Notes: generated by a model not told the origin, from the sequence alone. Shown: positions 1-64,000, counted from the first letter of the stretch. The stretch is 64,000 bases of DNA from an uncultured delta proteobacterium (GCA_963843145.1 CAWJJC010000022.1:32001-96000), one strand, 5' to 3'. Numbers and translations are program-made.

Positions 1-716
1 CCGGCCACCGATTCTTTATAGTAAAGAGGCCGGATTTCATCCCCCAGGGCGTCCACCTCTATATAGCGCCCACCCTTGACCCCGCCGAGATCCGATTGCC
101 ACTGGTATTCCAGTCCCCATTGGCCGATAAAATCCCCCATCCGTCGTTGGGGAAAAAGGCCGCTTTTTATCTGCTTGGGGGTAATTTCACTGAGGTAGCC
201 GATCAGATGAGGAGCTACCACCCCCAAGGGATAGTTGCGCTGAGGGCTGACTTCGATATAGATCCCCGGCAATAGGTATTTATAGGTCTCGAGCAGTCCC
301 AGTTCGTCCCGGCTGATATCCAATTTTATCGGCACCGGCTTCAATGGCCCGACCTTGCTATCGGAGTAGCGCTGCTCGATTTCCTCCGCATCCATTTTTA
401 GCAGATGCCTCAAGCGGTTTTTAAGCACCCCCCAATCTTGGACATCATCCGGAATGACATAGAGGTTAAAGGAGGGCCGGGAACTGACCAGCATAATTCC
501 ATTACGATCGAAAATAATTCCCCTGGAGGGCGGCACGTCCAGGACCCGGATGCGATTATTTTCCGAAAGTTGTTTAAAATAAGTCCCCTTGGCAATCTGC
601 AGGTACCAGATACGAACCACCAGGGCGAAAAACACAGCTAAGATGATCAAGGTGGCGATAAAAAATCGCTTCAAGACATCCAGGGGTTCATTGGTCAGGA
701 GCTGAAAAATGGACAT
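1..716 (-). CDS. mrdA: Penicillin-binding protein 2 (5' part; runs off the window edge)
   Basis: Manual translation from ATG at 716 gives MSIFQLL...LVVRIWYLQIAKG...SENNRIRVLDVPPSRGIIFDRNG...RNYPLG...HLIGY, typical class B PBP N-terminal motifs. Follows mreD. Confidence 0.92.
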   Translation of the reverse strand, partial: MSIFQLLTNEPLDVLKRFFIATLIILAVFFALVVRIWYLQIAKGTYFKQLSENNRIRVLDVPPSRGIIFDRNGIMLVSSRPSFNLYVIPDDVQDWGVLKNRLRHLLKMDAEEIEQRYSDSKVGPLKPVPIKLDISRDELGLLETYKYLLPGIYIEVSPQRNYPLGVVAPHLIGYLSEITPKQIKSGLFPQRRMGDFIGQWGLEYQWQSDLGGVKGGRYIEVDALGDEIRPLYYKESVA

Positions 717-726
717 AGCCGATTTA

Positions 727-1221
727 TTAATGGAGAGGCAGTCTCTTTGTCATCAGGTGCCGATGAAAATAGACCAGAGGCAAGCTGATCAACATGGTAA
801 TCAGGCCCTGCACCAGTATATAGAGCACCTGGATTTGGGAAAATTCAACCCCGATATTTATTCTTAACAGGATCTGAACCAGGAAAACGTAAAAAACCTG
901 GAGCACGAAAATGGAAACGAATTGTATCCACAGGGATTGCAACTGGGTGCGGGTCCAGATCAGGTGGCACAGCAAAAAAATCAAAGGATAGAGGATCAAG
1001 GTCAATCCCAGCATGTCCCAGGAAAGGATGTCCACCAGCATGCCCAAAAAGGCGCTGATCAGAAGCCCTGAGCCGAACTGGCTTAACGTGCCCAGGAGTG
1101 TGACCAGGACGAAAACCAGGTCCAGCCGGAAAGGGTTGATTTCCTCTCCGTAAAACCAGGTGGATTGCAGGACCAGAAAGGCTATTCCGATCCCCAACCA
1201 GATAAAAAAATCCTTAATCAC
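727..1221 (-). CDS. mreD: Rod shape-determining protein MreD
   Basis: Hydrophobic ~164-aa membrane protein between mreC and mrdA. GTG at 1221 overlaps the mreC stop; the ORF-track start at 1317 is probably too long. Confidence 0.85.
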   Translation of the reverse strand: MIKDFFIWLGIGIAFLVLQSTWFYGEEINPFRLDLVFVLVTLLGTLSQFGSGLLISAFLGMLVDILSWDMLGLTLILYPLIFLLCHLIWTRTQLQSLWIQFVSIFVLQVFYVFLVQILLRINIGVEFSQIQVLYILVQGLITMLISLPLVYFHRHLMTKRLPLH

Positions 1222-2062
1222 TGGCGGAATCGTCCTCCGGAGAAGCAAACCGGGGTTTTTTCTGGATGACCAGGACCTCTTCGATCTGTCCCAGGTTGAC
1301 TTGGGGACTGACCTCAACGAACAAAAAGTTGCCCTTGACTTGCGAAACCACCCTTTTCACCCTCCCCAAGGTGATCCCTTTGGGAAATAATTCATCCAGC
1401 CCGGAGGTGATTATGGTGTCGCCGGTCTGGATATCGTCATTGCGGGAAACATATTTAAGCTGACAAAACCCGTCGGGATGACCGGTCCAAATCCCCCGGA
1501 CACGGGATCGCTGGCTGAGGCAATCCACCGCAAAGCCCGGATCGTTTAGCAAAAGGACCTGCGCGTGGTGTTCCGATGTTTTTTCCAGCCGGCCTACCAG
1601 GCCGTCGACCTGAAGGACCGGCATCCCCCGGACCAATCCATCCTTTCGGCCCTTATTGATAAACAAGGCCTGCAAAAAGGGGCTGGGCCCCCTCCCCACC
1701 ACTTCAGCGATCTGGGCGGGTCCGCCAATTTGCGTTTTAAGTTGAAACATCTTGCGCAGGCGCAATTCCGACTGAATCTGTTCCCGCAACCGACTGTTTT
1801 CGCTTCGAAGCTGGGCGACCTGTTTTTTAAGCTGTTCATTATCGTCCTGGGTGTGCACTAAATAGAAATAATGATTCCAACCCGAGAGGACCGATATCTT
1901 GAGGGTATTAAAAATAGAAAAAACGGGGAGGAGGCCGTCGACGATGGAGCTTTCTACCCGGTTATAGTCTCGCTGACGATGAGTCAGTGTAGAAAATAAG
2001 GCCAGCAATACCAGGAGGCCAAGCCAGACGAGCAGCACATTGCGCAATTTTTTAATAAACAC
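1214..2062 (-). CDS. mreC: Rod shape-determining protein MreC
   Basis: N-terminal TM helix, coiled coil, INKGRKDG and TSGLDELFPKG motifs; downstream of mreB. Confidence 0.95.
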   Translation of the reverse strand: MFIKKLRNVLLVWLGLLVLLALFSTLTHRQRDYNRVESSIVDGLLPVFSIFNTLKISVLSGWNHYFYLVHTQDDNEQLKKQVAQLRSENSRLREQIQSELRLRKMFQLKTQIGGPAQIAEVVGRGPSPFLQALFINKGRKDGLVRGMPVLQVDGLVGRLEKTSEHHAQVLLLNDPGFAVDCLSQRSRVRGIWTGHPDGFCQLKYVSRNDDIQTGDTIITSGLDELFPKGITLGRVKRVVSQVKGNFLFVEVSPQVNLGQIEEVLVIQKKPRFASPEDDSASD

Positions 2063-2097
2063 GCCGCGTTTCCGGGATCAAGGAGGCAGAGGTTGCT

Positions 2098-3138
<1,041 letters not shown>

Positions 3139-3233
3139 TTAAAACGTTCAAAACCGGGCCTTGTCAGGCCAATCGGCTGCTTTTACTATAAATGATAAAT
3201 CTATCAAACTAATCTATCTAATACAAGGTTTAT

Positions 3234-3461
3234 TTGGATTAAAACAGTGACGGTACCTCGGAGTCTGTTCCCTGACTTCAGTCCGGCAACGATTTTTTAG
3301 CCCTGGATGAAAACCAGGATGGGTTGATCGACAACGGGCGGGAGCTCTTCGGTCCTCAAGGCGGGAACGGGTTCGCTGAACTGTCCCAATACGATCAGGA
3401 CAGGTCCGGCTGGATCGAAAAAAACGACCCGATATCCAGCCGCCTCCGGGTCTGGACTAAA
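3234..3461 (+). pseudogene. Remnant of a DxNxDG-type (Ca-binding/VCBS-like) repeat protein
   Basis: One frame reads LD*NSDGTSESVP*LQSGNDFLALDENQDGLIDNGRELFGPQGGNGFAELSQYDQDRSGWIEKNDPISSRLRVWTK, with in-frame stops at 3240 and 3273. It ends at the repeat element. Confidence 0.6.
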
Positions 3462-3464
3462 AGA

Positions 3465-3776
3465 CGCTTCGCCCTTTTGGGTGGGTACCCCCCAGATCTG
3501 GTATGGCCGTGGGGTCTTGGCGAAAGGGTTTTCCAAAGGTACTCCGGACTTCGAATCCGGGCCTAACTTGCTAATTTTATTTAAAGCAGGCCCATACTCA
3601 GAGTATTTTGATGTCTTCTTGGCTGGCCCTGTCTCCTGGAAACTTTGAATGTCTGGGGACCGGGTAGAACCAAAAAAGCAATATGGAAAACCCTTTCGCC
3701 AAGACCCCACGGCCACGGAGACCCGATTTCAGATTAATCTGCTATATATTGTGGCCACCCACCCAAAAGGGCAAAC
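3465..3776. mobile_element. Nested miniature inverted-repeat element (filled form)
   Basis: Outer perfect 16-bp IR at 3471-3486/3757-3772; inner perfect 32-bp IR at 3504-3535/3684-3715; related copies at 7026-7243 and 26631-26733. Confidence 0.75.
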
Positions 3777-3853
3777 AACCTCCCAAGTTCAACTTTTTCT
3801 TTTTCCCCATTATGGTATAGTAAAATGGTTACCGGCCGACAAGGAGGGCCCTG

Positions 3854-4594
3854 ATGAAGCGTCTCAACTGGCAATTATTTCTGGTCATCTTTCTTCTTGG
3901 CCTTTCGGCCTGCTTTTACCTCCTGCAGATCGAACTCTTTCATCGACTGGAAGATACGGCCTTTTACTTCTTTCAAGACCTGGCCTTTGTTCCGATCCAG
4001 GTGCTGCTGGTCACCCTGATTATCAACCAGGTGCTGGCCGCTCGGGAAAAAAAGTCCACCCTGAAAAAACTGAATATGATCATCGGGGTCTTTTACCACG
4101 AAATCGGGACACCGTTGCTAAAATTTTTTTATCAACTGGAACCCCGGGCCGAGGAGATCAAAGAAAATCTCTGGGTGCAGGAACACTGGTCCAAGAGGCA
4201 ATTTGCCCGGTCCAGTAAACTTTTTAAAAGATATAAATACCAGGTAAAAATCCGGTTGGGCTTGCTCGAAGAAATGCGGGCTTTTTTGATTGCCAAGCGG
4301 GAAATGATGCTCCGTCTGCTGGAGAACCCCAATCTGCTGGAACATGACGCCTTCACCGATATGATGCTGGCGGTCTTTCATCTTCATGACGAACTGGCCA
4401 GCCGTGAGGCCTTTGGCGAGCTGCCGGAAAATGACCTGGCCCATCTGTCCGGGGACATCAAGCGGGCCATGCAGTGGGTGGTTTCGGAATGGCTGCTTTA
4501 CTTAAGACATCTCCAGGAAAACTACCCGTACCTTTATTCCCTCGAGGTGAGGAAAAACCCCTTTGACCCTGGAGCCTCCCCCATTGTAAAATAA
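3854..4594 (+). CDS. Hypothetical membrane protein (2 N-terminal TM helices plus soluble domain)
   Basis: 246-aa ORF, AAGGAGG RBS upstream, hydrophobic N-terminus. Confidence 0.75.
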   Translation: MKRLNWQLFLVIFLLGLSACFYLLQIELFHRLEDTAFYFFQDLAFVPIQVLLVTLIINQVLAAREKKSTLKKLNMIIGVFYHEIGTPLLKFFYQLEPRAEEIKENLWVQEHWSKRQFARSSKLFKRYKYQVKIRLGLLEEMRAFLIAKREMMLRLLENPNLLEHDAFTDMMLAVFHLHDELASREAFGELPENDLAHLSGDIKRAMQWVVSEWLLYLRHLQENYPYLYSLEVRKNPFDPGASPIVK

Positions 4595-4658
4595 ATTGGA
4601 CAGGAATTCATTTTTATCTGCCATCATGATTTTTCTTTTTTGTTTTTCGGCCGGGAAT

Positions 4659-4985
4659 CTACTTGCAGAGCAAAGATTTAATCATCGCCTCTTGTTCCTC
4701 AACCGACACTTCGGCGACCTTTTCGGCCGCCTTTCGGCCGTCCTGAAAAAGACAGAGGGTCGGATAGCGTTCCACCTGGAGATCCCTCTTGGAGAGTGGA
4801 TTTTTATCCACATCCATCTTCAGGAAACAGACCTGCGCATATTCCGGCAAACAGGAAACCGTTTCTAAAACGGGCAGGATCCGCTGACAATCCCCACACC
4901 AGGGCGCATAGGCCAACAGGAGTACCGGTCCTTCCTTTCCGAGAACTTCTTTCTTATAATCGTCATCCTTAATTTCCTTGATCAT
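4659..4985 (-). CDS. Thioredoxin family protein
   Basis: YAPWCGDC active site and RYPT cis-Pro motif; 108 aa from ATG 4985. Confidence 0.9.
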   Translation of the reverse strand: MIKEIKDDDYKKEVLGKEGPVLLLAYAPWCGDCQRILPVLETVSCLPEYAQVCFLKMDVDKNPLSKRDLQVERYPTLCLFQDGRKAAEKVAEVSVEEQEAMIKSLLCK

Positions 4986-5823
4986 GGAGTACGCTCCTTT
5001 CCGGGGTATCAAAGCCCGGTCGAATAAAGTCCCTGGCCTGGGGAAACTCTTTCTCGACCATTTCTCTCAAGTGACCGAGGTGATTTACGATTTTTCCAAT
5101 CTCCGCGCCCGGTCCTTCCCACTGGGCGGCCAACTCTCCCCAGGCGCTCAATGACCGATCGATCCCGATCAAGGCTATTTTAGCCGATCCATCGGAATCC
5201 TTGGGGAAATCATCCTCTTCCAGCTCCATTTCTTCCGCCTTGCTTATCAAGGCTCGGCCCAGTTTTGGAGGCAGAAAAACCTGATACCAGAGAATAACCT
5301 CCAGGGCCTCTTTCCGGGAAATCGGGGGCTCCTGGGGGTTCGGGGCCGCTTTGACTAAATGAAGATGATTAGGGGAGGGCGTAGGTTCCGGTTCAAGCCA
5401 GTCGCCATTGTTTTTTACCCACTCGTCGACCAGCAGCGCGTATCGTTGGGCCATCGTCGGCAGCAGGTGAACCACCCGGGGTTTATCCGCCTCGGGTTCA
5501 TCCACCACCGCCTCCAAATCGATCCCTTCTTCTTCCGCCAGGTCCTGCAACAGACTGAAGGCCATCTCCAGGGATTCCGATATTTTTTTCCAGAACCGAT
5601 CATTGGCCAGATCCAGGTCCTCGGCCCGGGTCCCCGAATCCTCTTCCATCGCGAAATTTAAACAGCGCGCCGTCAGCGGACATCGTTCGCACCAGCGGTC
5701 ACAATAATTGTAAATTCCAGGAATATGGCGGGGATCTTTGGCCCGTCTTAAGAGCTCTTCTTTATCCACCGGGTACTGTTCCTTCCTTGGGGGTTCCTTC
5801 TTGCCCTCCTGGCAGCTCTTCAA
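4969..5823 (-). CDS. Hypothetical protein with N-terminal CX3CX2CX5C motif
   Basis: IYNYCDRWCERCPLTARC motif and C-terminal FIRPGFD; overlaps the thioredoxin start; exact start uncertain. Confidence 0.75.
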   Translation of the reverse strand: MKSCQEGKKEPPRKEQYPVDKEELLRRAKDPRHIPGIYNYCDRWCERCPLTARCLNFAMEEDSGTRAEDLDLANDRFWKKISESLEMAFSLLQDLAEEEGIDLEAVVDEPEADKPRVVHLLPTMAQRYALLVDEWVKNNGDWLEPEPTPSPNHLHLVKAAPNPQEPPISRKEALEVILWYQVFLPPKLGRALISKAEEMELEEDDFPKDSDGSAKIALIGIDRSLSAWGELAAQWEGPGAEIGKIVNHLGHLREMVEKEFPQARDFIRPGFDTPERSVLHDQGN

Positions 5824-5878
5824 AGCGGCCTCGTCGTTTAGTGATTCCCGCTCGGATTCATGGACGAAAAACTGTTCC

Positions 5879-6946
5879 TTACCGGAGAACCATGGCTTTT
5901 TCCGGGCAAATTTCCTGGCAGCAAAAGCAGGTAATACAGGTATCTTCCTTCACCTTGGGCAAATTATCCTCCATGGTCAGCGCGGATACCGGGCACTGTT
6001 CCAGGCAGGTGCCGCAGCCGGTGCATAGCTCGGGATCGGCCTGGGGGCGCAGGAGGGTTTTTCCGTGCATAAAGGCCTGGATGGTTTCGTTGCCGCTGAT
6101 CGCTTCGCCCCCCAAAGGAGGAAGCCGGAAATCGGGCAGCCGCTCCAGCTTTCCCAGGATTTGGATCCCTTCCAGGTCATAGTCCCCCAGGCCCATTTCC
6201 CGAGCCTTCTGCAGGAACCGCAAGCGGCCCGGGTCACAACCGGCCATGAAGGCCATCACCGAGTCCAGCGCCACGGCGTTGTCGGAAGCCAGGATCAGAC
6301 CGATCTCCCTGAGATCCGGGGAGGCCGGCCCGTTACCCTCCATACCTACTACGGCATCCAGGATAAAGAGATCAGGCACCCGCAACCGGAACACTTCGAC
6401 CACTGCTTCATGGAACCTGGCGGGGCTACCCGCCGCCTGGTGCAGCTTGGCCTTTTGGGCGCCGGGCAAAATGCCGTAACTGTTCTTGATGGCCCCGGTG
6501 ATGACGGTCAGTCCGTGGGTCTTGAATTTCGGCAGGCTGATGAAGACGTCGGCCTCCAGGACCATCCGGGAAACGCTCACGGCAGGTAAGAAATCGGGAT
6601 TGAAGGCCACCGCGCAGGCATCTTCGCCGATATTGCGGTAATAGCCTTTCGCGGCCTCCAGCAAACCGGTTTTTTTGAAACTTTCTTCATTGGCCCCATA
6701 GCTGAAAAGGCCGGGATTGTCCCCCACCACGATGGAGGCCGGGACCAGGGTCTCCAATTTTTCCACCACGGCCCGCAGCACGGCGGGATGGGTCACTATC
6801 CCCTCCCCGGCCTCAGAGGCCCGGAGCACATTGGGTTTGACCAGCACCTTCTTCCCGGCCAGATTCAGGGGAAAAAGCGCAAAGGCCCGGTCTACGGCCG
6901 TACGGACGTTCTTGTAAGTGGCGGGATGGATCATCACCTGGGACAT
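5879..6946 (-). CDS. DUF362 domain protein with C-terminal 2x[4Fe-4S] ferredoxin
   Basis: VLVKPN, THP, PKFKTH, KNSYG and GMEGNGP motifs; CTGCGTCLEQCP and CITCFCCQEICP; AGGAGG RBS before ATG 6946. Confidence 0.9.
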   Translation of the reverse strand: MSQVMIHPATYKNVRTAVDRAFALFPLNLAGKKVLVKPNVLRASEAGEGIVTHPAVLRAVVEKLETLVPASIVVGDNPGLFSYGANEESFKKTGLLEAAKGYYRNIGEDACAVAFNPDFLPAVSVSRMVLEADVFISLPKFKTHGLTVITGAIKNSYGILPGAQKAKLHQAAGSPARFHEAVVEVFRLRVPDLFILDAVVGMEGNGPASPDLREIGLILASDNAVALDSVMAFMAGCDPGRLRFLQKAREMGLGDYDLEGIQILGKLERLPDFRLPPLGGEAISGNETIQAFMHGKTLLRPQADPELCTGCGTCLEQCPVSALTMEDNLPKVKEDTCITCFCCQEICPEKAMVLR

Positions 6947-7025
6947 GTTTACTCCTCCTTTTCCCAAAGATCCGCTTTAAGGGGATATTCTATCCTACTA
7001 TCTTTTCTGGATAAAGGAAAGTGAG

Positions 7026-7243
7026 GCTTCGTTTTTTTAGGTGGGTACCCCCCAGATCCGGGTTGGCCTTGGGGTCTCGGCGAAAGGGTTTTCCAAAAGT
7101 GCTCCGGACTTCGAATCCGGACCTAAATTACTAATTTTATTTAGAGCAGGCCCATACTCAGCGTATTTTGATGCTTCCTTGGCTGGTCCTGCCTCCTGGA
7201 AAATTTGAAAGTAAGATGGCCAGGTTAGAACTAAAAAACAATG
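7026..7243 (+). repeat. Truncated second copy of the 3465-3776 element
   Basis: Aligns by eye to 3466-3683 (gtgggtaccccccagatc...cgaaagggttttccaaa...cttcgaatccgg...gcaggcccatactca); lacks the right-hand IRs. Confidence 0.85.
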
Positions 7244-7251
7244 GGGAGGAA

Positions 7252-7299
7252 GAAAGAAAGGCCGCTTTTGTAAAAGAAAGCGGCCTTTCTTTCTTTTTT
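7252..7299. terminator. Rho-independent terminator downstream of acsE (possibly bidirectional)
   Basis: GAAAGAAAGGCCGCTTT...AAAGCGGCCTTTCTTTC stem with T/A-rich flanks. Confidence 0.75.
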
Positions 7300-7316
7300 G
7301 AATTCGTGGATGATAA

Positions 7317-8195
7317 CTAAATTTCCAGCCAGGAATCGGAATACAAGGTGTGGCCCAGGATGACCTTGGCCGTTTTCGCATAGTCCTGCATTTCTTTGGA
7401 CAGACTGCCCAGATCAAGGGCTTCGCCATCCATGACCTTATGGACGATCTCCACGACATCCGGACGGTTGCCGCGGGCGATGTCCATGATCTTATCATCA
7501 AAGGCGTCGATAATACAGGAATACATCCCGTGGCGCTCCAGCATGATCATGTACGTCTGGTTGAGAATGGGCCGCAGGTGATCCGGAGGCCCGTTGGAGA
7601 CGTTGGACAGGCCGCAGGTCGACTTGGCCCCCGGAGCGATATCCTGGACCATGCTCATGAAGGTCAGGGTACTCATGAGCTGCTGTTGCTGTATGTTGAC
7701 CGGGGTAATGATCGGATCGACGAAAATATTTTCGTTGGGGATCCCCGCCTCGTTGGCCGCGTAGAGGAGTTCGGCGGCCAGGGCTCCCCGCTCGTTCTCG
7801 TCCCGGGGCAATCCTTCCGGACCCCAGAGCAAGGCGATCATCATGGCTTCATACTGCTTACAGATGGGCAGCATGACCGTGTAACGCTCCGGACGGGCCA
7901 TGATGGAATTGATGATGGCCTGACCTTTATGGACCTTCAGCCCGGCTTCGATGGCCGCGATATTGGAAGTGTCCAGGGCCAGAGGGATGTCGGTCACCTC
8001 CTGAACGGTCTTGACCACCCAGGACATCAATTCCTCGCCGCCTTTGCGGGCGGGGCCCAGGTTAATATCGATAAAATCCACCTTGGCCGCGGCCAGCTTT
8101 TCCGCCATCTCCCGAATGGGAACGGGATCCATTTCCTTAAAGGCCCGACCGATGCCTTTATTAATCACGTTTAGATTTTCACCGATGGAATACAT
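7317..8195 (-). CDS. acsE: Methyl-THF:corrinoid/iron-sulfur protein methyltransferase
   Basis: Pterin-binding TIM barrel (IGEN, DIN, INS, DP, GLSNVS); last gene of the ACS cluster. Confidence 0.93.
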   Translation of the reverse strand: MYSIGENLNVINKGIGRAFKEMDPVPIREMAEKLAAAKVDFIDINLGPARKGGEELMSWVVKTVQEVTDIPLALDTSNIAAIEAGLKVHKGQAIINSIMARPERYTVMLPICKQYEAMMIALLWGPEGLPRDENERGALAAELLYAANEAGIPNENIFVDPIITPVNIQQQQLMSTLTFMSMVQDIAPGAKSTCGLSNVSNGPPDHLRPILNQTYMIMLERHGMYSCIIDAFDDKIMDIARGNRPDVVEIVHKVMDGEALDLGSLSKEMQDYAKTAKVILGHTLYSDSWLEI

Positions 8196-8268
8196 GGTTC
8201 TCTCCTTTTAAGCGTAGTGACCAGTGACAAGTAAGAAACAACAGCCTGGGTACCCGTACCCTCACAAC

Positions 8269-9618
8269 CTATTTCAGATCCCGCAGGAACTTGGGAATAT
8301 GGGCGGCTTCCCGAGGTCCGACCTTAATCGTCCAACCCGGCAATTCTTCTTCCAAGTCTCCGGCAATGGAGGCCGAGTAACCCGGGATGATCAGGTTGCG
8401 GTGTTTGACCTTGTCGGCGATCCCGGATTTCTTGATAAAGCTCCCCACGGCGTCCCCGACGAATTTCCCGGCCGCCCAGGCGGTCATGACCGACAAACCT
8501 TCGGTGTCCATAATGCAGAGCCAGGTGGGCACGCGGCTGCCTTCGATTTCCCCAGCGACTATAAAATAAGTCAGGGAGAAGTTGGAGGTCACGCAAACCG
8601 GCGAATTTTCATCCGGGCCGTTGATTTCATAGATGCCCTGGGTAACCGTCATGGGCCGCTGCGGGTCGGTAAAGATGTTCAGCCGTTCCAGCAAGAGAGG
8701 GAAGATGGACTGGCCTTCGAAATCGGACAAGACCAGCACCCCGGCATACTTGGCCACCATGAGGGCCCCGAACAGGGTCTCGGTTTCCAGGTCCGGGGCC
8801 ATGTCACAGGGAAAGCAGATAGTCGGAAAACCGAGGGCCTTTTCCTTCTGGGCTAACGCGGTCCGCCGAATGGCCACCTGGTCTTCCAGGACCTTTTTGA
8901 TCGTCCGGGCTCCGGAGTCCAGGACCAGGTCCTTCAATCCGGCCTTAGTCAGTTTGTTGGACAAGGCGATCAGTTCATCCAGACCGTCCCCCTTGACCGC
9001 CAGAGGACATTTGGCTTCCTTGGCCAGTTCGCCCATGGCCTCCACGTTGTCCTTGGTGGCCGCATAGAGCAGTGGGTTGCCGCCGGGACAGGCCGCCAAA
9101 CCCGCCTTCAGCACCTCTGGCTTATCGCTCATCAGGATCAAACTGAAATTACTGGTATCGAAAACCTGTTTGACCACGGCGGCGAACGCGGCGGCATCGC
9201 CGTTCAGGTCTTTGACCGCCACCAGTTCGGGTCGCAGGTTCAACCCCACCCGTTCATACTGGAGGGTGTCCCATTTGCGCAGTTTGGCCGAAACGGTGTC
9301 GGCTTTCATGTCGCTGGTCAGCACGGCGCCCAGTCCGGTGGGATTGAAAAAAGTTTTTTCATGGCGGAAAAGAACGGTTTCCCCGCCCGTTTTTACGGCG
9401 TGATCACCAGCTCCGATCGTCAGGGGACGAATCGGCGGGGCCGAGGCTTCAGCCAACTGGGCCTTGGCCTCTTCGGAAACATAGGGACATAAAGCCAGCT
9501 CGGCCTTGCCGGCAGCCAGGTTCATGGCAAAGGCCAGGCACGTCGGCACACCACAGTCACCACAATTCGTTTTGGGAAGCAGCTTGAAAATTTGAATTCC
9601 TGTTAAACCCATGCTCAT
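8269..9618 (-). CDS. acsC: Corrinoid iron-sulfur protein large subunit
   Basis: LPKTNCGDCGVPTCLAFA...CP 4Fe-4S motif; FTDPQRP, SNFSLTY, TAWAAGKF and GPREA motifs. Confidence 0.97.
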   Translation of the reverse strand: MSMGLTGIQIFKLLPKTNCGDCGVPTCLAFAMNLAAGKAELALCPYVSEEAKAQLAEASAPPIRPLTIGAGDHAVKTGGETVLFRHEKTFFNPTGLGAVLTSDMKADTVSAKLRKWDTLQYERVGLNLRPELVAVKDLNGDAAAFAAVVKQVFDTSNFSLILMSDKPEVLKAGLAACPGGNPLLYAATKDNVEAMGELAKEAKCPLAVKGDGLDELIALSNKLTKAGLKDLVLDSGARTIKKVLEDQVAIRRTALAQKEKALGFPTICFPCDMAPDLETETLFGALMVAKYAGVLVLSDFEGQSIFPLLLERLNIFTDPQRPMTVTQGIYEINGPDENSPVCVTSNFSLTYFIVAGEIEGSRVPTWLCIMDTEGLSVMTAWAAGKFVGDAVGSFIKKSGIADKVKHRNLIIPGYSASIAGDLEEELPGWTIKVGPREAAHIPKFLRDLK

Positions 9619-9622
9619 CTCC

Positions 9623-9765
9623 TTATAAAATCGCGCAGCGATTTTATAAACGTAAAACCTCCGGCTGCGCTCATTTTAATCTGATCTCCCGTAAGGGGTG
9701 GATTAAGGGTAATGGTTGTGGGCGGGCTTACGCCCGCCCTTTATAAAATTTCGAAGAAATTTTAT
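9623..9765. repeat. Three hairpins in the acsB-acsC spacer
   Basis: TTATAAAATCGC-gca-GCGATTTTATAA (9623-9649), GGGCGGGC-ttac-GCCCGCCC (9720-9739), ATAAAATTTC-gaa-GAAATTTTAT (9743-9765). Confidence 0.8.
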
Positions 9766-11975
9766 CCGACGATGGACTCCATGGAAACGGCCGGGTGTCC
9801 TTTTTCCTGAAGCCAAGGCAGGATCTCGTCCTCGGTCAGTCCCACGGTTTCATCGGCGATCATATCGACAAGATTGGGGTAGCCCATCTCCGCGCCCCGT
9901 TTCAGCAGCCGTTCGCGGATTTCTTCCTTAAGCTGCTTGGGCATCCAGACCATGCGCAGTAAGCCCCCGTCGCCGAGGACGAATTTCCCCTGGGTGATGT
10001 TGAACTTGCTGTGGCCCACGAAACCAGGGGAAGAGGCCCCGCCGCCCATCACGCCGGCCAGGGTGGTGAACTTCATCCCGGAAGGGGTCATGCCGGTGTA
10101 GTCCCGGTTGACGGTCATGATGCCGTTGCAGGAAGGCAGCACGGCGGCGATGCACTCGCAGCAACCGCAGGTGGTCATGGGATCCACTACCAGGCTGTAG
10201 AAGTTATAATGGTCGACCTTTTGCCGGGAGGCTTTATAGACGAACTCGTTGACTCCTTTCCACTGTCCCATCTTGGGGTCCAGACATTCGCCTTTCTGTA
10301 CCGGCTGGTTGGGACCGGTAGGATTAATTTCAAAAGAGGCCTTGCAGTCCATCCAGTTATAGGCGCCGCACAGTCCGGTTCGTTCCGGACTGACCATGCA
10401 GACGTGGCTGGGGGCGAAGGACTGGCAGAGGGTGCAGGAGTAGTAGGTCTCCACCGACTCGTCGGTCATCTTCTCCACCCGTTCGTCGCGGGTTCGATAG
10501 ATTTGTCGGGCCTCTTTGGTCAGCTTGTCCACGTCTTCTTTCTTCGTATAAAGGGTTACCTGGACCTTGTCTAAAATGGAGCCGAAGTCCTGGTGGAACT
10601 TGGCGTGGATGATCACGCCGATGTCCTTCAGGGTAAAGCCTTTCTGCACCGCCGGTTCACCGATCCGGACCCAGGCGATGTCCCGCTGTCCGATATGCAT
10701 GATGCCCTGGGCATAGTTGATCAGGTGGTGGATCTGGCGTTCCAGAATGGGCTCAAAGTCTTCCTGCATCTGCCGGCCGGCCACCTGGACGAAAATTCCC
10801 AGGGGCAGGCGATCGCCCTTTTTACTGTCGCCCACATCCGGACCCATAACCTCGACCTTGCCGTCCTCGATGGCGTTCATGTCGACCATCCGGACCAACT
10901 CGGTGGCCTGGGTCTTGCCGCCGCCCAGCTCTAAATAGAGATCCTCTTTCCGGACCCGTTCCCCCTCGAAGGCCGGGCCGTAAGCCAAGGGGATATCCAC
11001 ATGGGAGACCGTGACCTTCAGGCCCCGGATCTCGATGGATCTCTGGGGCATTTCCCGGTGGGGCACATTGGCCACCACGTGTTCATAGGTGCAGACCCCG
11101 GTAGGCAGGATTTCCGGGATATCGGTATCGGCGATGGTAGGGAAACCCCAGTTCACGCAACCGGCGGCATTGGCCGCCCATTCGGCGCCGACGTCCCCCA
11201 AGGCATTGACAAAGGCAAAGATCCGGTCCTTGTTATAGAGCAACATCTTCTTGTAATCGCCGGGTTTGATCCCGCCGAAGGCCATGGCCGCCCGGTTGGC
11301 AAACCCCAGGGCGAAGACCGCGGCCGAGATATCAGGACCGAAGGGCACCAAACGGGTGTTCCAGCCGATCTGGACCCCGGCCTGCAGCAGTTGTTCGGAA
11401 AAGGTAGTGCCGTTCTGGTTGGCGCACATGAAAACATAAAGGTTCTTCTTCTGGTATTCTTCGGCGATAAACTTGGCCGTTTCGGGATCCGGGGCGGCGC
11501 CGACGATGGCCGCAAAGCCCGGGGCGGAGCCGTCCACGAACTCCACGCCCCGTTTACGGAAAACCGTATCCTCGGCGGCGCCCAGCCAGATCTTGCCGGC
11601 CGCCTCGTCGATATCTTCGCTGACCAGATAAAAGTCGGGGTCTTCCAGATAGCGGATGCATTCCGACACCTCTTCGGCGAAGAGGGTGGCCATCCCGGCA
11701 TCCAACAAGGGCCCTAAATAGGGCAAATGGGTCATGTTCTTGACGTGGGCCGGAAGAAGCTTCCGGGCTACTTCCATGGGTTTTTGGGCGTCTCCCAGGG
11801 TTTTTACCGGAATTCCCAGGATGGAGTAAATGATCGGCAAATAATAAGCGGTATTGGGAAACTCGATCTTTTGATCGGGGCCGTATTTTTCGATGGCCTT
11901 TTTGAGGGTTCCCTCGCCTTTGGAAACGATATTATATGCGCCCTGAATGGCCGCAAAAGCAACTAATTTTGACAT
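9762..11975 (-). CDS. acsB: Acetyl-CoA synthase (bacterial type, with N-terminal domain)
   Basis: FPNTAYYLP, YSCTLCQSFAPSHVC...LCG and PMTTCGCCEC A-cluster ligands; start ATG 11975 after AGGAGG. Confidence 0.97.
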   Translation of the reverse strand: MSKLVAFAAIQGAYNIVSKGEGTLKKAIEKYGPDQKIEFPNTAYYLPIIYSILGIPVKTLGDAQKPMEVARKLLPAHVKNMTHLPYLGPLLDAGMATLFAEEVSECIRYLEDPDFYLVSEDIDEAAGKIWLGAAEDTVFRKRGVEFVDGSAPGFAAIVGAAPDPETAKFIAEEYQKKNLYVFMCANQNGTTFSEQLLQAGVQIGWNTRLVPFGPDISAAVFALGFANRAAMAFGGIKPGDYKKMLLYNKDRIFAFVNALGDVGAEWAANAAGCVNWGFPTIADTDIPEILPTGVCTYEHVVANVPHREMPQRSIEIRGLKVTVSHVDIPLAYGPAFEGERVRKEDLYLELGGGKTQATELVRMVDMNAIEDGKVEVMGPDVGDSKKGDRLPLGIFVQVAGRQMQEDFEPILERQIHHLINYAQGIMHIGQRDIAWVRIGEPAVQKGFTLKDIGVIIHAKFHQDFGSILDKVQVTLYTKKEDVDKLTKEARQIYRTRDERVEKMTDESVETYYSCTLCQSFAPSHVCMVSPERTGLCGAYNWMDCKASFEINPTGPNQPVQKGECLDPKMGQWKGVNEFVYKASRQKVDHYNFYSLVVDPMTTCGCCECIAAVLPSCNGIMTVNRDYTGMTPSGMKFTTLAGVMGGGASSPGFVGHSKFNITQGKFVLGDGGLLRMVWMPKQLKEEIRERLLKRGAEMGYPNLVDMIADETVGLTEDEILPWLQEKGHPAVSMESIVG

Positions 11976-12000
11976 GGTTACGCGTCCTCCTTTCCTGGTC

Positions 12001-14043
12001 TTAAACCGCCGCCAGCTTCTGCCGGTCGGCCATATCCATGAGCACCCGCTCACGGGCCTTGTCAATACCCAAAGCTTTTCGTTTGGCATCGATGTGAGCA
12101 ATCATCCTGCGGGCCATTTCGTAGGGATCTTCTATCAAATCCCATTTGCCCCCCAAAACCTTTTCCATCCCGCTGAATAAATAATCCTTAAAGACCGGGG
12201 CCCCTTCCACGGGCAGATTGACCCCAAAGACCGTATAGACTCCGGAAGCCACGAAATATTGCCCGATGGAGATGGCCTTTTCACTCATCCATTCCGGAGC
12301 ACACCCGGCGGCCGGCAGGTCGCTGATATCGTTTCCCAAGCCCCCAGCCTTAACTACTTGGGTGGCGGCCATCAGGATCCGGCTGTTATCCACGCAGGAG
12401 CCCATGTGCAGAACCGGCGGGATCCCCACGGTCTCGCAAACCTCGGCCAGACCAGGGCCGCAGAAAACCCGGGCCGCTTCAGGGGTGAGCAGGCCGGCCT
12501 TGCCGCAGGCCATGGCATTGCAACCGGTGGTCAGGACGATGACGTCGTTCTTCAATAATTCCTTGACCACGATCAGATGGGCGCTGTCGTGCATAGTCCG
12601 GGCATTATTACAGCCTACCACCCCGCCGATGCCGCGAATGCGGCCATTGATGATGTTGTCGTTCAAGGGGGTATACGATCCCCGAAAAGTCCCCCCTAAA
12701 TGGTAGTTGATCGATTCATAGCTGAACCCGGCCACCATTTTTTCTTTAACGTTGGGAATCAAGACGTCGGCCCGGCGATTGGGAAAGTTGTCAATAGCGG
12801 TCTTGACAATCCGTTTGGCGTCTTCCAGGGCATGATGTTCGTCAAATTGGATGTGAACGGTGTCGCCGGAAGCGATTTTACAGCGGGGATTGGTGGTAAT
12901 CAGCTTGGTATGGTAGCACTGGGCCACGTTGGCCAGGTTTTCCATGATGCACTGGACATCGACTACCATGGCATCCACCGCACCGGTTATGATGGCCAGT
13001 TCCTGCTGCAAATAATTACCGGCAATCGGCATGCCATGGCGCATCAAGACCTCATTGGCCGTGCAACACATACCGGCCAGGGTAATCCCCTTGGCGCCTT
13101 TGGTGGCCGCATATTGGAGCATTTCCGGATCCTGGGAGGCGACCACAATCATTTCGGAAAGGAGGGGTTCATGGCCGTGGATGATGATATTGACCTGATC
13201 CTGTTTCAACACCCCCAGATTGATCTCCCCGTGAACGGGATAGGGCGTTCCAAAAAGGACATCCTGTAAATCGGTAGCCATCATGGACCCGCCCCAGCCA
13301 TCGGCCAGTGCCGCCCGGGAACCTTGCTTCATGAGATTTTCATAATCCTGGTCCACCCCCATGTGGGTCCGATGCATGATCTCCACGATCTCCCGGTCGA
13401 TGCCCCGGGGAACGATGTCCAACTTCTTCCACAGGTCATAGCGGGCCTGGGGAGCACGTTTGGCATAGTAGATCTCGCCTTCCTGTCTCCCCCATTCCCC
13501 GAGGGCCTTCTCTCCAACTTCAGAGGCGATATCATAAATGTCTCTTTCTTTTTCTTCTCCGTCCACCATGACCGTCGTGTCCACATTAAAATCAGCGGCA
13601 ATTTCTTTGAGCTTGATTTCATCTTTAATCTTGTAGTCCTGGGTTTCTTTACGGGCGGCAGCCAAAAACACTTCCGCCACACCCCGTCCGTGATCGGAGT
13701 GGGCCGCCGCCCCGGCGGCGATCATCCGGACAAAGTTGCGGGCGGCAATGGTCTCCGGCGTAGCCCCGCAGAGTCCCATGCGGGAATCCTTTCCTTCCAG
13801 ATCCTTTTTGGTCAAAGGCAGGCGGCAAGGGCCCTGAGCGCACATTTTGCAACAGGTTCCCTGAATCCCTATATTACAAGGTTTCATGGAATCGGCCCGA
13901 TCAAAGATCGTTTCCACCCCATCCTGCTGGGCCTTATAAAGCATAGCAATGGTGGCCGGATCCACGCTCTTTTCTTCGGGTTTGATCTTCTTCTTTTCTT
14001 TTTCCACAACCTTCAATGTTTCTTTGGCTTCTTCTGATGCCAT
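12001..14043 (-). CDS. acsA: Anaerobic Ni-CO dehydrogenase catalytic subunit
   Basis: CCKMCAQGPC, HSDH, GHEP, MCCT, DVQC, GCNN, GSCVDN and SEKA motifs. Confidence 0.97.
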   Translation of the reverse strand: MASEEAKETLKVVEKEKKKIKPEEKSVDPATIAMLYKAQQDGVETIFDRADSMKPCNIGIQGTCCKMCAQGPCRLPLTKKDLEGKDSRMGLCGATPETIAARNFVRMIAAGAAAHSDHGRGVAEVFLAAARKETQDYKIKDEIKLKEIAADFNVDTTVMVDGEEKERDIYDIASEVGEKALGEWGRQEGEIYYAKRAPQARYDLWKKLDIVPRGIDREIVEIMHRTHMGVDQDYENLMKQGSRAALADGWGGSMMATDLQDVLFGTPYPVHGEINLGVLKQDQVNIIIHGHEPLLSEMIVVASQDPEMLQYAATKGAKGITLAGMCCTANEVLMRHGMPIAGNYLQQELAIITGAVDAMVVDVQCIMENLANVAQCYHTKLITTNPRCKIASGDTVHIQFDEHHALEDAKRIVKTAIDNFPNRRADVLIPNVKEKMVAGFSYESINYHLGGTFRGSYTPLNDNIINGRIRGIGGVVGCNNARTMHDSAHLIVVKELLKNDVIVLTTGCNAMACGKAGLLTPEAARVFCGPGLAEVCETVGIPPVLHMGSCVDNSRILMAATQVVKAGGLGNDISDLPAAGCAPEWMSEKAISIGQYFVASGVYTVFGVNLPVEGAPVFKDYLFSGMEKVLGGKWDLIEDPYEMARRMIAHIDAKRKALGIDKARERVLMDMADRQKLAAV

Positions 14044-14102
14044 ATTGTATTCCTCCTTGATAGTACAGTCTTTAGAGGGACTGTCTTACTGCCAGATACT
14101 GA

Positions 14103-15668
14103 TTAGGTTCTTTTATTTACGCGATTAATTTGAGCCAGCAATTTGTCCACCGGGGAGAATTGGATTTCCGCCGCTTTCATACCCTTAGGCCCTTCAGCTC
14201 CAGGGGCTTCTTTTTTCGCTTCTCGTCTAGCCCTTTCGGCAGCCCTGGCTGCCAATAAAGCGTCCTCCGCAGCTTGGGCCTGGGCCTTGGCTTCTTCTTT
14301 GGCCTTTCGTTCGGCCTCTTCCCTGGCCTTTACTTCCGTCTCGACTTTAGCTTTGGCCGCCGCTTCTTCCTGGGCTTTTGCTGCCGCCGCGGCCTGGGCC
14401 TGGGCTTCAGCCACGGCCTGGGCCTTCGCCTCAGCTTCGGCTTTGGCTTTGGCCTCCGCGGCCGGGTCAACCGCAGGCGCTTCCTTCGGGGGGACGGCCG
14501 GGGCTTCCGGTTTTGCGGCCACGGCAGGCTTGGGCGCGGCCGCCGGTTTGGGCGCTGGCGCTTCCTTGGGGGCGGCGGCTTTTTCTTTCGGCGGGGCCGC
14601 GGCCTTTTTCTCTTCCTTCCCGGGGGCGGCCACAACGGTTTTGACGATTTCCGGATAATTTCCTTCCGGCTTGACGTTCAGGGCCTTATATTTGGCCGCC
14701 AGGTCGGCCGGGGCCAGGACCGTATCCCCAGTGATCAGCAGGTCAATAAATTTTCGAACCAGTTTAGCGGTCTCGGGATGGCGTATAATCAACAGATCCG
14801 ATCCGGCCAACAAATAGGACACGGCGGCGACCGCTTCCATCAGGACCCCCCGTTTGGCCGCTTCCCCCAAGGTGGGGGCCTCCTCGGTGGTCAACTTGGC
14901 TTCTTTGGACTTCCAGACTTCATTGCCTACGTTATTGATCAGGGCATATTGGAGTTTATCGTCCTCCTGGGCCAGGGCCGCCATCCGAATCCGTTCCATG
15001 ACCGAATAAGAATATTCCAGCCCGTACCCCAAACCGCCGGTAGTCGGATCGACAATGATCCGTTCCTTAGGGACGCCCAGGTTTTCCAGCAGGATGTTGA
15101 GCTGCTTGGCCAGGTTGACGTCGATGGGGGTCGAAGAGATGACCGTGTGATTATAGGCCATGGCCGAAGCCCCGATCTGTTTATGATTCCCTTCGGCCAC
15201 CGGTCCCAGGGTCAAATTGGCGCCCTGACAATCCTCGCTGATTTTCCGCAGGACTTCGGCATCTTTTTTTTCATTCCCCGATCCCCAAATAATCACGGGA
15301 ACCTCGACCGCCTTCAAGACCTTCTGGACGGTTTGGCTAGCCTCTTCCGGCCCCTTATCCAGGCCGTTGGGATCGGTGCTTTTGAGTTGAATGACAATGG
15401 CCTCGGCGCCGAAATCCTTGACACACTTGGAGGCCCAGGCCGCAGGGTCATCCAGGACATCCTGATAAGGCGCCAAGGCCGAATCCGGCCAGTCATCGGG
15501 TCGCATATCCCAGATCTCCATGGCAATCCGGGGCGGATGGGGTAGGCTCCCCTCAAATAAATAGAAAGGGTAGGAATCTTCCCCTCCCAACGTTATCGGA
15601 TTGTTTTTGCCGATTGAAACCGGATTGATTTTGCCCGAATACGTCGCTTTTGGAATTTCAAAGGCCAA
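14103..15668 (-). CDS. acsD: Corrinoid iron-sulfur protein small subunit with long low-complexity C-terminal extension
   Basis: PIDVNLAKQLN, DPTTGGLGYGLEYSYSVMERIR and IRHP motifs; TTG start after AGGAGG; 521 aa. Confidence 0.95.
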   Translation of the reverse strand: MAFEIPKATYSGKINPVSIGKNNPITLGGEDSYPFYLFEGSLPHPPRIAMEIWDMRPDDWPDSALAPYQDVLDDPAAWASKCVKDFGAEAIVIQLKSTDPNGLDKGPEEASQTVQKVLKAVEVPVIIWGSGNEKKDAEVLRKISEDCQGANLTLGPVAEGNHKQIGASAMAYNHTVISSTPIDVNLAKQLNILLENLGVPKERIIVDPTTGGLGYGLEYSYSVMERIRMAALAQEDDKLQYALINNVGNEVWKSKEAKLTTEEAPTLGEAAKRGVLMEAVAAVSYLLAGSDLLIIRHPETAKLVRKFIDLLITGDTVLAPADLAAKYKALNVKPEGNYPEIVKTVVAAPGKEEKKAAAPPKEKAAAPKEAPAPKPAAAPKPAVAAKPEAPAVPPKEAPAVDPAAEAKAKAEAEAKAQAVAEAQAQAAAAAKAQEEAAAKAKVETEVKAREEAERKAKEEAKAQAQAAEDALLAARAAERARREAKKEAPGAEGPKGMKAAEIQFSPVDKLLAQINRVNKRT

Positions 15669-15704
15669 CGGTTGTTCCTCCTTTAACGATTGATATAGTT
15701 AATT

Positions 15705-15887
15705 CCGTGAATTTTTGAACAATCAGAAACCTTACTTCCCACTTTTTACTGACCCGCTTTGTTTGATTAACCACAGTTTCTAACGCCTAACGACCCAATA
15801 AGGCAGGAAAAAACGGGAAGAAGTGACTTTTTTCGTCACTTTTCTACGATATAAGGACTTCTTAATGGAGACAATAGGCTTTGTCAA
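15705..15887 (-). promoter_or_regulatory. Putative sigma70 promoter and operators of acsDABCE
   Basis: TTGACA (15887-15882), 17 bp, TAAGAA; palindrome AAGTGAC-N7-GTCACTT at 15821-15841; two weak Rex-like 18-mers at 15705-15722 and 15759-15776. Confidence 0.45.
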
Positions 15888-16176
15888 GAAAAAATCTTTA
15901 GTGTTTATCGCAGATTATAGGGAAGGGCGTCCTAAAAAGTTTTCACTTAAATAAAGCTATAAAGAAGCTGAAGTAAATTAAGGTGGTTATCGTTTTCTGA
16001 GGCCTTAAGGCGATTCATGTCAGCGCCTAACGGGCCTTGAAAAAAGCTGACCCCCTATTGGGAGAGTCCAATCAAGGTTAGTAGCAGGGTGTCATGATAC
16101 CACTATATATAGTTTTATGAGGTATTAATCGAATCGTTTTTCTAAGATTAAGATAATGCTCCAAAGGCCAATACTA

Positions 16177-16941
16177 TTACTGCACCTGTCCAAAGAGGGT
16201 TTCAAAAAGAGTAAACGCCGTTTTTACGGCCGGCGCGTCGTCGGGCAGGGTAAAGGTCGGCTTTCCCTCCTTGTCAAATTGATAGATGTGATCGTCCTGA
16301 GGAACCACCCCCAGCAGGCGGAGATCGTTTGTTTCCAGGAGGTCTTTCCATTCTTGCCATTGGCCGTCATCCTTTTGTTCCGCCTGGTTGATAATGACGT
16401 ATTTGTTAATAACGGTCAGGCCTAACTCCCGGGTTAATTCCCCGATCCGAACAGCGGCCTGCAGACCTCGGCGGGAGCCGTCGGAGACAATCAAGAGCAG
16501 GTCAATATGGCGGGTGGTCAACCGGCTGACATGCTCCATGCCGGCCTCGTTATCCACCACCAAATAGCGGTAATTATGGGTTAACTTTTCTATCACCTCG
16601 GAGAGCAAATTATTGGCCGCACAGTAACAACCCTGACCTTCGGGACGCCCCATGACAATCAGGTCAAAGCCTTCGGCTTCTACCAAGGCCTGCTGAATGC
16701 GCATATCCATGAATATGTCCTTGGTCATTCCTTCAATACCGCCCTTTTTCATTTCTTCCCGGGCATCGCCTATGGTGTTGGTGTAAGTAACTCCCAAAAC
16801 CTCGTTTAAATTGGCGTTGGCGTCCGCGTCGACCGCTAAGACCGGTTTCAGACCGTTTTTCAACATATAGCGGATCAGCAGACCGGCCATAGTGGTCTTT
16901 CCGGTTCCCCCTTTTCCAGCTAAGGCAATGGTAAAACTCAA
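16177..16941 (-). CDS. cooC: CODH/ACS nickel-insertion ATPase (CooC/AcsF)
   Basis: GKGGTGKT, DAD, GCYC and DNEAGMEH motifs. Confidence 0.95.
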   Translation of the reverse strand: MSFTIALAGKGGTGKTTMAGLLIRYMLKNGLKPVLAVDADANANLNEVLGVTYTNTIGDAREEMKKGGIEGMTKDIFMDMRIQQALVEAEGFDLIVMGRPEGQGCYCAANNLLSEVIEKLTHNYRYLVVDNEAGMEHVSRLTTRHIDLLLIVSDGSRRGLQAAVRIGELTRELGLTVINKYVIINQAEQKDDGQWQEWKDLLETNDLRLLGVVPQDDHIYQFDKEGKPTFTLPDDAPAVKTAFTLFETLFGQVQ

Positions 16942-16944
16942 AAT

Positions 16945-18912
16945 TTACTCCTTTCTGGCTTCAGTCAGACCTTTTTCTCTGCAGGAAATCCGTTCAAAGA
17001 CCCGGGGAAACAACTTATTGTTTGTATGGGGCAGAAACAAGGCGGCAATATAATTATTCATAAAATTGATATTTTCGCTGAGTTCTATGTTGGTGATTTT
17101 AGTAAAAATGCGCTTTACTTCCGTTCGGAGCACATTGGAAAAGCAGATCAATCGAGCTCCCAGCAGCGAACCGTTGCCGATGAATTTAACTTTTTGAATC
17201 GGGAAGTCGGGCAGGAGACCTATGGTAATCGCTTTTTCAATATTCATATAGTTTCCAAATCCGCCGGCAATGATCACCTGTTCCAAATCCTCCATGGCCA
17301 GTCCCACCTCTTCCAGCAGGGTTACATAACCGGCATACATAGCTCCTTTGGCCCGAATAAGGTTGTCAATATCCACCTCGGTAATCACAATATCCCGCTC
17401 AATTTGGGTATCGGAAGCCCAAGCCAACACATATTCCCACCCGTCTTCCCCTTCCCGAATGCGGTCCGTCTTCAACCCCGGTTTAAATTTTCCATTTTGA
17501 TCCAGCACACAGGCTTCCAGAAATCCGGCGACAATATTAATCAGCCCCGAACCGCAGATCCCCTTAGGCTTGACCATACCGACCGTCAGAATCATGGGTT
17601 CAAAAGTCGTTGGATTTATGCTGAATTCCTCAATTGCCCCCTGGGTAGCCCGCATACCGTGTTTAATGCCTCCCCCTTCAAAGGCCGGTCCGGCGGAACA
17701 GGCCGCGCAGGTCATCCACTCCGAATTGCCGACCACTATCTCTCCATTAGTTCCCAAATCAATATACAGGGTCAATTTATCCTGCCGGGACATACCGGAA
17801 CCCATAACTCCGGCAATAACATCCCCTCCCACATAACTGGCTATGGAAGGAAATAAATAAACCTGCACGTGGTCCGCCAACTCCAGTCCCAGTTCCCTGG
17901 CCCGGATTAAAGGAACATAGTTCATCGGGGGCGTGTATGGAGCCTCGCGGATATACCGCGGTTCAATCTCCAGAAACAGATGGGTCATGGTGGTATTACC
18001 CGCCACGGTCATCTGGTTGATGGTTTCCATGGGGACTTTATGTTGTTTTAACAACTGTTTAATAATTCCATTGATGTTGGAAACCACCAAGTCTTTCATT
18101 TTCTTAAGCCCGTTGGCTTTTTGGGTATAGGCGATCCGGGAGATGACATCTTCCCCATAGGCAATCTGGGCGTTATACTCTACCGCCTGGGCTAAAATTT
18201 CCCCGTTATTTAAATTCAGTAATTGACCCCAAACCGTGGTGGTTCCAATATCGACGGCTACGGCAAAATTGCTGTCGGTGGTGTCCCCGGATTCGATGTT
18301 GATCAGTTGGACTTTGCCGCCCTTTTTTCTGGAATTGGCTAACGTTACCGTGATCTTCCAATCTTTTTCCCGTAAAGTGGAAGCCATTTTACGGACAGCA
18401 TAAAAGTCGACGTTGATGTTCCCGATCTGATGGCTTTGCTTTAAGGCACGGATAACGCGGGTCAGGTCGCTAAGATTGTCGGCTATGGTGGGGGGTGTGA
18501 TTTCTAAATATTTTTTTTCTACCGGCGGGCGAAATTTTCCGTCAACGATCAGGTCTTCAATCTTAATTTCAGAGACCACCTGCCAGGCCCCGGAGCGAGG
18601 TCTTTCTTTTGCCAAGACCTTGCGGTCCAACTGTGATTCAAGAGGAATAGTTACATCTAAATCACTTTTAATAATAGTTTTACAGGCTTGTCTTACTCCC
18701 AGATCATAGTCCGCCTTCGAAATTTTGTCGCTCTGTTGGCTTTCAACCTCCCCGTGATCGATAATCACCCGGCATTTTCCACATACTCCCTCTCCTCCAC
18801 AGGAGGCATTGATATGGACACCGGCCTGCATAGCAGCCCGGAGGAGATTTTCACCAGAGGCTACCCAAACTTCAGCTTTATCCGGATAAAAAGTAACTTT
18901 TTTTGTTTCCAT
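16945..18912 (-). CDS. acsV: Reductive activator of corrinoid/Fe-S protein (RACo; 2Fe-2S plus ASKHA)
   Basis: SCGGEGVCGKC...QAC, DIGTTT, GNTTM, DLGTNGE, AGPAFEG and AGGFG motifs. Confidence 0.93.
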   Translation of the reverse strand: METKKVTFYPDKAEVWVASGENLLRAAMQAGVHINASCGGEGVCGKCRVIIDHGEVESQQSDKISKADYDLGVRQACKTIIKSDLDVTIPLESQLDRKVLAKERPRSGAWQVVSEIKIEDLIVDGKFRPPVEKKYLEITPPTIADNLSDLTRVIRALKQSHQIGNINVDFYAVRKMASTLREKDWKITVTLANSRKKGGKVQLINIESGDTTDSNFAVAVDIGTTTVWGQLLNLNNGEILAQAVEYNAQIAYGEDVISRIAYTQKANGLKKMKDLVVSNINGIIKQLLKQHKVPMETINQMTVAGNTTMTHLFLEIEPRYIREAPYTPPMNYVPLIRARELGLELADHVQVYLFPSIASYVGGDVIAGVMGSGMSRQDKLTLYIDLGTNGEIVVGNSEWMTCAACSAGPAFEGGGIKHGMRATQGAIEEFSINPTTFEPMILTVGMVKPKGICGSGLINIVAGFLEACVLDQNGKFKPGLKTDRIREGEDGWEYVLAWASDTQIERDIVITEVDIDNLIRAKGAMYAGYVTLLEEVGLAMEDLEQVIIAGGFGNYMNIEKAITIGLLPDFPIQKVKFIGNGSLLGARLICFSNVLRTEVKRIFTKITNIELSENINFMNNYIAALFLPHTNNKLFPRVFERISCREKGLTEARKE

Positions 18913-19319
18913 TTAGTTTTTCTAAATAATCGGTACCCCTTTGTCAAGAAATAAGGGGGTAATTTAAATAGCAGTTGATTTTTTTCACTAAATTAAGTAT
19001 AGTATGACGATTTAATTTTATAATAATTTCAAAGAAGTAGGGTCCGGAAAGGTCAATCGGCCCTGGGGATGGCTGTGAATAGCCAGGCAAATTCATATCC
19101 ACAGGGTTAAACTGTTAATAATTTCTCTTTCTTTGACCTAAACGCTTAAGGGATGATGGGGTAGCTAAATAGTTCAAGAATAGGCCATTCAAGGTTTATT
19201 GATATTTTGTATAATTATTTCAATAGAATATTGTAGATTTCCCTATTTTACAGTCTTAATAATAAATAATAAGAATAATTTATCATTTTTTTTAATACTT
19301 ATTTTAAGGAGAACTCTTT
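18913..19319. other. Candidate replication origin (oriC)
   Basis: Three 1-mismatch DnaA boxes (19074-19082, 19095-19103, 19113-19121); AT-rich TAA-repeat tract at 19257-19279; upstream of dnaN; gene orientation diverges here. Confidence 0.55.
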
Positions 19320-20453
19320 ATGGAACTGACCATCCAAAAACAACCTTTATTGGATGGACTGCAGATGGTCCAGGGAATTGTGGAAAAGAAGAGTTCTATG
19401 CCTATTCTTTCCAATGTCCTTCTTGAAACCATCGATGAGGGGATTCATATTGTAGCTACGGATCTCCAGATCGGATTGCGTCTTACCTGTCCGGCCAGGA
19501 TAAAGCAACCGGGAGGAATTACCGTTCTAGCGCGTAAATTTTTTGAGATCATCCGGGAATTACCGGATGGTGATATTGATATCCGTTTAAATGAAAATAA
19601 TCGATTATTCATATCCTGCAAGGATATTCAGTACCAGTTGGTCGGATTGCCCCTTTCGGATTTTCCAGCACTACCGGAAACCGAACAAAATCAATTAATC
19701 TCGCTGGAAGGGGCTCTGATTAGAGAAATGATTCAAAAGACCATTTTTTCTATTTCCCTCGAGGATACCCGTTATAACTTGTCGGGAGTCTACTTTGAAC
19801 CTCTGGAAGAGGAAGGTCATAAAATACTGCGGATGGTGGCCACCGATGGACACCGCCTTTCCTTAATGGATAAAGAAATAGGGGAGTTCAATGAGGAAGT
19901 TTTTCCAAAAGGGGTTCTTTTGCCGCGAAAGGCAGTTACCGAACTGCTGAAGATTTTAGACAAACCGGGAGGAATCCAATTCGGGTTTAAAGAGAACAAC
20001 GGGTTGATCATTAAGGATCAAATGTTGTTTATTATGCGGTTATTGGATCGAAAGTTTCCAGACTACAATTTAGTGTTGCCTAAGAAGAAAGATAAAATTA
20101 TCACCATTCCGAAAAATGATTTTTTAGACTCCATGCGCCGTATGGCCGTACTTTCAACGGACAAATACAAGGGCGTTAAAATCATTTTAACTAAAGGAAG
20201 AATGGAAATTCAATCCATCAACCCGGAAATTGGGGAAGCAAAGGAAAGTTTAGCCTTGGAATACAAGGAAGAGAAAATGGATATTGGATTTAACCCCCGC
20301 TATTTTATCGACGCCCTGCAGGTGATGAACAGCGACCAGGTGCTGATGGAACTCAATGACGGAGTCAGCCCGGCCATTTTAAAAGGAGAACAGGATCCGG
20401 GATATTTAGCCTTGATCATGCCGATGAAAATTTTTGATGAGACTGGACAGTAA
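19320..20453 (+). CDS. dnaN: DNA polymerase III beta clamp
   Basis: MPILSNVLL, ATDL, VATDGHRL, FPDY and C-terminal LIMPM motifs. Confidence 0.97.
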   Translation: MELTIQKQPLLDGLQMVQGIVEKKSSMPILSNVLLETIDEGIHIVATDLQIGLRLTCPARIKQPGGITVLARKFFEIIRELPDGDIDIRLNENNRLFISCKDIQYQLVGLPLSDFPALPETEQNQLISLEGALIREMIQKTIFSISLEDTRYNLSGVYFEPLEEEGHKILRMVATDGHRLSLMDKEIGEFNEEVFPKGVLLPRKAVTELLKILDKPGGIQFGFKENNGLIIKDQMLFIMRLLDRKFPDYNLVLPKKKDKIITIPKNDFLDSMRRMAVLSTDKYKGVKIILTKGRMEIQSINPEIGEAKESLALEYKEEKMDIGFNPRYFIDALQVMNSDQVLMELNDGVSPAILKGEQDPGYLALIMPMKIFDETGQ

Positions 20454-20684
20454 GGAAAAAAATAAAAAAATTTTACAAGGACGGAGTCGCCGATAGTGTC
20501 TCAGCCAGGTCCAGCGAGTCCCGATTAACTGCTCCTAACAATTCCTTTTCTAAAATCTTTATTAATACCTCCCAACCTCCCTTTAACCACGCCGTGGCGT
20601 GGCAGGCCGGGGAGGAGTCCGATGAAATAGGTTTTTCCCTTGGAATGAGGAAATCTGGCGGAGATTGGTCGAATTCTTTTTTAA

Positions 20685-23084
<2,400 letters not shown>

Positions 23085-23103
23085 AAAAAATAATGGGAAA
23101 GAT

Positions 23104-25535
23104 ATGAAATTAATACCTCAGGAAGTATCCACCAATATTGAAGACGAGATGAGACGCTCTTACATGGATTATGCCATGAGCGTGATCATCGGCCGGGCCT
23201 TGCCGGACATCCGAGATGGCTTAAAGCCGGTCCACCGCCGAGTCCTTTACTCCATGCGGGAATTGGGAAACGAGTACAACAAGGCCTATAAGAAATCGGC
23301 CCGCATCGTGGGGGATGTCATCGGTAAATACCATCCGCACGGGGATACGGCGGTCTACGACACTATCGTGCGGATGGCCCAGGATTTCTCCCTGCGCTAC
23401 CCTTTAGTGGACGGCCAGGGCAATTTTGGCTCCGTGGACGGCGATTCGCCGGCCGCCATGCGGTATACTGAAATTCGTTTGACCCGTCTGGCGCATGAAT
23501 TTATGGAAGACCTGGACAAGGAGACCGTGGACTTTATCCCCAATTACGACGGATCCCTGACCGAACCGACGGTCCTGCCCACCAGCGTTCCCAACTTGCT
23601 GATCAACGGTTCCTCGGGTATCGCCGTGGGGATGGCCACTAATATTCCGCCTCATAATCTGGGGGAGATCGTTCAGGGGCTGCTGGCGCTGATTGATAAT
23701 CCCGATCTCACCGTACCGAATTTGCTGGCCCATATTCCCGGCCCCGATTTTCCTACCGCCGGGTTTATCTACGGGACGGCCGGCGTCCGGCAGGCCTATG
23801 AGACCGGGAGGGGAATCATCCGGATCCGGGCCCGGGCCATGATCGAAAAGAGAAAAACCCAGAGCAGGGAAAGCATCGTTATCAACGAACTTCCCTATCA
23901 GGTTAATAAAGCCCGGCTGATAGAAAAGATCGCCGAACTGGTCAAAGAGAAAAAAATCGAAGGCATCCAGGACCTGCGGGATGAATCGGATCGAGAAGGG
24001 ATGCGGATCGTTTTAGATCTTAAACGGGATGAAGTGGCCGAGGTTATACTCAATCAGCTTTATAAATTTACGGCCATGGAAACCACTTTTGGGATCATTC
24101 TTTTGGCCATTGTTAAAAATCGACCCCAGATTATGGGTCTGAAGACCATTCTGGTTCATTTTCTGGATTTTCGGCAGGAGATCATCCGCAAGCGGACAGC
24201 CTTTGAACTGCGAGAGGCCGAAAAAAAGGCTCATATTTTGGAAGGCCTGAAGATCGCCATCGATCACTTGGACGAAGTCATTGCGCTGATCCGCAAATCC
24301 AAGAATCCGGCAGAAGCCAAGAGCCAATTGATCAGGAGGTTTGAATTTTCTGAAACCCAGGCTCAGGCCATCCTGGAAATGCGCCTGCAGCGGTTAACGA
24401 ATCTGGAAAGGGAAAAAATCCAGGAGGATTACCGGGAGATTCTAAAGACCATTGAACGATTGAAGGGAATCTTAGCCAGCGAGGCGTTGATTTTAAATAT
24501 CATCCGTGAGGAACTGACGGAACTTAAGAAAAAATTTGGCGATCCCCGGCGGACCGAAATCATCGAAGATACCACGGAGATCAAATTGGAAGACCTGATC
24601 GTGGAAGAGGATATGGCCGTCACCATTTCCCACGCCGGTTATATCAAGCGCAACCCGGTTAGCCTGTACCGCAGCCAACACCGGGGGGGAAAGGGATTAC
24701 CGGCATGGAGACCAAGGAAGATGATTTTGTCGAACATCTCTTCGTGGCCTCCACCCACGATTATTTTCTGTTTCTAACCAATCAAGGCCGGCTTTACTGG
24801 CTAAAAGTCCACGAGATACCCCAGGCCGGCCGTCAAGCCCGGGGCAAGGCCATGGTCAATCTGCTCAACCTGCAACCGCAGGAGAAAGTGGCCACCATCC
24901 TACCGGTCCGGACTTTTGAGGAAGGAAAATACATCTTCATGGTCACCCGAAAAGGTTTGGTCAAGAAAACCGATCTGATGGCCTTCAGCCGACCCCGGTC
25001 CGGAGGAATCATTGCCACCACCATCGTCGAAGGAGATGAAGTAATCGCCGCCGAACTGACCAAAGGAAAACAGGACATCTTTTTGGGGACGCGCAAGGGC
25101 TTATCCATTCGATTCCATGAAGGGGAAGTGCGGGAAATGGGACGGTTGGCCCAAGGGGTTCGCGGCATTCATCTCAAAGAGGACGACTGGGTCGTTGGAA
25201 CCGCCGTGCTGGCCCAGGAAGGGACCTTGCTGACGGTGACCGAGAATGGTTTTGGCAAAAGGACCCATACCGAGGAATATCGAAAGCAGGCTCGGGGCGG
25301 AAAGGGCATTATTACTATGAAGACCACTGAAAGAAACGGGGCGGTGGTCGGGGTCCTGCCGGTAACGGATGATGACGACTTGATGATTATCACGGACGGT
25401 GGAAAAATCATCCGCCTGCGGGTAAATGACCTCTCCATCATTGGTCGGAACACCCAGGGGGTCCGGTTAATCAATTTGGATGAACAGGAAAAATTGGTCG
25501 GCGTCGCCCGGGCGGTGAAACGGGAAGAGGAGTAA
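23104..25535 (+). CDS. gyrA: DNA gyrase subunit A, split by a 1-nt frameshift at ~24683-24695
   Basis: GKYHPHGD and AAMRYT motifs, QHRGGKG GyrA-box; CTD blades continue in ORF 24705-25535. Adding one base joins the two. Confidence 0.93.
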
Positions 25536-25582
25536 CCGTAACGGACGGGTAAGGAGTCCGTCAAGCAGCGAGGGGATCATCG

Positions 25583-26620
25583 ATGGCCGGATTAAAAAAG
25601 AAAAAGCACGTGGGGGTGATCGGTGCCGGGAGCTGGGGCACCGTCCTGGCCCGTTTATTGGCCGACAACGGGCATGCGGTTCAATTATGGTGTTTTGAAG
25701 AAGAGGTGGCCCGACAAATCAGGGAGAGGCGGGAGAACCGGACGTTTCTACCGGGCTTTCAACTGCCGGAATCCATTGAACCGGTCACCGATCTGGTCGA
25801 GGCTATCCACCAAAAGGATATGCTGCTGTTGGTCGTCCCTTCTCATGTGTTTCGAGATGTCCTCAACCGAATGATTCCCAACCTTTCCGCCCTCAAGCCG
25901 GGTTGTCTATGGATCAGTGCCGCCAAGGGAATTGAAACGGAAAGTCTGCTAACGATGACCGGGGTCATGAAGGAGGTCCTGGGAGATGCCTATCCTCCCT
26001 TTATCGGATGTTTGTCCGGACCCAGTTTCGCGCAGGAAGTCGCCCGGGAATTACCCACGGCCATTTCGCTGGGAGCGTTCCAAAAAGAAGCGGCGGAGCG
26101 GGCCCAACAGTTATTCGCCAACGGCTATTTTCGGGTTTATACCAACCGGGATACGCTCGGTTTGGAAATAGGCGGGGCTTTGAAAAATGTGATCGCCTTG
26201 GCAGCCGGTATTTCCGACGGTTTAGGGCTGGGACACAATACCCGGGCGGCAATAATAACTCGGGGGTTAGCGGAAATCAGCCGTCTGGGGATCAAGATGG
26301 GTGCGCAGCAAGCCACCTTTTTTGGGTTGGCCGGCATCGGAGATTTGGTGTTGACCTGTACCGGGGATTTAAGCCGGAATCGTACCGTCGGGCTTCGTCT
26401 GGGAAAGGGCGAAAAATTAAACAGTATCTTAGCTTCCATGACCATGGTGGCGGAAGGAGTTAAGACATCCCGGGCCGCCTATCAACTGGCGCTTCGGGAA
26501 CAAGTGGAAATGCCTATCGTCACCCAGGTCTATGGCCTACTTTACGAGAATCAGGTCCCTCGACGCGCCGTGCGGGATTTGATGAACCGCGATTTGAAGT
26601 CCGAGACCGGGGACGATTAA
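25583..26620 (+). CDS. gpsA: NAD(P)H-dependent glycerol-3-phosphate dehydrogenase
   Basis: GAGSWGT, KGIE, SGPSFA, GALKNV and GDLVLTC...SRN motifs. Confidence 0.97.
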   Translation: MAGLKKKKHVGVIGAGSWGTVLARLLADNGHAVQLWCFEEEVARQIRERRENRTFLPGFQLPESIEPVTDLVEAIHQKDMLLLVVPSHVFRDVLNRMIPNLSALKPGCLWISAAKGIETESLLTMTGVMKEVLGDAYPPFIGCLSGPSFAQEVARELPTAISLGAFQKEAAERAQQLFANGYFRVYTNRDTLGLEIGGALKNVIALAAGISDGLGLGHNTRAAIITRGLAEISRLGIKMGAQQATFFGLAGIGDLVLTCTGDLSRNRTVGLRLGKGEKLNSILASMTMVAEGVKTSRAAYQLALREQVEMPIVTQVYGLLYENQVPRRAVRDLMNRDLKSETGDD

Positions 26621-26630
26621 ATAAATTAGC

Positions 26631-26733
26631 GTTCGCCCTTTGGGTTGGGCGGCCACAACTTATGGTAGGTTAAAGATTAACCTGAAATCGGCACTACCAG
26701 ATATGGGGGGTACCCACCCAAGAGGGTGAAGCG
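26631..26733 (-). mobile_element. Empty (~103-bp) form of the nested inverted-repeat element
   Basis: Reverse complement matches 3465-3503 joined almost directly to 3723-3776, without the inner module. Confidence 0.7.
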
Positions 26734-26883
26734 GTAAATAAGATTTGGAATAGGATTTGCATAATTATTCCTTCGACTTGGTGAACAAAAAGATTTGACA
26801 AAGAGATTTATTTTGCTATATTGCCTTAACCTAGTCCAATTTTGCCCGTTGAATAACCCAATCCTTCATCTGAGGAGAGAGCT

Positions 26884-27723
26884 ATGATAATCAATAGATG
26901 GGCTGCTTTTATTTCCATAGTCCTTTTAGTCATATTCCCGGCCAGTAGTTTCAACGCTTCCGCGAAAAGTACCGCCAAGAAAAAAAATACGGTTTCTTCA
27001 AAAAAGGAAACTCAAAAAAAATCGGCAAAAATTGTCCCAAATGGGAAAAAATCGTCCAAAACCAGGAGAAGACACCATAAAAGAATCGCTCAGGATGCCC
27101 CGCAGGAACCAAAAGTGGGAAATCCGGTGTTCAAGGTTACTCCCTTGGACAACGGGAAATTCCTTATTGAGCCCACGGAGTCATCTCATCAACAGGATAG
27201 TGGTCCGGACCAACTCAGCCTGATTAAAAAGCCGGTTTTCGAGGAAGAGATGAAAAACACGGAGGACTCCAAGGAAACCAAAGACGAATCGGTCAGTTTT
27301 CCGGAACTTTTGGTAGATTTTTCCAAACAACTATTAGGAAAGGCCTACCGGATGGGAGGAAACGGTCAAGGAAATGACGGTATTGATTGTTCGGGGTTCA
27401 TGAAAAAAATCTATCAATCCGTAACCCTGAACCTGCCCCATTCCAGCCGGGAACAGGCCAGGTTTGGTGCCCTGGTGACAACGGACTGGGATCTCAGTCG
27501 TCTTCGAATCGGGGATTTGCTTTTTTTTAAACGGAAACGCGGTACCAATATCGGCCACACCGGGATGTATATTGGCGAGGGGAAGATGATCCATTCCTCG
27601 AGCAAGAAAGGCGTTATTATTACGAATCTGAGGCATTCCGATTATTATAACCGGAATTTCGTCATGGCCCGCCGGTTGTTTATCATGGACGATTCTCAGA
27701 TGGCTCAATTTAAATCCTTTTAG
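26884..27723 (+). CDS. Secreted NlpC/P60 peptidoglycan endopeptidase
   Basis: Signal peptide, Lys-rich linker, DCSG...GHTG...IHSS catalytic triad. Confidence 0.9.
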   Translation: MIINRWAAFISIVLLVIFPASSFNASAKSTAKKKNTVSSKKETQKKSAKIVPNGKKSSKTRRRHHKRIAQDAPQEPKVGNPVFKVTPLDNGKFLIEPTESSHQQDSGPDQLSLIKKPVFEEEMKNTEDSKETKDESVSFPELLVDFSKQLLGKAYRMGGNGQGNDGIDCSGFMKKIYQSVTLNLPHSSREQARFGALVTTDWDLSRLRIGDLLFFKRKRGTNIGHTGMYIGEGKMIHSSSKKGVIITNLRHSDYYNRNFVMARRLFIMDDSQMAQFKSF

Positions 27724-27749
27724 GGGACGGACCCTCGACCCCCGGGGTA

Positions 27750-28769
27750 CTAAAGGATTTCCAACCCCCCCAACAGGCATTCGTTGGCCTCTCCAATCAA
27801 GATCCTCCGATAAGGCCGGTCCAGGTAAGTATTCCGGGCGATCCGAAGCTCGGTAATCGCCATGATAAAAGGGATACTCCGACAAATCCGTTTGAACATT
27901 TTTTCCGGTTCAGGAAAAAAAGAAGTGTAACTCCCCAGGAAATGGCGGATGAAAGGCTCGGACCCCGACCGATTCCGATGACGCCAGAGAAAGGCATGTT
28001 TGATTTCTCCGCAAACCATTCCCAGGTCCCAAACCCGATCGCCGGATTTTACCCGTTCTAGATCAAGTGCCACCAGTTCCCACTTAGAGGGAAAAACAAA
28101 ATTAGTCGGCGTGGCGTCCCCATGGACCAGGACTTGAAAGGCCTCACGGCCTGAGAGTCGACTCAACCATTGCTCAATCAACCCCAAAAAGTCTTTATTT
28201 TCTTCGTTGGAAACCGAGCCCTGCGCGCTGAGCTGGGTCAGCACCTTTCGGTAATAGCTTTGCACCGACTGCCACTCCACCGCTTGTCCACTTTGGGTTT
28301 TCTGATGCAGACCGGCCAAAAAGCAAGCCAAAAGGCCCAGCCGGGTAAACAGGGGGTCCGCTTCATTCTCGTAAATAGCCTGCTGTAAAAAATAGTCTAA
28401 GTTCCTGCCCGCTTCCCATTCTTGGACCAATCCCAGCGGCAACTGATTTCGGTTTCCTAAAGGTCGGGCAACCCGGCAAGGAAAACCGTTGAAACCTAAT
28501 CGGCGCAAGAGAAGCATCTGGTCGTACTCCCTCTCGATCAGTTCCAGATGCCGGTTTTTCACAGATTCCGGCAGAAAACAATATTTGGCGACGACCCGCT
28601 GCTCGGAGGTTTCCTCTGAAAAGAGAAAAACCCAGTGAGATCCTGTCAACGGGGCTATTCGGAACCGAGGTTTTTCCAAGTGAACGCCCAATTGGGGAAA
28701 TACAACCTGAGCTAAGAAGCGAAAGAATGGATGGCGAGGATTAAGAAGCGCTTTATGGTTGAAGGGCAT
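27750..28769 (-). CDS. APH/choline-kinase-like phosphotransferase
   Basis: VAK, HGDATPTNF, DLE and DLG motifs. Confidence 0.8.
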   Translation of the reverse strand: MPFNHKALLNPRHPFFRFLAQVVFPQLGVHLEKPRFRIAPLTGSHWVFLFSEETSEQRVVAKYCFLPESVKNRHLELIEREYDQMLLLRRLGFNGFPCRVARPLGNRNQLPLGLVQEWEAGRNLDYFLQQAIYENEADPLFTRLGLLACFLAGLHQKTQSGQAVEWQSVQSYYRKVLTQLSAQGSVSNEENKDFLGLIEQWLSRLSGREAFQVLVHGDATPTNFVFPSKWELVALDLERVKSGDRVWDLGMVCGEIKHAFLWRHRNRSGSEPFIRHFLGSYTSFFPEPEKMFKRICRSIPFIMAITELRIARNTYLDRPYRRILIGEANECLLGGLEIL

Positions 28770-28851
28770 AGCCTTTAAAAAAAGATTTCCGGATTCGGAA
28801 AAGGTTGAAGGAATCCGGAAATCTTGAAGAGCGGTTCGATGAAGGATGGAA

Positions 28852-30054
28852 TTATTCGTTTTCGATAATGGTCGTCATGCCCATGCCGCCGCCCACGCAG
28901 AGGGTGGCTAATCCCAAGGCGAGGTTGCGGCGCCTCATTTCGTATAGCAGGGAAATGATAATCCGCACCCCGGTAGCTCCCACCGGGTGACCCAGACCGA
29001 TCCCGCTGCCGTTCACGTTGGTAATTTCCCGGTTCAGCCCTAAGCCCCGCTCGCAGGCCAGGTACTGGGAGGCGAAGGCCTCGTTTACTTCAATGAGCTG
29101 GATATCCGAGATGGCCAAGCCGGCCTTTTTTAGACATTTTTCAGTGGCCGGCACCGGGCCGTAGCCCATGAATTTGGGATCCACCCCGGCGACGGCCTGG
29201 GCCACGATTTTGGCCATGGGGGTCAGTCCCAATTCCTGGGCCTGCTGCCGGCTGGTAACCAGGACCGCGGCGGCTCCGTCGTTCAGGCCTGAGGAATTAC
29301 CGGCCGTGACCGTTCCTTCCTTTTTGAAAGCGGGGGCCAACCGCTCCAGGTCGGCCAGGGTCAAGCCGTAACGCACATGTTCATCGGTGTCCACGACCTT
29401 GGGCTCCCCCTTTTTTTGGGGGATGGCCACCGGGACGATTTCCTCTTTAAATCTTCCGGCTTTGATGGCGGCCTCGGCATTGTTGTGGCTGCGCAGGGCC
29501 ACGATATCCTGGTCCTGACGGGAAATGTCGTATTTCTCAGCCAGGTTTTCCGCGGTTTGTCCCATGATATACCCCTTCTTTTCCAGCAGGTTGCTCCCGG
29601 AATGCAGCATTTCCCACATGGCATCGGTCATCTCGCCGTGGGTCAGCCGCTGGCCCCAGCGGGCGGTTTTCAATACATAGGGGGCGCTGCTCATGGACTC
29701 CACCCCGCCGGCCAGGACGAACTGCGAGTCCCCGGTTTTGATCTGCTGGGTGGCGAAGGCCAAAGCGGCCATGGCCGACGAACACTGACGCTGGATGGTG
29801 ACCGCCGGAACTTCAACCGGAATTCCGGCTTTGAGGGCCGCCGTTCGGGCCGTGTTGGCCTCATCCGGGCACTGGACACAGTCCCCTAAAATAAGGTCAT
29901 CGAGCAGACCCGGGTCGATTTTGGAGCGCTGAAGCACTTCATTAATAACCACTGCAGCCAGTTCATAGGCCCGGAGCGTACGGAAGGCCTCTCCGAATTT
30001 GCCGATCGGGGTCCGGGCGGCGGCGACGATAACGACATCGTTTGTATTTTTCAC
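28852..30054 (-). CDS. Thiolase (acetyl-CoA C-acetyltransferase)
   Basis: RTPIG, QCSS, GGVESMS, NEAF, GHPVGATG and LCVGGG motifs. Confidence 0.96.
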   Translation of the reverse strand: MKNTNDVVIVAAARTPIGKFGEAFRTLRAYELAAVVINEVLQRSKIDPGLLDDLILGDCVQCPDEANTARTAALKAGIPVEVPAVTIQRQCSSAMAALAFATQQIKTGDSQFVLAGGVESMSSAPYVLKTARWGQRLTHGEMTDAMWEMLHSGSNLLEKKGYIMGQTAENLAEKYDISRQDQDIVALRSHNNAEAAIKAGRFKEEIVPVAIPQKKGEPKVVDTDEHVRYGLTLADLERLAPAFKKEGTVTAGNSSGLNDGAAAVLVTSRQQAQELGLTPMAKIVAQAVAGVDPKFMGYGPVPATEKCLKKAGLAISDIQLIEVNEAFASQYLACERGLGLNREITNVNGSGIGLGHPVGATGVRIIISLLYEMRRRNLALGLATLCVGGGMGMTTIIENE

Positions 30055-30075
30055 GATGATTTCCTCCTTGAGAAT

Positions 30076-30093
30076 AATGAATTGTCATTCATT
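30076..30093. promoter_or_regulatory. Palindromic operator upstream of the thiolase (TetR/FadR-like)
   Basis: AATGAAT-tgtc-ATTCATT. Confidence 0.5.
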
Positions 30094-30254
30094 TTTACCT
30101 TAAAACCCAAGGGCCGTCAACTCTCAAGTGAACCCGGAGGTTTAATGCTTGTCTTTAATCGATGAAATATTTTACAATCCAATCAGCGAAGAAGGCCTCC
30201 GGGGATAGGCTGCCCCGCCTTGGACCTTATAACTCAAAACTAGGGAGGATAACG

Positions 30255-31679
30255 ATGTCACCAAAACCGACAGACAGGCTTTCACCTTTGATTCAGGCGG
30301 CCGTTCACCTGGACGACGATAACCGGGTGAGTATCTCCAATCTCCAGAAACTTCGGCAAGAAACCATCGATCGACTGATAAACCAAGCTGTTTTTGCCGA
30401 CCCGGAGCAGAAGGCCCTGGCCCGCTGGCTGATCTGGGAACTGGGCTGGAAGCTGGGACTTTATCCGGCCTCCATTCATGATTTTTACCTGGCTAAAGGC
30501 CGGGGGGCCATGGCGGAACGTTTCACGGTACCGGCCATCAACCTGCGGGCCATGGCCTATGACAGTGCCCGGGCGGTCTTTCGGGCGGCCATCCCCCGCA
30601 AGGTCGGCGCCCTGATCTTTGAAATCGCTCGCTCCGAAATCGGCTACACCGATCAACGGCCCCTAGAATATTTTACCGCCGTGCTGGCTGCCGCCATCAA
30701 AGAGGGCTACCAGGGGCCCCTGTTTGTGCAGGGAGACCACTTCCAGGTAAGCGGGAAAAAGTTCAAGGAGCAACCCGATGAGGAAATTCAGGCCATTGAA
30801 CAGCTTATTCAGGAGGCCATTCAGGCGGGTTTCTATAACATCGACATCGATACCTCCACCTTGGTGGATTTAAGTCAGCCCACCATCGACGATCAACAAC
30901 GGGTCAACTGCGAACAGTGCGCCCATTTCACCGCCTTCATCCGCAAACACCAGCCAGCCGGTATCACCGTCTCCGTGGGCGGAGAGATCGGGGAAGTGGG
31001 CGGGAAGAACAGCGACGAGACCGAGCTGCGGGCTTTTATGGACGGCTACCGCCGCGCCCTCCCGGCCGGCTTGGCGGGCTTGTCCAAGATCAGCATCCAG
31101 ACCGGCACCAGTCATGGGGGAGTAGTTCTGCCCGATGGGACCCTGGCCCAGGTGGCCATCGATTTCAATGTCCTAAAAAACCTGTCCGAGATCAGCCGCA
31201 GCAAGTATGGGATGGGCGGTACCGTGCAGCATGGGGCCTCTACCCTGCCGGATGAGGCCTTCAACCAGTTCGTGACCCACGAAGCCATCGAGGTGCACCT
31301 GGCCACCGGGTTTCAAAACATCATCTACGATCACCAGAAATTTCCGGCGGAACTGCGCCGGCGCATGTATGATTACCTCAAGGAGAAGCACGCCAATGAG
31401 TGGAAGTCTGGGAAAACGGAAGAACAGTTTCTTTATAGCGCCCGCAAGAAGGCTTTAGGCCCCTTCAAGGCCGATCTCTGGAATCTCCCCGAAGATATCC
31501 GAGCCGCCCTACGGGCCGGCCAGGAGGAGAAATTCGGGTTCCTGTTCGACCAACTCCGGGTGGGCAATACGCTGGAGCTGGTCAAAAAATACGTTCCCCC
31601 GGTGGAAGTGAAAAAAGGACTCCAGGCTTTTGGATTAGGAAAAAGCGGGGAGGAGGACGTTTCCGATCTGTCGGATTGA
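30255..31679 (+). CDS. Class II fructose-bisphosphate aldolase family protein (long form)
   Basis: VPAIN, QGDH, GEIGEVG, GTSHG and QHGAS motifs; GGGAGG RBS before ATG 30255. Confidence 0.85.
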   Translation: MSPKPTDRLSPLIQAAVHLDDDNRVSISNLQKLRQETIDRLINQAVFADPEQKALARWLIWELGWKLGLYPASIHDFYLAKGRGAMAERFTVPAINLRAMAYDSARAVFRAAIPRKVGALIFEIARSEIGYTDQRPLEYFTAVLAAAIKEGYQGPLFVQGDHFQVSGKKFKEQPDEEIQAIEQLIQEAIQAGFYNIDIDTSTLVDLSQPTIDDQQRVNCEQCAHFTAFIRKHQPAGITVSVGGEIGEVGGKNSDETELRAFMDGYRRALPAGLAGLSKISIQTGTSHGGVVLPDGTLAQVAIDFNVLKNLSEISRSKYGMGGTVQHGASTLPDEAFNQFVTHEAIEVHLATGFQNIIYDHQKFPAELRRRMYDYLKEKHANEWKSGKTEEQFLYSARKKALGPFKADLWNLPEDIRAALRAGQEEKFGFLFDQLRVGNTLELVKKYVPPVEVKKGLQAFGLGKSGEEDVSDLSD

Positions 31680-31795
31680 TATTGACTTATCAAACGGTAT
31701 TTGAAAGAGACTATTTAATTCGGAACCCTTTATCTGCAGCCAGTGATAATTTAATCTGTTGATTATAAACAATCGCGCCCTTAGGGTGCGGTTGT

Positions 31796-33304
31796 TTATG
31801 GCAGGTCCTGCTTTTGTATCTTCCCCATGGCGTTGCGGGGCAGGGCCGGAAGCCGGAGGATTTTTTTGGGGCATTTGTAAGGGGCCAGGTGCCGGCGGCA
31901 AAAGGCAATGCCCTCATCGGGTGAAAATACGGCGCCTTCCCTTACAACCACCGAGGCCAGCACTTTTTCGCCCAGATCCTCGTCCGGGCGGCCGTACACA
32001 GCCGCCTCCAAAATGGCTTCATGGGCTTCCAGGATATTTTCCACCTCCTTGGGATACACGTTCAGGCCCCCGGAGATGATCAGCTCTTTGGCCCGGCCTA
32101 CTAAGAAAAGACGACCGGCGTCGGCCGGGTCCCGATAGCCCAGATCCCCGCTTTTAAACCAGCCGTCCTGAAAGGCTTCCGCCGTTTTCTCCGACTGCCA
32201 CCAGTATCCCTTGAAGATATTATTTCCCCGGATTTGAACTTCCCCAACCTCCCCGGGAAGTACCTCATCCCCTTTGGAATCCGCAATACGCAGTTGAACG
32301 CCGGCCAAAGGATATCCCACGCTTTTGGCTATCCTCTTTTTCGAGAGATAGGGGTTGGAGGCGATCATCCCCGCCTCGGTCATGCCGTAGCGTTCCAGGA
32401 TGGTGTGGCCAGTCTGCTCCCGGAAGCGATTGAATAGGGGCTCGGACAAAGGGGCTGACCCGGAGATGAAGACCCGCAAGGATTTTATTTGGGGTTTTTC
32501 GGGCAGTCGTTCCCAGGTCTGGCTCAATCGCTGATACATGGTGGGTACCCCCATGAAAAGGGTGCAGGATTCCTTTTCGAGGGTTTCCCAAACCTTCCGG
32601 GGATCGAAACTTTCGAGCAGGATCAGCGAGGCCCCGGCCAGCAGACCACCGTGCAGGGCCACCACCAGTCCGTGGATATGAAACAGGGGCAGGGCATGCA
32701 GGAGGATATCCCGGTCCGACCACTGCCAGGCCTGGTGCAACGCCTGCAGATTGCGGACCAGGTTGCCGTGGGTGATCATGGCCCCTTTGGAGCGGCCGGT
32801 GGTACCGGAGGTGTAACAAAGGAGGGCGAGGTCCTCTTCTGAGGTGGGATAGGGGGGATCCGCGCCAACGGGGGTTTTGGCCAGCAGACCTTCATAAGAC
32901 AGGCAGTTGGGGCATTCCCCGTCGATCGACAATACCGGGATGTCGGGAAATCCGATTAAACCATTCTTGAGTTCATCATATTTTTCTTGATAGGTGACCA
33001 GCAGATTGGTCTCAGAATCGAACAGGAAATAGGCGATCTCCTCCGGACGGTATCCAGGATTGAGGGGCAGGACCACCGCACCAAGGGCTAAGGCCGCCAG
33101 GTGGATTTCGATGAACTCCAGTCCCTTGGGCAGGAGGAGACCAACACGGTCCCCCTTAGCAATTCCTAAAGCTTGCAAGCAAACGGCCGAATGGCCGATT
33201 TGTTGTTGAAGATCGGCGTAGGATAAGTCCCGATGGCTGAAGTGAATGGCAATTTTGTCGCCGAGACCTAATCTGTTTTCTATCAGAGTTTGGGTCAGAT
33301 TCAT
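31796..33304 (-). CDS. Acyl-CoA synthetase, malonyl-CoA synthetase (MatB)-like
   Basis: YTSGTTGRSKG, LPLFHIHGL, ERYGMTE and PRNAMGK motifs. Confidence 0.88.
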   Translation of the reverse strand: MNLTQTLIENRLGLGDKIAIHFSHRDLSYADLQQQIGHSAVCLQALGIAKGDRVGLLLPKGLEFIEIHLAALALGAVVLPLNPGYRPEEIAYFLFDSETNLLVTYQEKYDELKNGLIGFPDIPVLSIDGECPNCLSYEGLLAKTPVGADPPYPTSEEDLALLCYTSGTTGRSKGAMITHGNLVRNLQALHQAWQWSDRDILLHALPLFHIHGLVVALHGGLLAGASLILLESFDPRKVWETLEKESCTLFMGVPTMYQRLSQTWERLPEKPQIKSLRVFISGSAPLSEPLFNRFREQTGHTILERYGMTEAGMIASNPYLSKKRIAKSVGYPLAGVQLRIADSKGDEVLPGEVGEVQIRGNNIFKGYWWQSEKTAEAFQDGWFKSGDLGYRDPADAGRLFLVGRAKELIISGGLNVYPKEVENILEAHEAILEAAVYGRPDEDLGEKVLASVVVREGAVFSPDEGIAFCRRHLAPYKCPKKILRLPALPRNAMGKIQKQDLP

Positions 33305-33310
33305 GGTTCG

Positions 33311-33487
33311 CTACCGCTTAACCAGCTCCATCTTTCGATTGTTATCCCGACCGGTCTCCTGATCATTGGAACCCGCTGGGGTCAGAGTGGCCTATTATTT
33401 GTCCGCCGGGCATCGATCCCAAACCGTGGGACCAAAGGTTGGCCTACCGCTTAGGCGCGACGCCGGGATATTTTAATAGTATTCCAA
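33311..33487 (-). pseudogene. Decayed C-terminus of an OmpA-like peptidoglycan-binding domain
   Basis: SRRRA*AVGQPLVPRFGIDARR, then after a frameshift PAGSNDQETGRDNNRKMELVKR*. Confidence 0.6.
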
Positions 33488-33568
33488 TTGTTTGATTTGT
33501 TCAAGCGTTCAAAATCTGCTATGAATATTTTAAATCAATTGCCTTACTCCGGCAAAGAAAGGCTGTCT

Positions 33569-34603
33569 ATGAATTCTTTAACCGAGCAAGTTCTGGACTT
33601 TGCCCGTTCCTGGGGGGCGGCCTTAGTCGGGGTGGCCACCGGGGAAACCCTGGCGGGCGGTCCGCCGTCGGTGGATCTCGAGTATGTCCTGCCCGGCGCC
33701 CGTTCGGCGGTGTCTATTGCCGTTCCGCTGAACACGGATTATATTAAAACGTATCTGGCCAAAGAAGACCGCCAGAGTCACGAGCAGGATAACTTTCGAG
33801 TCAACATGCAGGCTACCGGAATCGCCGCCTACCTGGCCCGCTACCTGGAGCAGAAAGGCCATCCCTCCAAAGGGGTGACCTCCAACGACGCCTACCGGGA
33901 TGACGTGCCGGGCGGCCGCCAGAGCAGGCTGCCGGACCTTTCCCACCGTTACCTGGCCGTTCGATCGGGCCTGGGCTGGTTCGGGTTCTCGGGAAACGTG
34001 ATCATCCCCCAATACGGGGCGGCAGTCATATTAGCGACCTGCGTCACCACAGTCGAGCTGGAGCCGACCAATCCTTTACCGGCCGCTGAAAACTACTGCG
34101 ACCGCTGCGGCCTATGCTTGGCCGCCTGCTGTTCGGCCCTGATGGACCCGAAAGAGGAAACCCGGGTAACCCTGGGAGGAATGGAATTTGCTTATGCCCA
34201 GCGAAGAAATTACCTGCGCTGCGAGCTGGTCTGCGGCGGGCCCACCGGGCTGCACCCGTCTGGGAAATGGTCCACCTGGTCACCGGGACGTTTCCTGATC
34301 CCCGAGGATGACCAGGCCTTTCGGGAAGTCATGATCAAAGGCCTGCGGGCTTACAACCGGCGTCCGCCTCTGGAGGGCGGATACCCGCATATCCTCATGC
34401 GGTCCAAGCTCTACCTGACCTGCGGCAACTGCCAGCTCCTCTGCCGGCCCGACCCGGCCGAACGGAAGGAATTGTATAAACTGCTGGCTATTTCAGGGTG
34501 CGTCATCCAACAGCCGGACGGGAGTCTGGAAAGGGTTTCTCCCGAGGAGGCGGAGGGCTATGTGGGGGCCTTGGATCAGGACCGGCAAAACCTTTATACC
34601 TAA
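33569..34603 (+). CDS. QueG/reductive-dehalogenase-like Fe-S (probably corrinoid) protein
   Basis: SHRYLAVRSGLGWFGFSGN..PQYG, YCDRCGLCLAACC, RCELVC and TCGNCQLLC motifs. Confidence 0.78.
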   Translation: MNSLTEQVLDFARSWGAALVGVATGETLAGGPPSVDLEYVLPGARSAVSIAVPLNTDYIKTYLAKEDRQSHEQDNFRVNMQATGIAAYLARYLEQKGHPSKGVTSNDAYRDDVPGGRQSRLPDLSHRYLAVRSGLGWFGFSGNVIIPQYGAAVILATCVTTVELEPTNPLPAAENYCDRCGLCLAACCSALMDPKEETRVTLGGMEFAYAQRRNYLRCELVCGGPTGLHPSGKWSTWSPGRFLIPEDDQAFREVMIKGLRAYNRRPPLEGGYPHILMRSKLYLTCGNCQLLCRPDPAERKELYKLLAISGCVIQQPDGSLERVSPEEAEGYVGALDQDRQNLYT

Positions 34604-34625
34604 CAATTTTTTGTAAGGGTTTGAG

Positions 34626-35302
34626 ATGCGTATCTTATTGGTAGAGGACGATGTCAAAATCGCCTCTTTTATAATGACGGGCTTAAAAGCCGCCGGCTAT
34701 GCCGTGGATCATGCCCTCGATGGAGAAATGGGCCTGGATCTGGCCTTAACCGAATCCTACGATACCGCGATTATTGATATTATGCTGCCCAAACGGGATG
34801 GGTTATCCCTCATCGAAACGATACGGAAGGAGAAGATCCGAACCCCGGTTATCATTTTGAGCGCCAAGGGGTCGATTGACGACCGGATAAAAGGGCTGCA
34901 GACCGGGGGCGATGACTATATTACCAAACCATTTGCTTTTTCCGAGCTTCTGGCCCGGGTTCAGGCCCTGATTCGCCGGGCCAGCGGACTTTCGGAACCA
35001 ACCCAATTGATCCTGAGTGACCTATCCATCAACCTGCTTACCCGAGAAGTAATTCGGGGGGGAGAAAAATCGACCTCCAACCGATCGAGTTTTCCTTGCT
35101 CGAATATTTGATGCGCAGTGCCGGTCGGGTCGTTTCCAAAACCATGATCATGGAACATGTCTGGAACTACAATTTTGATCCCCAGACCAATGTGGTCGAA
35201 GCCAGGATCTGCCGGTTAAGGGAGAAAATCGACCGGGATTTTGAACGAAAACTAATCCATACCCTTCGGGGGGTGGGCTATGTCCTTAAAGAAACGGATT
35301 AG
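34626..35302 (+). CDS. OmpR-family response regulator (CusR/CzcR-like), split by a 1-nt frameshift at ~35056-35069
   Basis: Receiver domain (VEDD, DIMLP, KPF) and wHTH (VWNYNFDPQTNVVE, TLRGVGY) lie in adjacent frames. Confidence 0.88.
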
Positions 35303-36698
35303 ACCTCGCCTCACCCTCGCCTTTCGCCTGACGCTCTGGTATGCCGGGATCTTCACCCTTTCGTCGGCTATCGCCTTTCTCTTGTTTTATACGCTCATCA
35401 ACTCTTTCCTGCGAGAGCAGACCGATCAGGAACTTTTAGGACAGGTTAATCGCTTCTCGACGCTTCTGGCCTCGGAAGGGGTCGAGGCCGTCCAAAACGC
35501 CGCCCTGATTGAAGCCCAGGCCGCCGGCGTTAAAAAGGTCTTCTTTCGTTTCCTTTCCATCGATGGACAGGTTTTTTCCTCTTCCAACATGGCCTACTGG
35601 AAAAATATCTATATTACCGAAGGGGCCATTCGGACCGTGCTTCGTGACGGGCGGCCGGTTTTGGAAACCATTACTATTCCCGACCACCCGGATCAAGTCC
35701 GGATCCTTTATGCCCGGATCTCTCCCGCCATCATTGCGCAGGTAGGGGAAACCATGGAGAGTCATTCCAGGTTTCTGGCGGCCTTTAAGGGGATCTTTAT
35801 CGGTACCATGACCTTGCTTATCCTGGTGGCTGCCGGACTGGGCTGGTTCATGGCCCGCCGGGCCGTCTCCGGGGTGGAAGCGGTGACGCAGACCGCCCGA
35901 AAGATATCTGCAGGCACGCTGGAAGAGCGGGTCCCGGTTAAAGGCGGGGGGGATGAAATCGATCAACTGGCCCTAACCTTTAATCAGATGCTGGACCGTA
36001 TTCAAACCCTGCTGACCGAAATCAAAGAAATGACCGACCACCTGGCGCATGATCTGCGCAGCCCCCTGACCCGGATCCGCGGGATCGCCGAAGTGACCCT
36101 CACCACCGCCAACTCCCTGAATGAATACCAGAGCATGGCCGCCAGCACCATCGAGGAGTGCGACCGCCTGCTCGACATGATCAATACCATGTTGCTGATT
36201 TCAAAAACCGAATCGGGCGTGGATACGTTCTCCTTCGAGGAGGTCGATCTAGCCGTCCTGGTGCGGGAAGCCTGGGAATTGTTTTCTCCCACGGCGGAAG
36301 ATAAAGGGGTGACCCTGCGCTGCAATCTGCCGGGGAGGGCCCTTCTGGCCGGAAATACTCGGATGATTCAACGTCTGCTCTCCAATCTTTTGGACAATGC
36401 CATCAAATATACCCCTGCCGGGGGATCCGTAACCGTTTCCCTGGAGGAAAAGAGGGAACAACAGGTGATCTCGGTAAAGGACACCGGTATCGGTATATCC
36501 CCCAGCGAGCTTCCCCACATTTTTGAACGATTCTATCGCTGCGACCGGAGCCGGTCCCAGGTAGGCATCGGGTTGGGCTTGAGCCTGGCCCGGGCCTTTG
36601 CCCGAGCCCACAACGGAGAACTTACCGCCACCAGCCAAATGAATCAAGGAAGTACTTTTAGGGTTACCCTCCCCAAGTTTCGAACTTCCCCATCCTGA
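35280..36698 (+). CDS. Sensor histidine kinase (CusS-like; 2 TM, HAMP, HisKA, HATPase)
   Basis: AHDLRSPL, NLLDNAIKY, DTGIGI and GIGLGL motifs. Confidence 0.93.
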   Translation: MSLKKRIRPRLTLAFRLTLWYAGIFTLSSAIAFLLFYTLINSFLREQTDQELLGQVNRFSTLLASEGVEAVQNAALIEAQAAGVKKVFFRFLSIDGQVFSSSNMAYWKNIYITEGAIRTVLRDGRPVLETITIPDHPDQVRILYARISPAIIAQVGETMESHSRFLAAFKGIFIGTMTLLILVAAGLGWFMARRAVSGVEAVTQTARKISAGTLEERVPVKGGGDEIDQLALTFNQMLDRIQTLLTEIKEMTDHLAHDLRSPLTRIRGIAEVTLTTANSLNEYQSMAASTIEECDRLLDMINTMLLISKTESGVDTFSFEEVDLAVLVREAWELFSPTAEDKGVTLRCNLPGRALLAGNTRMIQRLLSNLLDNAIKYTPAGGSVTVSLEEKREQQVISVKDTGIGISPSELPHIFERFYRCDRSRSQVGIGLGLSLARAFARAHNGELTATSQMNQGSTFRVTLPKFRTSPS

Positions 36699-36715
36699 TC
36701 ACCCGCACTCCCAAC

Positions 36716-36760
36716 ATTACCAACTTGTAATCTTCCGGTCAGCTTCCGGTCAGCTTCCGG
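36716..36760 (+). promoter_or_regulatory. CusR/HprR-like box plus 11-bp tandem repeats upstream of degP
   Basis: ATTAC-caactt-GTAAT, then (CTTCCGGTCAG)x2 and CTTCCGG. Confidence 0.6.
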
Positions 36761-36829
36761 GCTTATCATTCAGTCAAGAGAAAAGGCTGGAGGCAGCCGA
36801 AAATCCACCATTCAAATGAGGAGAAAAAC

Positions 36830-38293
36830 ATGGAACAGAAAAAAAGGATCAAAACATTATTTATCGCCCTGATCCTGTTCGGGGCACTGCTGGGAGTCGG
36901 GCTGGGGGTACCCGCCGCGGTCAGGCACTCTGAGACGGCGGGGTCGGCCAGCCCGGTCCTTTCCGAGACCCCCATGGTCCCGGCAAACTTCAGTGAGCTG
37001 GCGGAAAAGGTTCGTCCGGGGGTGGTCAATATCCAGGTGGTTAAGAAAATAAAGAACGTGGGCCTGGGATTCCCCAATTTCCCCGGCCATCCCGATGGGG
37101 ACAGGAACCCCTTCGGGGATTTCTTTGGACCTTTTTCTCAGGGGAATCAGCCCAGGAGCTTTGAACAGCAGGGTGTCGGGTCCGGCGTGGTCATCAGCCG
37201 AGACGGGTATATCCTGACCAACAACCACGTGGTTGAAGAGGCCGACCAGATCAAAGTAAAGCTCAGCAACGGAAAGGAATACCGTGGCAAGGTCGTGGGA
37301 CGGGATCCCAAGACCGACCTGGCCCTGCTCAAGATTGAAGGGGCCTCGGAACTTCAGCCCCTCAAGCTGGGCAATTCTGAAGAAATGAAGGTGGGCAGTT
37401 GGGTAGTGGCCGTCGGGAGTCCTTTCGGACTGGAACAGACCGTTACGGCGGGCATTATCAGCGCCAAGGGAAGAATAATCGGCTCCGGCCCCTATGATAA
37501 CTTTATTCAAACGGACGCCTCCATCAATCCCGGGAACAGCGGCGGTCCCCTGATCAACATGAAGGGCGAAGTGGTCGGCATCAACACGGCCATTATGGCC
37601 CAAGGCCAGGGGATCGGCTTTGCCATCCCGATCAACATGGCCAAACAGGTGGAGGTGCAACTCCAGAATAAGGGCCATGTCACCCGAGGCTGGCTGGGGG
37701 TGACCATTCAGGAAGTGACCCCGGAACTGGCCAAGTCGTTTGGTCTCAAGGACAATAAGGGAGCCCTGGTGGCCCAGGTAGGTCCGGGCAGTCCGGCCGA
37801 AAAGGCCGGGATCGAGCAGGGGGATATCATCTTGACCTTCGACGGTCAGGCGATCTCGGATTCGAAAGACCTCCCTCGGATCGTAGCCTCAACCGCGGTG
37901 GGTAAAACGGTCACGGTGAAGCTTTTCCGAGAGGGAAAAGAGATGGACCGTTCGTTGAAAGTGGGAGAATTGGAAGAAAAAGTCGATCGGGAAAAGGCAG
38001 GCGCTTCCCATAAAACGCTGGGTGCTTCGGTTCAGGATCTGACCCCTGATATCGCTCAGGGACTCGGCTTAAAGAAGTCCGGAGGGGTAGTGGTGGCTCA
38101 GGTGGAACCCGGGAGTCCGGCCGATGAGGCGGGTCTTCAAAACGGGGATGTCATCCGAGAGGTCAACCGGAAACCGGTCAAGAATACCGATGATTTTGTC
38201 CAGAAGCTGGAAAAAGCCCAGGGTCAGGGTACCCTTCTGCTCTCCATCCAGAGAGGGGAAAACCATCTTTTTGCGGCCGTAAAACTAAAGTAG
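36830..38293 (+). CDS. degP: Periplasmic serine protease DegP/HtrA (2 PDZ domains)
   Basis: TNNHV, TDLA and GNSGGP triad; two PDZ domains; N-terminal signal. Confidence 0.93.
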   Translation: MEQKKRIKTLFIALILFGALLGVGLGVPAAVRHSETAGSASPVLSETPMVPANFSELAEKVRPGVVNIQVVKKIKNVGLGFPNFPGHPDGDRNPFGDFFGPFSQGNQPRSFEQQGVGSGVVISRDGYILTNNHVVEEADQIKVKLSNGKEYRGKVVGRDPKTDLALLKIEGASELQPLKLGNSEEMKVGSWVVAVGSPFGLEQTVTAGIISAKGRIIGSGPYDNFIQTDASINPGNSGGPLINMKGEVVGINTAIMAQGQGIGFAIPINMAKQVEVQLQNKGHVTRGWLGVTIQEVTPELAKSFGLKDNKGALVAQVGPGSPAEKAGIEQGDIILTFDGQAISDSKDLPRIVASTAVGKTVTVKLFREGKEMDRSLKVGELEEKVDREKAGASHKTLGASVQDLTPDIAQGLGLKKSGGVVVAQVEPGSPADEAGLQNGDVIREVNRKPVKNTDDFVQKLEKAQGQGTLLLSIQRGENHLFAAVKLK

Positions 38294-38648
38294 TTAGGAT
38301 ACACGCCCGATCGGGGACGCAGCCAAGGTTTCCTCGATCGGGCGGCTTTTCCCCCCTCCTGCCAAAATCACCTTCTTAATTAAATCAATCCCAACCGGCA
38401 ATAGTCTAGCCAAAGACATTTGAATTTCGAAACTCGAAACAAATTCAAACGGGCTCGTTTCGAATTTAGGGATCCTATTACCCGGGCACCTCGTTTCGAT
38501 TGCCCGGCCGGAATAACCGGAGTAGCCAGGTTCCGGCTTTACTAAGTTTCTGGGTAAAGGTAAAATGGCTGAGTGAAAAATTTTTCCCCTACCTAGGCGA
38601 ATTATGGACCAGTCTGAAAGCGACGGGGGGCGATGATTCGATACAACC

Positions 38649-39251
38649 ATGTCTTTTATACCCAACATTGAACACTTTCCCTATATAGGGCTGTTTATTC
38701 TCCTCCTCCTGGGAGGTGTTGGGTTTCCTATTCCGGAAGACACCACACTAATCCTTTGTGGATTTTTGATCGCCACCTTAGTGATAGAACCTATCCCCGG
38801 AGTGCTCACCGTCTATGCCGGCCTTTTGCTCTCCGATTTGTCCCTTCATTTTATTGGCCGAAAATATGGCCGCCAAAGCGTATCCCATAAACGTTTCAGC
38901 AAATGGATTTCTGCCGAAAGGCTGTCCCTGCTCGAGGAAAAGTTTAATCGTCGGGGTGTAGTGATCATCCTGCTGGGAAGGCACCTGGTTGGACTTCGGG
39001 CTAAAATTTTTTTGGTGTCGGGCGTCTTGCGAATGCCGACGTTAAAATTTTTATTGGCCGATGGAGTATCTTCCCTCTTCACCATGGGGATCATGGTCGG
39101 GGCCGGTTACCTGGGAGGAAACAGTCTGCGGATCCTGAGACGGGGCGTAACCCGCCTGGAACATGTAGGGATCCTGCTTCTGGTGGTTGCCTTGGCTGTT
39201 TTTCTAGCCTACAACTATTTCAATACATTGAAGAAAGGGAACCGGCTGTGA
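38649..39251 (+). CDS. DedA family membrane protein
   Basis: GFPIPED, SD...IGRKYG and GRHLVGLR motifs. Confidence 0.88.
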   Translation: MSFIPNIEHFPYIGLFILLLLGGVGFPIPEDTTLILCGFLIATLVIEPIPGVLTVYAGLLLSDLSLHFIGRKYGRQSVSHKRFSKWISAERLSLLEEKFNRRGVVIILLGRHLVGLRAKIFLVSGVLRMPTLKFLLADGVSSLFTMGIMVGAGYLGGNSLRILRRGVTRLEHVGILLLVVALAVFLAYNYFNTLKKGNRL

Positions 39252-41770
39252 ATCAAACCCCCGGCGACTTTTGGAGCCTTCCCGCCGATCAATTGTTGCA
39301 GCAACTGGAGACAACCCCGGTGGGCCTCAAGGAGGCCGAAGCCCGGCAACGATTGCAGCGCTATGGACCCAACCTCCTTAAACTGGCCAGAAGATCCGAC
39401 ACCCTGACCCTTTTCTTGGGTCAATTCAAGAGCCCGATCATCTTGATTCTGATCTTTGCCGCCGGGTTATCCCTCGTACTTAAGGACTCGGTCGATGCCT
39501 TGATCATCCTGAGCATTGTGCTGGTCAGCGGCCTCCTGGGATATTGGCAGGAACGGGGGGCCTCTAAGGCGATCAAGGAATTATTGGCGTTGGTCCAAAT
39601 AAAGGCCATGGTCTTGCGTGACGGGGATCCCAGGGAACTTCCGGTCGAAGAGCTCGTTCCCGGGGATATCATCCAACTGACAGCCGGAGATGTCATACCC
39701 GGAGATGGAGTGCTTCTTCAATCCAAAGATCTATTTGTGGATGAGGCCACCTTGACCGGAGAAACCTATCCGGTGGAAAAAATGGCCGCGGTGCTGGCAC
39801 CCGAAACCCCGCTGGCTAAAAGGACCAACACCCTTTTTATGGGAACCCATGTGGTCAGCGGCAGCGCCCGGGCCCTGATAGTCCGAACCGGAATCGAAAC
39901 CGAATTCGGACGGGTTTCCGAACGGCTGAAACTCCGACCTCCCGAAACCGAGTTCGAACGCGGTGTCAGGCGTTTCGGCTACCTGCTCATGGAAGTGACC
40001 TTGATCCTGGTGATCGCCATCTTTGGTATTAATGTTTATCTGGCCCGGCCGGTGCTGGAGGCCTTCCTTTTTTCCATGGCCTTGGCCGTGGGGTTAACGC
40101 CCCAGCTTCTGCCGGCGATTATCAGCATCAATCTGGCCCATGGCGCCAAAAAGATGGCCCAGGCCAAGGTGATCGTTAAGCGCTTATCCTCGATTGAAAA
40201 TTTCGGCAGCATGAACGTCCTTTGTTCTGATAAGACCGGTACGTTGACCGAGGGGTTGGTCAAGGTCCACTCGGCCCTGGATTGTGAGGGCCGGGATAAC
40301 GAAAAGGCCCTCTTCTACGCCTTTCTGAATGCCTATTACGAAACCGGCTTTACCAATCCTATTGACCAGGCCATCTGTGCTTTCCGCACCTTTGACCTGT
40401 CCGGCTTTCAAAAACTCGATGAGATACCTTATGATTTTATTCGTAAGCGATTGAGTATCCTGGTTTCCCACGGCGAAAACCATCTGATCATTGCCAAGGG
40501 AGCTCTATCCAATATCCTGTCCGTTTGTTCCCGAGCGGAGACCTCCAGCGGGACCCTGGTGGAACTGAGCCAGGTTCGGGAGCAGATCGACCTTCACTTC
40601 AAAGAGTTCAGCAGTCAAGGCTTCCGTATGCTCGGGGTGGCCTATCGAGAAGTGAAGCCCGAGCTGGTTTTGACCAAAGACTTGGAAAGGGATTTGATAT
40701 TTCTGGGATTCCTGGTCCTCTTCGACCCGCCCAAGAGCGGCATTGTGGAGACGATTCATCAGCTCAAGAGTCTGGGCGTCTCACTCAAAATTATTACCGG
40801 GGATAACCGCCTGGTAGCGGCTACGATCGGTCAGGAGATGGGCCTTTCGAATCTTAACCTGATTACCGGCCCCGAAATTCAAAAGACCAGTGGCCGGGCC
40901 TTGCTGCAAAAGGTCAATACGGTAGATATCTTTGCCGAGGTAGAACCCAACCAGAAAGAGCGTGTTATCCTGGCTCTGAGAAAAGCGGGGAATGTCGTCG
41001 GTTACATGGGGGATGGCATTAATGACGTCTCGGCTCTGCACGCGGCCGATGTGGCTATCTCCGTGGAGCAAGCCGTGGATGTAGCCAAAGAGGCGGCGGA
41101 TATCGTTCTGCTGGAAAAGGACCTAAAGGTCCTGGCCCAGGGCATCGCCGAAGGACGGAGGACCTTCGCCAATACCCTCAAGTATGTCTTCATGGCCACC
41201 AGCGCCAACTTTGGCAATATGTTCAGTATGGCCGGGGCCTCCCTCTTTTTGCCCTTTCTGCCGCTGCTCCCCAAGCAGATCCTGCTGACCAATCTGCTGA
41301 CCGATTTTCCGGAGTTGACCATTGCCACCGACCGCGTGGACCCGGAAATGGTCGAAAAACCTCGCCGCTGGAATATCCGCTTCATCCGCAATTTTATGAT
41401 CACTTTCGGCTTGATCAGTTCGATCTTTGACTATTTAACTTTTGGCGTGCTCATTTTTTTCCTGAAGGCCCAACCCGAACAGTTTCGGATCGGCTGGTTT
41501 ATTGAATCCGTCATTTCGGCCTCTCTGATCGTCCTGGTAATACGCACGCGCCAGCCTTTTTTTAAGAGCCGGCCCAGTAAATATCTAGCGTTGGCCACCT
41601 TGCTGGTAACCGGGGTAACCCTGCTTTTTCCTTTTACTCCCCTGGGGGAGCTGTTTGATTTCAAGCCGCTGCCCTTCTATTTTCTCCTGTTATTGGCCGT
41701 TATTATGGGGATGTATATTGTTACTGCCGAAGCGGCAAAAAGGATCTTTTACCGGAAAATGAAATTTTGA
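39248..41770 (+). CDS. mgtA: Magnesium-translocating P-type ATPase
   Basis: LTGET, GLTPQLLP, DKTGT, PYDFIRKR, GDGIND and ATSANFGN motifs. Confidence 0.92.
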   Translation: MNQTPGDFWSLPADQLLQQLETTPVGLKEAEARQRLQRYGPNLLKLARRSDTLTLFLGQFKSPIILILIFAAGLSLVLKDSVDALIILSIVLVSGLLGYWQERGASKAIKELLALVQIKAMVLRDGDPRELPVEELVPGDIIQLTAGDVIPGDGVLLQSKDLFVDEATLTGETYPVEKMAAVLAPETPLAKRTNTLFMGTHVVSGSARALIVRTGIETEFGRVSERLKLRPPETEFERGVRRFGYLLMEVTLILVIAIFGINVYLARPVLEAFLFSMALAVGLTPQLLPAIISINLAHGAKKMAQAKVIVKRLSSIENFGSMNVLCSDKTGTLTEGLVKVHSALDCEGRDNEKALFYAFLNAYYETGFTNPIDQAICAFRTFDLSGFQKLDEIPYDFIRKRLSILVSHGENHLIIAKGALSNILSVCSRAETSSGTLVELSQVREQIDLHFKEFSSQGFRMLGVAYREVKPELVLTKDLERDLIFLGFLVLFDPPKSGIVETIHQLKSLGVSLKIITGDNRLVAATIGQEMGLSNLNLITGPEIQKTSGRALLQKVNTVDIFAEVEPNQKERVILALRKAGNVVGYMGDGINDVSALHAADVAISVEQAVDVAKEAADIVLLEKDLKVLAQGIAEGRRTFANTLKYVFMATSANFGNMFSMAGASLFLPFLPLLPKQILLTNLLTDFPELTIATDRVDPEMVEKPRRWNIRFIRNFMITFGLISSIFDYLTFGVLIFFLKAQPEQFRIGWFIESVISASLIVLVIRTRQPFFKSRPSKYLALATLLVTGVTLLFPFTPLGELFDFKPLPFYFLLLLAVIMGMYIVTAEAAKRIFYRKMKF

Positions 41771-41771
41771 T

Positions 41772-42494
41772 ATGCGTCCAGTCCCTGCGGAAAAAATTGT
41801 CGAACGGCATGATCTCCGGAATCAAGTCCGGGTTTTTCGAAACCGGGATCACGCCGGCCGGGTGCTGGCCGGTATGCTGGAAAAATTTAAGGGGACCGAT
41901 TCCCTGGTCCTGACGATTCCCTCGGGCGGGGTCCCGGTGGGGGTGGCCATTGCCGAAGAATTGAACCTGCCCCTGGAGGCCGCCGTGGTCAGCAAGATTA
42001 CCCTGCCCTGGAACACGGAGGCCGGGTATGGAGCCGTGGCCTTCGACGGTACGGTGCGGATCAATGAGGACTTGCTGCCTCATCTGCGGTTGAGCGAACA
42101 GCAGATCGCCGAGGGGGTCGAGAAGACCTGGCAGAAAGTGCAACGGCGGGTCAGGAGATTTCTGGGGGGACGGCCTTTCCCCGATCTCACCCATAAAACC
42201 ATTATCCTGGTGGACGACGGCTTGGCCTCCGGGTTCACCTTGCTAGTGTCGATAGAGGCTATTCGCCGCCTGGGGTCCGGGGAGATCATCATCGCCGTAC
42301 CGACCGGCAGCGCCGACCGGTTGCGCCAGGTGGCGCGGGAGGTGGATAGCCTCTACTGCGCCAATATCCGCGAAGGCTGGGGGTTTGCCGTGGCCGAGGC
42401 TTATCGGCGGTGGGTTGACCTGGAGGAAGAGGAGGCCGTACGGCTATTCAAGGATTATCAGGTCCGCTTTGAGAAGGCCCCTATCCCCATTTGA
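41772..42494 (+). CDS. Type I phosphoribosyltransferase family protein
   Basis: FRNRDHAG, IPSGGVPV and ILVDDGLASG PRPP loop. Confidence 0.88.
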   Translation: MRPVPAEKIVERHDLRNQVRVFRNRDHAGRVLAGMLEKFKGTDSLVLTIPSGGVPVGVAIAEELNLPLEAAVVSKITLPWNTEAGYGAVAFDGTVRINEDLLPHLRLSEQQIAEGVEKTWQKVQRRVRRFLGGRPFPDLTHKTIILVDDGLASGFTLLVSIEAIRRLGSGEIIIAVPTGSADRLRQVAREVDSLYCANIREGWGFAVAEAYRRWVDLEEEEAVRLFKDYQVRFEKAPIPI

Positions 42495-42578
42495 AAAGTC
42501 CTCCCCACATCCCTTTTCCCAGGCCAAGGCCTGGCAGGCTCAAGAGGAGTCAGAAGGAATAGGGGCCGTTGACAACAC

Positions 42579-43358
42579 CTATCGTTCTTTCCACTCCGGC
42601 TGTCTCTTTCCAATGGAAGCTGTCATGCCTTCGATGGCGTCGGGCCACTGGGCCTGGGAGGCCATCAACTCCTTGGCGTAATGATAGGCCTGGCGTTCGG
42701 GCATGTCGATCTGCTGGTAATAATGCTGCTTGGCCGTACCCAGGACCAGGATACTGTACTGGGCGATTTCCCGGGCTAGCTTCCAGGTCTCTTCTTCGAG
42801 ATTTTCATCGGCGACCACCCGGTTGATCAACCCCCATTCCAGGGCCTGTTGGGCGCTAATAAAGTTCCCGGTGAAAAGCATCTCCAGGCAGCGCTTGGAG
42901 CCGATGGCCCGGCTGACGGCCACCGTGGGGGTGGAACAGTTGTAGCCGATCTTGACCCCGGTCATGGCAAACTGGGCCTTTTTTTGACCGGCCACGGCCA
43001 GGTCGCAGCCGGCGACCAGGTGACAGCCACCGGCCATGGCGATCCCCTGGACCTGGGCGATAACCGGCTGGGGGATGGACCGCAAGGCGTCGTACATATC
43101 GATGCAGGTTTGAAAGAACCGGCGGACGTCGTTGATCGGCTGGTTCAGAATCTCCAAGCGGTCATGGCCGGAGCAGAACAGATCCCCCGCGGCCTGGATG
43201 ATGATCACCCGGACGGTTTTTTCGTGGCCGGCCACTTTCAAGCAATGGGTCATTTCCAGTTCGGCCTGGATGCCCAGAGCATTGCGCTTCTCCGGCCGGT
43301 TCAAAGTCAAGATGCCAATTTGTTCTTTTTCTTCATAAAGGATGTGCTGGTAGGACAT
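42579..43358 (-). CDS. Crotonase/enoyl-CoA hydratase family protein (ECHDC3-like)
   Basis: TLNRPEKRNAL, FCSGHD, AGGCHL and NCSTP motifs. Confidence 0.9.
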   Translation of the reverse strand: MSYQHILYEEKEQIGILTLNRPEKRNALGIQAELEMTHCLKVAGHEKTVRVIIIQAAGDLFCSGHDRLEILNQPINDVRRFFQTCIDMYDALRSIPQPVIAQVQGIAMAGGCHLVAGCDLAVAGQKKAQFAMTGVKIGYNCSTPTVAVSRAIGSKRCLEMLFTGNFISAQQALEWGLINRVVADENLEEETWKLAREIAQYSILVLGTAKQHYYQQIDMPERQAYHYAKELMASQAQWPDAIEGMTASIGKRQPEWKER

Positions 43359-43390
43359 GGGAGCGCTCCTTCAAAAAATGGGGTGGGGAT

Positions 43391-43483
43391 GAATGGAAGA
43401 TTGGAATAATGGAATAAAGGGAAAAACCCCCCGGGGCCTGAAGGTTTTATCATTATTCCAATATTCCATCATTCCATTACTCC
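43391..43483. repeat. Inverted pair of octamer tandem arrays
   Basis: GAATGGAA GATTGGAA TAATGGAA ... TTATTCCA ATATTCCA TCATTCCA TTACTCCG. Confidence 0.7.
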
Positions 43484-43507
43484 GAAACAGGTGATTCCTT
43501 TTCCGTG

Positions 43508-45022
43508 TTATCTTACCTCTTCCTTGTCCCGGAGCAGCCGCCGCAGGGCCTTGCCGGCCGCGGACCGGGGTATCTCGTCAATGAACTCCACAGCCGACGG
43601 GACCTTGTAGGGGGCCATTTTGGCCTTGCAGAAAGCCCGGATTTCTTCGGCGGTAGCCGTCTCACCTTCCTTAATCTGGATGAAAGCCTTCGGGGTCTCT
43701 CCCTTAAGTTCATCGGCGATGCCGATGACGACCACATCCTTAATCCGGGGATGGGCCAGCATCATATCCTCCACCTCGGAGGGGAAGACCTTTTCCCCAC
43801 CCACATTGATCATGTCTTTCAGGCGATCAACGATATAGGCATAACCCTCTTCATCCAGGTAGGCGATGTCCCCCGAGTGGAACCAGCCTTCGGCATCAAA
43901 GACCTGCCGGGTGGCCTCGGGTTTGTTCAGATACCCGCGGGTGACACAGGTCCCCCGCACGCAAAGTTCTCCCTGCTCCCTCGGGGGAAGGGTCCGGCCG
44001 CTGGGATCGACCACTTTCATCTGGGCATCGGCCATTCCTCGTCCGCAGGAGCCGATCCGGGTTTCGGTGTAGGGGGAGGTGGCGCCCACGCAGGAGACCT
44101 CGGTCAGTCCCCAGGCTTCGGCGTAACGCCAGTTCATATTTTCCTGGACCTGGCGGATGAGATTTTCCGGCATTTTGGTGGCGGCGGACAGACAAAAGAC
44201 CACGGAAGAGAGATCCCGTTGAGTCAGGTCCGGCAGCTTGAGGATCAGGTTGTACATGGGGGGGACGCCAATAAAGATCGTGGGCCTTAAGCGTTCGATA
44301 TCATGAACGGCTTTCTCGGGATAAAAACGCTCTACGGTGATCACCGTGCCTCCCCGGGAGAGCATGCCGAAGGTCCCATTGATCAAGCCCCAGCAATGGA
44401 AAATCGGGGTGGCCACCATAATGGTGTCCTGAGGGTTAAGATGGACTTTTCCGAACTCGACGGCGTTATGCCAAATGTTCAGATGGGTGGCCATGACCCC
44501 TTTAGGCCATCCCGTGGTTCCGGAGGTGTACATGAGGTGGCAGGTATCGCTGCCTTTAGTTCCCGGGTCCACGAAAACGGGGTCTGTTTCCCGCAGAATG
44601 GTTTCAAAGGCGGCGTAGGCCGGTCTACCCGATTCCTTCAACGGGATCACCGTGCTCAAAGAGGGGACCTCCGGTCGAACGGACTCGATGATCGGGAACC
44701 GGGTTTCGTCCACCAGGACAGCACTGGATTGGCAGTCCTTTAGAATGTAGGCCACTTCCTGTTCTTTGAGCAGGGCATTGACCACATTGACGATCAATCC
44801 GGCCCGGACCGTTCCCAGATACCCGATGATCAACTCCGGAAGGCTGGGGAGAAAGAGGGACAAGACGTCCCCTTTCTGCAATCCCAGTTTCAGGAAACCG
44901 GCAGCCGCCCGATCGATTAGCGTATCGAGTTCGGCGTAAGAGATGCGTCGATCTTCGAAGACAATCGCGGTTTTTTGAGGGGTTTCCTTTAAAGGTTTAT
45001 TGATGATTCGGGAAACATTCAT
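43508..45022 (-). CDS. AMP-forming acyl-CoA ligase
   Basis: YTSGTTGWPKG, WGLTE, SGDIA, DRLKD and PRSAAGK motifs. Confidence 0.93.
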   Translation of the reverse strand: MNVSRIINKPLKETPQKTAIVFEDRRISYAELDTLIDRAAAGFLKLGLQKGDVLSLFLPSLPELIIGYLGTVRAGLIVNVVNALLKEQEVAYILKDCQSSAVLVDETRFPIIESVRPEVPSLSTVIPLKESGRPAYAAFETILRETDPVFVDPGTKGSDTCHLMYTSGTTGWPKGVMATHLNIWHNAVEFGKVHLNPQDTIMVATPIFHCWGLINGTFGMLSRGGTVITVERFYPEKAVHDIERLRPTIFIGVPPMYNLILKLPDLTQRDLSSVVFCLSAATKMPENLIRQVQENMNWRYAEAWGLTEVSCVGATSPYTETRIGSCGRGMADAQMKVVDPSGRTLPPREQGELCVRGTCVTRGYLNKPEATRQVFDAEGWFHSGDIAYLDEEGYAYIVDRLKDMINVGGEKVFPSEVEDMMLAHPRIKDVVVIGIADELKGETPKAFIQIKEGETATAEEIRAFCKAKMAPYKVPSAVEFIDEIPRSAAGKALRRLLRDKEEVR

Positions 45023-45123
45023 ATCTTATCGAAACTCCTTGCTTTTTGCAAAACTTATAATTAATGTCTGGGATTGTCAATATTTTTCCCGTTGGCCGAT
45101 AGACGAAGCAGGAGGACAAAACC

Positions 45124-46182
45124 TTGAAGGACCATATCCCCTTGGGCGTCGGGTTTTACCCGGACTGGTGGAACAAGCATTACGGCCTCTCGTACGACCG
45201 GAATTATTATTTCGACCCGGAAACCCGGATCGCGGCCCGTTTGGAAATGGACCAAAGACTGCACGAACGTTTTGGGGACGTCGGCCTGGGAGACCCGGAC
45301 CCGAAGCCCAAACCCTTCATCACCTTCGGCATGGTCATGCTGCCGGCCATTTTCGGCTGCGAGATCGTCTTCAAGAAGGACGCCCTCCCCTGGGCCCTGC
45401 CGCTAAACCTATCCGAAGACCGGATCATGAAACTGGAGGTCCCGGACATTGGTAAGGTCTATCCCCTGACCGAGATAATTAAGCAGATTGATTATCTCCA
45501 GGGTAAATACGGGCGGGTCGTGGGGGATATCAATACCACCGGGGTCCAGAATCTGGCCTTGAAGCTGCGCGGCGAACAGCTTTATTTTGATTATTTTGAA
45601 AATCCGGACCTCTGCCATCACCTGCTGAGGGTCTGCACCCGGGCCATCATCCAATTATTCCAATGGGTCTATAAAATTACCGGGACCGGGGCCCTGGACG
45701 TGACCCCCATGTGCGACCCCCGGTTGTTTGTCCTGCCCAACTGCACGGTGGAGCAGGTTTCCCTGGGCACCTACGAAAAATTTAATCTGCCCTATGACAA
45801 TCAGGTGGCCAAGGCCTGTCATCCCCTGGGAATTCACCATTGCGGATCGGTGAACCAGGTCCTGGAGGGTTATGCCCGGGTCCGCCATTTGAAATTTTTA
45901 GAGATCGGTTTCGGATCGGACGTCCGGCGGACCCGCGAAGTCCTGGGGCCCAAGGTGGCGGTCAACGCCCGCATCAACCCCGTCCTGATGAAGAACGGGA
46001 CCCCGGAAGAGGTCTCCCAAGAAGTGCGCCGGTTGATCGACCAGGGCGATCCCCTGAAAAATTTTTCCATCGATACGGTCGGGCTGACCTTTGGCACCCC
46101 CGATGAAAATGTGAAGGCGGCCCGGCAGGCGGCGGCCGAATATGGAAAAATTACGAAAAAGAAGACTTCCATAAAGGAATAA
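45124..46182 (+). CDS. UroD/MtaA-fold protein, probable substrate:corrinoid methyltransferase (MT1)
   Basis: LRGEQLYFD, HHCG, GTPEEV and TPDENV motifs typical of the URO-D fold; TTG start after AGGAGG; operonic with a corrinoid protein. Confidence 0.8.
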   Translation: MKDHIPLGVGFYPDWWNKHYGLSYDRNYYFDPETRIAARLEMDQRLHERFGDVGLGDPDPKPKPFITFGMVMLPAIFGCEIVFKKDALPWALPLNLSEDRIMKLEVPDIGKVYPLTEIIKQIDYLQGKYGRVVGDINTTGVQNLALKLRGEQLYFDYFENPDLCHHLLRVCTRAIIQLFQWVYKITGTGALDVTPMCDPRLFVLPNCTVEQVSLGTYEKFNLPYDNQVAKACHPLGIHHCGSVNQVLEGYARVRHLKFLEIGFGSDVRRTREVLGPKVAVNARINPVLMKNGTPEEVSQEVRRLIDQGDPLKNFSIDTVGLTFGTPDENVKAARQAAAEYGKITKKKTSIKE

Positions 46183-46186
46183 AGTC

Positions 46187-47752
46187 TTGGTTTCAGGGGT
46201 ATCAAAAAAGAGGAAGCTCCTGGAAACAGCCGTTCAGAGCCCCACCCGGACGGTATGGATCGGGTCTCACCATCCTCTGGTGATCATCGGTGAACGGATC
46301 AATCCGACCGGACGGAAGAATCTGGCCCGGGCCCTGGAGGAAGGGGACCTGAAAATGGTGCAGGAAGAGGCTCTGGCCCAGGTTCGGGAAGGGGCGCATA
46401 TTCTGGACGTCAATGTCGGGGTTTCCGGGATTGATGAGCCTCGGGTCCTGCAGCAGGCCATCCGGGCCATTCAGGAGGTAACGGAGGCGCCGTTATGCCT
46501 TGATTCCGCCCTGCCCCGGGCCCTGGAGGCCGGGTTGGAAGTGTACCGGGGAAAGGCGTTGGTCAATTCCGTTAATGGAGAATCGGAGAAACTGGATCGG
46601 ATCCTGCCGCTGGTTAAGGCTCACGGGGCGGCGGTGATCGGCCTGACCATGGACGATCGGGGTATACCCCAAAAGGCCGAGGACCGGCTGGAGATCGCCC
46701 GAACCATCGTGAAGCGCGCTGAAAAAATGGGAATATCCCGGGAAGACGTGATCATCGATCCCTTGGCCATGGCCCTGAGCGCCGACCACCTTACCGCCCT
46801 GGAAACCCTGAAGGCCCTGCGGATGATCCGCGAAGAACTGGGCGTCAACCTGACCCTCGGCCTATCCAATATTTCCTTCGGTCTGCCGGACCGTACGACG
46901 ATCAATGCGGCCTTTTTAAACATGGCGGTTTGGAGCGGGCTCACCTGTGCCATCATGGATCCCACGATTCGGGAGATGCACCGGGCCGCCCTGCTGGGGG
47001 ATTTGCTGCTGGGTAAAGATGAAAACTGCCTGAAATACATTGACGTGATGGGGCGAAGGGTTAGAGGTGAGGAAGCGCTGCTGGCGGGACCTAGTCCAGC
47101 CGAGGCCCCCTCCGGCGACCTGGAACGGCTGAAGTCGGCGGTAATCGAGGGAAAACGAAGGGCAGCGGAGGAGCTCACCCGCCGGGTCCTGGAGGGGGGG
47201 ACTGACCCGCAGGAGATCATCCAGGGGACGCTGATCCCGGCCCTGAACGTGGTCGGGGAACGGTTCGAAAACCGGAAGATCTTCGTCCCGGAAATGATGG
47301 TCTCGGCCAAGGCCATGCAGGCCTGCGTGGACCTGGTCAAGCCCCATTTGAAGCAGGCGGCGGAGGAATCCCCGCTGGCCACTATCGTGCTGGGCACGGT
47401 ATTCGGTGATCTCCACGACATCGGGAAAAATCTGGTGAAGCTGCTCCTGGAATCGGCCGGCTTCCGGGTGGTCGATCTGGGGGAAAACGTCCCGGCCGAG
47501 CGATTCGTGGCGGCGGCCCGGGAACATCAGGCGCGGGTGGTCGGCCTGTCATCACTGCTGACCACCGGCGACCCTTTCGTGGAGCAGACCATCAAGGCTA
47601 TCAGGGCCAGCGACATCGCCGGAAAGGTCAAGGTGGTCTGCGGCGGCGCGGCCCTCACCCCGAAATTCGTTCTGGATACCTGCGGCGCCGACGCCCACGC
47701 CAAAGACGCGGCCGACGGGCTGAAGAAGATCAAGGAGATGGTTAGAATTTAA
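46187..47752 (+). CDS. Fusion of a pterin-binding methyltransferase (AcsE/MetH-like) and a corrinoid protein (cap plus B12-binding)
   Basis: IIGERINPTG, DVNVG, VNSV and GLSNISFGLP; then IFVPEMM, GDLHDIGKNLV (DxHxxG), SSLLT and GGA. Confidence 0.9.
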   Translation: MVSGVSKKRKLLETAVQSPTRTVWIGSHHPLVIIGERINPTGRKNLARALEEGDLKMVQEEALAQVREGAHILDVNVGVSGIDEPRVLQQAIRAIQEVTEAPLCLDSALPRALEAGLEVYRGKALVNSVNGESEKLDRILPLVKAHGAAVIGLTMDDRGIPQKAEDRLEIARTIVKRAEKMGISREDVIIDPLAMALSADHLTALETLKALRMIREELGVNLTLGLSNISFGLPDRTTINAAFLNMAVWSGLTCAIMDPTIREMHRAALLGDLLLGKDENCLKYIDVMGRRVRGEEALLAGPSPAEAPSGDLERLKSAVIEGKRRAAEELTRRVLEGGTDPQEIIQGTLIPALNVVGERFENRKIFVPEMMVSAKAMQACVDLVKPHLKQAAEESPLATIVLGTVFGDLHDIGKNLVKLLLESAGFRVVDLGENVPAERFVAAAREHQARVVGLSSLLTTGDPFVEQTIKAIRASDIAGKVKVVCGGAALTPKFVLDTCGADAHAKDAADGLKKIKEMVRI

Positions 47753-47791
47753 TTTATCAGGGTTACGAATTTTTTTGCCGGCAGTCCTTTT

Positions 47792-49645
47792 ATGGTCTCC
47801 ATACTTTTCCTGCCTTTTCAAAAATCAATTGAAACCGATGGCCGGAGGACCCTCCTGGAGCTGGGCCGCGAGTTAAGGTTGCCGTTACAGGCTGCCTGCG
47901 GAGGGAAGAAAATCTGCGGGCGGTGCCGGGTCATCGTTGAAGAAACCAGGGAACTCTTGCCAGCGCCCACGGAAAGGGAACGGGAGGTCTTAGGGGATTT
48001 AGTTGAAATGGGCTACCGGCTGGCCTGTGAAACGGTTTTGTCCAGGGGGGCGCGGGTGCGCATCCCGGAAGAGAGTCAAATCCGCCCCCCCGTTATTCTG
48101 ACCTCCGACGGGTTCGGCGAACTCCCGGTCCGCCTGCGGCCCGCGGTGGGGGCTTATTATCTGGAGGTGCCTCTGCCGGTCCAGGGGCGGGTGATTGCCG
48201 ATCGGGAAAGACTGCTTCAAGCACTGGAAGCGGATTATGGACTTAAAAAAGTCGACATCGACCCGCTCGTTCTGCCGCACCTCCCCCAAACCCTTCGAGC
48301 CTTGGAAAATCGAGTCACGGCGGCCGTCCGGAACGGCCGGAAGGTGGTGGGGTTATTCCCGGGGCGGGAAGGACGGCTGCTGGGCCTGGCCGTGGATATC
48401 GGGACGACTACGCTGGTGGCCTATCTCCTCGATCTTCTGACCGGAGAACGGCTGGCAGTCTCTTCGGCCTTGAACCCGCAGGGCCATTTTGGGGATGACG
48501 TCATTACCCGGATCGCCTTTGGTCAGAAGGACCCGGTAGGAGCGGTTCAACTCCGGGAGGCCGTCAGGCTAGGAATCAATGATCTGATTGGCCGGGTGGT
48601 GGAAAAGGCCGGCGTTCGGCCGGAGCTGATTCTGGAAGCGGCCGTGGTGGGGAATACGGCCATGCATCATTTTTTCCTGGGTTTGGAAACACAATTTTTG
48701 GCCAGGGCGCCGTACCCCCCGGTGGTCCAGGAAGGTTTGTTTATAAAGGCCCGCGACGCCGGGCTGGCCATCAACCCTTCCGGAACGGTGCATTTGCTGC
48801 CGCTCAAGGCCGGGTTTGTCGGCGGCGATATTATCGCCGGCATTCTGGCCACGGGGCTGCATAAGTCCAGTCAGGTCCGGCTGCTGATCGATTTAGGTAC
48901 AAACGGGGAAATCGTTTTAGGAAATAAAGACCGGATCCTCTGCTGCTCCACGGCCGCTGGCCCGGCCTTCGAGGGCGGGCATATCCGCTGGGGCATGCGG
49001 GCCTCGGCCGGGGCAGTGGAAAAGGTTCGGATCGATCCGCGGTCCCTGGAGATCAGCCTGGAGACGATAGAGGACCAGCCTCCCCAGGGCCTCTGTGGAT
49101 CCGGTATCCTTTCCCTGGTGGCCGAGATGATCCGGGGGGGGGTTCTTCTGGCCAAGGGAAATTTTAATCGGGAGATTACCTCCCCTCGCTTGCGGGCAGG
49201 ACGAGACGGCCAGGAAATGGTGCTCCTCCGGCACTGGGAGTCCCTGACCGACCAGGAAATCGTCTTTACTCAAAAGGATGTCGCTGAAGTACAAATGGCC
49301 AAGGCCGCCATTCAAGCAGGGGTCGGTCTGCTGAAGGAATTGTTCGGGAATAACCCGATCGAGGAAATTCTTCTGGCCGGAGCCTTTGGAAATTATGCCG
49401 ATCCGGAAGACGCCCGGACCCTGGGACTTATTCCGGCTTTACCGGCACCCAAGGTCCGCGGCGTTGGAAACGCGGCCGGATACGGGGCCTGCCTGACCCT
49501 GTTGGATAAAAACCGGGCGAAGGAAGCCGACCGGATTGCTCGAAAGTTGGAGTATGTAGAACTGGCCGGGAACAGCCGGTTTCAGGAACTGCTGGTGGAC
49601 AGCCTGCTTTTTCCGGAGGCGAAGGATTATAAGGATTTTTTTTGA
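47792..49645 (+). CDS. Second RACo/RamA-type corrinoid reductive activator
   Basis: ACGGKKICGRC...LAC, DIGTTT, GNTAM, DLGTNGE, AGPAFEG and AGAFG motifs. Confidence 0.92.
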   Translation: MVSILFLPFQKSIETDGRRTLLELGRELRLPLQAACGGKKICGRCRVIVEETRELLPAPTEREREVLGDLVEMGYRLACETVLSRGARVRIPEESQIRPPVILTSDGFGELPVRLRPAVGAYYLEVPLPVQGRVIADRERLLQALEADYGLKKVDIDPLVLPHLPQTLRALENRVTAAVRNGRKVVGLFPGREGRLLGLAVDIGTTTLVAYLLDLLTGERLAVSSALNPQGHFGDDVITRIAFGQKDPVGAVQLREAVRLGINDLIGRVVEKAGVRPELILEAAVVGNTAMHHFFLGLETQFLARAPYPPVVQEGLFIKARDAGLAINPSGTVHLLPLKAGFVGGDIIAGILATGLHKSSQVRLLIDLGTNGEIVLGNKDRILCCSTAAGPAFEGGHIRWGMRASAGAVEKVRIDPRSLEISLETIEDQPPQGLCGSGILSLVAEMIRGGVLLAKGNFNREITSPRLRAGRDGQEMVLLRHWESLTDQEIVFTQKDVAEVQMAKAAIQAGVGLLKELFGNNPIEEILLAGAFGNYADPEDARTLGLIPALPAPKVRGVGNAAGYGACLTLLDKNRAKEADRIARKLEYVELAGNSRFQELLVDSLLFPEAKDYKDFF

Positions 49646-49789
49646 TTAGCGGGTACCAGGACAGAAAGGCTGATACTGGATGACGACCCAAAAGCCTTGA
49701 CCCACCGCCCTATTTGCATCGTTCGCGAGTGGCCATTCGGTTACGGGGGTTTAATAAGGGAATAGCTTTCTACGCCAATTGGCCCTTTT

Positions 49790-49836
49790 TGTCATTCTGA
49801 AGGAGTCACGCCCAGGCGTGACGATTGAAGAATCTC
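49790..49836. repeat. REP-like sequence
   Basis: TGTCATTCTGAAGGA-GTCACGCC ca GGCGTGAC-GATTGAAGAATCTC, with an internal hairpin. Confidence 0.5.
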
Positions 49837-49845
49837 CCTGGCAAG

Positions 49846-49995
49846 ATGCGCATCAAAGGCCTGGTGCTGCTCGGCGTCATGATCGCGGCCACAATCTTTT
49901 ATTTATTTGCCGGGAATTTGAAAGGCTGCACCGTCACCCGGGTTGGCAACCAGCCGACACAGGACTCAAAAACCGTTGCACCTGAAAGGAGGTAA
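49846..49995 (+). CDS. Putative small membrane or exported protein (49 aa)
   Basis: MRIKGLVLLGVMIAATIFYLFAGNLKGCTVTRVGNQPTQDSKTVAPERR*; no clear RBS. Confidence 0.45.
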   Translation: MRIKGLVLLGVMIAATIFYLFAGNLKGCTVTRVGNQPTQDSKTVAPERR

Positions 49996-49996
49996 T

Positions 49997-50686
49997 TCAA
50001 CCCAGTATGATCAAGGCATCCACTGCGATGGGTTGGCCGTCCGGTTGAATTTTTAAGGGATTGATGTCGATTTCACGAATGACGGGATTTTCCAGGCCTA
50101 TGGTTCCCAAGGTGATTAAAATGTCGGCCAAGGCTTCCCGATCAACCGGCGGCATCCCCCGAAAGGCGTCCAGGATCTTTCGGCCGCGAAATTCTTCCAT
50201 CATTTGCCGGGCGTCCCAGCGGGACAGAGGCGCCACCCGGAAAGCCACATCTTCCAAAGCCTCCGTGTAAATACCCCCTAACCCGATCATCACACTGGGC
50301 CCGAACTGAGGATCGCGAACCAGTCCGGCTACCAACTCTCGCTCGCCCGCTACCATCTGCTGCACCAGCATTTGCTTCAACGGCACTTGGGTAGCGGCGG
50401 CAAGCTGCTCATAGGCTTCCCTGAGGGCCGAATCGTCTTTCAGACCGAGCTTAAGCAGGCCCAATTCCGTCTTGTGAAGCAGTTCCTCCCCCGAGCCTTT
50501 GAGCGCCAGCGGATAGCCGAGGGCTTCGGCCGCCGCCAGGGCCGCCTTCAAGGAGCTAACGGCTTTCTCGGGTGTAGTCGGAATACCATAGTCCGCAAGA
50601 AACCGTTTGGAGTGGTACTCGCTCAGGGCGCGGGCGCCGCGCGATTGGGCCTGTTGCAGCACTTCGTTCCGGACCGCCACGATCAA
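49997..50686 (-). CDS. ADP-forming acyl/acetate-CoA ligase beta (ATP-grasp) subunit
   Basis: LSEYHSK, GYPLALK, HKTE, DPQFGP and DINPL motifs. Confidence 0.9.
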   Translation of the reverse strand: MIVAVRNEVLQQAQSRGARALSEYHSKRFLADYGIPTTPEKAVSSLKAALAAAEALGYPLALKGSGEELLHKTELGLLKLGLKDDSALREAYEQLAAATQVPLKQMLVQQMVAGERELVAGLVRDPQFGPSVMIGLGGIYTEALEDVAFRVAPLSRWDARQMMEEFRGRKILDAFRGMPPVDREALADILITLGTIGLENPVIREIDINPLKIQPDGQPIAVDALIILG

Positions 50687-52152
50687 TCCTCCTCCCGGGC
50701 GTTTAGAAATTTCCCGTAATCGACCATCATCCGCAAGACCCGCACCGCCCTTTCCGGCGTAGGGTAGGAGGCCAAGCCGTAGACTTCCATTGATTCCTTA
50801 TGGAAATCCTGGGAACCCATGGTCACCGAAATGATGGGCTTTCCGGTTTCCTTGATTAAGGCCCCGGTAAAATTCATAACTTTATGGTGGCTTTCCTGAT
50901 AATAGGCGGCGATCTGTTTCAAGAGTCCTTCCTGGGCCTTCAACTGTTCATGGAAGCGGGGCTTGTCCGAAACCCGTCCGGGGATGCTGGCCCGTCCGCC
51001 CAGGGCGATGACTGCGTCGATCCCCTTCCAGCGGGCCAGCGTCTCCAGGCATTCCATGAAGGGTTCGGCGGTGATGACGGCGGCCATGTCCACCGGGTTG
51101 TTGCGGCTCCAGTAGCGGGGGAGAATTTTATCCAGCTTGTGAATTATTTCTTCGGGAAGCCGGGGGACGATCAATCCGGCTTCCTCGCAGGCATCGGTAG
51201 TGATTACCCCCCAACCGCCGCCCCGGGTCAAAATCGCCACCCGGTTTCCACGGGGGATCGGGAAGAGGGTCAGGGCCTTGGTGCAATCCATGATTTCCTG
51301 GGTGGTTGAGGCCTCGATTAAGCCCGTTTGCCGAAAGACGCCTTGATAGATGCGGTAGGAGCCGGCCAGGGCGCCGCTGTGCGAGGCAGCCGCCCGGGTA
51401 CCGGCTTGGGTCCGCCCCCCCTTGAAAACCACTACCGGTTTTTTTTTGGAAGCCTCCCGGGCCGCGGGCAGGAACTCGGAGTCGGCATCAACCCCCTCCA
51501 GGTAGGCCAGGATAACCCGGGTCGCTTCATCCTCGGCGAAGTACTTCAGGTAGTCTACGCAGGTCAGATCCCCTTCATTGCCGCTGCTGACAAACTTCTC
51601 AAAACCGATGCCGGCCTCCACCCCCCAGGCCAGTATCTGGGTGCCGATGTTTCCGCTTTGGGAAAACATGGAGACCGGCCCCGGAAGCGGCTCCACCGGC
51701 GGCATCAGGGCATGGAGGCTGGACTGGGCGCTGAAAAGACCCATGGTATTGGGGCCCACCAGGCGGATACCATACCCCCGAGCCTTGGCTACCACCACCT
51801 GCTCCAGGGTGGCGCCTTCAGCCCCGGTTTCACTGAAATCCGAGGTGATGACTACCAGATTGGGGATTTTTTTGGCGCCACAGGCATCGATCAATCCCAG
51901 GACGGTTTCCGCCGGGGTGGCGATAACGGCCAGGTCTACGGGACCGGGGATATCTTCAATTTTGGCAAAACAGGGAACCCCTAAAACCTCCTTGGCCCGG
52001 GCATTGACCGGGTAAATCGTACCCTGGTAATTCCCTTTGAGGATATTTAAGAAGACGAAGAAGCCCCATTTGCCGGGAGTGCCGGAGGCGCCGATCAAGG
52101 CCATCTGCCGCGGATTGAAGAGCAGGTCGAGATTCGGGTGCGTTCTATCCAT
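50683..52152 (-). CDS. ADP-forming acyl/acetate-CoA ligase alpha (CoA-binding) subunit
   Basis: IGAS, GPNTMG, SQSG, GNE, SHSGA (phospho-His) and NPVD motifs. Confidence 0.9.
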   Translation of the reverse strand: MDRTHPNLDLLFNPRQMALIGASGTPGKWGFFVFLNILKGNYQGTIYPVNARAKEVLGVPCFAKIEDIPGPVDLAVIATPAETVLGLIDACGAKKIPNLVVITSDFSETGAEGATLEQVVVAKARGYGIRLVGPNTMGLFSAQSSLHALMPPVEPLPGPVSMFSQSGNIGTQILAWGVEAGIGFEKFVSSGNEGDLTCVDYLKYFAEDEATRVILAYLEGVDADSEFLPAAREASKKKPVVVFKGGRTQAGTRAAASHSGALAGSYRIYQGVFRQTGLIEASTTQEIMDCTKALTLFPIPRGNRVAILTRGGGWGVITTDACEEAGLIVPRLPEEIIHKLDKILPRYWSRNNPVDMAAVITAEPFMECLETLARWKGIDAVIALGGRASIPGRVSDKPRFHEQLKAQEGLLKQIAAYYQESHHKVMNFTGALIKETGKPIISVTMGSQDFHKESMEVYGLASYPTPERAVRVLRMMVDYGKFLNAREED

Positions 52153-52181
52153 AATAAAAGGAATCAAAAAGAAGGCGATAA

Positions 52182-52203
52182 ATTGATTGATAAGTCAATC
52201 AAT
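52182..52203. promoter_or_regulatory. Perfect palindromic operator upstream of the ligase alpha gene
   Basis: ATTGATTGA-taag-TCAATCAAT. Confidence 0.6.
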
Positions 52204-52322
52204 AATATACAGCAAAGAGAGGGATCCGGTCAACTAAAAACGGTTTGGTATAATTTTAGAAACCGTTTATAATCAGTCCGGATTTGCAGGCTGAAAAATA
52301 TTTTCTGAGGGAGGACGCTGCC

Positions 52323-52895
52323 ATGGATCAAGATTTTATAGTCGCGGAAATGGGCGAAAAGCCGGAGATTAAAGGGGAGCACCTGGTTGAAGAGGTTACC
52401 GCCCAGGAGGTCAATATAACCCACAGCGGCGTCCAGGATGTGCGGGCGGCCACCGTGACCCTGCGGCAGGCAGGCGCCCGCTCGGTAAGCGCCGATCACC
52501 TGACCATCAAGCAGGGAGGAGCCGTAAAAGCCGAGGCCGAAAACCTGGAAATGACCCAGGGATGCCTGGTCGCGGCCAAGACCAAAACGGCCAAGCTGAA
52601 CACCTCCATGGCGACCCTGCTTGTTGCCCAGGGCGACGTAGAGATGGAGCAGTCCGGCGCCCAATTGCTTTTGGCCAAAGGAGAGGTGAAAATGGACCAG
52701 AGTGGAGCGGTCATTCTGGTTTCCAGAAGTGTCAAGGCGGAACATTCCGGGGTCACCTTTTTAATAGCCCGTGAGGTTGAAGGAGACCTCAAGGTCTCCT
52801 TTGGTCCCAGGGAGTCTTTTGTTTTCGGCACCGTAGCCGGCCTGGTGGGCGGGCTGACGTATTACCTCTTGCGCCGGCTGCAGCCAGGGAGATGA
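52323..52895 (+). CDS. Hypothetical repeat protein with C-terminal TM anchor
   Basis: GAGGAGG RBS; ~15-aa repeats; hydrophobic C-terminus followed by RRLQPGR. Confidence 0.75.
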   Translation: MDQDFIVAEMGEKPEIKGEHLVEEVTAQEVNITHSGVQDVRAATVTLRQAGARSVSADHLTIKQGGAVKAEAENLEMTQGCLVAAKTKTAKLNTSMATLLVAQGDVEMEQSGAQLLLAKGEVKMDQSGAVILVSRSVKAEHSGVTFLIAREVEGDLKVSFGPRESFVFGTVAGLVGGLTYYLLRRLQPGR

Positions 52896-52965
52896 AAAGC
52901 CGTGACTTGGCCAGCGGGTGTTGTTTGAAATCGGCTAAAGTTTCCTTCCCGGCGGGTATTGAAAC

Positions 52966-55188
52966 TTGACCCGGCCCCGGATCCAAGACCTCAGCCTTAA
53001 ATGGAAATTGGTCATTCCCTTTCTTTTCCTCGCGGCCATGGGGGCGGCCGCCCTGTTTGTTGTTTCCTATCGGTTCCAGGCCAGCCTGATCCAGGTTAAT
53101 GAAGACACGCGGCTGAGAAATCTTTATCAGGTCTTCTTAAACGACATTGAATCGCGAAAAAATGCAGCCCTGAGTCTGGCCTACCTGACCGCCAAAAATC
53201 CGGAGGTGGCCGAGGCCCTGGCCCGAAGGGACCGAAACCGTTTGATCACCCTGCTGTATCCCGCTTATCAGATCCTGGAAAGAGATTTCGGGGTCAGGCA
53301 GTTTCACTTCCACCTTCCCCCGGCCACCTCGTTTTTGCGGCTTCACGCCCTGGGCCGGTACGGGGAAAAAATGGAGGCCTACCGGCCGACGATCAACCGG
53401 GTCCGGGAGACCGGAGTCGGGGTGGGCGGGATCGAACGGGGGGTCCTGGGCTTGAGCATCCGCAGTGTGGCACCTGTTTTTTATCAGGGCCGCCAGATCG
53501 GGACGGTGGAATTCGGGCTCTCCCTGGAGAAGCCGCTTTTAAATGAATTTAAGAAGAATTATGGTTCGGACGTCGTTCTCTATATCCAAGAAAAACCTGA
53601 GCAAGATGGGCCCAAAGTCTTTGCCTCCACCCTGGAGCAGACCTTCCTGCCTAAGAAACTTTTCAGTCGATTGCTGGCTTCCGGGGAGGTGGTATTTCAA
53701 CCGGAGTTTCTTGGAAACCGTAAGATGGCCTCTATCATCGGACCGGTCCGGGACTTTTCCACCAAGATTATCGGGGTGGTGAAAATAAGCGTTGATCGAA
53801 GCCCGACCCTCTCCTTGCTCAATCGATATGCCTTTCTGGCCGCCGGGCTCGGTCTCCTCGGGTTGGCCGCCTCCATTTGCTTTGTCTGGTTTATTTCCGT
53901 TGCCTTTACTCGGCGGATTGGTGAGGTGGTCAAGGGTGCCGACGAAATCGCCTCCGGCCGTCGCGATACCCGCCTGGCCATAAAGAGCGGGGATGAACTG
54001 GGAGTCATGGCCCGGGCCATTAACCAGATGTTGGCATCTTTGGAGACTTCACAATCTCATCTCCAAGAGTATGCCCAAAACCTGGAGTCTATGGTCGAAC
54101 AGCGGACACGGAGCCTGAAAGAATCCGAGAAGACCTACCGGACCCTGGTGGAAAATGTCCCCCTTATCGTCTATATGATTCAACCGGATGGGACCACGGC
54201 TTTTTTGAACCGTTCGGTTGAACAGATCCTCGGCGCGCCTCCTCAACAGATGAATGGTCGGTATGATATATGGACCGGTTACATCCATCCGGAAGACCGC
54301 GATCGCATCGTTGCCCTAAGGGAAAACTGCCTGAGGGATAGAAAAGAACTTCACACGGAATACCGGATGGTTCATAAGGGAGGCGCCGTGGTCCATGTTT
54401 TTGAACACGCGGTTCCCGTTTACGATGAGGAAAAGAATTTTATTCGGATGGACGGTATCGTGGTTGACGTTACGGTGAACAAAGAACTGCAGGAGAAGAT
54501 CCTTCAGGCCCAGGAACTGGAAACCCTGGGGCAGATTTCGGCCCGGATGGCCCATGAAGTGCGCAACCCACTCACTGCGATCGGCGGACTGGCCAGGCGC
54601 TTGGTTAAATCCTTCGAACCCTCGGATCCCAGGTTGGAAAAAGGCCGACTGATCGTCGACCAGGTTCAAAAACTCGAAAAGATATTGCAAATGATGCTCG
54701 CCTATATTGAACCTCCCTCGATCCGCTTGCAGCCCGGAGACCTTAACCTGGCAGTCACCCGAGCTATTGCCGGCCTTCGAACGGAAAACCCGCCTGACGG
54801 TTTTTCCGTCAGAACCACCCTGGACCAGGATCTGGGTCTGATAAAGCTGGACCAGGACTTGTTGGAAGAAACACTGACGCACTTGCTGGAACACGCCCGG
54901 CAGCATATGGGGGGGAAAGGCGAACTAGAAGTGGCCACCCGCAAGAATGGAGCCCAGGCAACCGTAACGCTGGGTTACCCGGTACCCAGCCTTTCCGAGG
55001 AGGATCTGGAGCATTTTTTCTATCCCTTTGCCCTGGACGCCTCTCCGGAAAAAGGGGGCCTGGGAACCGAGCGGGGGGACGTTTCCCTGGTCAAAATCGT
55101 TATTCACCGGCACGGCGGCGTGATCAACGTCAGCAAAGAAAATGGTGACCGGATAAAAATCACCATCTCCCTTCCTCGGGCTTCCTAA
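52966..55188 (+). CDS. Cache-HAMP-PAS sensor kinase-like protein with degenerate ATPase domain
   Basis: QFHFH...SFLRLH Cache, HAMP, IHPEDR PAS and AHEVRNPL motifs; N and G1 boxes degenerate. Confidence 0.85.
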   Translation: MTRPRIQDLSLKWKLVIPFLFLAAMGAAALFVVSYRFQASLIQVNEDTRLRNLYQVFLNDIESRKNAALSLAYLTAKNPEVAEALARRDRNRLITLLYPAYQILERDFGVRQFHFHLPPATSFLRLHALGRYGEKMEAYRPTINRVRETGVGVGGIERGVLGLSIRSVAPVFYQGRQIGTVEFGLSLEKPLLNEFKKNYGSDVVLYIQEKPEQDGPKVFASTLEQTFLPKKLFSRLLASGEVVFQPEFLGNRKMASIIGPVRDFSTKIIGVVKISVDRSPTLSLLNRYAFLAAGLGLLGLAASICFVWFISVAFTRRIGEVVKGADEIASGRRDTRLAIKSGDELGVMARAINQMLASLETSQSHLQEYAQNLESMVEQRTRSLKESEKTYRTLVENVPLIVYMIQPDGTTAFLNRSVEQILGAPPQQMNGRYDIWTGYIHPEDRDRIVALRENCLRDRKELHTEYRMVHKGGAVVHVFEHAVPVYDEEKNFIRMDGIVVDVTVNKELQEKILQAQELETLGQISARMAHEVRNPLTAIGGLARRLVKSFEPSDPRLEKGRLIVDQVQKLEKILQMMLAYIEPPSIRLQPGDLNLAVTRAIAGLRTENPPDGFSVRTTLDQDLGLIKLDQDLLEETLTHLLEHARQHMGGKGELEVATRKNGAQATVTLGYPVPSLSEEDLEHFFYPFALDASPEKGGLGTERGDVSLVKIVIHRHGGVINVSKENGDRIKITISLPRAS

Positions 55189-55310
55189 AAATCCCGTACC
55201 GCCAAGGAGACGTCAGACCCCCGGTTGCCTCAGGGGTCCGTATCGAGGTGCAAGCACCTAAAAGAGTAATCGGGGGAAGTCTTCTTTTAGAGAGGGAAAG
55301 GAGAGAGGTT

Positions 55311-56216
55311 ATGGCTGATGTTAGAAGCCGGGTGGTGTTGGTGAAGACCAGTGATCGCCAGGAAGGGGTGAAGGCCTCCATCCGGGCCTTGGAGCTCAAC
55401 CCGGTCAAGGGGAAGGCTGTTCTGATTAAACCCAATTTCAACACCGCCGATGCCCCCCCGGGGTCCACCCATAACGATACGCTGGTTGCCCTGGTGGAAG
55501 AACTGTGGGCCATGGGGGCCAAGTCGATCAGCCTCGGGGAGCGGAGCTACCCGCCAACAAAAGAAGTCATGGAGGAGAAGGGAATCCCGCAACTCCTGGA
55601 GCGGTTGCAGGTCAAGATCATCGATTTTGACGAACTGTCCCAGAAGGATTGGGTGGAAGTGGTCCCCAGGGAAAGCCACTGGAAGAGAGGGTTCCGTGTC
55701 GCCCGGCCGGTGCTTGAAGCTGAATGCTTGGTTTCCACCGGGTGCCTGAAGACCCACCAGTACGGCGGCGTCTTCACCCTCTCCCTGAAGCTGCACGTGG
55801 GGGTGGTGCCCACCTCCCGCCAGGGGTTCGACTACATGAAGGAACTTCACACTTCTCCCTTTCAGCGGAAGCTGATCGCTGAGATCAACCAAGCCTTCAA
55901 ACCGGCCCTGGTGGTTATGGACGGAGTGGAGGTCTTCGTGGACGGCGGTCCAATGACTGGAAAGTTGGCCAAGGGAGAGGTTTTTCTGGCTTCCGCCGAC
56001 CGGGTAGCCGTCGACGCCGTCGGGGTGGCCGTGTTAAAGTTCCTGGGGAGTAATCCGTCGATAATGAAGACCAGAATTTTCGATCAGGAGCAGATCGCCC
56101 GGGCCGTGGAACTCGGGCTGGGGGCACCATCTTCAGAGGCCGTTGAACTGATTGCGGTCGATGAAAAGAGCCGTCTGGTTCGGGACCAGATCTGGGAGGT
56201 TCTCCAGCAAGGCTGA
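55311..56216 (+). CDS. DUF362 domain protein (no ferredoxin domain)
   Basis: VLIKPN, LKTH, LSLKL, DGGP and DRVAVDA motifs. Confidence 0.85.
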   Translation: MADVRSRVVLVKTSDRQEGVKASIRALELNPVKGKAVLIKPNFNTADAPPGSTHNDTLVALVEELWAMGAKSISLGERSYPPTKEVMEEKGIPQLLERLQVKIIDFDELSQKDWVEVVPRESHWKRGFRVARPVLEAECLVSTGCLKTHQYGGVFTLSLKLHVGVVPTSRQGFDYMKELHTSPFQRKLIAEINQAFKPALVVMDGVEVFVDGGPMTGKLAKGEVFLASADRVAVDAVGVAVLKFLGSNPSIMKTRIFDQEQIARAVELGLGAPSSEAVELIAVDEKSRLVRDQIWEVLQQG

Positions 56217-56314
56217 TGAGGTAATCCGTCAGTACTTCCAGATAATGGAGATCGCCATTGCTGGGCTGAAAATAGGGTTAGCATTATTAGGCCCGGCGGG
56301 GTGGTCTTTCCCGG

Positions 56315-56710
56315 TTAGGTACGGTTTTCGTCCAAGGGCGGGGCGCCCTCCAGGTCTTCATAGGCTTCGGGGATGAAGCGAGGGGTGCAGAGGCAGAGAA
56401 AAATCAAATCCTGCTGACCGGTATTGGTGATTCGCTGGCGGCAGTCCGGCGGGATCAGCACCACGTCACCGGGGTTCACTTCCCGCGGGGGCAGGCTGCC
56501 GACCTCCACGCGCCCCTTTCCTTCCAGGATGAGATAGCGCTCAGCGGTCTTCCGGACCCGATGCCAGCGGGTGGCCTTGCCCGGGGCGAGCCGGGCCCGG
56601 GCGATGGACGCCGCCGGATCGTCAGGGGTGTTGGACAATTCCAGTATATAGCAGCCTTCGGGTGTAAAATATTCCCGAAGGGGATCGAAGGGGAAAACCG
56701 TTTCTTTCAT
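56315..56710 (-). CDS. Cupin domain protein
   Basis: TRWH...ERYLILEGKG...PGDVVLIP motifs. Confidence 0.88.
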   Translation of the reverse strand: MKETVFPFDPLREYFTPEGCYILELSNTPDDPAASIARARLAPGKATRWHRVRKTAERYLILEGKGRVEVGSLPPREVNPGDVVLIPPDCRQRITNTGQQDLIFLCLCTPRFIPEAYEDLEGAPPLDENRT

Positions 56711-56732
56711 TTTTTTTAGGAGTGGTATCGTT

Positions 56733-57434
56733 TTAAGCCCTCTGGGTAAGGGCCAGGAGCCAGCGGTGCAGGGGGAGCATATTTTTATAATGATCGAAAC
56801 AGAAATCCACCAGGCCGGCGGAAAAAACCTTCGGGGTAATTGCGAAGTCCACGGCCGCGTGGAGGCCGTTGTAGAGAAGGAACTCCGCCCGGGGATGTTT
56901 AGGGTCGTAGCCGGACGGTATTTTTTTATAGTGCTTTCCGCCTATCTGATAGTTTCCCGTCACTTTGACCTTGGCTAATGCCTGGTCCAGGGCTTTTCCC
57001 TCCCGGGGATGGACCACGGATTGCCGATAAGGTTCCACCATATCCCTGGGAAAACAGTAGAGCCCCGTTCCCAATAAAATTTTGGCTGGTTCCAGGTGAA
57101 AGTAAAAACCGGAACACTCCATCCGCGGGCGGGATCCTTCCCAGAACCAGAGGGCCAGATGGGTCTTGTAGGGGGTTTTATCATGGCGGAAGCGGGTATC
57201 CCGGTTGATGCGGAAAAGGGTCTTGTTCACCCGCGGATCGGCCTGGATCCCGGGGGCGATGCTCTTTAACCGGTTTCCCAGGGCGACGATAAAATCCCGG
57301 GCCGGACCAAGGACATAGCGCTCATAGTCTTCCCGATGGTCATCAAACCACAGCTTGTTGTTGTTTTCGGCGAGCGCTTTAAAAAAAGTAAGTCCCCTTG
57401 GCGGGAAACCGGTGAAGGACGGGGGAGGATTCAT
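56733..57434 (-). CDS. DUF2461 (TIGR02453) family protein
   Basis: LAENNNKLWF and FRINRDTRFRHDKTPYK motifs. Confidence 0.88.
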   Translation of the reverse strand: MNPPPSFTGFPPRGLTFFKALAENNNKLWFDDHREDYERYVLGPARDFIVALGNRLKSIAPGIQADPRVNKTLFRINRDTRFRHDKTPYKTHLALWFWEGSRPRMECSGFYFHLEPAKILLGTGLYCFPRDMVEPYRQSVVHPREGKALDQALAKVKVTGNYQIGGKHYKKIPSGYDPKHPRAEFLLYNGLHAAVDFAITPKVFSAGLVDFCFDHYKNMLPLHRWLLALTQRA

Positions 57435-57483
57435 GGCGTATCCTTTCCAGAGGCGAAGGTTCCTGATCAATAATTTTTTTCAA

Positions 57484-57712
57484 TTATCGGTAATCCGTTG
57501 CTGGCAATCAGGGGAGATTATAACCACATCTCCCGGCCCAACCTCTTAAGGCGGCAGGTCACCGTTCTCCACCCGTCCCTTCCAGAATGGCATAGCGTCA
57601 ACCGCGTTTCGAACCCGGTGCCAACGGGTCCGAGCCCGGGCGATGGAGGCCTGCGGGTCAGAGGGGTGTTGGCCGGCCCAAGGATGTAGCCGTCGTCGGT
57701 GGCGAGAAATTC
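57484..57712 (-). pseudogene. Decayed paralog of the neighbouring cupin gene
   Basis: DPQASIARARTRWHRVR...GRVENGDLPP*EVGPGDVVIISPDCQQRIT matches the 56315-56710 product, with frameshifts and a stop. Confidence 0.75.
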
Positions 57713-58119
57713 TACTGGCTGACTCTTTTTTCGAGCACGGGAAAAATATCCGTCTGCTGGAAATCACCGCCCTTAAAAAGAAGGGTTTGACCGGAATATT
57801 TAGCCAGGGCATAGGAGCAACAATCTCCGCTGTTGAGTCCGGCAGGATGATTTCCTTTTCCATATTGGCGCCAGGCCGACCGGGCCAATTCCGCCTGATC
57901 ACCAGTCAAGGCCACGGTTTCTATTTGGGCCCGGTGCAATAGGAGATCCAGTTCGCGTCCTCCCGCCTCACCCTTTTTGGCCTCGATGACGATGGCTGTC
58001 TCCAATAAGGTGAAGGCGCTTATCAAACGCCGGTGATCCCCTGTGATGGCCCGGGCGAAAATTTCTGCTTCGGGCTCATTGAGCAGAATGGCGATCAGCG
58101 CGGAGGAGTCGATCACCAT
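57712..58119 (-). CDS. vapC: VapC PIN-domain toxin
   Basis: VIDSSAL, LLET, LNSGDCCSYA and FKGGDF motifs. Confidence 0.92.
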   Translation of the reverse strand: MVIDSSALIAILLNEPEAEIFARAITGDHRRLISAFTLLETAIVIEAKKGEAGGRELDLLLHRAQIETVALTGDQAELARSAWRQYGKGNHPAGLNSGDCCSYALAKYSGQTLLFKGGDFQQTDIFPVLEKRVSQ

Positions 58120-58373
58120 TACCGAGGCACCCCCTGCTGGTCATACCCCAAAATTTCTTCCGCTGAACGTAGGTCCATGTCAGGCAAGCTGCCGCAGCGG
58201 CGAGCGATCTTCATAAGCTCGACCTCCAGATCCGGCGAAGATCTTTGACCATGGAGACGTTCCAGGCGATCTTCCAGGGCTTGAATAATCGCCTGGGTTA
58301 TATTCTCCCCACTTTCAGTAGCCACCTCACGGGCCAGCTTTTCGGCCCGCGGATTGCGAATGCTTAGAGCCAT
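58119..58373 (-). CDS. vapB: VapB antitoxin (Rv0623-like)
   Basis: MALSIRNP...GENITQAI...EILGYD; TAATG coupling to vapC. Confidence 0.88.
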   Translation of the reverse strand: MALSIRNPRAEKLAREVATESGENITQAIIQALEDRLERLHGQRSSPDLEVELMKIARRCGSLPDMDLRSAEEILGYDQQGVPR

Positions 58374-58457
58374 TTGGTCTCCCTTTAGAGTATATAAAAT
58401 ATAAATCAATATATATTATTGAAATATTTTAGTCAAGATTCCACGCCATTTGCTGCG

Positions 58458-58481
58458 AAGGGGAGGCCGTGGCCTCCCCTT
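58458..58481. terminator. Hairpin downstream of amtB
   Basis: AAGGGGAGGC-cgtg-GCCTCCCCTT. Confidence 0.55.
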
Positions 58482-58516
58482 GTAAGGGCAACAAACTGAA
58501 GCGTCAAATTCCTGTC

Positions 58517-59839
58517 TTATCCCAAGAAACCATAGCCTTGTTCTCCATGGAGGCTTTGATCCATCCCGACCATTTCGTCCTGTTCATCCAGACGAAAGCC
58601 CATCATTTTGTTGACCAGCCAGACTAAAAGCAAAGTGAGCAACCCGGCATAAAGGATGGTGACGGCCATACCGGCAGCCTGAACGCCCAGTTGATTAAAA
58701 GAATCCCAGCTTCCACCGGCCTTCCGGGCGGCTTCGACCATCCAGCTCGGCCGGATGAAGAAGGACAGAAGGAGCACGCCAAGACCGCTGCCGACGCCGT
58801 GAACCCCGAAGACGTCGAGGGTGTCATCGTAGCCGAGTTTGTACTTCATGAGGATGGCCCCATAGCAGACCAGAGATGAAAGCGCCCCCAGAATTACGGC
58901 CCCGTACGGCAAAACCACCCCGGCCGCGGGGGTAATCACCACCAGGCCGGCCAGGATCCCGGTAACAAAACCCAGAGAAGTGGCTTTGCGAAGGTGCAGG
59001 GCTTCGATCAGCATCCAGGTTAAGGCCCCGGACGCCGCCGAGATCTGGGTCATGGTTAAGGCCCGGGCCGTATGCAGGCCGCTGGAAATGGTGCTCCCGG
59101 CATTGAATCCAAACCAGCCGACCCACAAGAGTCCCGCGCCGATCATGGTCATAACCAAGTTGTTCGGAGTGGCGGAGAGGCGCGGGTACCCTTTCCGGGC
59201 TCCCAAGAATAACACGGCCACCAGGGCGCTCACTCCGGCGGAAACGTGGATCACGGTGCCGCCGGCCAGGTCGATAATCCCCCGGGCCCCCATTGTAAAA
59301 AGGAAGCCATCCTCCGCCCAGACCCAATGGCACAGGGGACAGTATACCAGAAGAAACCAAAGGGTAATAAAAACACAGTAACTGCGAAAACGGACCCTTT
59401 CGGCAAAGGCCCCGGCGATCAAGGCCGGAGTGATGATGGCAAATTTGCCTTGAAACATGGCCACCACGTATTCGGGAACCCCGGCGGGATGAATGGCCTC
59501 GTCAATCCCTTTCAGAAAAAAGTAGTCCGGATTCCAACCGATCCAGCCCCCCAATATATTTTTTCCGAAGGACAGGGCGTATCCGCAGACCGCCCAGAGG
59601 ACCCCGATAATGGCCATGGAAACAAAACTATGCATCATGGTCCCCAGGACATTCTTGGTCCGGACCAGGCCGCCGTAAAACATGGCCAGTCCGGGAACCA
59701 TCAAAAGGACCAGCCCGGTAGAAATCAGCATCCAGGCGGTAGAACCAGTGTCAATCGGGATTTTGTCGGCGGAAAAAGCGATTTCCGGTAAACCCCATAA
59801 AGGCCAAAATAACAGGAAGAGACAACTTTTTCTAATCAT
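58517..59839 (-). CDS. amtB: Ammonium transporter
   Basis: PGLAMFYGG, FAIITPAL, DLAGGTVIH, WFGFN and DDTLDVFGVHG motifs. Confidence 0.96.
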   Translation of the reverse strand: MIRKSCLFLLFWPLWGLPEIAFSADKIPIDTGSTAWMLISTGLVLLMVPGLAMFYGGLVRTKNVLGTMMHSFVSMAIIGVLWAVCGYALSFGKNILGGWIGWNPDYFFLKGIDEAIHPAGVPEYVVAMFQGKFAIITPALIAGAFAERVRFRSYCVFITLWFLLVYCPLCHWVWAEDGFLFTMGARGIIDLAGGTVIHVSAGVSALVAVLFLGARKGYPRLSATPNNLVMTMIGAGLLWVGWFGFNAGSTISSGLHTARALTMTQISAASGALTWMLIEALHLRKATSLGFVTGILAGLVVITPAAGVVLPYGAVILGALSSLVCYGAILMKYKLGYDDTLDVFGVHGVGSGLGVLLLSFFIRPSWMVEAARKAGGSWDSFNQLGVQAAGMAVTILYAGLLTLLLVWLVNKMMGFRLDEQDEMVGMDQSLHGEQGYGFLG

Positions 59840-59874
59840 AAGGATCTCCTTAGTACTATTTCCACCGGTTCCAA

Positions 59875-60000
59875 TGCAAAGGAAATGCCCGCCGGGGGCT
59901 AATAAAAAAATATAATGATATTAATATATTGTATAGATTGCCTTAATAATATATTACATTAATGTAATTATATACTAAAAAACAATTACAATAATGTATC
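59875..60000 (-). promoter_or_regulatory. Sigma54 promoter of amtB with two upstream palindromes
   Basis: Minus strand GGGCATTTCCTTTGCA (GG-N10-GC) at 59890-59875; ATTACATTAATGTAAT at 59953-59968 and ATTACAATAATGTATC at 59985-60000. Confidence 0.65.
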
Positions 60001-60036
60001 TTAATTAGTGGCGACAGGCTCGAAAAAAGGGGTGAC

Positions 60037-60052
60037 TGTTCCACGTGGAACT
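60037..60052. promoter_or_regulatory. parS site
   Basis: TGTTCCACGTGGAACT matches the parS consensus TGTTNCACGTGNAACA; lies just upstream of parA. Confidence 0.85.
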
Positions 60053-60109
60053 TTTTAATCGTTGAAAAAAAAATAGTTCTGGCCTAATGATAACAATTAG
60101 AAACAGGGG

Positions 60110-60889
60110 GTGATTATGGGCAAAGTCATTGCGGTGGTCAATCAAAAGGGGGGGGTGGGTAAGACCGCCACGGTGATCAACTTAGCGGCAGCCTTGGCCC
60201 TGGGTGAAAATAGGACGCTGATCGTGGACTGCGATCCACAGGGAAACGCCAGCAGTGGATTGGGAGTACCGGAAGAGGAGGGCCGACTAACTCTATATCA
60301 TTTATTGACCGGATCCATTCCGCCCGGGGAATTGATTCTCCCTACAGCTTTCCCGTTACTTCAGTTGCTTCCAGCCGATATCAATCTCGTAGGGGCTGAA
60401 ATCGAATTGGTCCAATCTTCTGATCGCGAAGGGGTCCTGAGGGAAAAGATTGCCCCTTTGGTTTCCCGATATGATTTTATTTTACTGGATGCCCCGCCCT
60501 CATTAGGGTTGTTGACCTTAAACGCTCTGACGGCGGCCCAGACCTTGATTGTCCCCACCCAATGTGAATATTATGCCATGGAAGGGCTGAGCAAGCTGCT
60601 TAAAACCGTTGCCCTGGTCCAGCAAAAGCTCAATCCTTCCCTGAGGATCGAGGGAATCCTCTTAACCATGTTTGATTCCCGAAACAACCTATCCAGTCAG
60701 GTGGAAGAAGAAGTCCGGGCGCATTTTGAAGCCCTGGTTTTCAAAACCGTGATTCCCAGAAACGTGCGCATCAGCGAAAGCCCCAGCCACGGGATGCCGG
60801 TAATCCACTACGATCTTCATTCACGCGGGGCCCAAAGCTATTTGGAGTTGGGAAAAGAATTGTTGGAAAGGGGGCAGGTGGATGGTTGA
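60110..60889 (+). CDS. parA: Chromosome partitioning ATPase ParA/Soj
   Basis: NQKGGVGKT, DCDPQGN, QCEYYAMEG and IPRNVR motifs; start may be ATG 60116. Confidence 0.96.
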   Translation: MIMGKVIAVVNQKGGVGKTATVINLAAALALGENRTLIVDCDPQGNASSGLGVPEEEGRLTLYHLLTGSIPPGELILPTAFPLLQLLPADINLVGAEIELVQSSDREGVLREKIAPLVSRYDFILLDAPPSLGLLTLNALTAAQTLIVPTQCEYYAMEGLSKLLKTVALVQQKLNPSLRIEGILLTMFDSRNNLSSQVEEEVRAHFEALVFKTVIPRNVRISESPSHGMPVIHYDLHSRGAQSYLELGKELLERGQVDG

Positions 60890-61742
60890 AGCGAAACATC
60901 AAAAAAAAGGTTTAGGGAAGGGATTAGGGGCCTTGATTCCCCAGGCGCAACCGGCCCCGGACCTCCGAAAACGGACTTACTTGCTGGTGGGGATTGAGGA
61001 AATCCGGCCAAACCCCTGGCAACCCAGGAAAAAGGTGGGAAGTGCGGCGATAGATCAATTGGCCGAGTCCATCCGGGAGCATGGTATCATCCAACCCCTG
61101 GTAGTCAGGTCAGCGGAAAATGGCTACGAATTGATTGCCGGGGAACGACGCTGGCGGGCGGCTCAAAAGGCAGGCCTTCACGAAGTGCCGGTGGTCATCA
61201 AGGAAACCGACGCGCACCAACAACTGGAATTGGCTCTGATTGAAAATATTCAGCGGCAAAATTTGAATCCCCTGGAGGAAGCGGAGGCTTATCAGCAATT
61301 GCTGGAAGAATTCGGGCTGTCTCAGGAGGAAATCGGGCAAAGGGTAGGAAAGGATCGTTCGACCATTGCCAATTTGTTAAGGATTTTGAAACTCCCTCTT
61401 CAAATTCGGGAAAAAATCCTGGAGGGGCAGTTATCGCTGGGACAGGCCAAGTGTCTGTTAAGCCTGGATTCGTCCCAAGAGCAGTTGGAGTTGGCTGATC
61501 TCATCATCAAACGCGGGCTTTCTGTCCGGGAACTGGAAAAAAGGATCAAAAAGGGGGGGGGCGGAGTGGAACGGAAAAGCCCTCCCTTGGCGGAACGCGA
61601 GGAGGATTGGGTCAAGCCTTTAATACGTCAATACCAAACAAAAGTTCAAGTCAAGAGAGGAAAAAAAGGGGGCCGCATCGAAATTCATTTTCTCTCGGAA
61701 GAAGAATTGATTCGCCTGGTCGACCTTCTGATGCACCGTTAG
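60882..61742 (+). CDS. parB: Chromosome partitioning protein ParB/Spo0J
   Basis: GLGKGLGAL, NPWQPR, AGERRWRA and ENIQR motifs; HTH GKDRSTIAN. Confidence 0.96.
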   Translation: MVEAKHQKKGLGKGLGALIPQAQPAPDLRKRTYLLVGIEEIRPNPWQPRKKVGSAAIDQLAESIREHGIIQPLVVRSAENGYELIAGERRWRAAQKAGLHEVPVVIKETDAHQQLELALIENIQRQNLNPLEEAEAYQQLLEEFGLSQEEIGQRVGKDRSTIANLLRILKLPLQIREKILEGQLSLGQAKCLLSLDSSQEQLELADLIIKRGLSVRELEKRIKKGGGGVERKSPPLAEREEDWVKPLIRQYQTKVQVKRGKKGGRIEIHFLSEEELIRLVDLLMHR

Positions 61743-61763
61743 ATATTTTTGGCTGGGGGCAGT

Positions 61764-62282
61764 ATGGCGATTCAGATAATAATTGACGGGTATAATTTAA
61801 TCCGGCTTTACCCGCCCCTGGCCCGGGCAGAGCAGCAAAACTTTTCGGAGGGGCGGGAAAAATTGCTTCGCTGGTTGGAGGAGTACCGGCGAACAAAGCC
61901 ACTCTCTTTGACAGTGGTTTTTGACGGTGGCCAAGGCGGGGGATTGAAGGAAGAACATGACCGCTATAAGGGAATAAAAATAACCTATTCCCCTTTGGGG
62001 GTGACGGCCGACGATATCATAAAACGGTTGGTCAGGAAAAATTCCGCTCAGATCCTGGTGGTAACTTCCGACCTGGAATTAGCCAATTACTGCCAGTCTC
62101 AAGGGGCCGGGGCCATGGGGTCTCTGGAATTTGCGTCCCGGGTGAACGCCAAATTGGAAGAGGAGGATGATTTTCCAGATAAAGAGGAGGAGGAAAACCT
62201 AAATCCCAGGAAAAAGAAGGGTGTATCTCATCGAATCTCCAAGCGAAAGAAACGGGAGACGCGCTTGTGGGAGAAGATTTAG
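61764..62282 (+). CDS. NYN/YacP-like RNase domain protein
   Basis: IIDGYNL, VVFDG, TADD and VTSD motifs. Confidence 0.88.
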   Translation: MAIQIIIDGYNLIRLYPPLARAEQQNFSEGREKLLRWLEEYRRTKPLSLTVVFDGGQGGGLKEEHDRYKGIKITYSPLGVTADDIIKRLVRKNSAQILVVTSDLELANYCQSQGAGAMGSLEFASRVNAKLEEEDDFPDKEEEENLNPRKKKGVSHRISKRKKRETRLWEKI

Positions 62283-62347
62283 CCAAAAAAATTAGATTTT
62301 TACATCCGTTGCTAGAGACAAATTCTCAGAACAATGGATGTAAAAAT

Positions 62348-62953
62348 CTAATTTTTCCAGGATTTCTCTTCCCCTCGAATGATTCTTTTGATGTTCTCGT
62401 GGTGTTTGAGGATGATGCCTAAGGCAATGAAGAGGGAAAGAACCACGGTTTCGGTCGGGTAGTGTAACCACCAGAGAAAAACCGGAAAGGAGACGGCCGA
62501 TACCATTGAACCCAAGGACACGAATTTCCCGAAGTAGGTAGTAACCAGAAAGATCGGAATGGCCAGCAGCACAACCAGAGGGCTGAATATCAGGAAAATG
62601 CCTAAGGCGGTTGCCACGCCTTTTCCCCCCTTGAAGCCCAGGTAGACCGGAAAACAATGCCCCAAAAAGGCCCCAAAAGCAATCATGGCCAAGGGGTATC
62701 CGCCAGAGCTGGAAAAACCGCTTAATCCCCATTGTCCGATCCAAACCGCGATCATCCCTTTTAATACGTCGCCCAGGAGAGTTAGAATACCCCATTTTTT
62801 ACCCATTACCCGGGAGACGTTGGTGGCTCCGATATTCCTGCTGCCCTGCCGCTGAAGATCTCCTTGACCAAAGAGACTTGATAAAATTACACCGGTCGGT
62901 ATCGCACCGATCAGGTAAGCGATTACAAATAACAAGGATAGGTAGAGTATCAT
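62348..62953 (-). CDS. plsY: Glycerol-3-phosphate acyltransferase PlsY
   Basis: GSRNIGATNV, DVLKG, GHCFP, GGKGVAT and HHENI motifs. Confidence 0.95.
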   Translation of the reverse strand: MILYLSLLFVIAYLIGAIPTGVILSSLFGQGDLQRQGSRNIGATNVSRVMGKKWGILTLLGDVLKGMIAVWIGQWGLSGFSSSGGYPLAMIAFGAFLGHCFPVYLGFKGGKGVATALGIFLIFSPLVVLLAIPIFLVTTYFGKFVSLGSMVSAVSFPVFLWWLHYPTETVVLSLFIALGIILKHHENIKRIIRGEEKSWKN

Positions 62954-62974
62954 AAGGCCCTATGGTTATTAAGA

Positions 62975-63886
62975 TTATTTAATTAACTTGGATAGGGAGA
63001 CGATTTCCACCCTGCTTTTAATCGAAGGGAGCTGCTCTCTCATAACCTGCAATAACAGAGGATAAGGATGGCCAGAGCCTACCGCGAACTCTCGGGTCTG
63101 GGCCAAACGGATCAGTTTTTCCAATTGCTGGCGAATAGGACCCTCGGCGATTTCGTTATCCAGGAAGACATTTCTCTGGAGATACTTTACTCCTAAGTCT
63201 TTGGCCAAGGAGGGAACCACCGATTGGGGAGTGGTAAGGCTGTCCAAAAAAAATAGATTTCTTTTCTTTAGAGATTCTAAAACTACCGCCATCTTTTCCC
63301 GGTTTTCAGTAAAACGGGAGCCCATATGATTATTAGCCCCCGGAACAAAAGGAAACTCTTTAAAATCATTATCGACAATATGCATGATCTCGGCTGCGCT
63401 CATAGAAAGCAGCAGCGCCCCCGGACCCGGATTGGTTCTGGGGTAGTCAAGGGGTTCCATCGGTAAATGTAATATAATTTCCTTGCCCTTTTCCCGGGCT
63501 AAAAGGGCCATTTCTTTGGCGTGAGGGGCCTGAGGCAAAAAGGAAAGCGTCAAAGGGGCCTGAAGATCGATAAATTCCTGGGCTATATGCCTATCATATC
63601 CTAAGTCATCGATTACTATAGCTATTTTGTGTAGTTCGGGAATTGGTTTAAGCACGGTCTCCTGCTTCGAAAGGGGGGCTTGAGGCACGAATATATCTTT
63701 GGGAGGCTGCGGTTCCATGGCTTCGTAAGGAAGTTCTGGAACCATCCTTGAAGTTAGATAGTTTTTCCAGAAATAATAACCTCCAATAGTGGAAAGAAGC
63801 AGGGTAAGCCCAAAAAGGAGAAGGATTCCCTGGTATAAGGGAATCCTTCTTTTTTTTTCGGGAGAGGTTTTGTTTTTCGGGGGCAC
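62975..63886 (-). CDS. Divergent polysaccharide deacetylase (YibQ-like)
   Basis: IVIDDLG, HLPMEP, NNHMGS, DSLT, FLDN and GHP motifs. Confidence 0.92.
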   Translation of the reverse strand: MPPKNKTSPEKKRRIPLYQGILLLFGLTLLLSTIGGYYFWKNYLTSRMVPELPYEAMEPQPPKDIFVPQAPLSKQETVLKPIPELHKIAIVIDDLGYDRHIAQEFIDLQAPLTLSFLPQAPHAKEMALLAREKGKEIILHLPMEPLDYPRTNPGPGALLLSMSAAEIMHIVDNDFKEFPFVPGANNHMGSRFTENREKMAVVLESLKKRNLFFLDSLTTPQSVVPSLAKDLGVKYLQRNVFLDNEIAEGPIRQQLEKLIRLAQTREFAVGSGHPYPLLLQVMREQLPSIKSRVEIVSLSKLIK

Positions 63887-63894
63887 CGGGGGCT

Positions 63895-64000
63895 TTAAGG
63901 GGCAGCCGACTTAAAGACCTGAGAAAACACACCCCAACTTTTTAATAAATGCAAAGCACTAGCCAATTGGGGGTCGTCAGCCTCTTCCTCTTCTGGGGTC
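63895..64000 (-). CDS. ctpA: C-terminus of a probable S41 carboxyl-terminal protease (partial)
   Basis: ...DDPQLASALHLLKSWGVF...*; S41 protease genes commonly precede the divergent deacetylase. Confidence 0.6.
   Translation of the reverse strand, partial: TPEEEEADDPQLASALHLLKSWGVFSQVFKSAAP

Follow-up and report, generated by a model that had tools for sequence, protein, structure and literature searches.

A corrinoid methyltransferase module linked to CoA-thioester enzymes in Desulfobacterota: a candidate methyl-harvesting system for a methylated carboxylic acid

A 64,000-nucleotide stretch of DNA from an uncultured delta proteobacterium (CAWJJC010000022.1, 32001–96000; hereafter the window) contains a corrinoid-dependent methyltransferase module, of an uncharacterised kind found in relatives of sulfate reducers, that is linked to an acyl-CoA ligase and to a crotonase-fold protein. 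The link is real, as adjacency, spacing of the kind expected for co-transcription and genome-wide co-occurrence all reveal, and the consistent partnership of the module with a CoA-activating enzyme and a crotonase points to a methylated acid as the substrate. The best explanation, which we consider about equally apt to prove right or wrong, is a substrate-inducible, corrinoid-dependent methyl-harvesting system for a methylated carboxylic acid, most plausibly a methylthio- or aryl-methoxy-acid. Which methylated compounds anaerobes can feed into the Wood-Ljungdahl pathway, among them lignin methoxy groups, methyl sulfides, methyl halides and betaines, depends on their corrinoid methyltransferase systems, and with every new methyltransferase family specific to a substrate a further part of the carbon or sulfur cycle has been opened up.

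Results

All seven ORFs of the preliminary description were recovered, each supported by Pfam, and its gene positions, spacing and domain calls hold throughout. The plus strand carries, in order, a 352-residue ORF encoding a UroD/MtaA-fold methyltransferase domain (45124–46182; URO-D, PF01208, 62.3 bits against a cut-off of 23.9), a 521-residue ORF combining a methyl-tetrahydrofolate (THF):corrinoid methyltransferase with a B12 cap and a B12-binding domain (46187–47752; Pterin_bind 106, B12-binding_2 77 and B12-binding 89 bits), and a RACo-type ATP-dependent reductive activator (47792–49645; Fer2, RACo_linker, RACo_middle and RACo_C_ter). The gaps between them are 4 and 39 nt. The TTG start of the UroD-like ORF is preceded at 9 nt by AGGAGG, located inside the 101-nt intergenic region (45023–45123) that separates the operon from the divergent AMP-forming acyl-CoA ligase gene (43508–45022, minus strand; AMP-binding 308 bits, and AMP-binding_C). 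Beyond the ligase, also on the minus strand, lies the gene for an ECHDC3-like crotonase-fold protein that lacks the hydratase glutamates (42579–43358; ECH_1, PF00378, 182 bits). At the other end, the minus-strand genes for the beta (49997–50686; ATP-grasp_5) and alpha (50683–52167; CoA_binding and Succ_CoA_lig) subunits of an ADP-forming acyl-CoA synthetase (ACD) are convergent with the RACo gene.

The module had been described as four functions in three genes. It is indeed complete, but in relatives it usually occupies two genes, a triple fusion and RACo: the UroD-like, pterin and B12 domains lie on one ~876-residue protein in 43 of 80 related loci, in the MetH-like order UroD-like, pterin, cap, B12. 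Among the window and those 80 loci, the split into 352 and 521 residues is seen in the window only, and a 97%-identical relative (L001) reads through as 875 residues, with one extra base in an A-rich linker. The gyrA gene of the window is likewise split, at a G7 run, which makes assembly indels likely, and the split between the UroD-like and pterin domains may be one of them. No public contig was found to bridge the junction. The sequence AAGGA stands 9 nt ahead of the TTG of the pterin/B12 ORF, so a genuine two-gene split is also possible.

The pterin/B12 ORF belongs to the methyl-THF:corrinoid methyltransferases, scoring 310.7 bits with NF005719 (cut-off 259) and 106 with PF00809 (cut-off 25.5), and harbors the B12 ligand motif DLHDIG (D-x-H-x-x-G). 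It is not a MetH by profile; TIGR02082 gives 303.9 bits against a cut-off of 1010.85, covering MetH positions 320–856 only, and the whole genome contains no PF02574 match. Could the protein nevertheless be a replacement for MetH, with homocysteine bound by the UroD-like domain? The window's genome (97.9% complete) has no PF01717 match either, PF02574 is found in none of the 21 genomes of the window's order, only six of which give a weak PF01717 match (21–32 bits), and DUF4445 and DUF1638 proteins are known in MetH reactivation (PMC5764234). However, no more than 13 of the order's 21 genomes carry the UroD-like gene, which is patchily distributed (18 of the 401 genomes of a phylum sample), and its presence is not complementary to the weak MetE-like matches. 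Its neighbors are transporters, sigma-54 activators, a ligase or CoA-transferase and a crotonase rather than methionine genes, and a methionine synthase would leave the tight co-occurrence with the crotonase and ligase unexplained. We therefore regard this assignment as most improbable.

The activator gene encodes all four domains of the RACo/RamA type, each above its Pfam cut-off, and an N-terminal C-x5-C-x2-C...C arrangement. It is not an AcsV equivalog (425 against a cut-off of 800). Of the 55 loci whose downstream flank extends for 5 kb or more, 46 have a RACo homolog that follows on the same strand. The window holds a second RACo, which belongs to an ACS/CODH cluster at ~7.3–18.9 kb with an AcsE-like gene, two CdhD-type genes, ACS, CODH and CooC; a sink for CH3-THF is thus present in the window, as had been proposed.

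The UroD-like domain falls in the UroD superfamily by its PF01208 match and by the UroD-type TIM-barrel fold of its AF2 model (pLDDT 89.9). VIA comparison of this model gave Z 24.1 to MtaA (4ay7; 307 residues, rmsd 3.9) and Z 23.3 to UroD (4exq), Foldseek gave TM values of 0.66–0.70, and core MetE-type enzymes match the fold too (Z 14–15). Identity to MtaA is merely 17–18%, and the domain scores under every NCBIfam cut-off for MtaA, MtbA and CmuA (TIGR01463, 46.3 against 235.4; NF004889, 54.1 against 244), which places it outside the MtaA and CmuA profile families. The zinc motif of MtaA is H-x-C...C, of which H-x-C is the thiol-activating motif of MtaA-type enzymes. In the UroD-like family C79, C207, E210, H238, H239, C240, E260 and D317 are invariant, C207 and E210 being specific to it. 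H238-H239-C240 aligns with the H-I-C of three MtaA-like paralogs; where MtaA has its third Cys, the family has Val, with the invariant D317 two residues earlier. The domain is a putative zinc methyltransferase.

The name MT1 that the gene had been given is an assumption, as the domain scores nearer to short MtaA-like paralogs than to the classical long O-demethylase MT1s. By hhalign, the family reaches 81.8% (E 1.1e-5) with a short MtaA-like paralog and 43% probability (E 2.5e-4, 146 columns) with a long (468-aa) O-demethylase/MT1-like paralog from the same genome. The ORF is without the N-terminal extension of the ~430–470-aa O-demethylase/CdmB-type MT1s, and its best PDB profile match, the chloromethane MT1 CdmB (9rui), is weak (E 2.9e-5, 26 bits) and confined to the C-terminal half. 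The domain is a member of a new, unnamed family with a fold nearest those of MtaA and UroD. The family search returned 393 matches among 2759 candidates, and none of the best 120 of these 393 (62–100% identity) has a functional name; a search of representative sequences returned 134 clusters at E ≤ 1e-30. No source searched supplied a functional name for the family, and a full-text literature search found no paper on it. It is kept at 60–80% identity across several Desulfobacterota families, in assemblies from soil, groundwater and marine sediment.

Adjacency of the CoA genes was scored in the 54 loci with at least 3 kb of upstream flank, with a crotonase ortholog taken as at least 50% identical. 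The crotonase adjoins the UroD-like gene in 31 of these loci, 24 of 30 at ≥70% identity and 6 of 21 in the 55–65% clade, and the ligase does so in 19. On the tree, crotonase adjacency appears in each of the two deep clades and has changed at least seven times. Orientation, scored in 38 loci, is divergent in 29 (with the ligase in between in 19) and co-directional in 9, in 6 of which the crotonase gene lies merely 52–149 nt upstream. Across genomes, the crotonase ortholog is present in 11 and the ligase ortholog in 11 of the 13 genomes of the order that bear the UroD-like gene, and each is absent from the other 8. In the phylum sample, 17 of the 18 genomes that carry the UroD-like gene have the crotonase (E ≤ 1e-75), as do 20 of the 383 that lack it; like those of the order, these counts are drawn from related genomes and not from independent samples. 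Within families of that sample, moreover, the three genes co-vary (7/7 versus 0/7 in family f1; 5/6 versus 1/6 in family f15). The contrary outcome foreseen in the preliminary description, in which the methyltransferase would rarely co-occur with the ligase and crotonase, clearly fails. The partner of the crotonase varies by clade, being a ligase or a CoA-transferase: the Desulfarculaceae-type genomes without an adjacent crotonase have the ortholog elsewhere (5 of 5), and in the four retrieved Desulfarculaceae-type regions it lies beside the same GctAB-like CoA-transferase. Crotonase homologs of ~50% identity in the 20 genomes without the UroD-like gene have housekeeping contexts; thus, the crotonase family is not exclusive to the methyltransferase system.

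The ADP-forming synthetase, assigned as an ACD by the Pfam domains of its alpha and beta parts, stands apart. It scores 453 bits with the acetate-specific equivalog TIGR02717, under the cut-off of 567, and its homologs (65–97% identity) adjoin the locus only in the three closest relatives (L001–L003), a distant ACD-alpha homolog (29–35% identity) adjoining four other loci. This restricted synteny leaves the proposed recovery of ATP by the synthetase weakly founded, and it is doubtful that the enzyme is part of the methyltransferase system. Were the ligase, the crotonase and the synthetase all unrelated neighbors of a stand-alone methyltransferase system, the substrate could be noncarboxylic, for example a methyl halide or methyl sulfide. 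The restricted synteny of the synthetase and the match to CdmB, though weak, would suit this reading, one genus (g4) has the ligase/crotonase unit and the methyltransferase unit on different contigs, and in Desulfarculaceae-type loci an ABC transporter takes the place of the CoA genes beside the methyltransferase. The co-variation of the three genes within f1 and f15, the co-transcription suggested by spacing in six loci and the pairing of the same crotonase with either CoA-activating enzyme argue against chance proximity, which we hold to be very unlikely.

The best solved relatives of the ligase are 4-coumarate-CoA ligases, FadD13, and oxalate- and feruloyl-CoA ligases. Those of the crotonase are 3myb and human ECHDC3 (2vx2), at 179–185 bits. 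The catalytic glutamates of enoyl-CoA hydratase are Glu144 and Glu164 (rat numbering). In alignments to the mitochondrial hydratases 2hw5 and 8zru, the crotonase has GGCH(113)L where hydratases have GGGCEL, and FAMTG where they have FAQPE; it has the crotonase fold but lacks both glutamates and is probably not an enoyl-CoA hydratase in the strict sense. The processing by the crotonase envisaged earlier thus cannot be ordinary hydration. H113 is invariant in 23 of 23 orthologs; the other invariant residues are H65, D66, Y139, N140, C141 and R150. H65 and Y139-N140 align with H66 and Y140-N141 of Escherichia coli ScpB, a methylmalonyl-CoA decarboxylase (25% identity) in which a catalytic role is assigned to the His66/Tyr140 pair; the score with the decarboxylase profile NF008506 is 120.1 against a cut-off of 257. 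Judged by these motifs, the protein is ECHDC3-like and probably no hydratase; no reaction is known for ECHDC3.

Genes recurrent near related loci include TRAP or SsuA-type ABC uptake genes, CobW-like genes, DUF1638 (11 loci) and a sigma-54 activator with a PAS domain (27 loci). Twelve of 78 loci have a sigma-54 site, TGGYRY-N5-TYGCW, at 56–141 nt ahead of the start of the UroD-like gene, compared with an expectation of ~0.0085 per 400 nt. Together, the sigma-54 promoters and activators and the nearby uptake systems suggest inducible catabolism. The 45023–45123 spacer of the window itself contains no sigma-54 consensus and no Rfam match, and neither an activator gene nor a transporter adjoins the cluster in the window.

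Discussion

For methyl harvest, the steps would be as follows. The zinc-type UroD/MtaA-fold domain would transfer the substrate methyl to Co(I) of the B12 domain, which most relatives have on the same polypeptide, and the pterin-binding domain would pass the methyl from CH3-Co(III) to THF, while the dedicated RACo would re-reduce inactivated Co(II) at the cost of ATP. The carbon skeleton would be processed as a CoA thioester, formed in the window's organism by the AMP ligase and in other lineages by the GctAB-like CoA-transferase, and the ECHDC3-like crotonase would convert this thioester by a nonhydratase reaction, likeliest a decarboxylation or beta-elimination. CH3-THF would then enter the methyl branch of the Wood-Ljungdahl pathway, for which the genome also has the genes. 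Observed in this scheme are the domains, the fold, the conserved motifs and the linkage and co-occurrence of the genes; what we infer is which way the methyl flows, the use of zinc, the order of the steps (the preliminary description put CoA activation ahead of demethylation), the crotonase reaction and the substrate.

Several observations count against methyl harvest. The domain order copies that of MetH, which methylates a thiol from CH3-THF, and the H-x-C motif and closeness to the short MtaA-like paralog recall thiol-activating enzymes. Transfer of a methyl from a thioether to THF is thermodynamically uphill (by the energetics of Mtr and MetH), and thiol methylation from CH3-THF is favorable. 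The missing third Cys of MtaA, and the lack in the window of a sigma-54 site, an activator and an adjacent transporter, add to these points. It is possible, though unlikely, that flow is reversed, so that an enzyme of MetH architecture uses Wood-Ljungdahl CH3-THF to methylate a thiol other than homocysteine, for example a mercapto-acid, its CoA ester, or sulfide/methanethiol. In that case the Hcy domain would have its counterpart in the UroD/MtaA-like zinc domain, and RACo would stand in for the reactivation domain. The alignment of the pterin/B12 part to MetH and the match of the fold to MtaA, and also to MetE-type enzymes, agree with this, and a corrinoid/pterin module that works both ways is documented in Ruegeria pomeroyi (PMC12478193). 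Against reversed flow, the uptake systems, sigma-54 activators and CoA-activating enzymes alongside look catabolic, no recurrent thiol-forming or methylthio-using genes were found nearby, and the third Cys of the MtaA zinc motif is absent.

In a more specific form of methyl harvest, which we regard as speculative and improbable, the methyl would come from a methylthio-acid, such as one of the 3-methylthiopropionate type, or from the CoA thioester of such an acid. The fusion would be the missing thioether:tetrahydrofolate methyltransferase of sulfate-reducing bacteria, and a re-purposed ECHDC3-like crotonase would remove mercapto-acyl-CoA by elimination or decarboxylation, pulling the uphill methyl transfer. 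If true, this would be the first case of mechanistic coupling between a corrinoid methyltransferase system and CoA-thioester chemistry, and the ECHDC3 family would gain a function. The MetH-like triple fusion should be convenient for biochemistry, since a single polypeptide, together with RACo, may be enough to rebuild the complete methyl relay. In addition, its pairing with a CoA-activating enzyme and with an ECHDC3-like protein offers a handle on the substrate and on what is catalyzed by a crotonase subfamily to which an uncharacterised human protein belongs.

Compared with known systems, the module resembles MetH in its order of substrate methyltransferase, pterin, cap and B12 domains, its D-x-H-x-x-G motif and its alignable pterin/B12 part. 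Unlike MetH, it has no Hcy domain (PF02574) and no AdoMet reactivation domain, is patchy in distribution and has catabolic neighbors. It shares a DUF4445-type reactivator and a nearby DUF1638 gene with split MetH forms; PMC5764234 describes RamA-like DUF4445 and DUF1638 proteins that reactivate MetH in Phaeobacter and Desulfovibrio. The methanogen proteins MtaA, MtbA, MtsA and MtpA are nearest in fold, similar in length and, in the MtaA-like paralogs, aligned at H-x-C, but the UroD-like domain lacks the third zinc Cys and has as partner a THF-type pterin domain, not CoM. Of these, MtpA acts on a methylthio-acid (bioRxiv 10.1101/548461). Like ECHDC3, the crotonase has a GHD motif and has lost both hydratase glutamates; unlike ScpB/YgfG, it has His at position 113, where ScpB has Glu.

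Type 1 mlp clusters of nonmethanogens likewise combine an MtaA-like UroD-superfamily protein with a corrinoid protein and a RamA-type activator. As presented in the Kountz and Balskus preprint (PMC10418091), they have two or three Mlp paralogs and no THF methyltransferase and are mostly from Firmicutes, whereas the present cluster has one methyltransferase domain and a pterin domain. Another contig (C23) of the window's genome carries a separate cluster that may be mlp-like. Characterised bacterial clusters of a methyltransferase, corrinoid protein, pterin methyltransferase and activator are methyl harvesters (PMC10418091, PMC13222342). The acetogen and archaeal O-demethylase systems MtvABC, OdmABCD and MtoABCD, and the chloromethane system CdmBCA with its activator, have the same four functions, clustered, in Wood-Ljungdahl anaerobes (PMC13222342): a UroD-superfamily substrate methyltransferase, a B12 protein or domain with cap, a pterin-binding THF methyltransferase and a RACo/RamA-type activator. 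Relative to CdmB (a 429-aa chain) and the genome's own MT1-like proteins (422–468 aa), the methyltransferase domain described here is shorter (~350 aa), and it matches CdmB at 26 bits only while keeping the MtaA-type H-x-C. It also differs from the O-demethylase and CdmBCA systems in that it is mostly fused to both other modules and is tied to CoA-ester enzymes.

Gene Organization of the Corrinoid Methyltransferase Module

All seven ORFs claimed in the preliminary description are present in the window, with domain assignments backed by both Pfam and NCBIfam. On the minus strand, the crotonase-fold protein is encoded at 42579-43358 and the AMP-forming acyl-CoA ligase at 43508-45022; the plus strand then carries the genes for a 352-aa UroD/MtaA-fold methyltransferase (UroD-like; 45124-46182), a 521-aa protein with Pterin_bind, B12-binding_2, and B12-binding domains (46187-47752), and a 617-aa reductive activator of corrinoid (RACo; 47792-49645). 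The divergent spacer between the ligase and UroD-like ORFs, put originally at ~100 bp, measures 101 nt. The corrinoid domain of the 521-aa ORF contains the DLHDIG motif and the RACo contains the 2Fe-2S Cys motif. Convergent with the plus-strand ORFs is an ADP-forming acyl-CoA synthetase, comprising beta and alpha parts (49997-52167). The ACS/CODH cluster said to share the window is located there as well, at ~7-19 kb, and has its own RACo. A DUF362 protein with a 4Fe-4S dicluster domain (5879-6967) adjoins this cluster, and another DUF362 protein (55248-56216) comes after a dCache/PAS histidine kinase (52966-55188). The region 10 kb upstream of the module (28852-33304) encodes a thiolase, a class-II aldolase-like protein, and a second AMP ligase, the last of which scores near the malonyl-CoA synthase model (514 bits vs. 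a cut-off of 558).

Scanning species-representative genomes gave 251 matching stretches, of which 122 encode a UroD-like relative; 80 loci were retained. The view of the module as a three-gene operon describes the three ORFs of the window, but it does not extend to the family, as 43 of the 80 loci encode the UroD-like, pterin, and B12 parts in a single open frame of 819-1069 aa. In an 877-aa representative of these fusions the domains are arranged as URO-D (68-342), Pterin_bind (391-613), B12-binding_2 (669-740), and B12-binding (754-865). A second deep clade has three separate genes, of about 346, 285, and 216 aa. By tblastn over the 80 loci, the pterin/B12 part comes after the UroD-like part in every locus where the sequence continues. 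Open frames of 876-903 aa are found in 10 of the 13 genomes of the window's order that carry the UroD-like gene, and the 352 + 521 aa arrangement is unique to the window. The 97% identical relative, L001, has an uninterrupted frame and differs from the window by one base in the A-rich linker. The 352/521 split may be either an assembly indel or a genuine gene split. The gyrA gene (22975-25535) is also present as two overlapping ORFs (600 and 276 aa), with a run of seven G residues at the frame change (24685-24691). The assembly therefore seems to contain homopolymer indel errors, a consideration for any gene of the window that looks split. On the other hand, an AAGGA sequence 9 nt ahead of the TTG start of the 521-aa ORF makes a real split possible. 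Among the public-run contigs matched to 44900-49700, none spans 46175-46187. Contigs from a wetland RNA run are 90-99% alike to parts of both methyltransferase ORFs, a hint that relatives of these ORFs are transcribed.

The UroD-Like Domain Is Nearest to MtaA in Fold

Conservation of the UroD-like family is high, with 393 matches among 2759 candidates; the best 120 of the 393 are 62-100% identical, and "hypothetical" and "uroporphyrinogen decarboxylase family" are their only names. The window's own genome has one copy of the gene. The ORF passes PF01208 weakly (62 bits), fails all NCBIfam MtaA/MtbA/CmuA cut-offs, and gave no match in the PDB by plain sequence search. The family profile reaches a single PDB protein, CdmB, weakly (26 bits); CdmB is a chloromethane MT1 (PMC13222342). 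The ESM Atlas gave no clusters other than "putative methylcobalamin:CoM methyltransferase / URO-D." Full-text literature searches yielded no account of the family or the fusion, although members might be listed in the supplementary data of the Cdm and mlp papers.

The AF2 model of the domain is confident (pLDDT 89.9). Its closest fold is that of MtaA (4ay7; Z 24.1, rmsd 3.9 over 307 residues), followed by UroDs (Z 21-23) and then core MetE-type enzymes (Z 14-15), and Foldseek is concordant. Residues invariant in the family include H238-H239-C240, C207, E210, E260, and D317. The H-H-C aligns on the H-I-C of three MtaA-like paralogs from the same genome, whose downstream Cys has no counterpart in the UroD-like domain. 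By hhalign, the domain is closer to a short MtaA-like paralog (81.8%) than to a 468-aa classical MT1-like paralog (43%).

The Crotonase and Ligase Genes Are Linked to the UroD-Like Gene

Neighborhood conservation, the check proposed in the preliminary description, was scored by tblastn searches of the 80 loci for the proteins of the window. RACo is downstream of the methyltransferase in 46 of the 55 loci with enough flank. Where at least 3 kb of upstream sequence was available (54 loci), a crotonase ortholog (at least 50% identity) is adjacent in 31 and a ligase ortholog in 19. The crotonase is found in 24/30 loci of the closer clade (UroD-like identity of at least 70%) and 6/21 of the distant clade (55-65%), and the ligase in the closer clade only. 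Orientation was scored in 38 loci. The crotonase gene diverges in 29 of them (the ligase intervening in 19) and is co-directional in 9, six of which place it just 52-149 nt upstream. Loci lacking the ligase often have a two-subunit, GctAB-like family I CoA-transferase beside the crotonase. Desulfarculaceae-type genomes without an adjacent crotonase encode an ortholog elsewhere in 5/5 cases (55-60% identity), and it adjoins the same GctAB-like CoA-transferase in 4/4 regions examined. Genus g4 keeps the ligase, the crotonase, and a NUDIX-like gene together with a 3-hydroxyacyl-CoA dehydrogenase gene in a conserved unit that is separate from the methyltransferase genes (L097:878-5424, L099:22-4067, and L090:6275-10592). 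The NUDIX-like protein (~300 aa, weak NUDIX match) recurs in related loci L031, L034, and L035, and was not found in the window's genome (tblastn, E 1e-10).

The presence and absence of these genes also co-vary with that of the UroD-like gene. Within the window's order, 13 of 21 genomes have the UroD-like gene; the crotonase and the ligase each occur in 11, all among those 13, and orthologs of neither occur in the 8 genomes that lack it. Of 401 genomes sampled across the phylum, 18 carry the UroD-like gene, and 17 of these also have the crotonase (E <= 1e-75), vs. 20 of the 383 non-carriers, whose homologs are 48-55% identical and lie in housekeeping contexts. As the co-occurrence counts derive from related, non-independent genomes, they are given without a P value. 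A tree of 73 UroD-like sequences (72 loci and the window, after exclusion of eight loci whose matches were partial or interrupted) resolved two fully supported clades, with crotonase adjacency in both and at least seven changes. The ADP-forming synthetase is, as described, present and convergent, but it is syntenic in only three related loci, L001-L003. A distant homolog of its alpha subunit neighbors four other loci.

Regulatory and Transport Genes in Related Loci

In 27 loci there is a sigma-54 activator with a PAS domain, and in 12/78 loci the UroD-like start is preceded, at 56-141 nt, by a sigma-54 promoter consensus (expected, ~0.0085 per 400 nt). DUF1638, which a genetic study ties to corrinoid reactivation (PMC5764234), is found in 11 loci. 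Other recurrent neighbors are CobW-like GTPases, TRAP permeases, SsuA-type ABC systems with TauE, and IOR-type oxidoreductases. The window contains none of these regulators, uptake systems, or other recurrent neighbors, and no sigma-54 consensus ahead of the UroD-like start; its sigma-54 scan gave 17 matches, below the shuffle mean of 23, and its sigma-70 and terminator counts were no higher than in shuffles. Rfam searches of 41000-53500 and 12 related loci gave no relevant match and one sub-threshold snoRNA hit. A c-di-GMP-I riboswitch aptamer (72 bits) is located ~1.7 kb downstream of the RACo gene in one related locus (L009:6672-6755, minus strand).

Direction of Methyl Flow and Other Methyltransferase Sets

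In the reading we favor, at about an even chance, the module is an inducible corrinoid system that harvests methyl groups from a methylated carboxylic acid, the skeleton of which a non-hydratase crotonase handles in the form of a CoA ester. Its chief rival, which we consider rather unlikely, is reverse flow, with MetH-like methylation of a thiol. Still another explanation, that the UroD-like fusion is the methionine synthase of the organism, draws on the absence of PF02574, the Hcy domain of MetH, from the window's genome and all 21 genomes of its order, where the MetE-type PF01717 is likewise absent or marginal (6 genomes, 21-32 bits). However, the UroD-like gene is missing from 8/21 of these genomes, and its presence shows no complementarity to the marginal PF01717 hits; we assign this explanation a low probability. 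Two other UroD-like paralogs, present in just 5/21 and 10/21 genomes, are too patchy to serve the whole order as its methionine synthase and were rejected. Either the methionine synthase of this lineage is not recognized or methionine is required.

The window's genome also encodes three classical long MT1-like UroD proteins (422, 446, and 468 aa) with corrinoid proteins and pterin methyltransferases, in sets on contigs C11 (52-64 kb) and C27 (430-434 kb). LivK-type ABC transporters and AMP-forming ligases adjoin these sets, which suggests that the organism uses methoxy-aromatic acids. A further region, on contig C23 (135-141 kb; L084:3010-9281), encodes two MtaA-like UroD proteins (338 and 369 aa), a corrinoid protein, and a 1150-aa RACo, in which a Fer4_20/pyridine-nucleotide-disulfide-oxidoreductase (GltD-like) module is inserted between the middle and C-terminal domains. 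This cluster may be mlp-like.

Comparison of the Ligase and Crotonase with Known Enzymes

Neither the solved structures related to the ligase (4CL, FadD13, and oxalate-, feruloyl-, and benzoate-CoA ligases) nor the NCBIfam names of the neighbors (a weak SsuA family, a PrdR-like activator, and IOR alpha), all of them generic, point to a particular substrate. An identity of the ligase with DmdB was rejected, as 6ihk, which we take to be DmdB, scores 175 bits, below 4CL. DmdD, the methylthioacryloyl-CoA hydratase, uses two catalytic glutamates; both are missing from the crotonase, which was therefore rejected as DmdD, and no chain so named is among its 58 PDB matches (E <= 1e-20).

In our favored reading, methyl harvesting coupled to CoA-ester processing, the processing step originally proposed for the crotonase is unlikely to be ordinary hydration, judging from its residues, since both hydratase glutamates are absent (GGCHL for GGCEL and FAMTG for FAQPE). 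The protein is ECHDC3-like (2vx2, 179 bits; 3myb, 185 bits), and 23 orthologs all share H65, D66, H113, Y139, N140, C141, and R150. The crotonase would instead decarboxylate or eliminate on the CoA ester. In an alignment with E. coli methylmalonyl-CoA decarboxylase, H65 and Y139 fall on H66 and Y140, presumably the catalytic pair of that enzyme.
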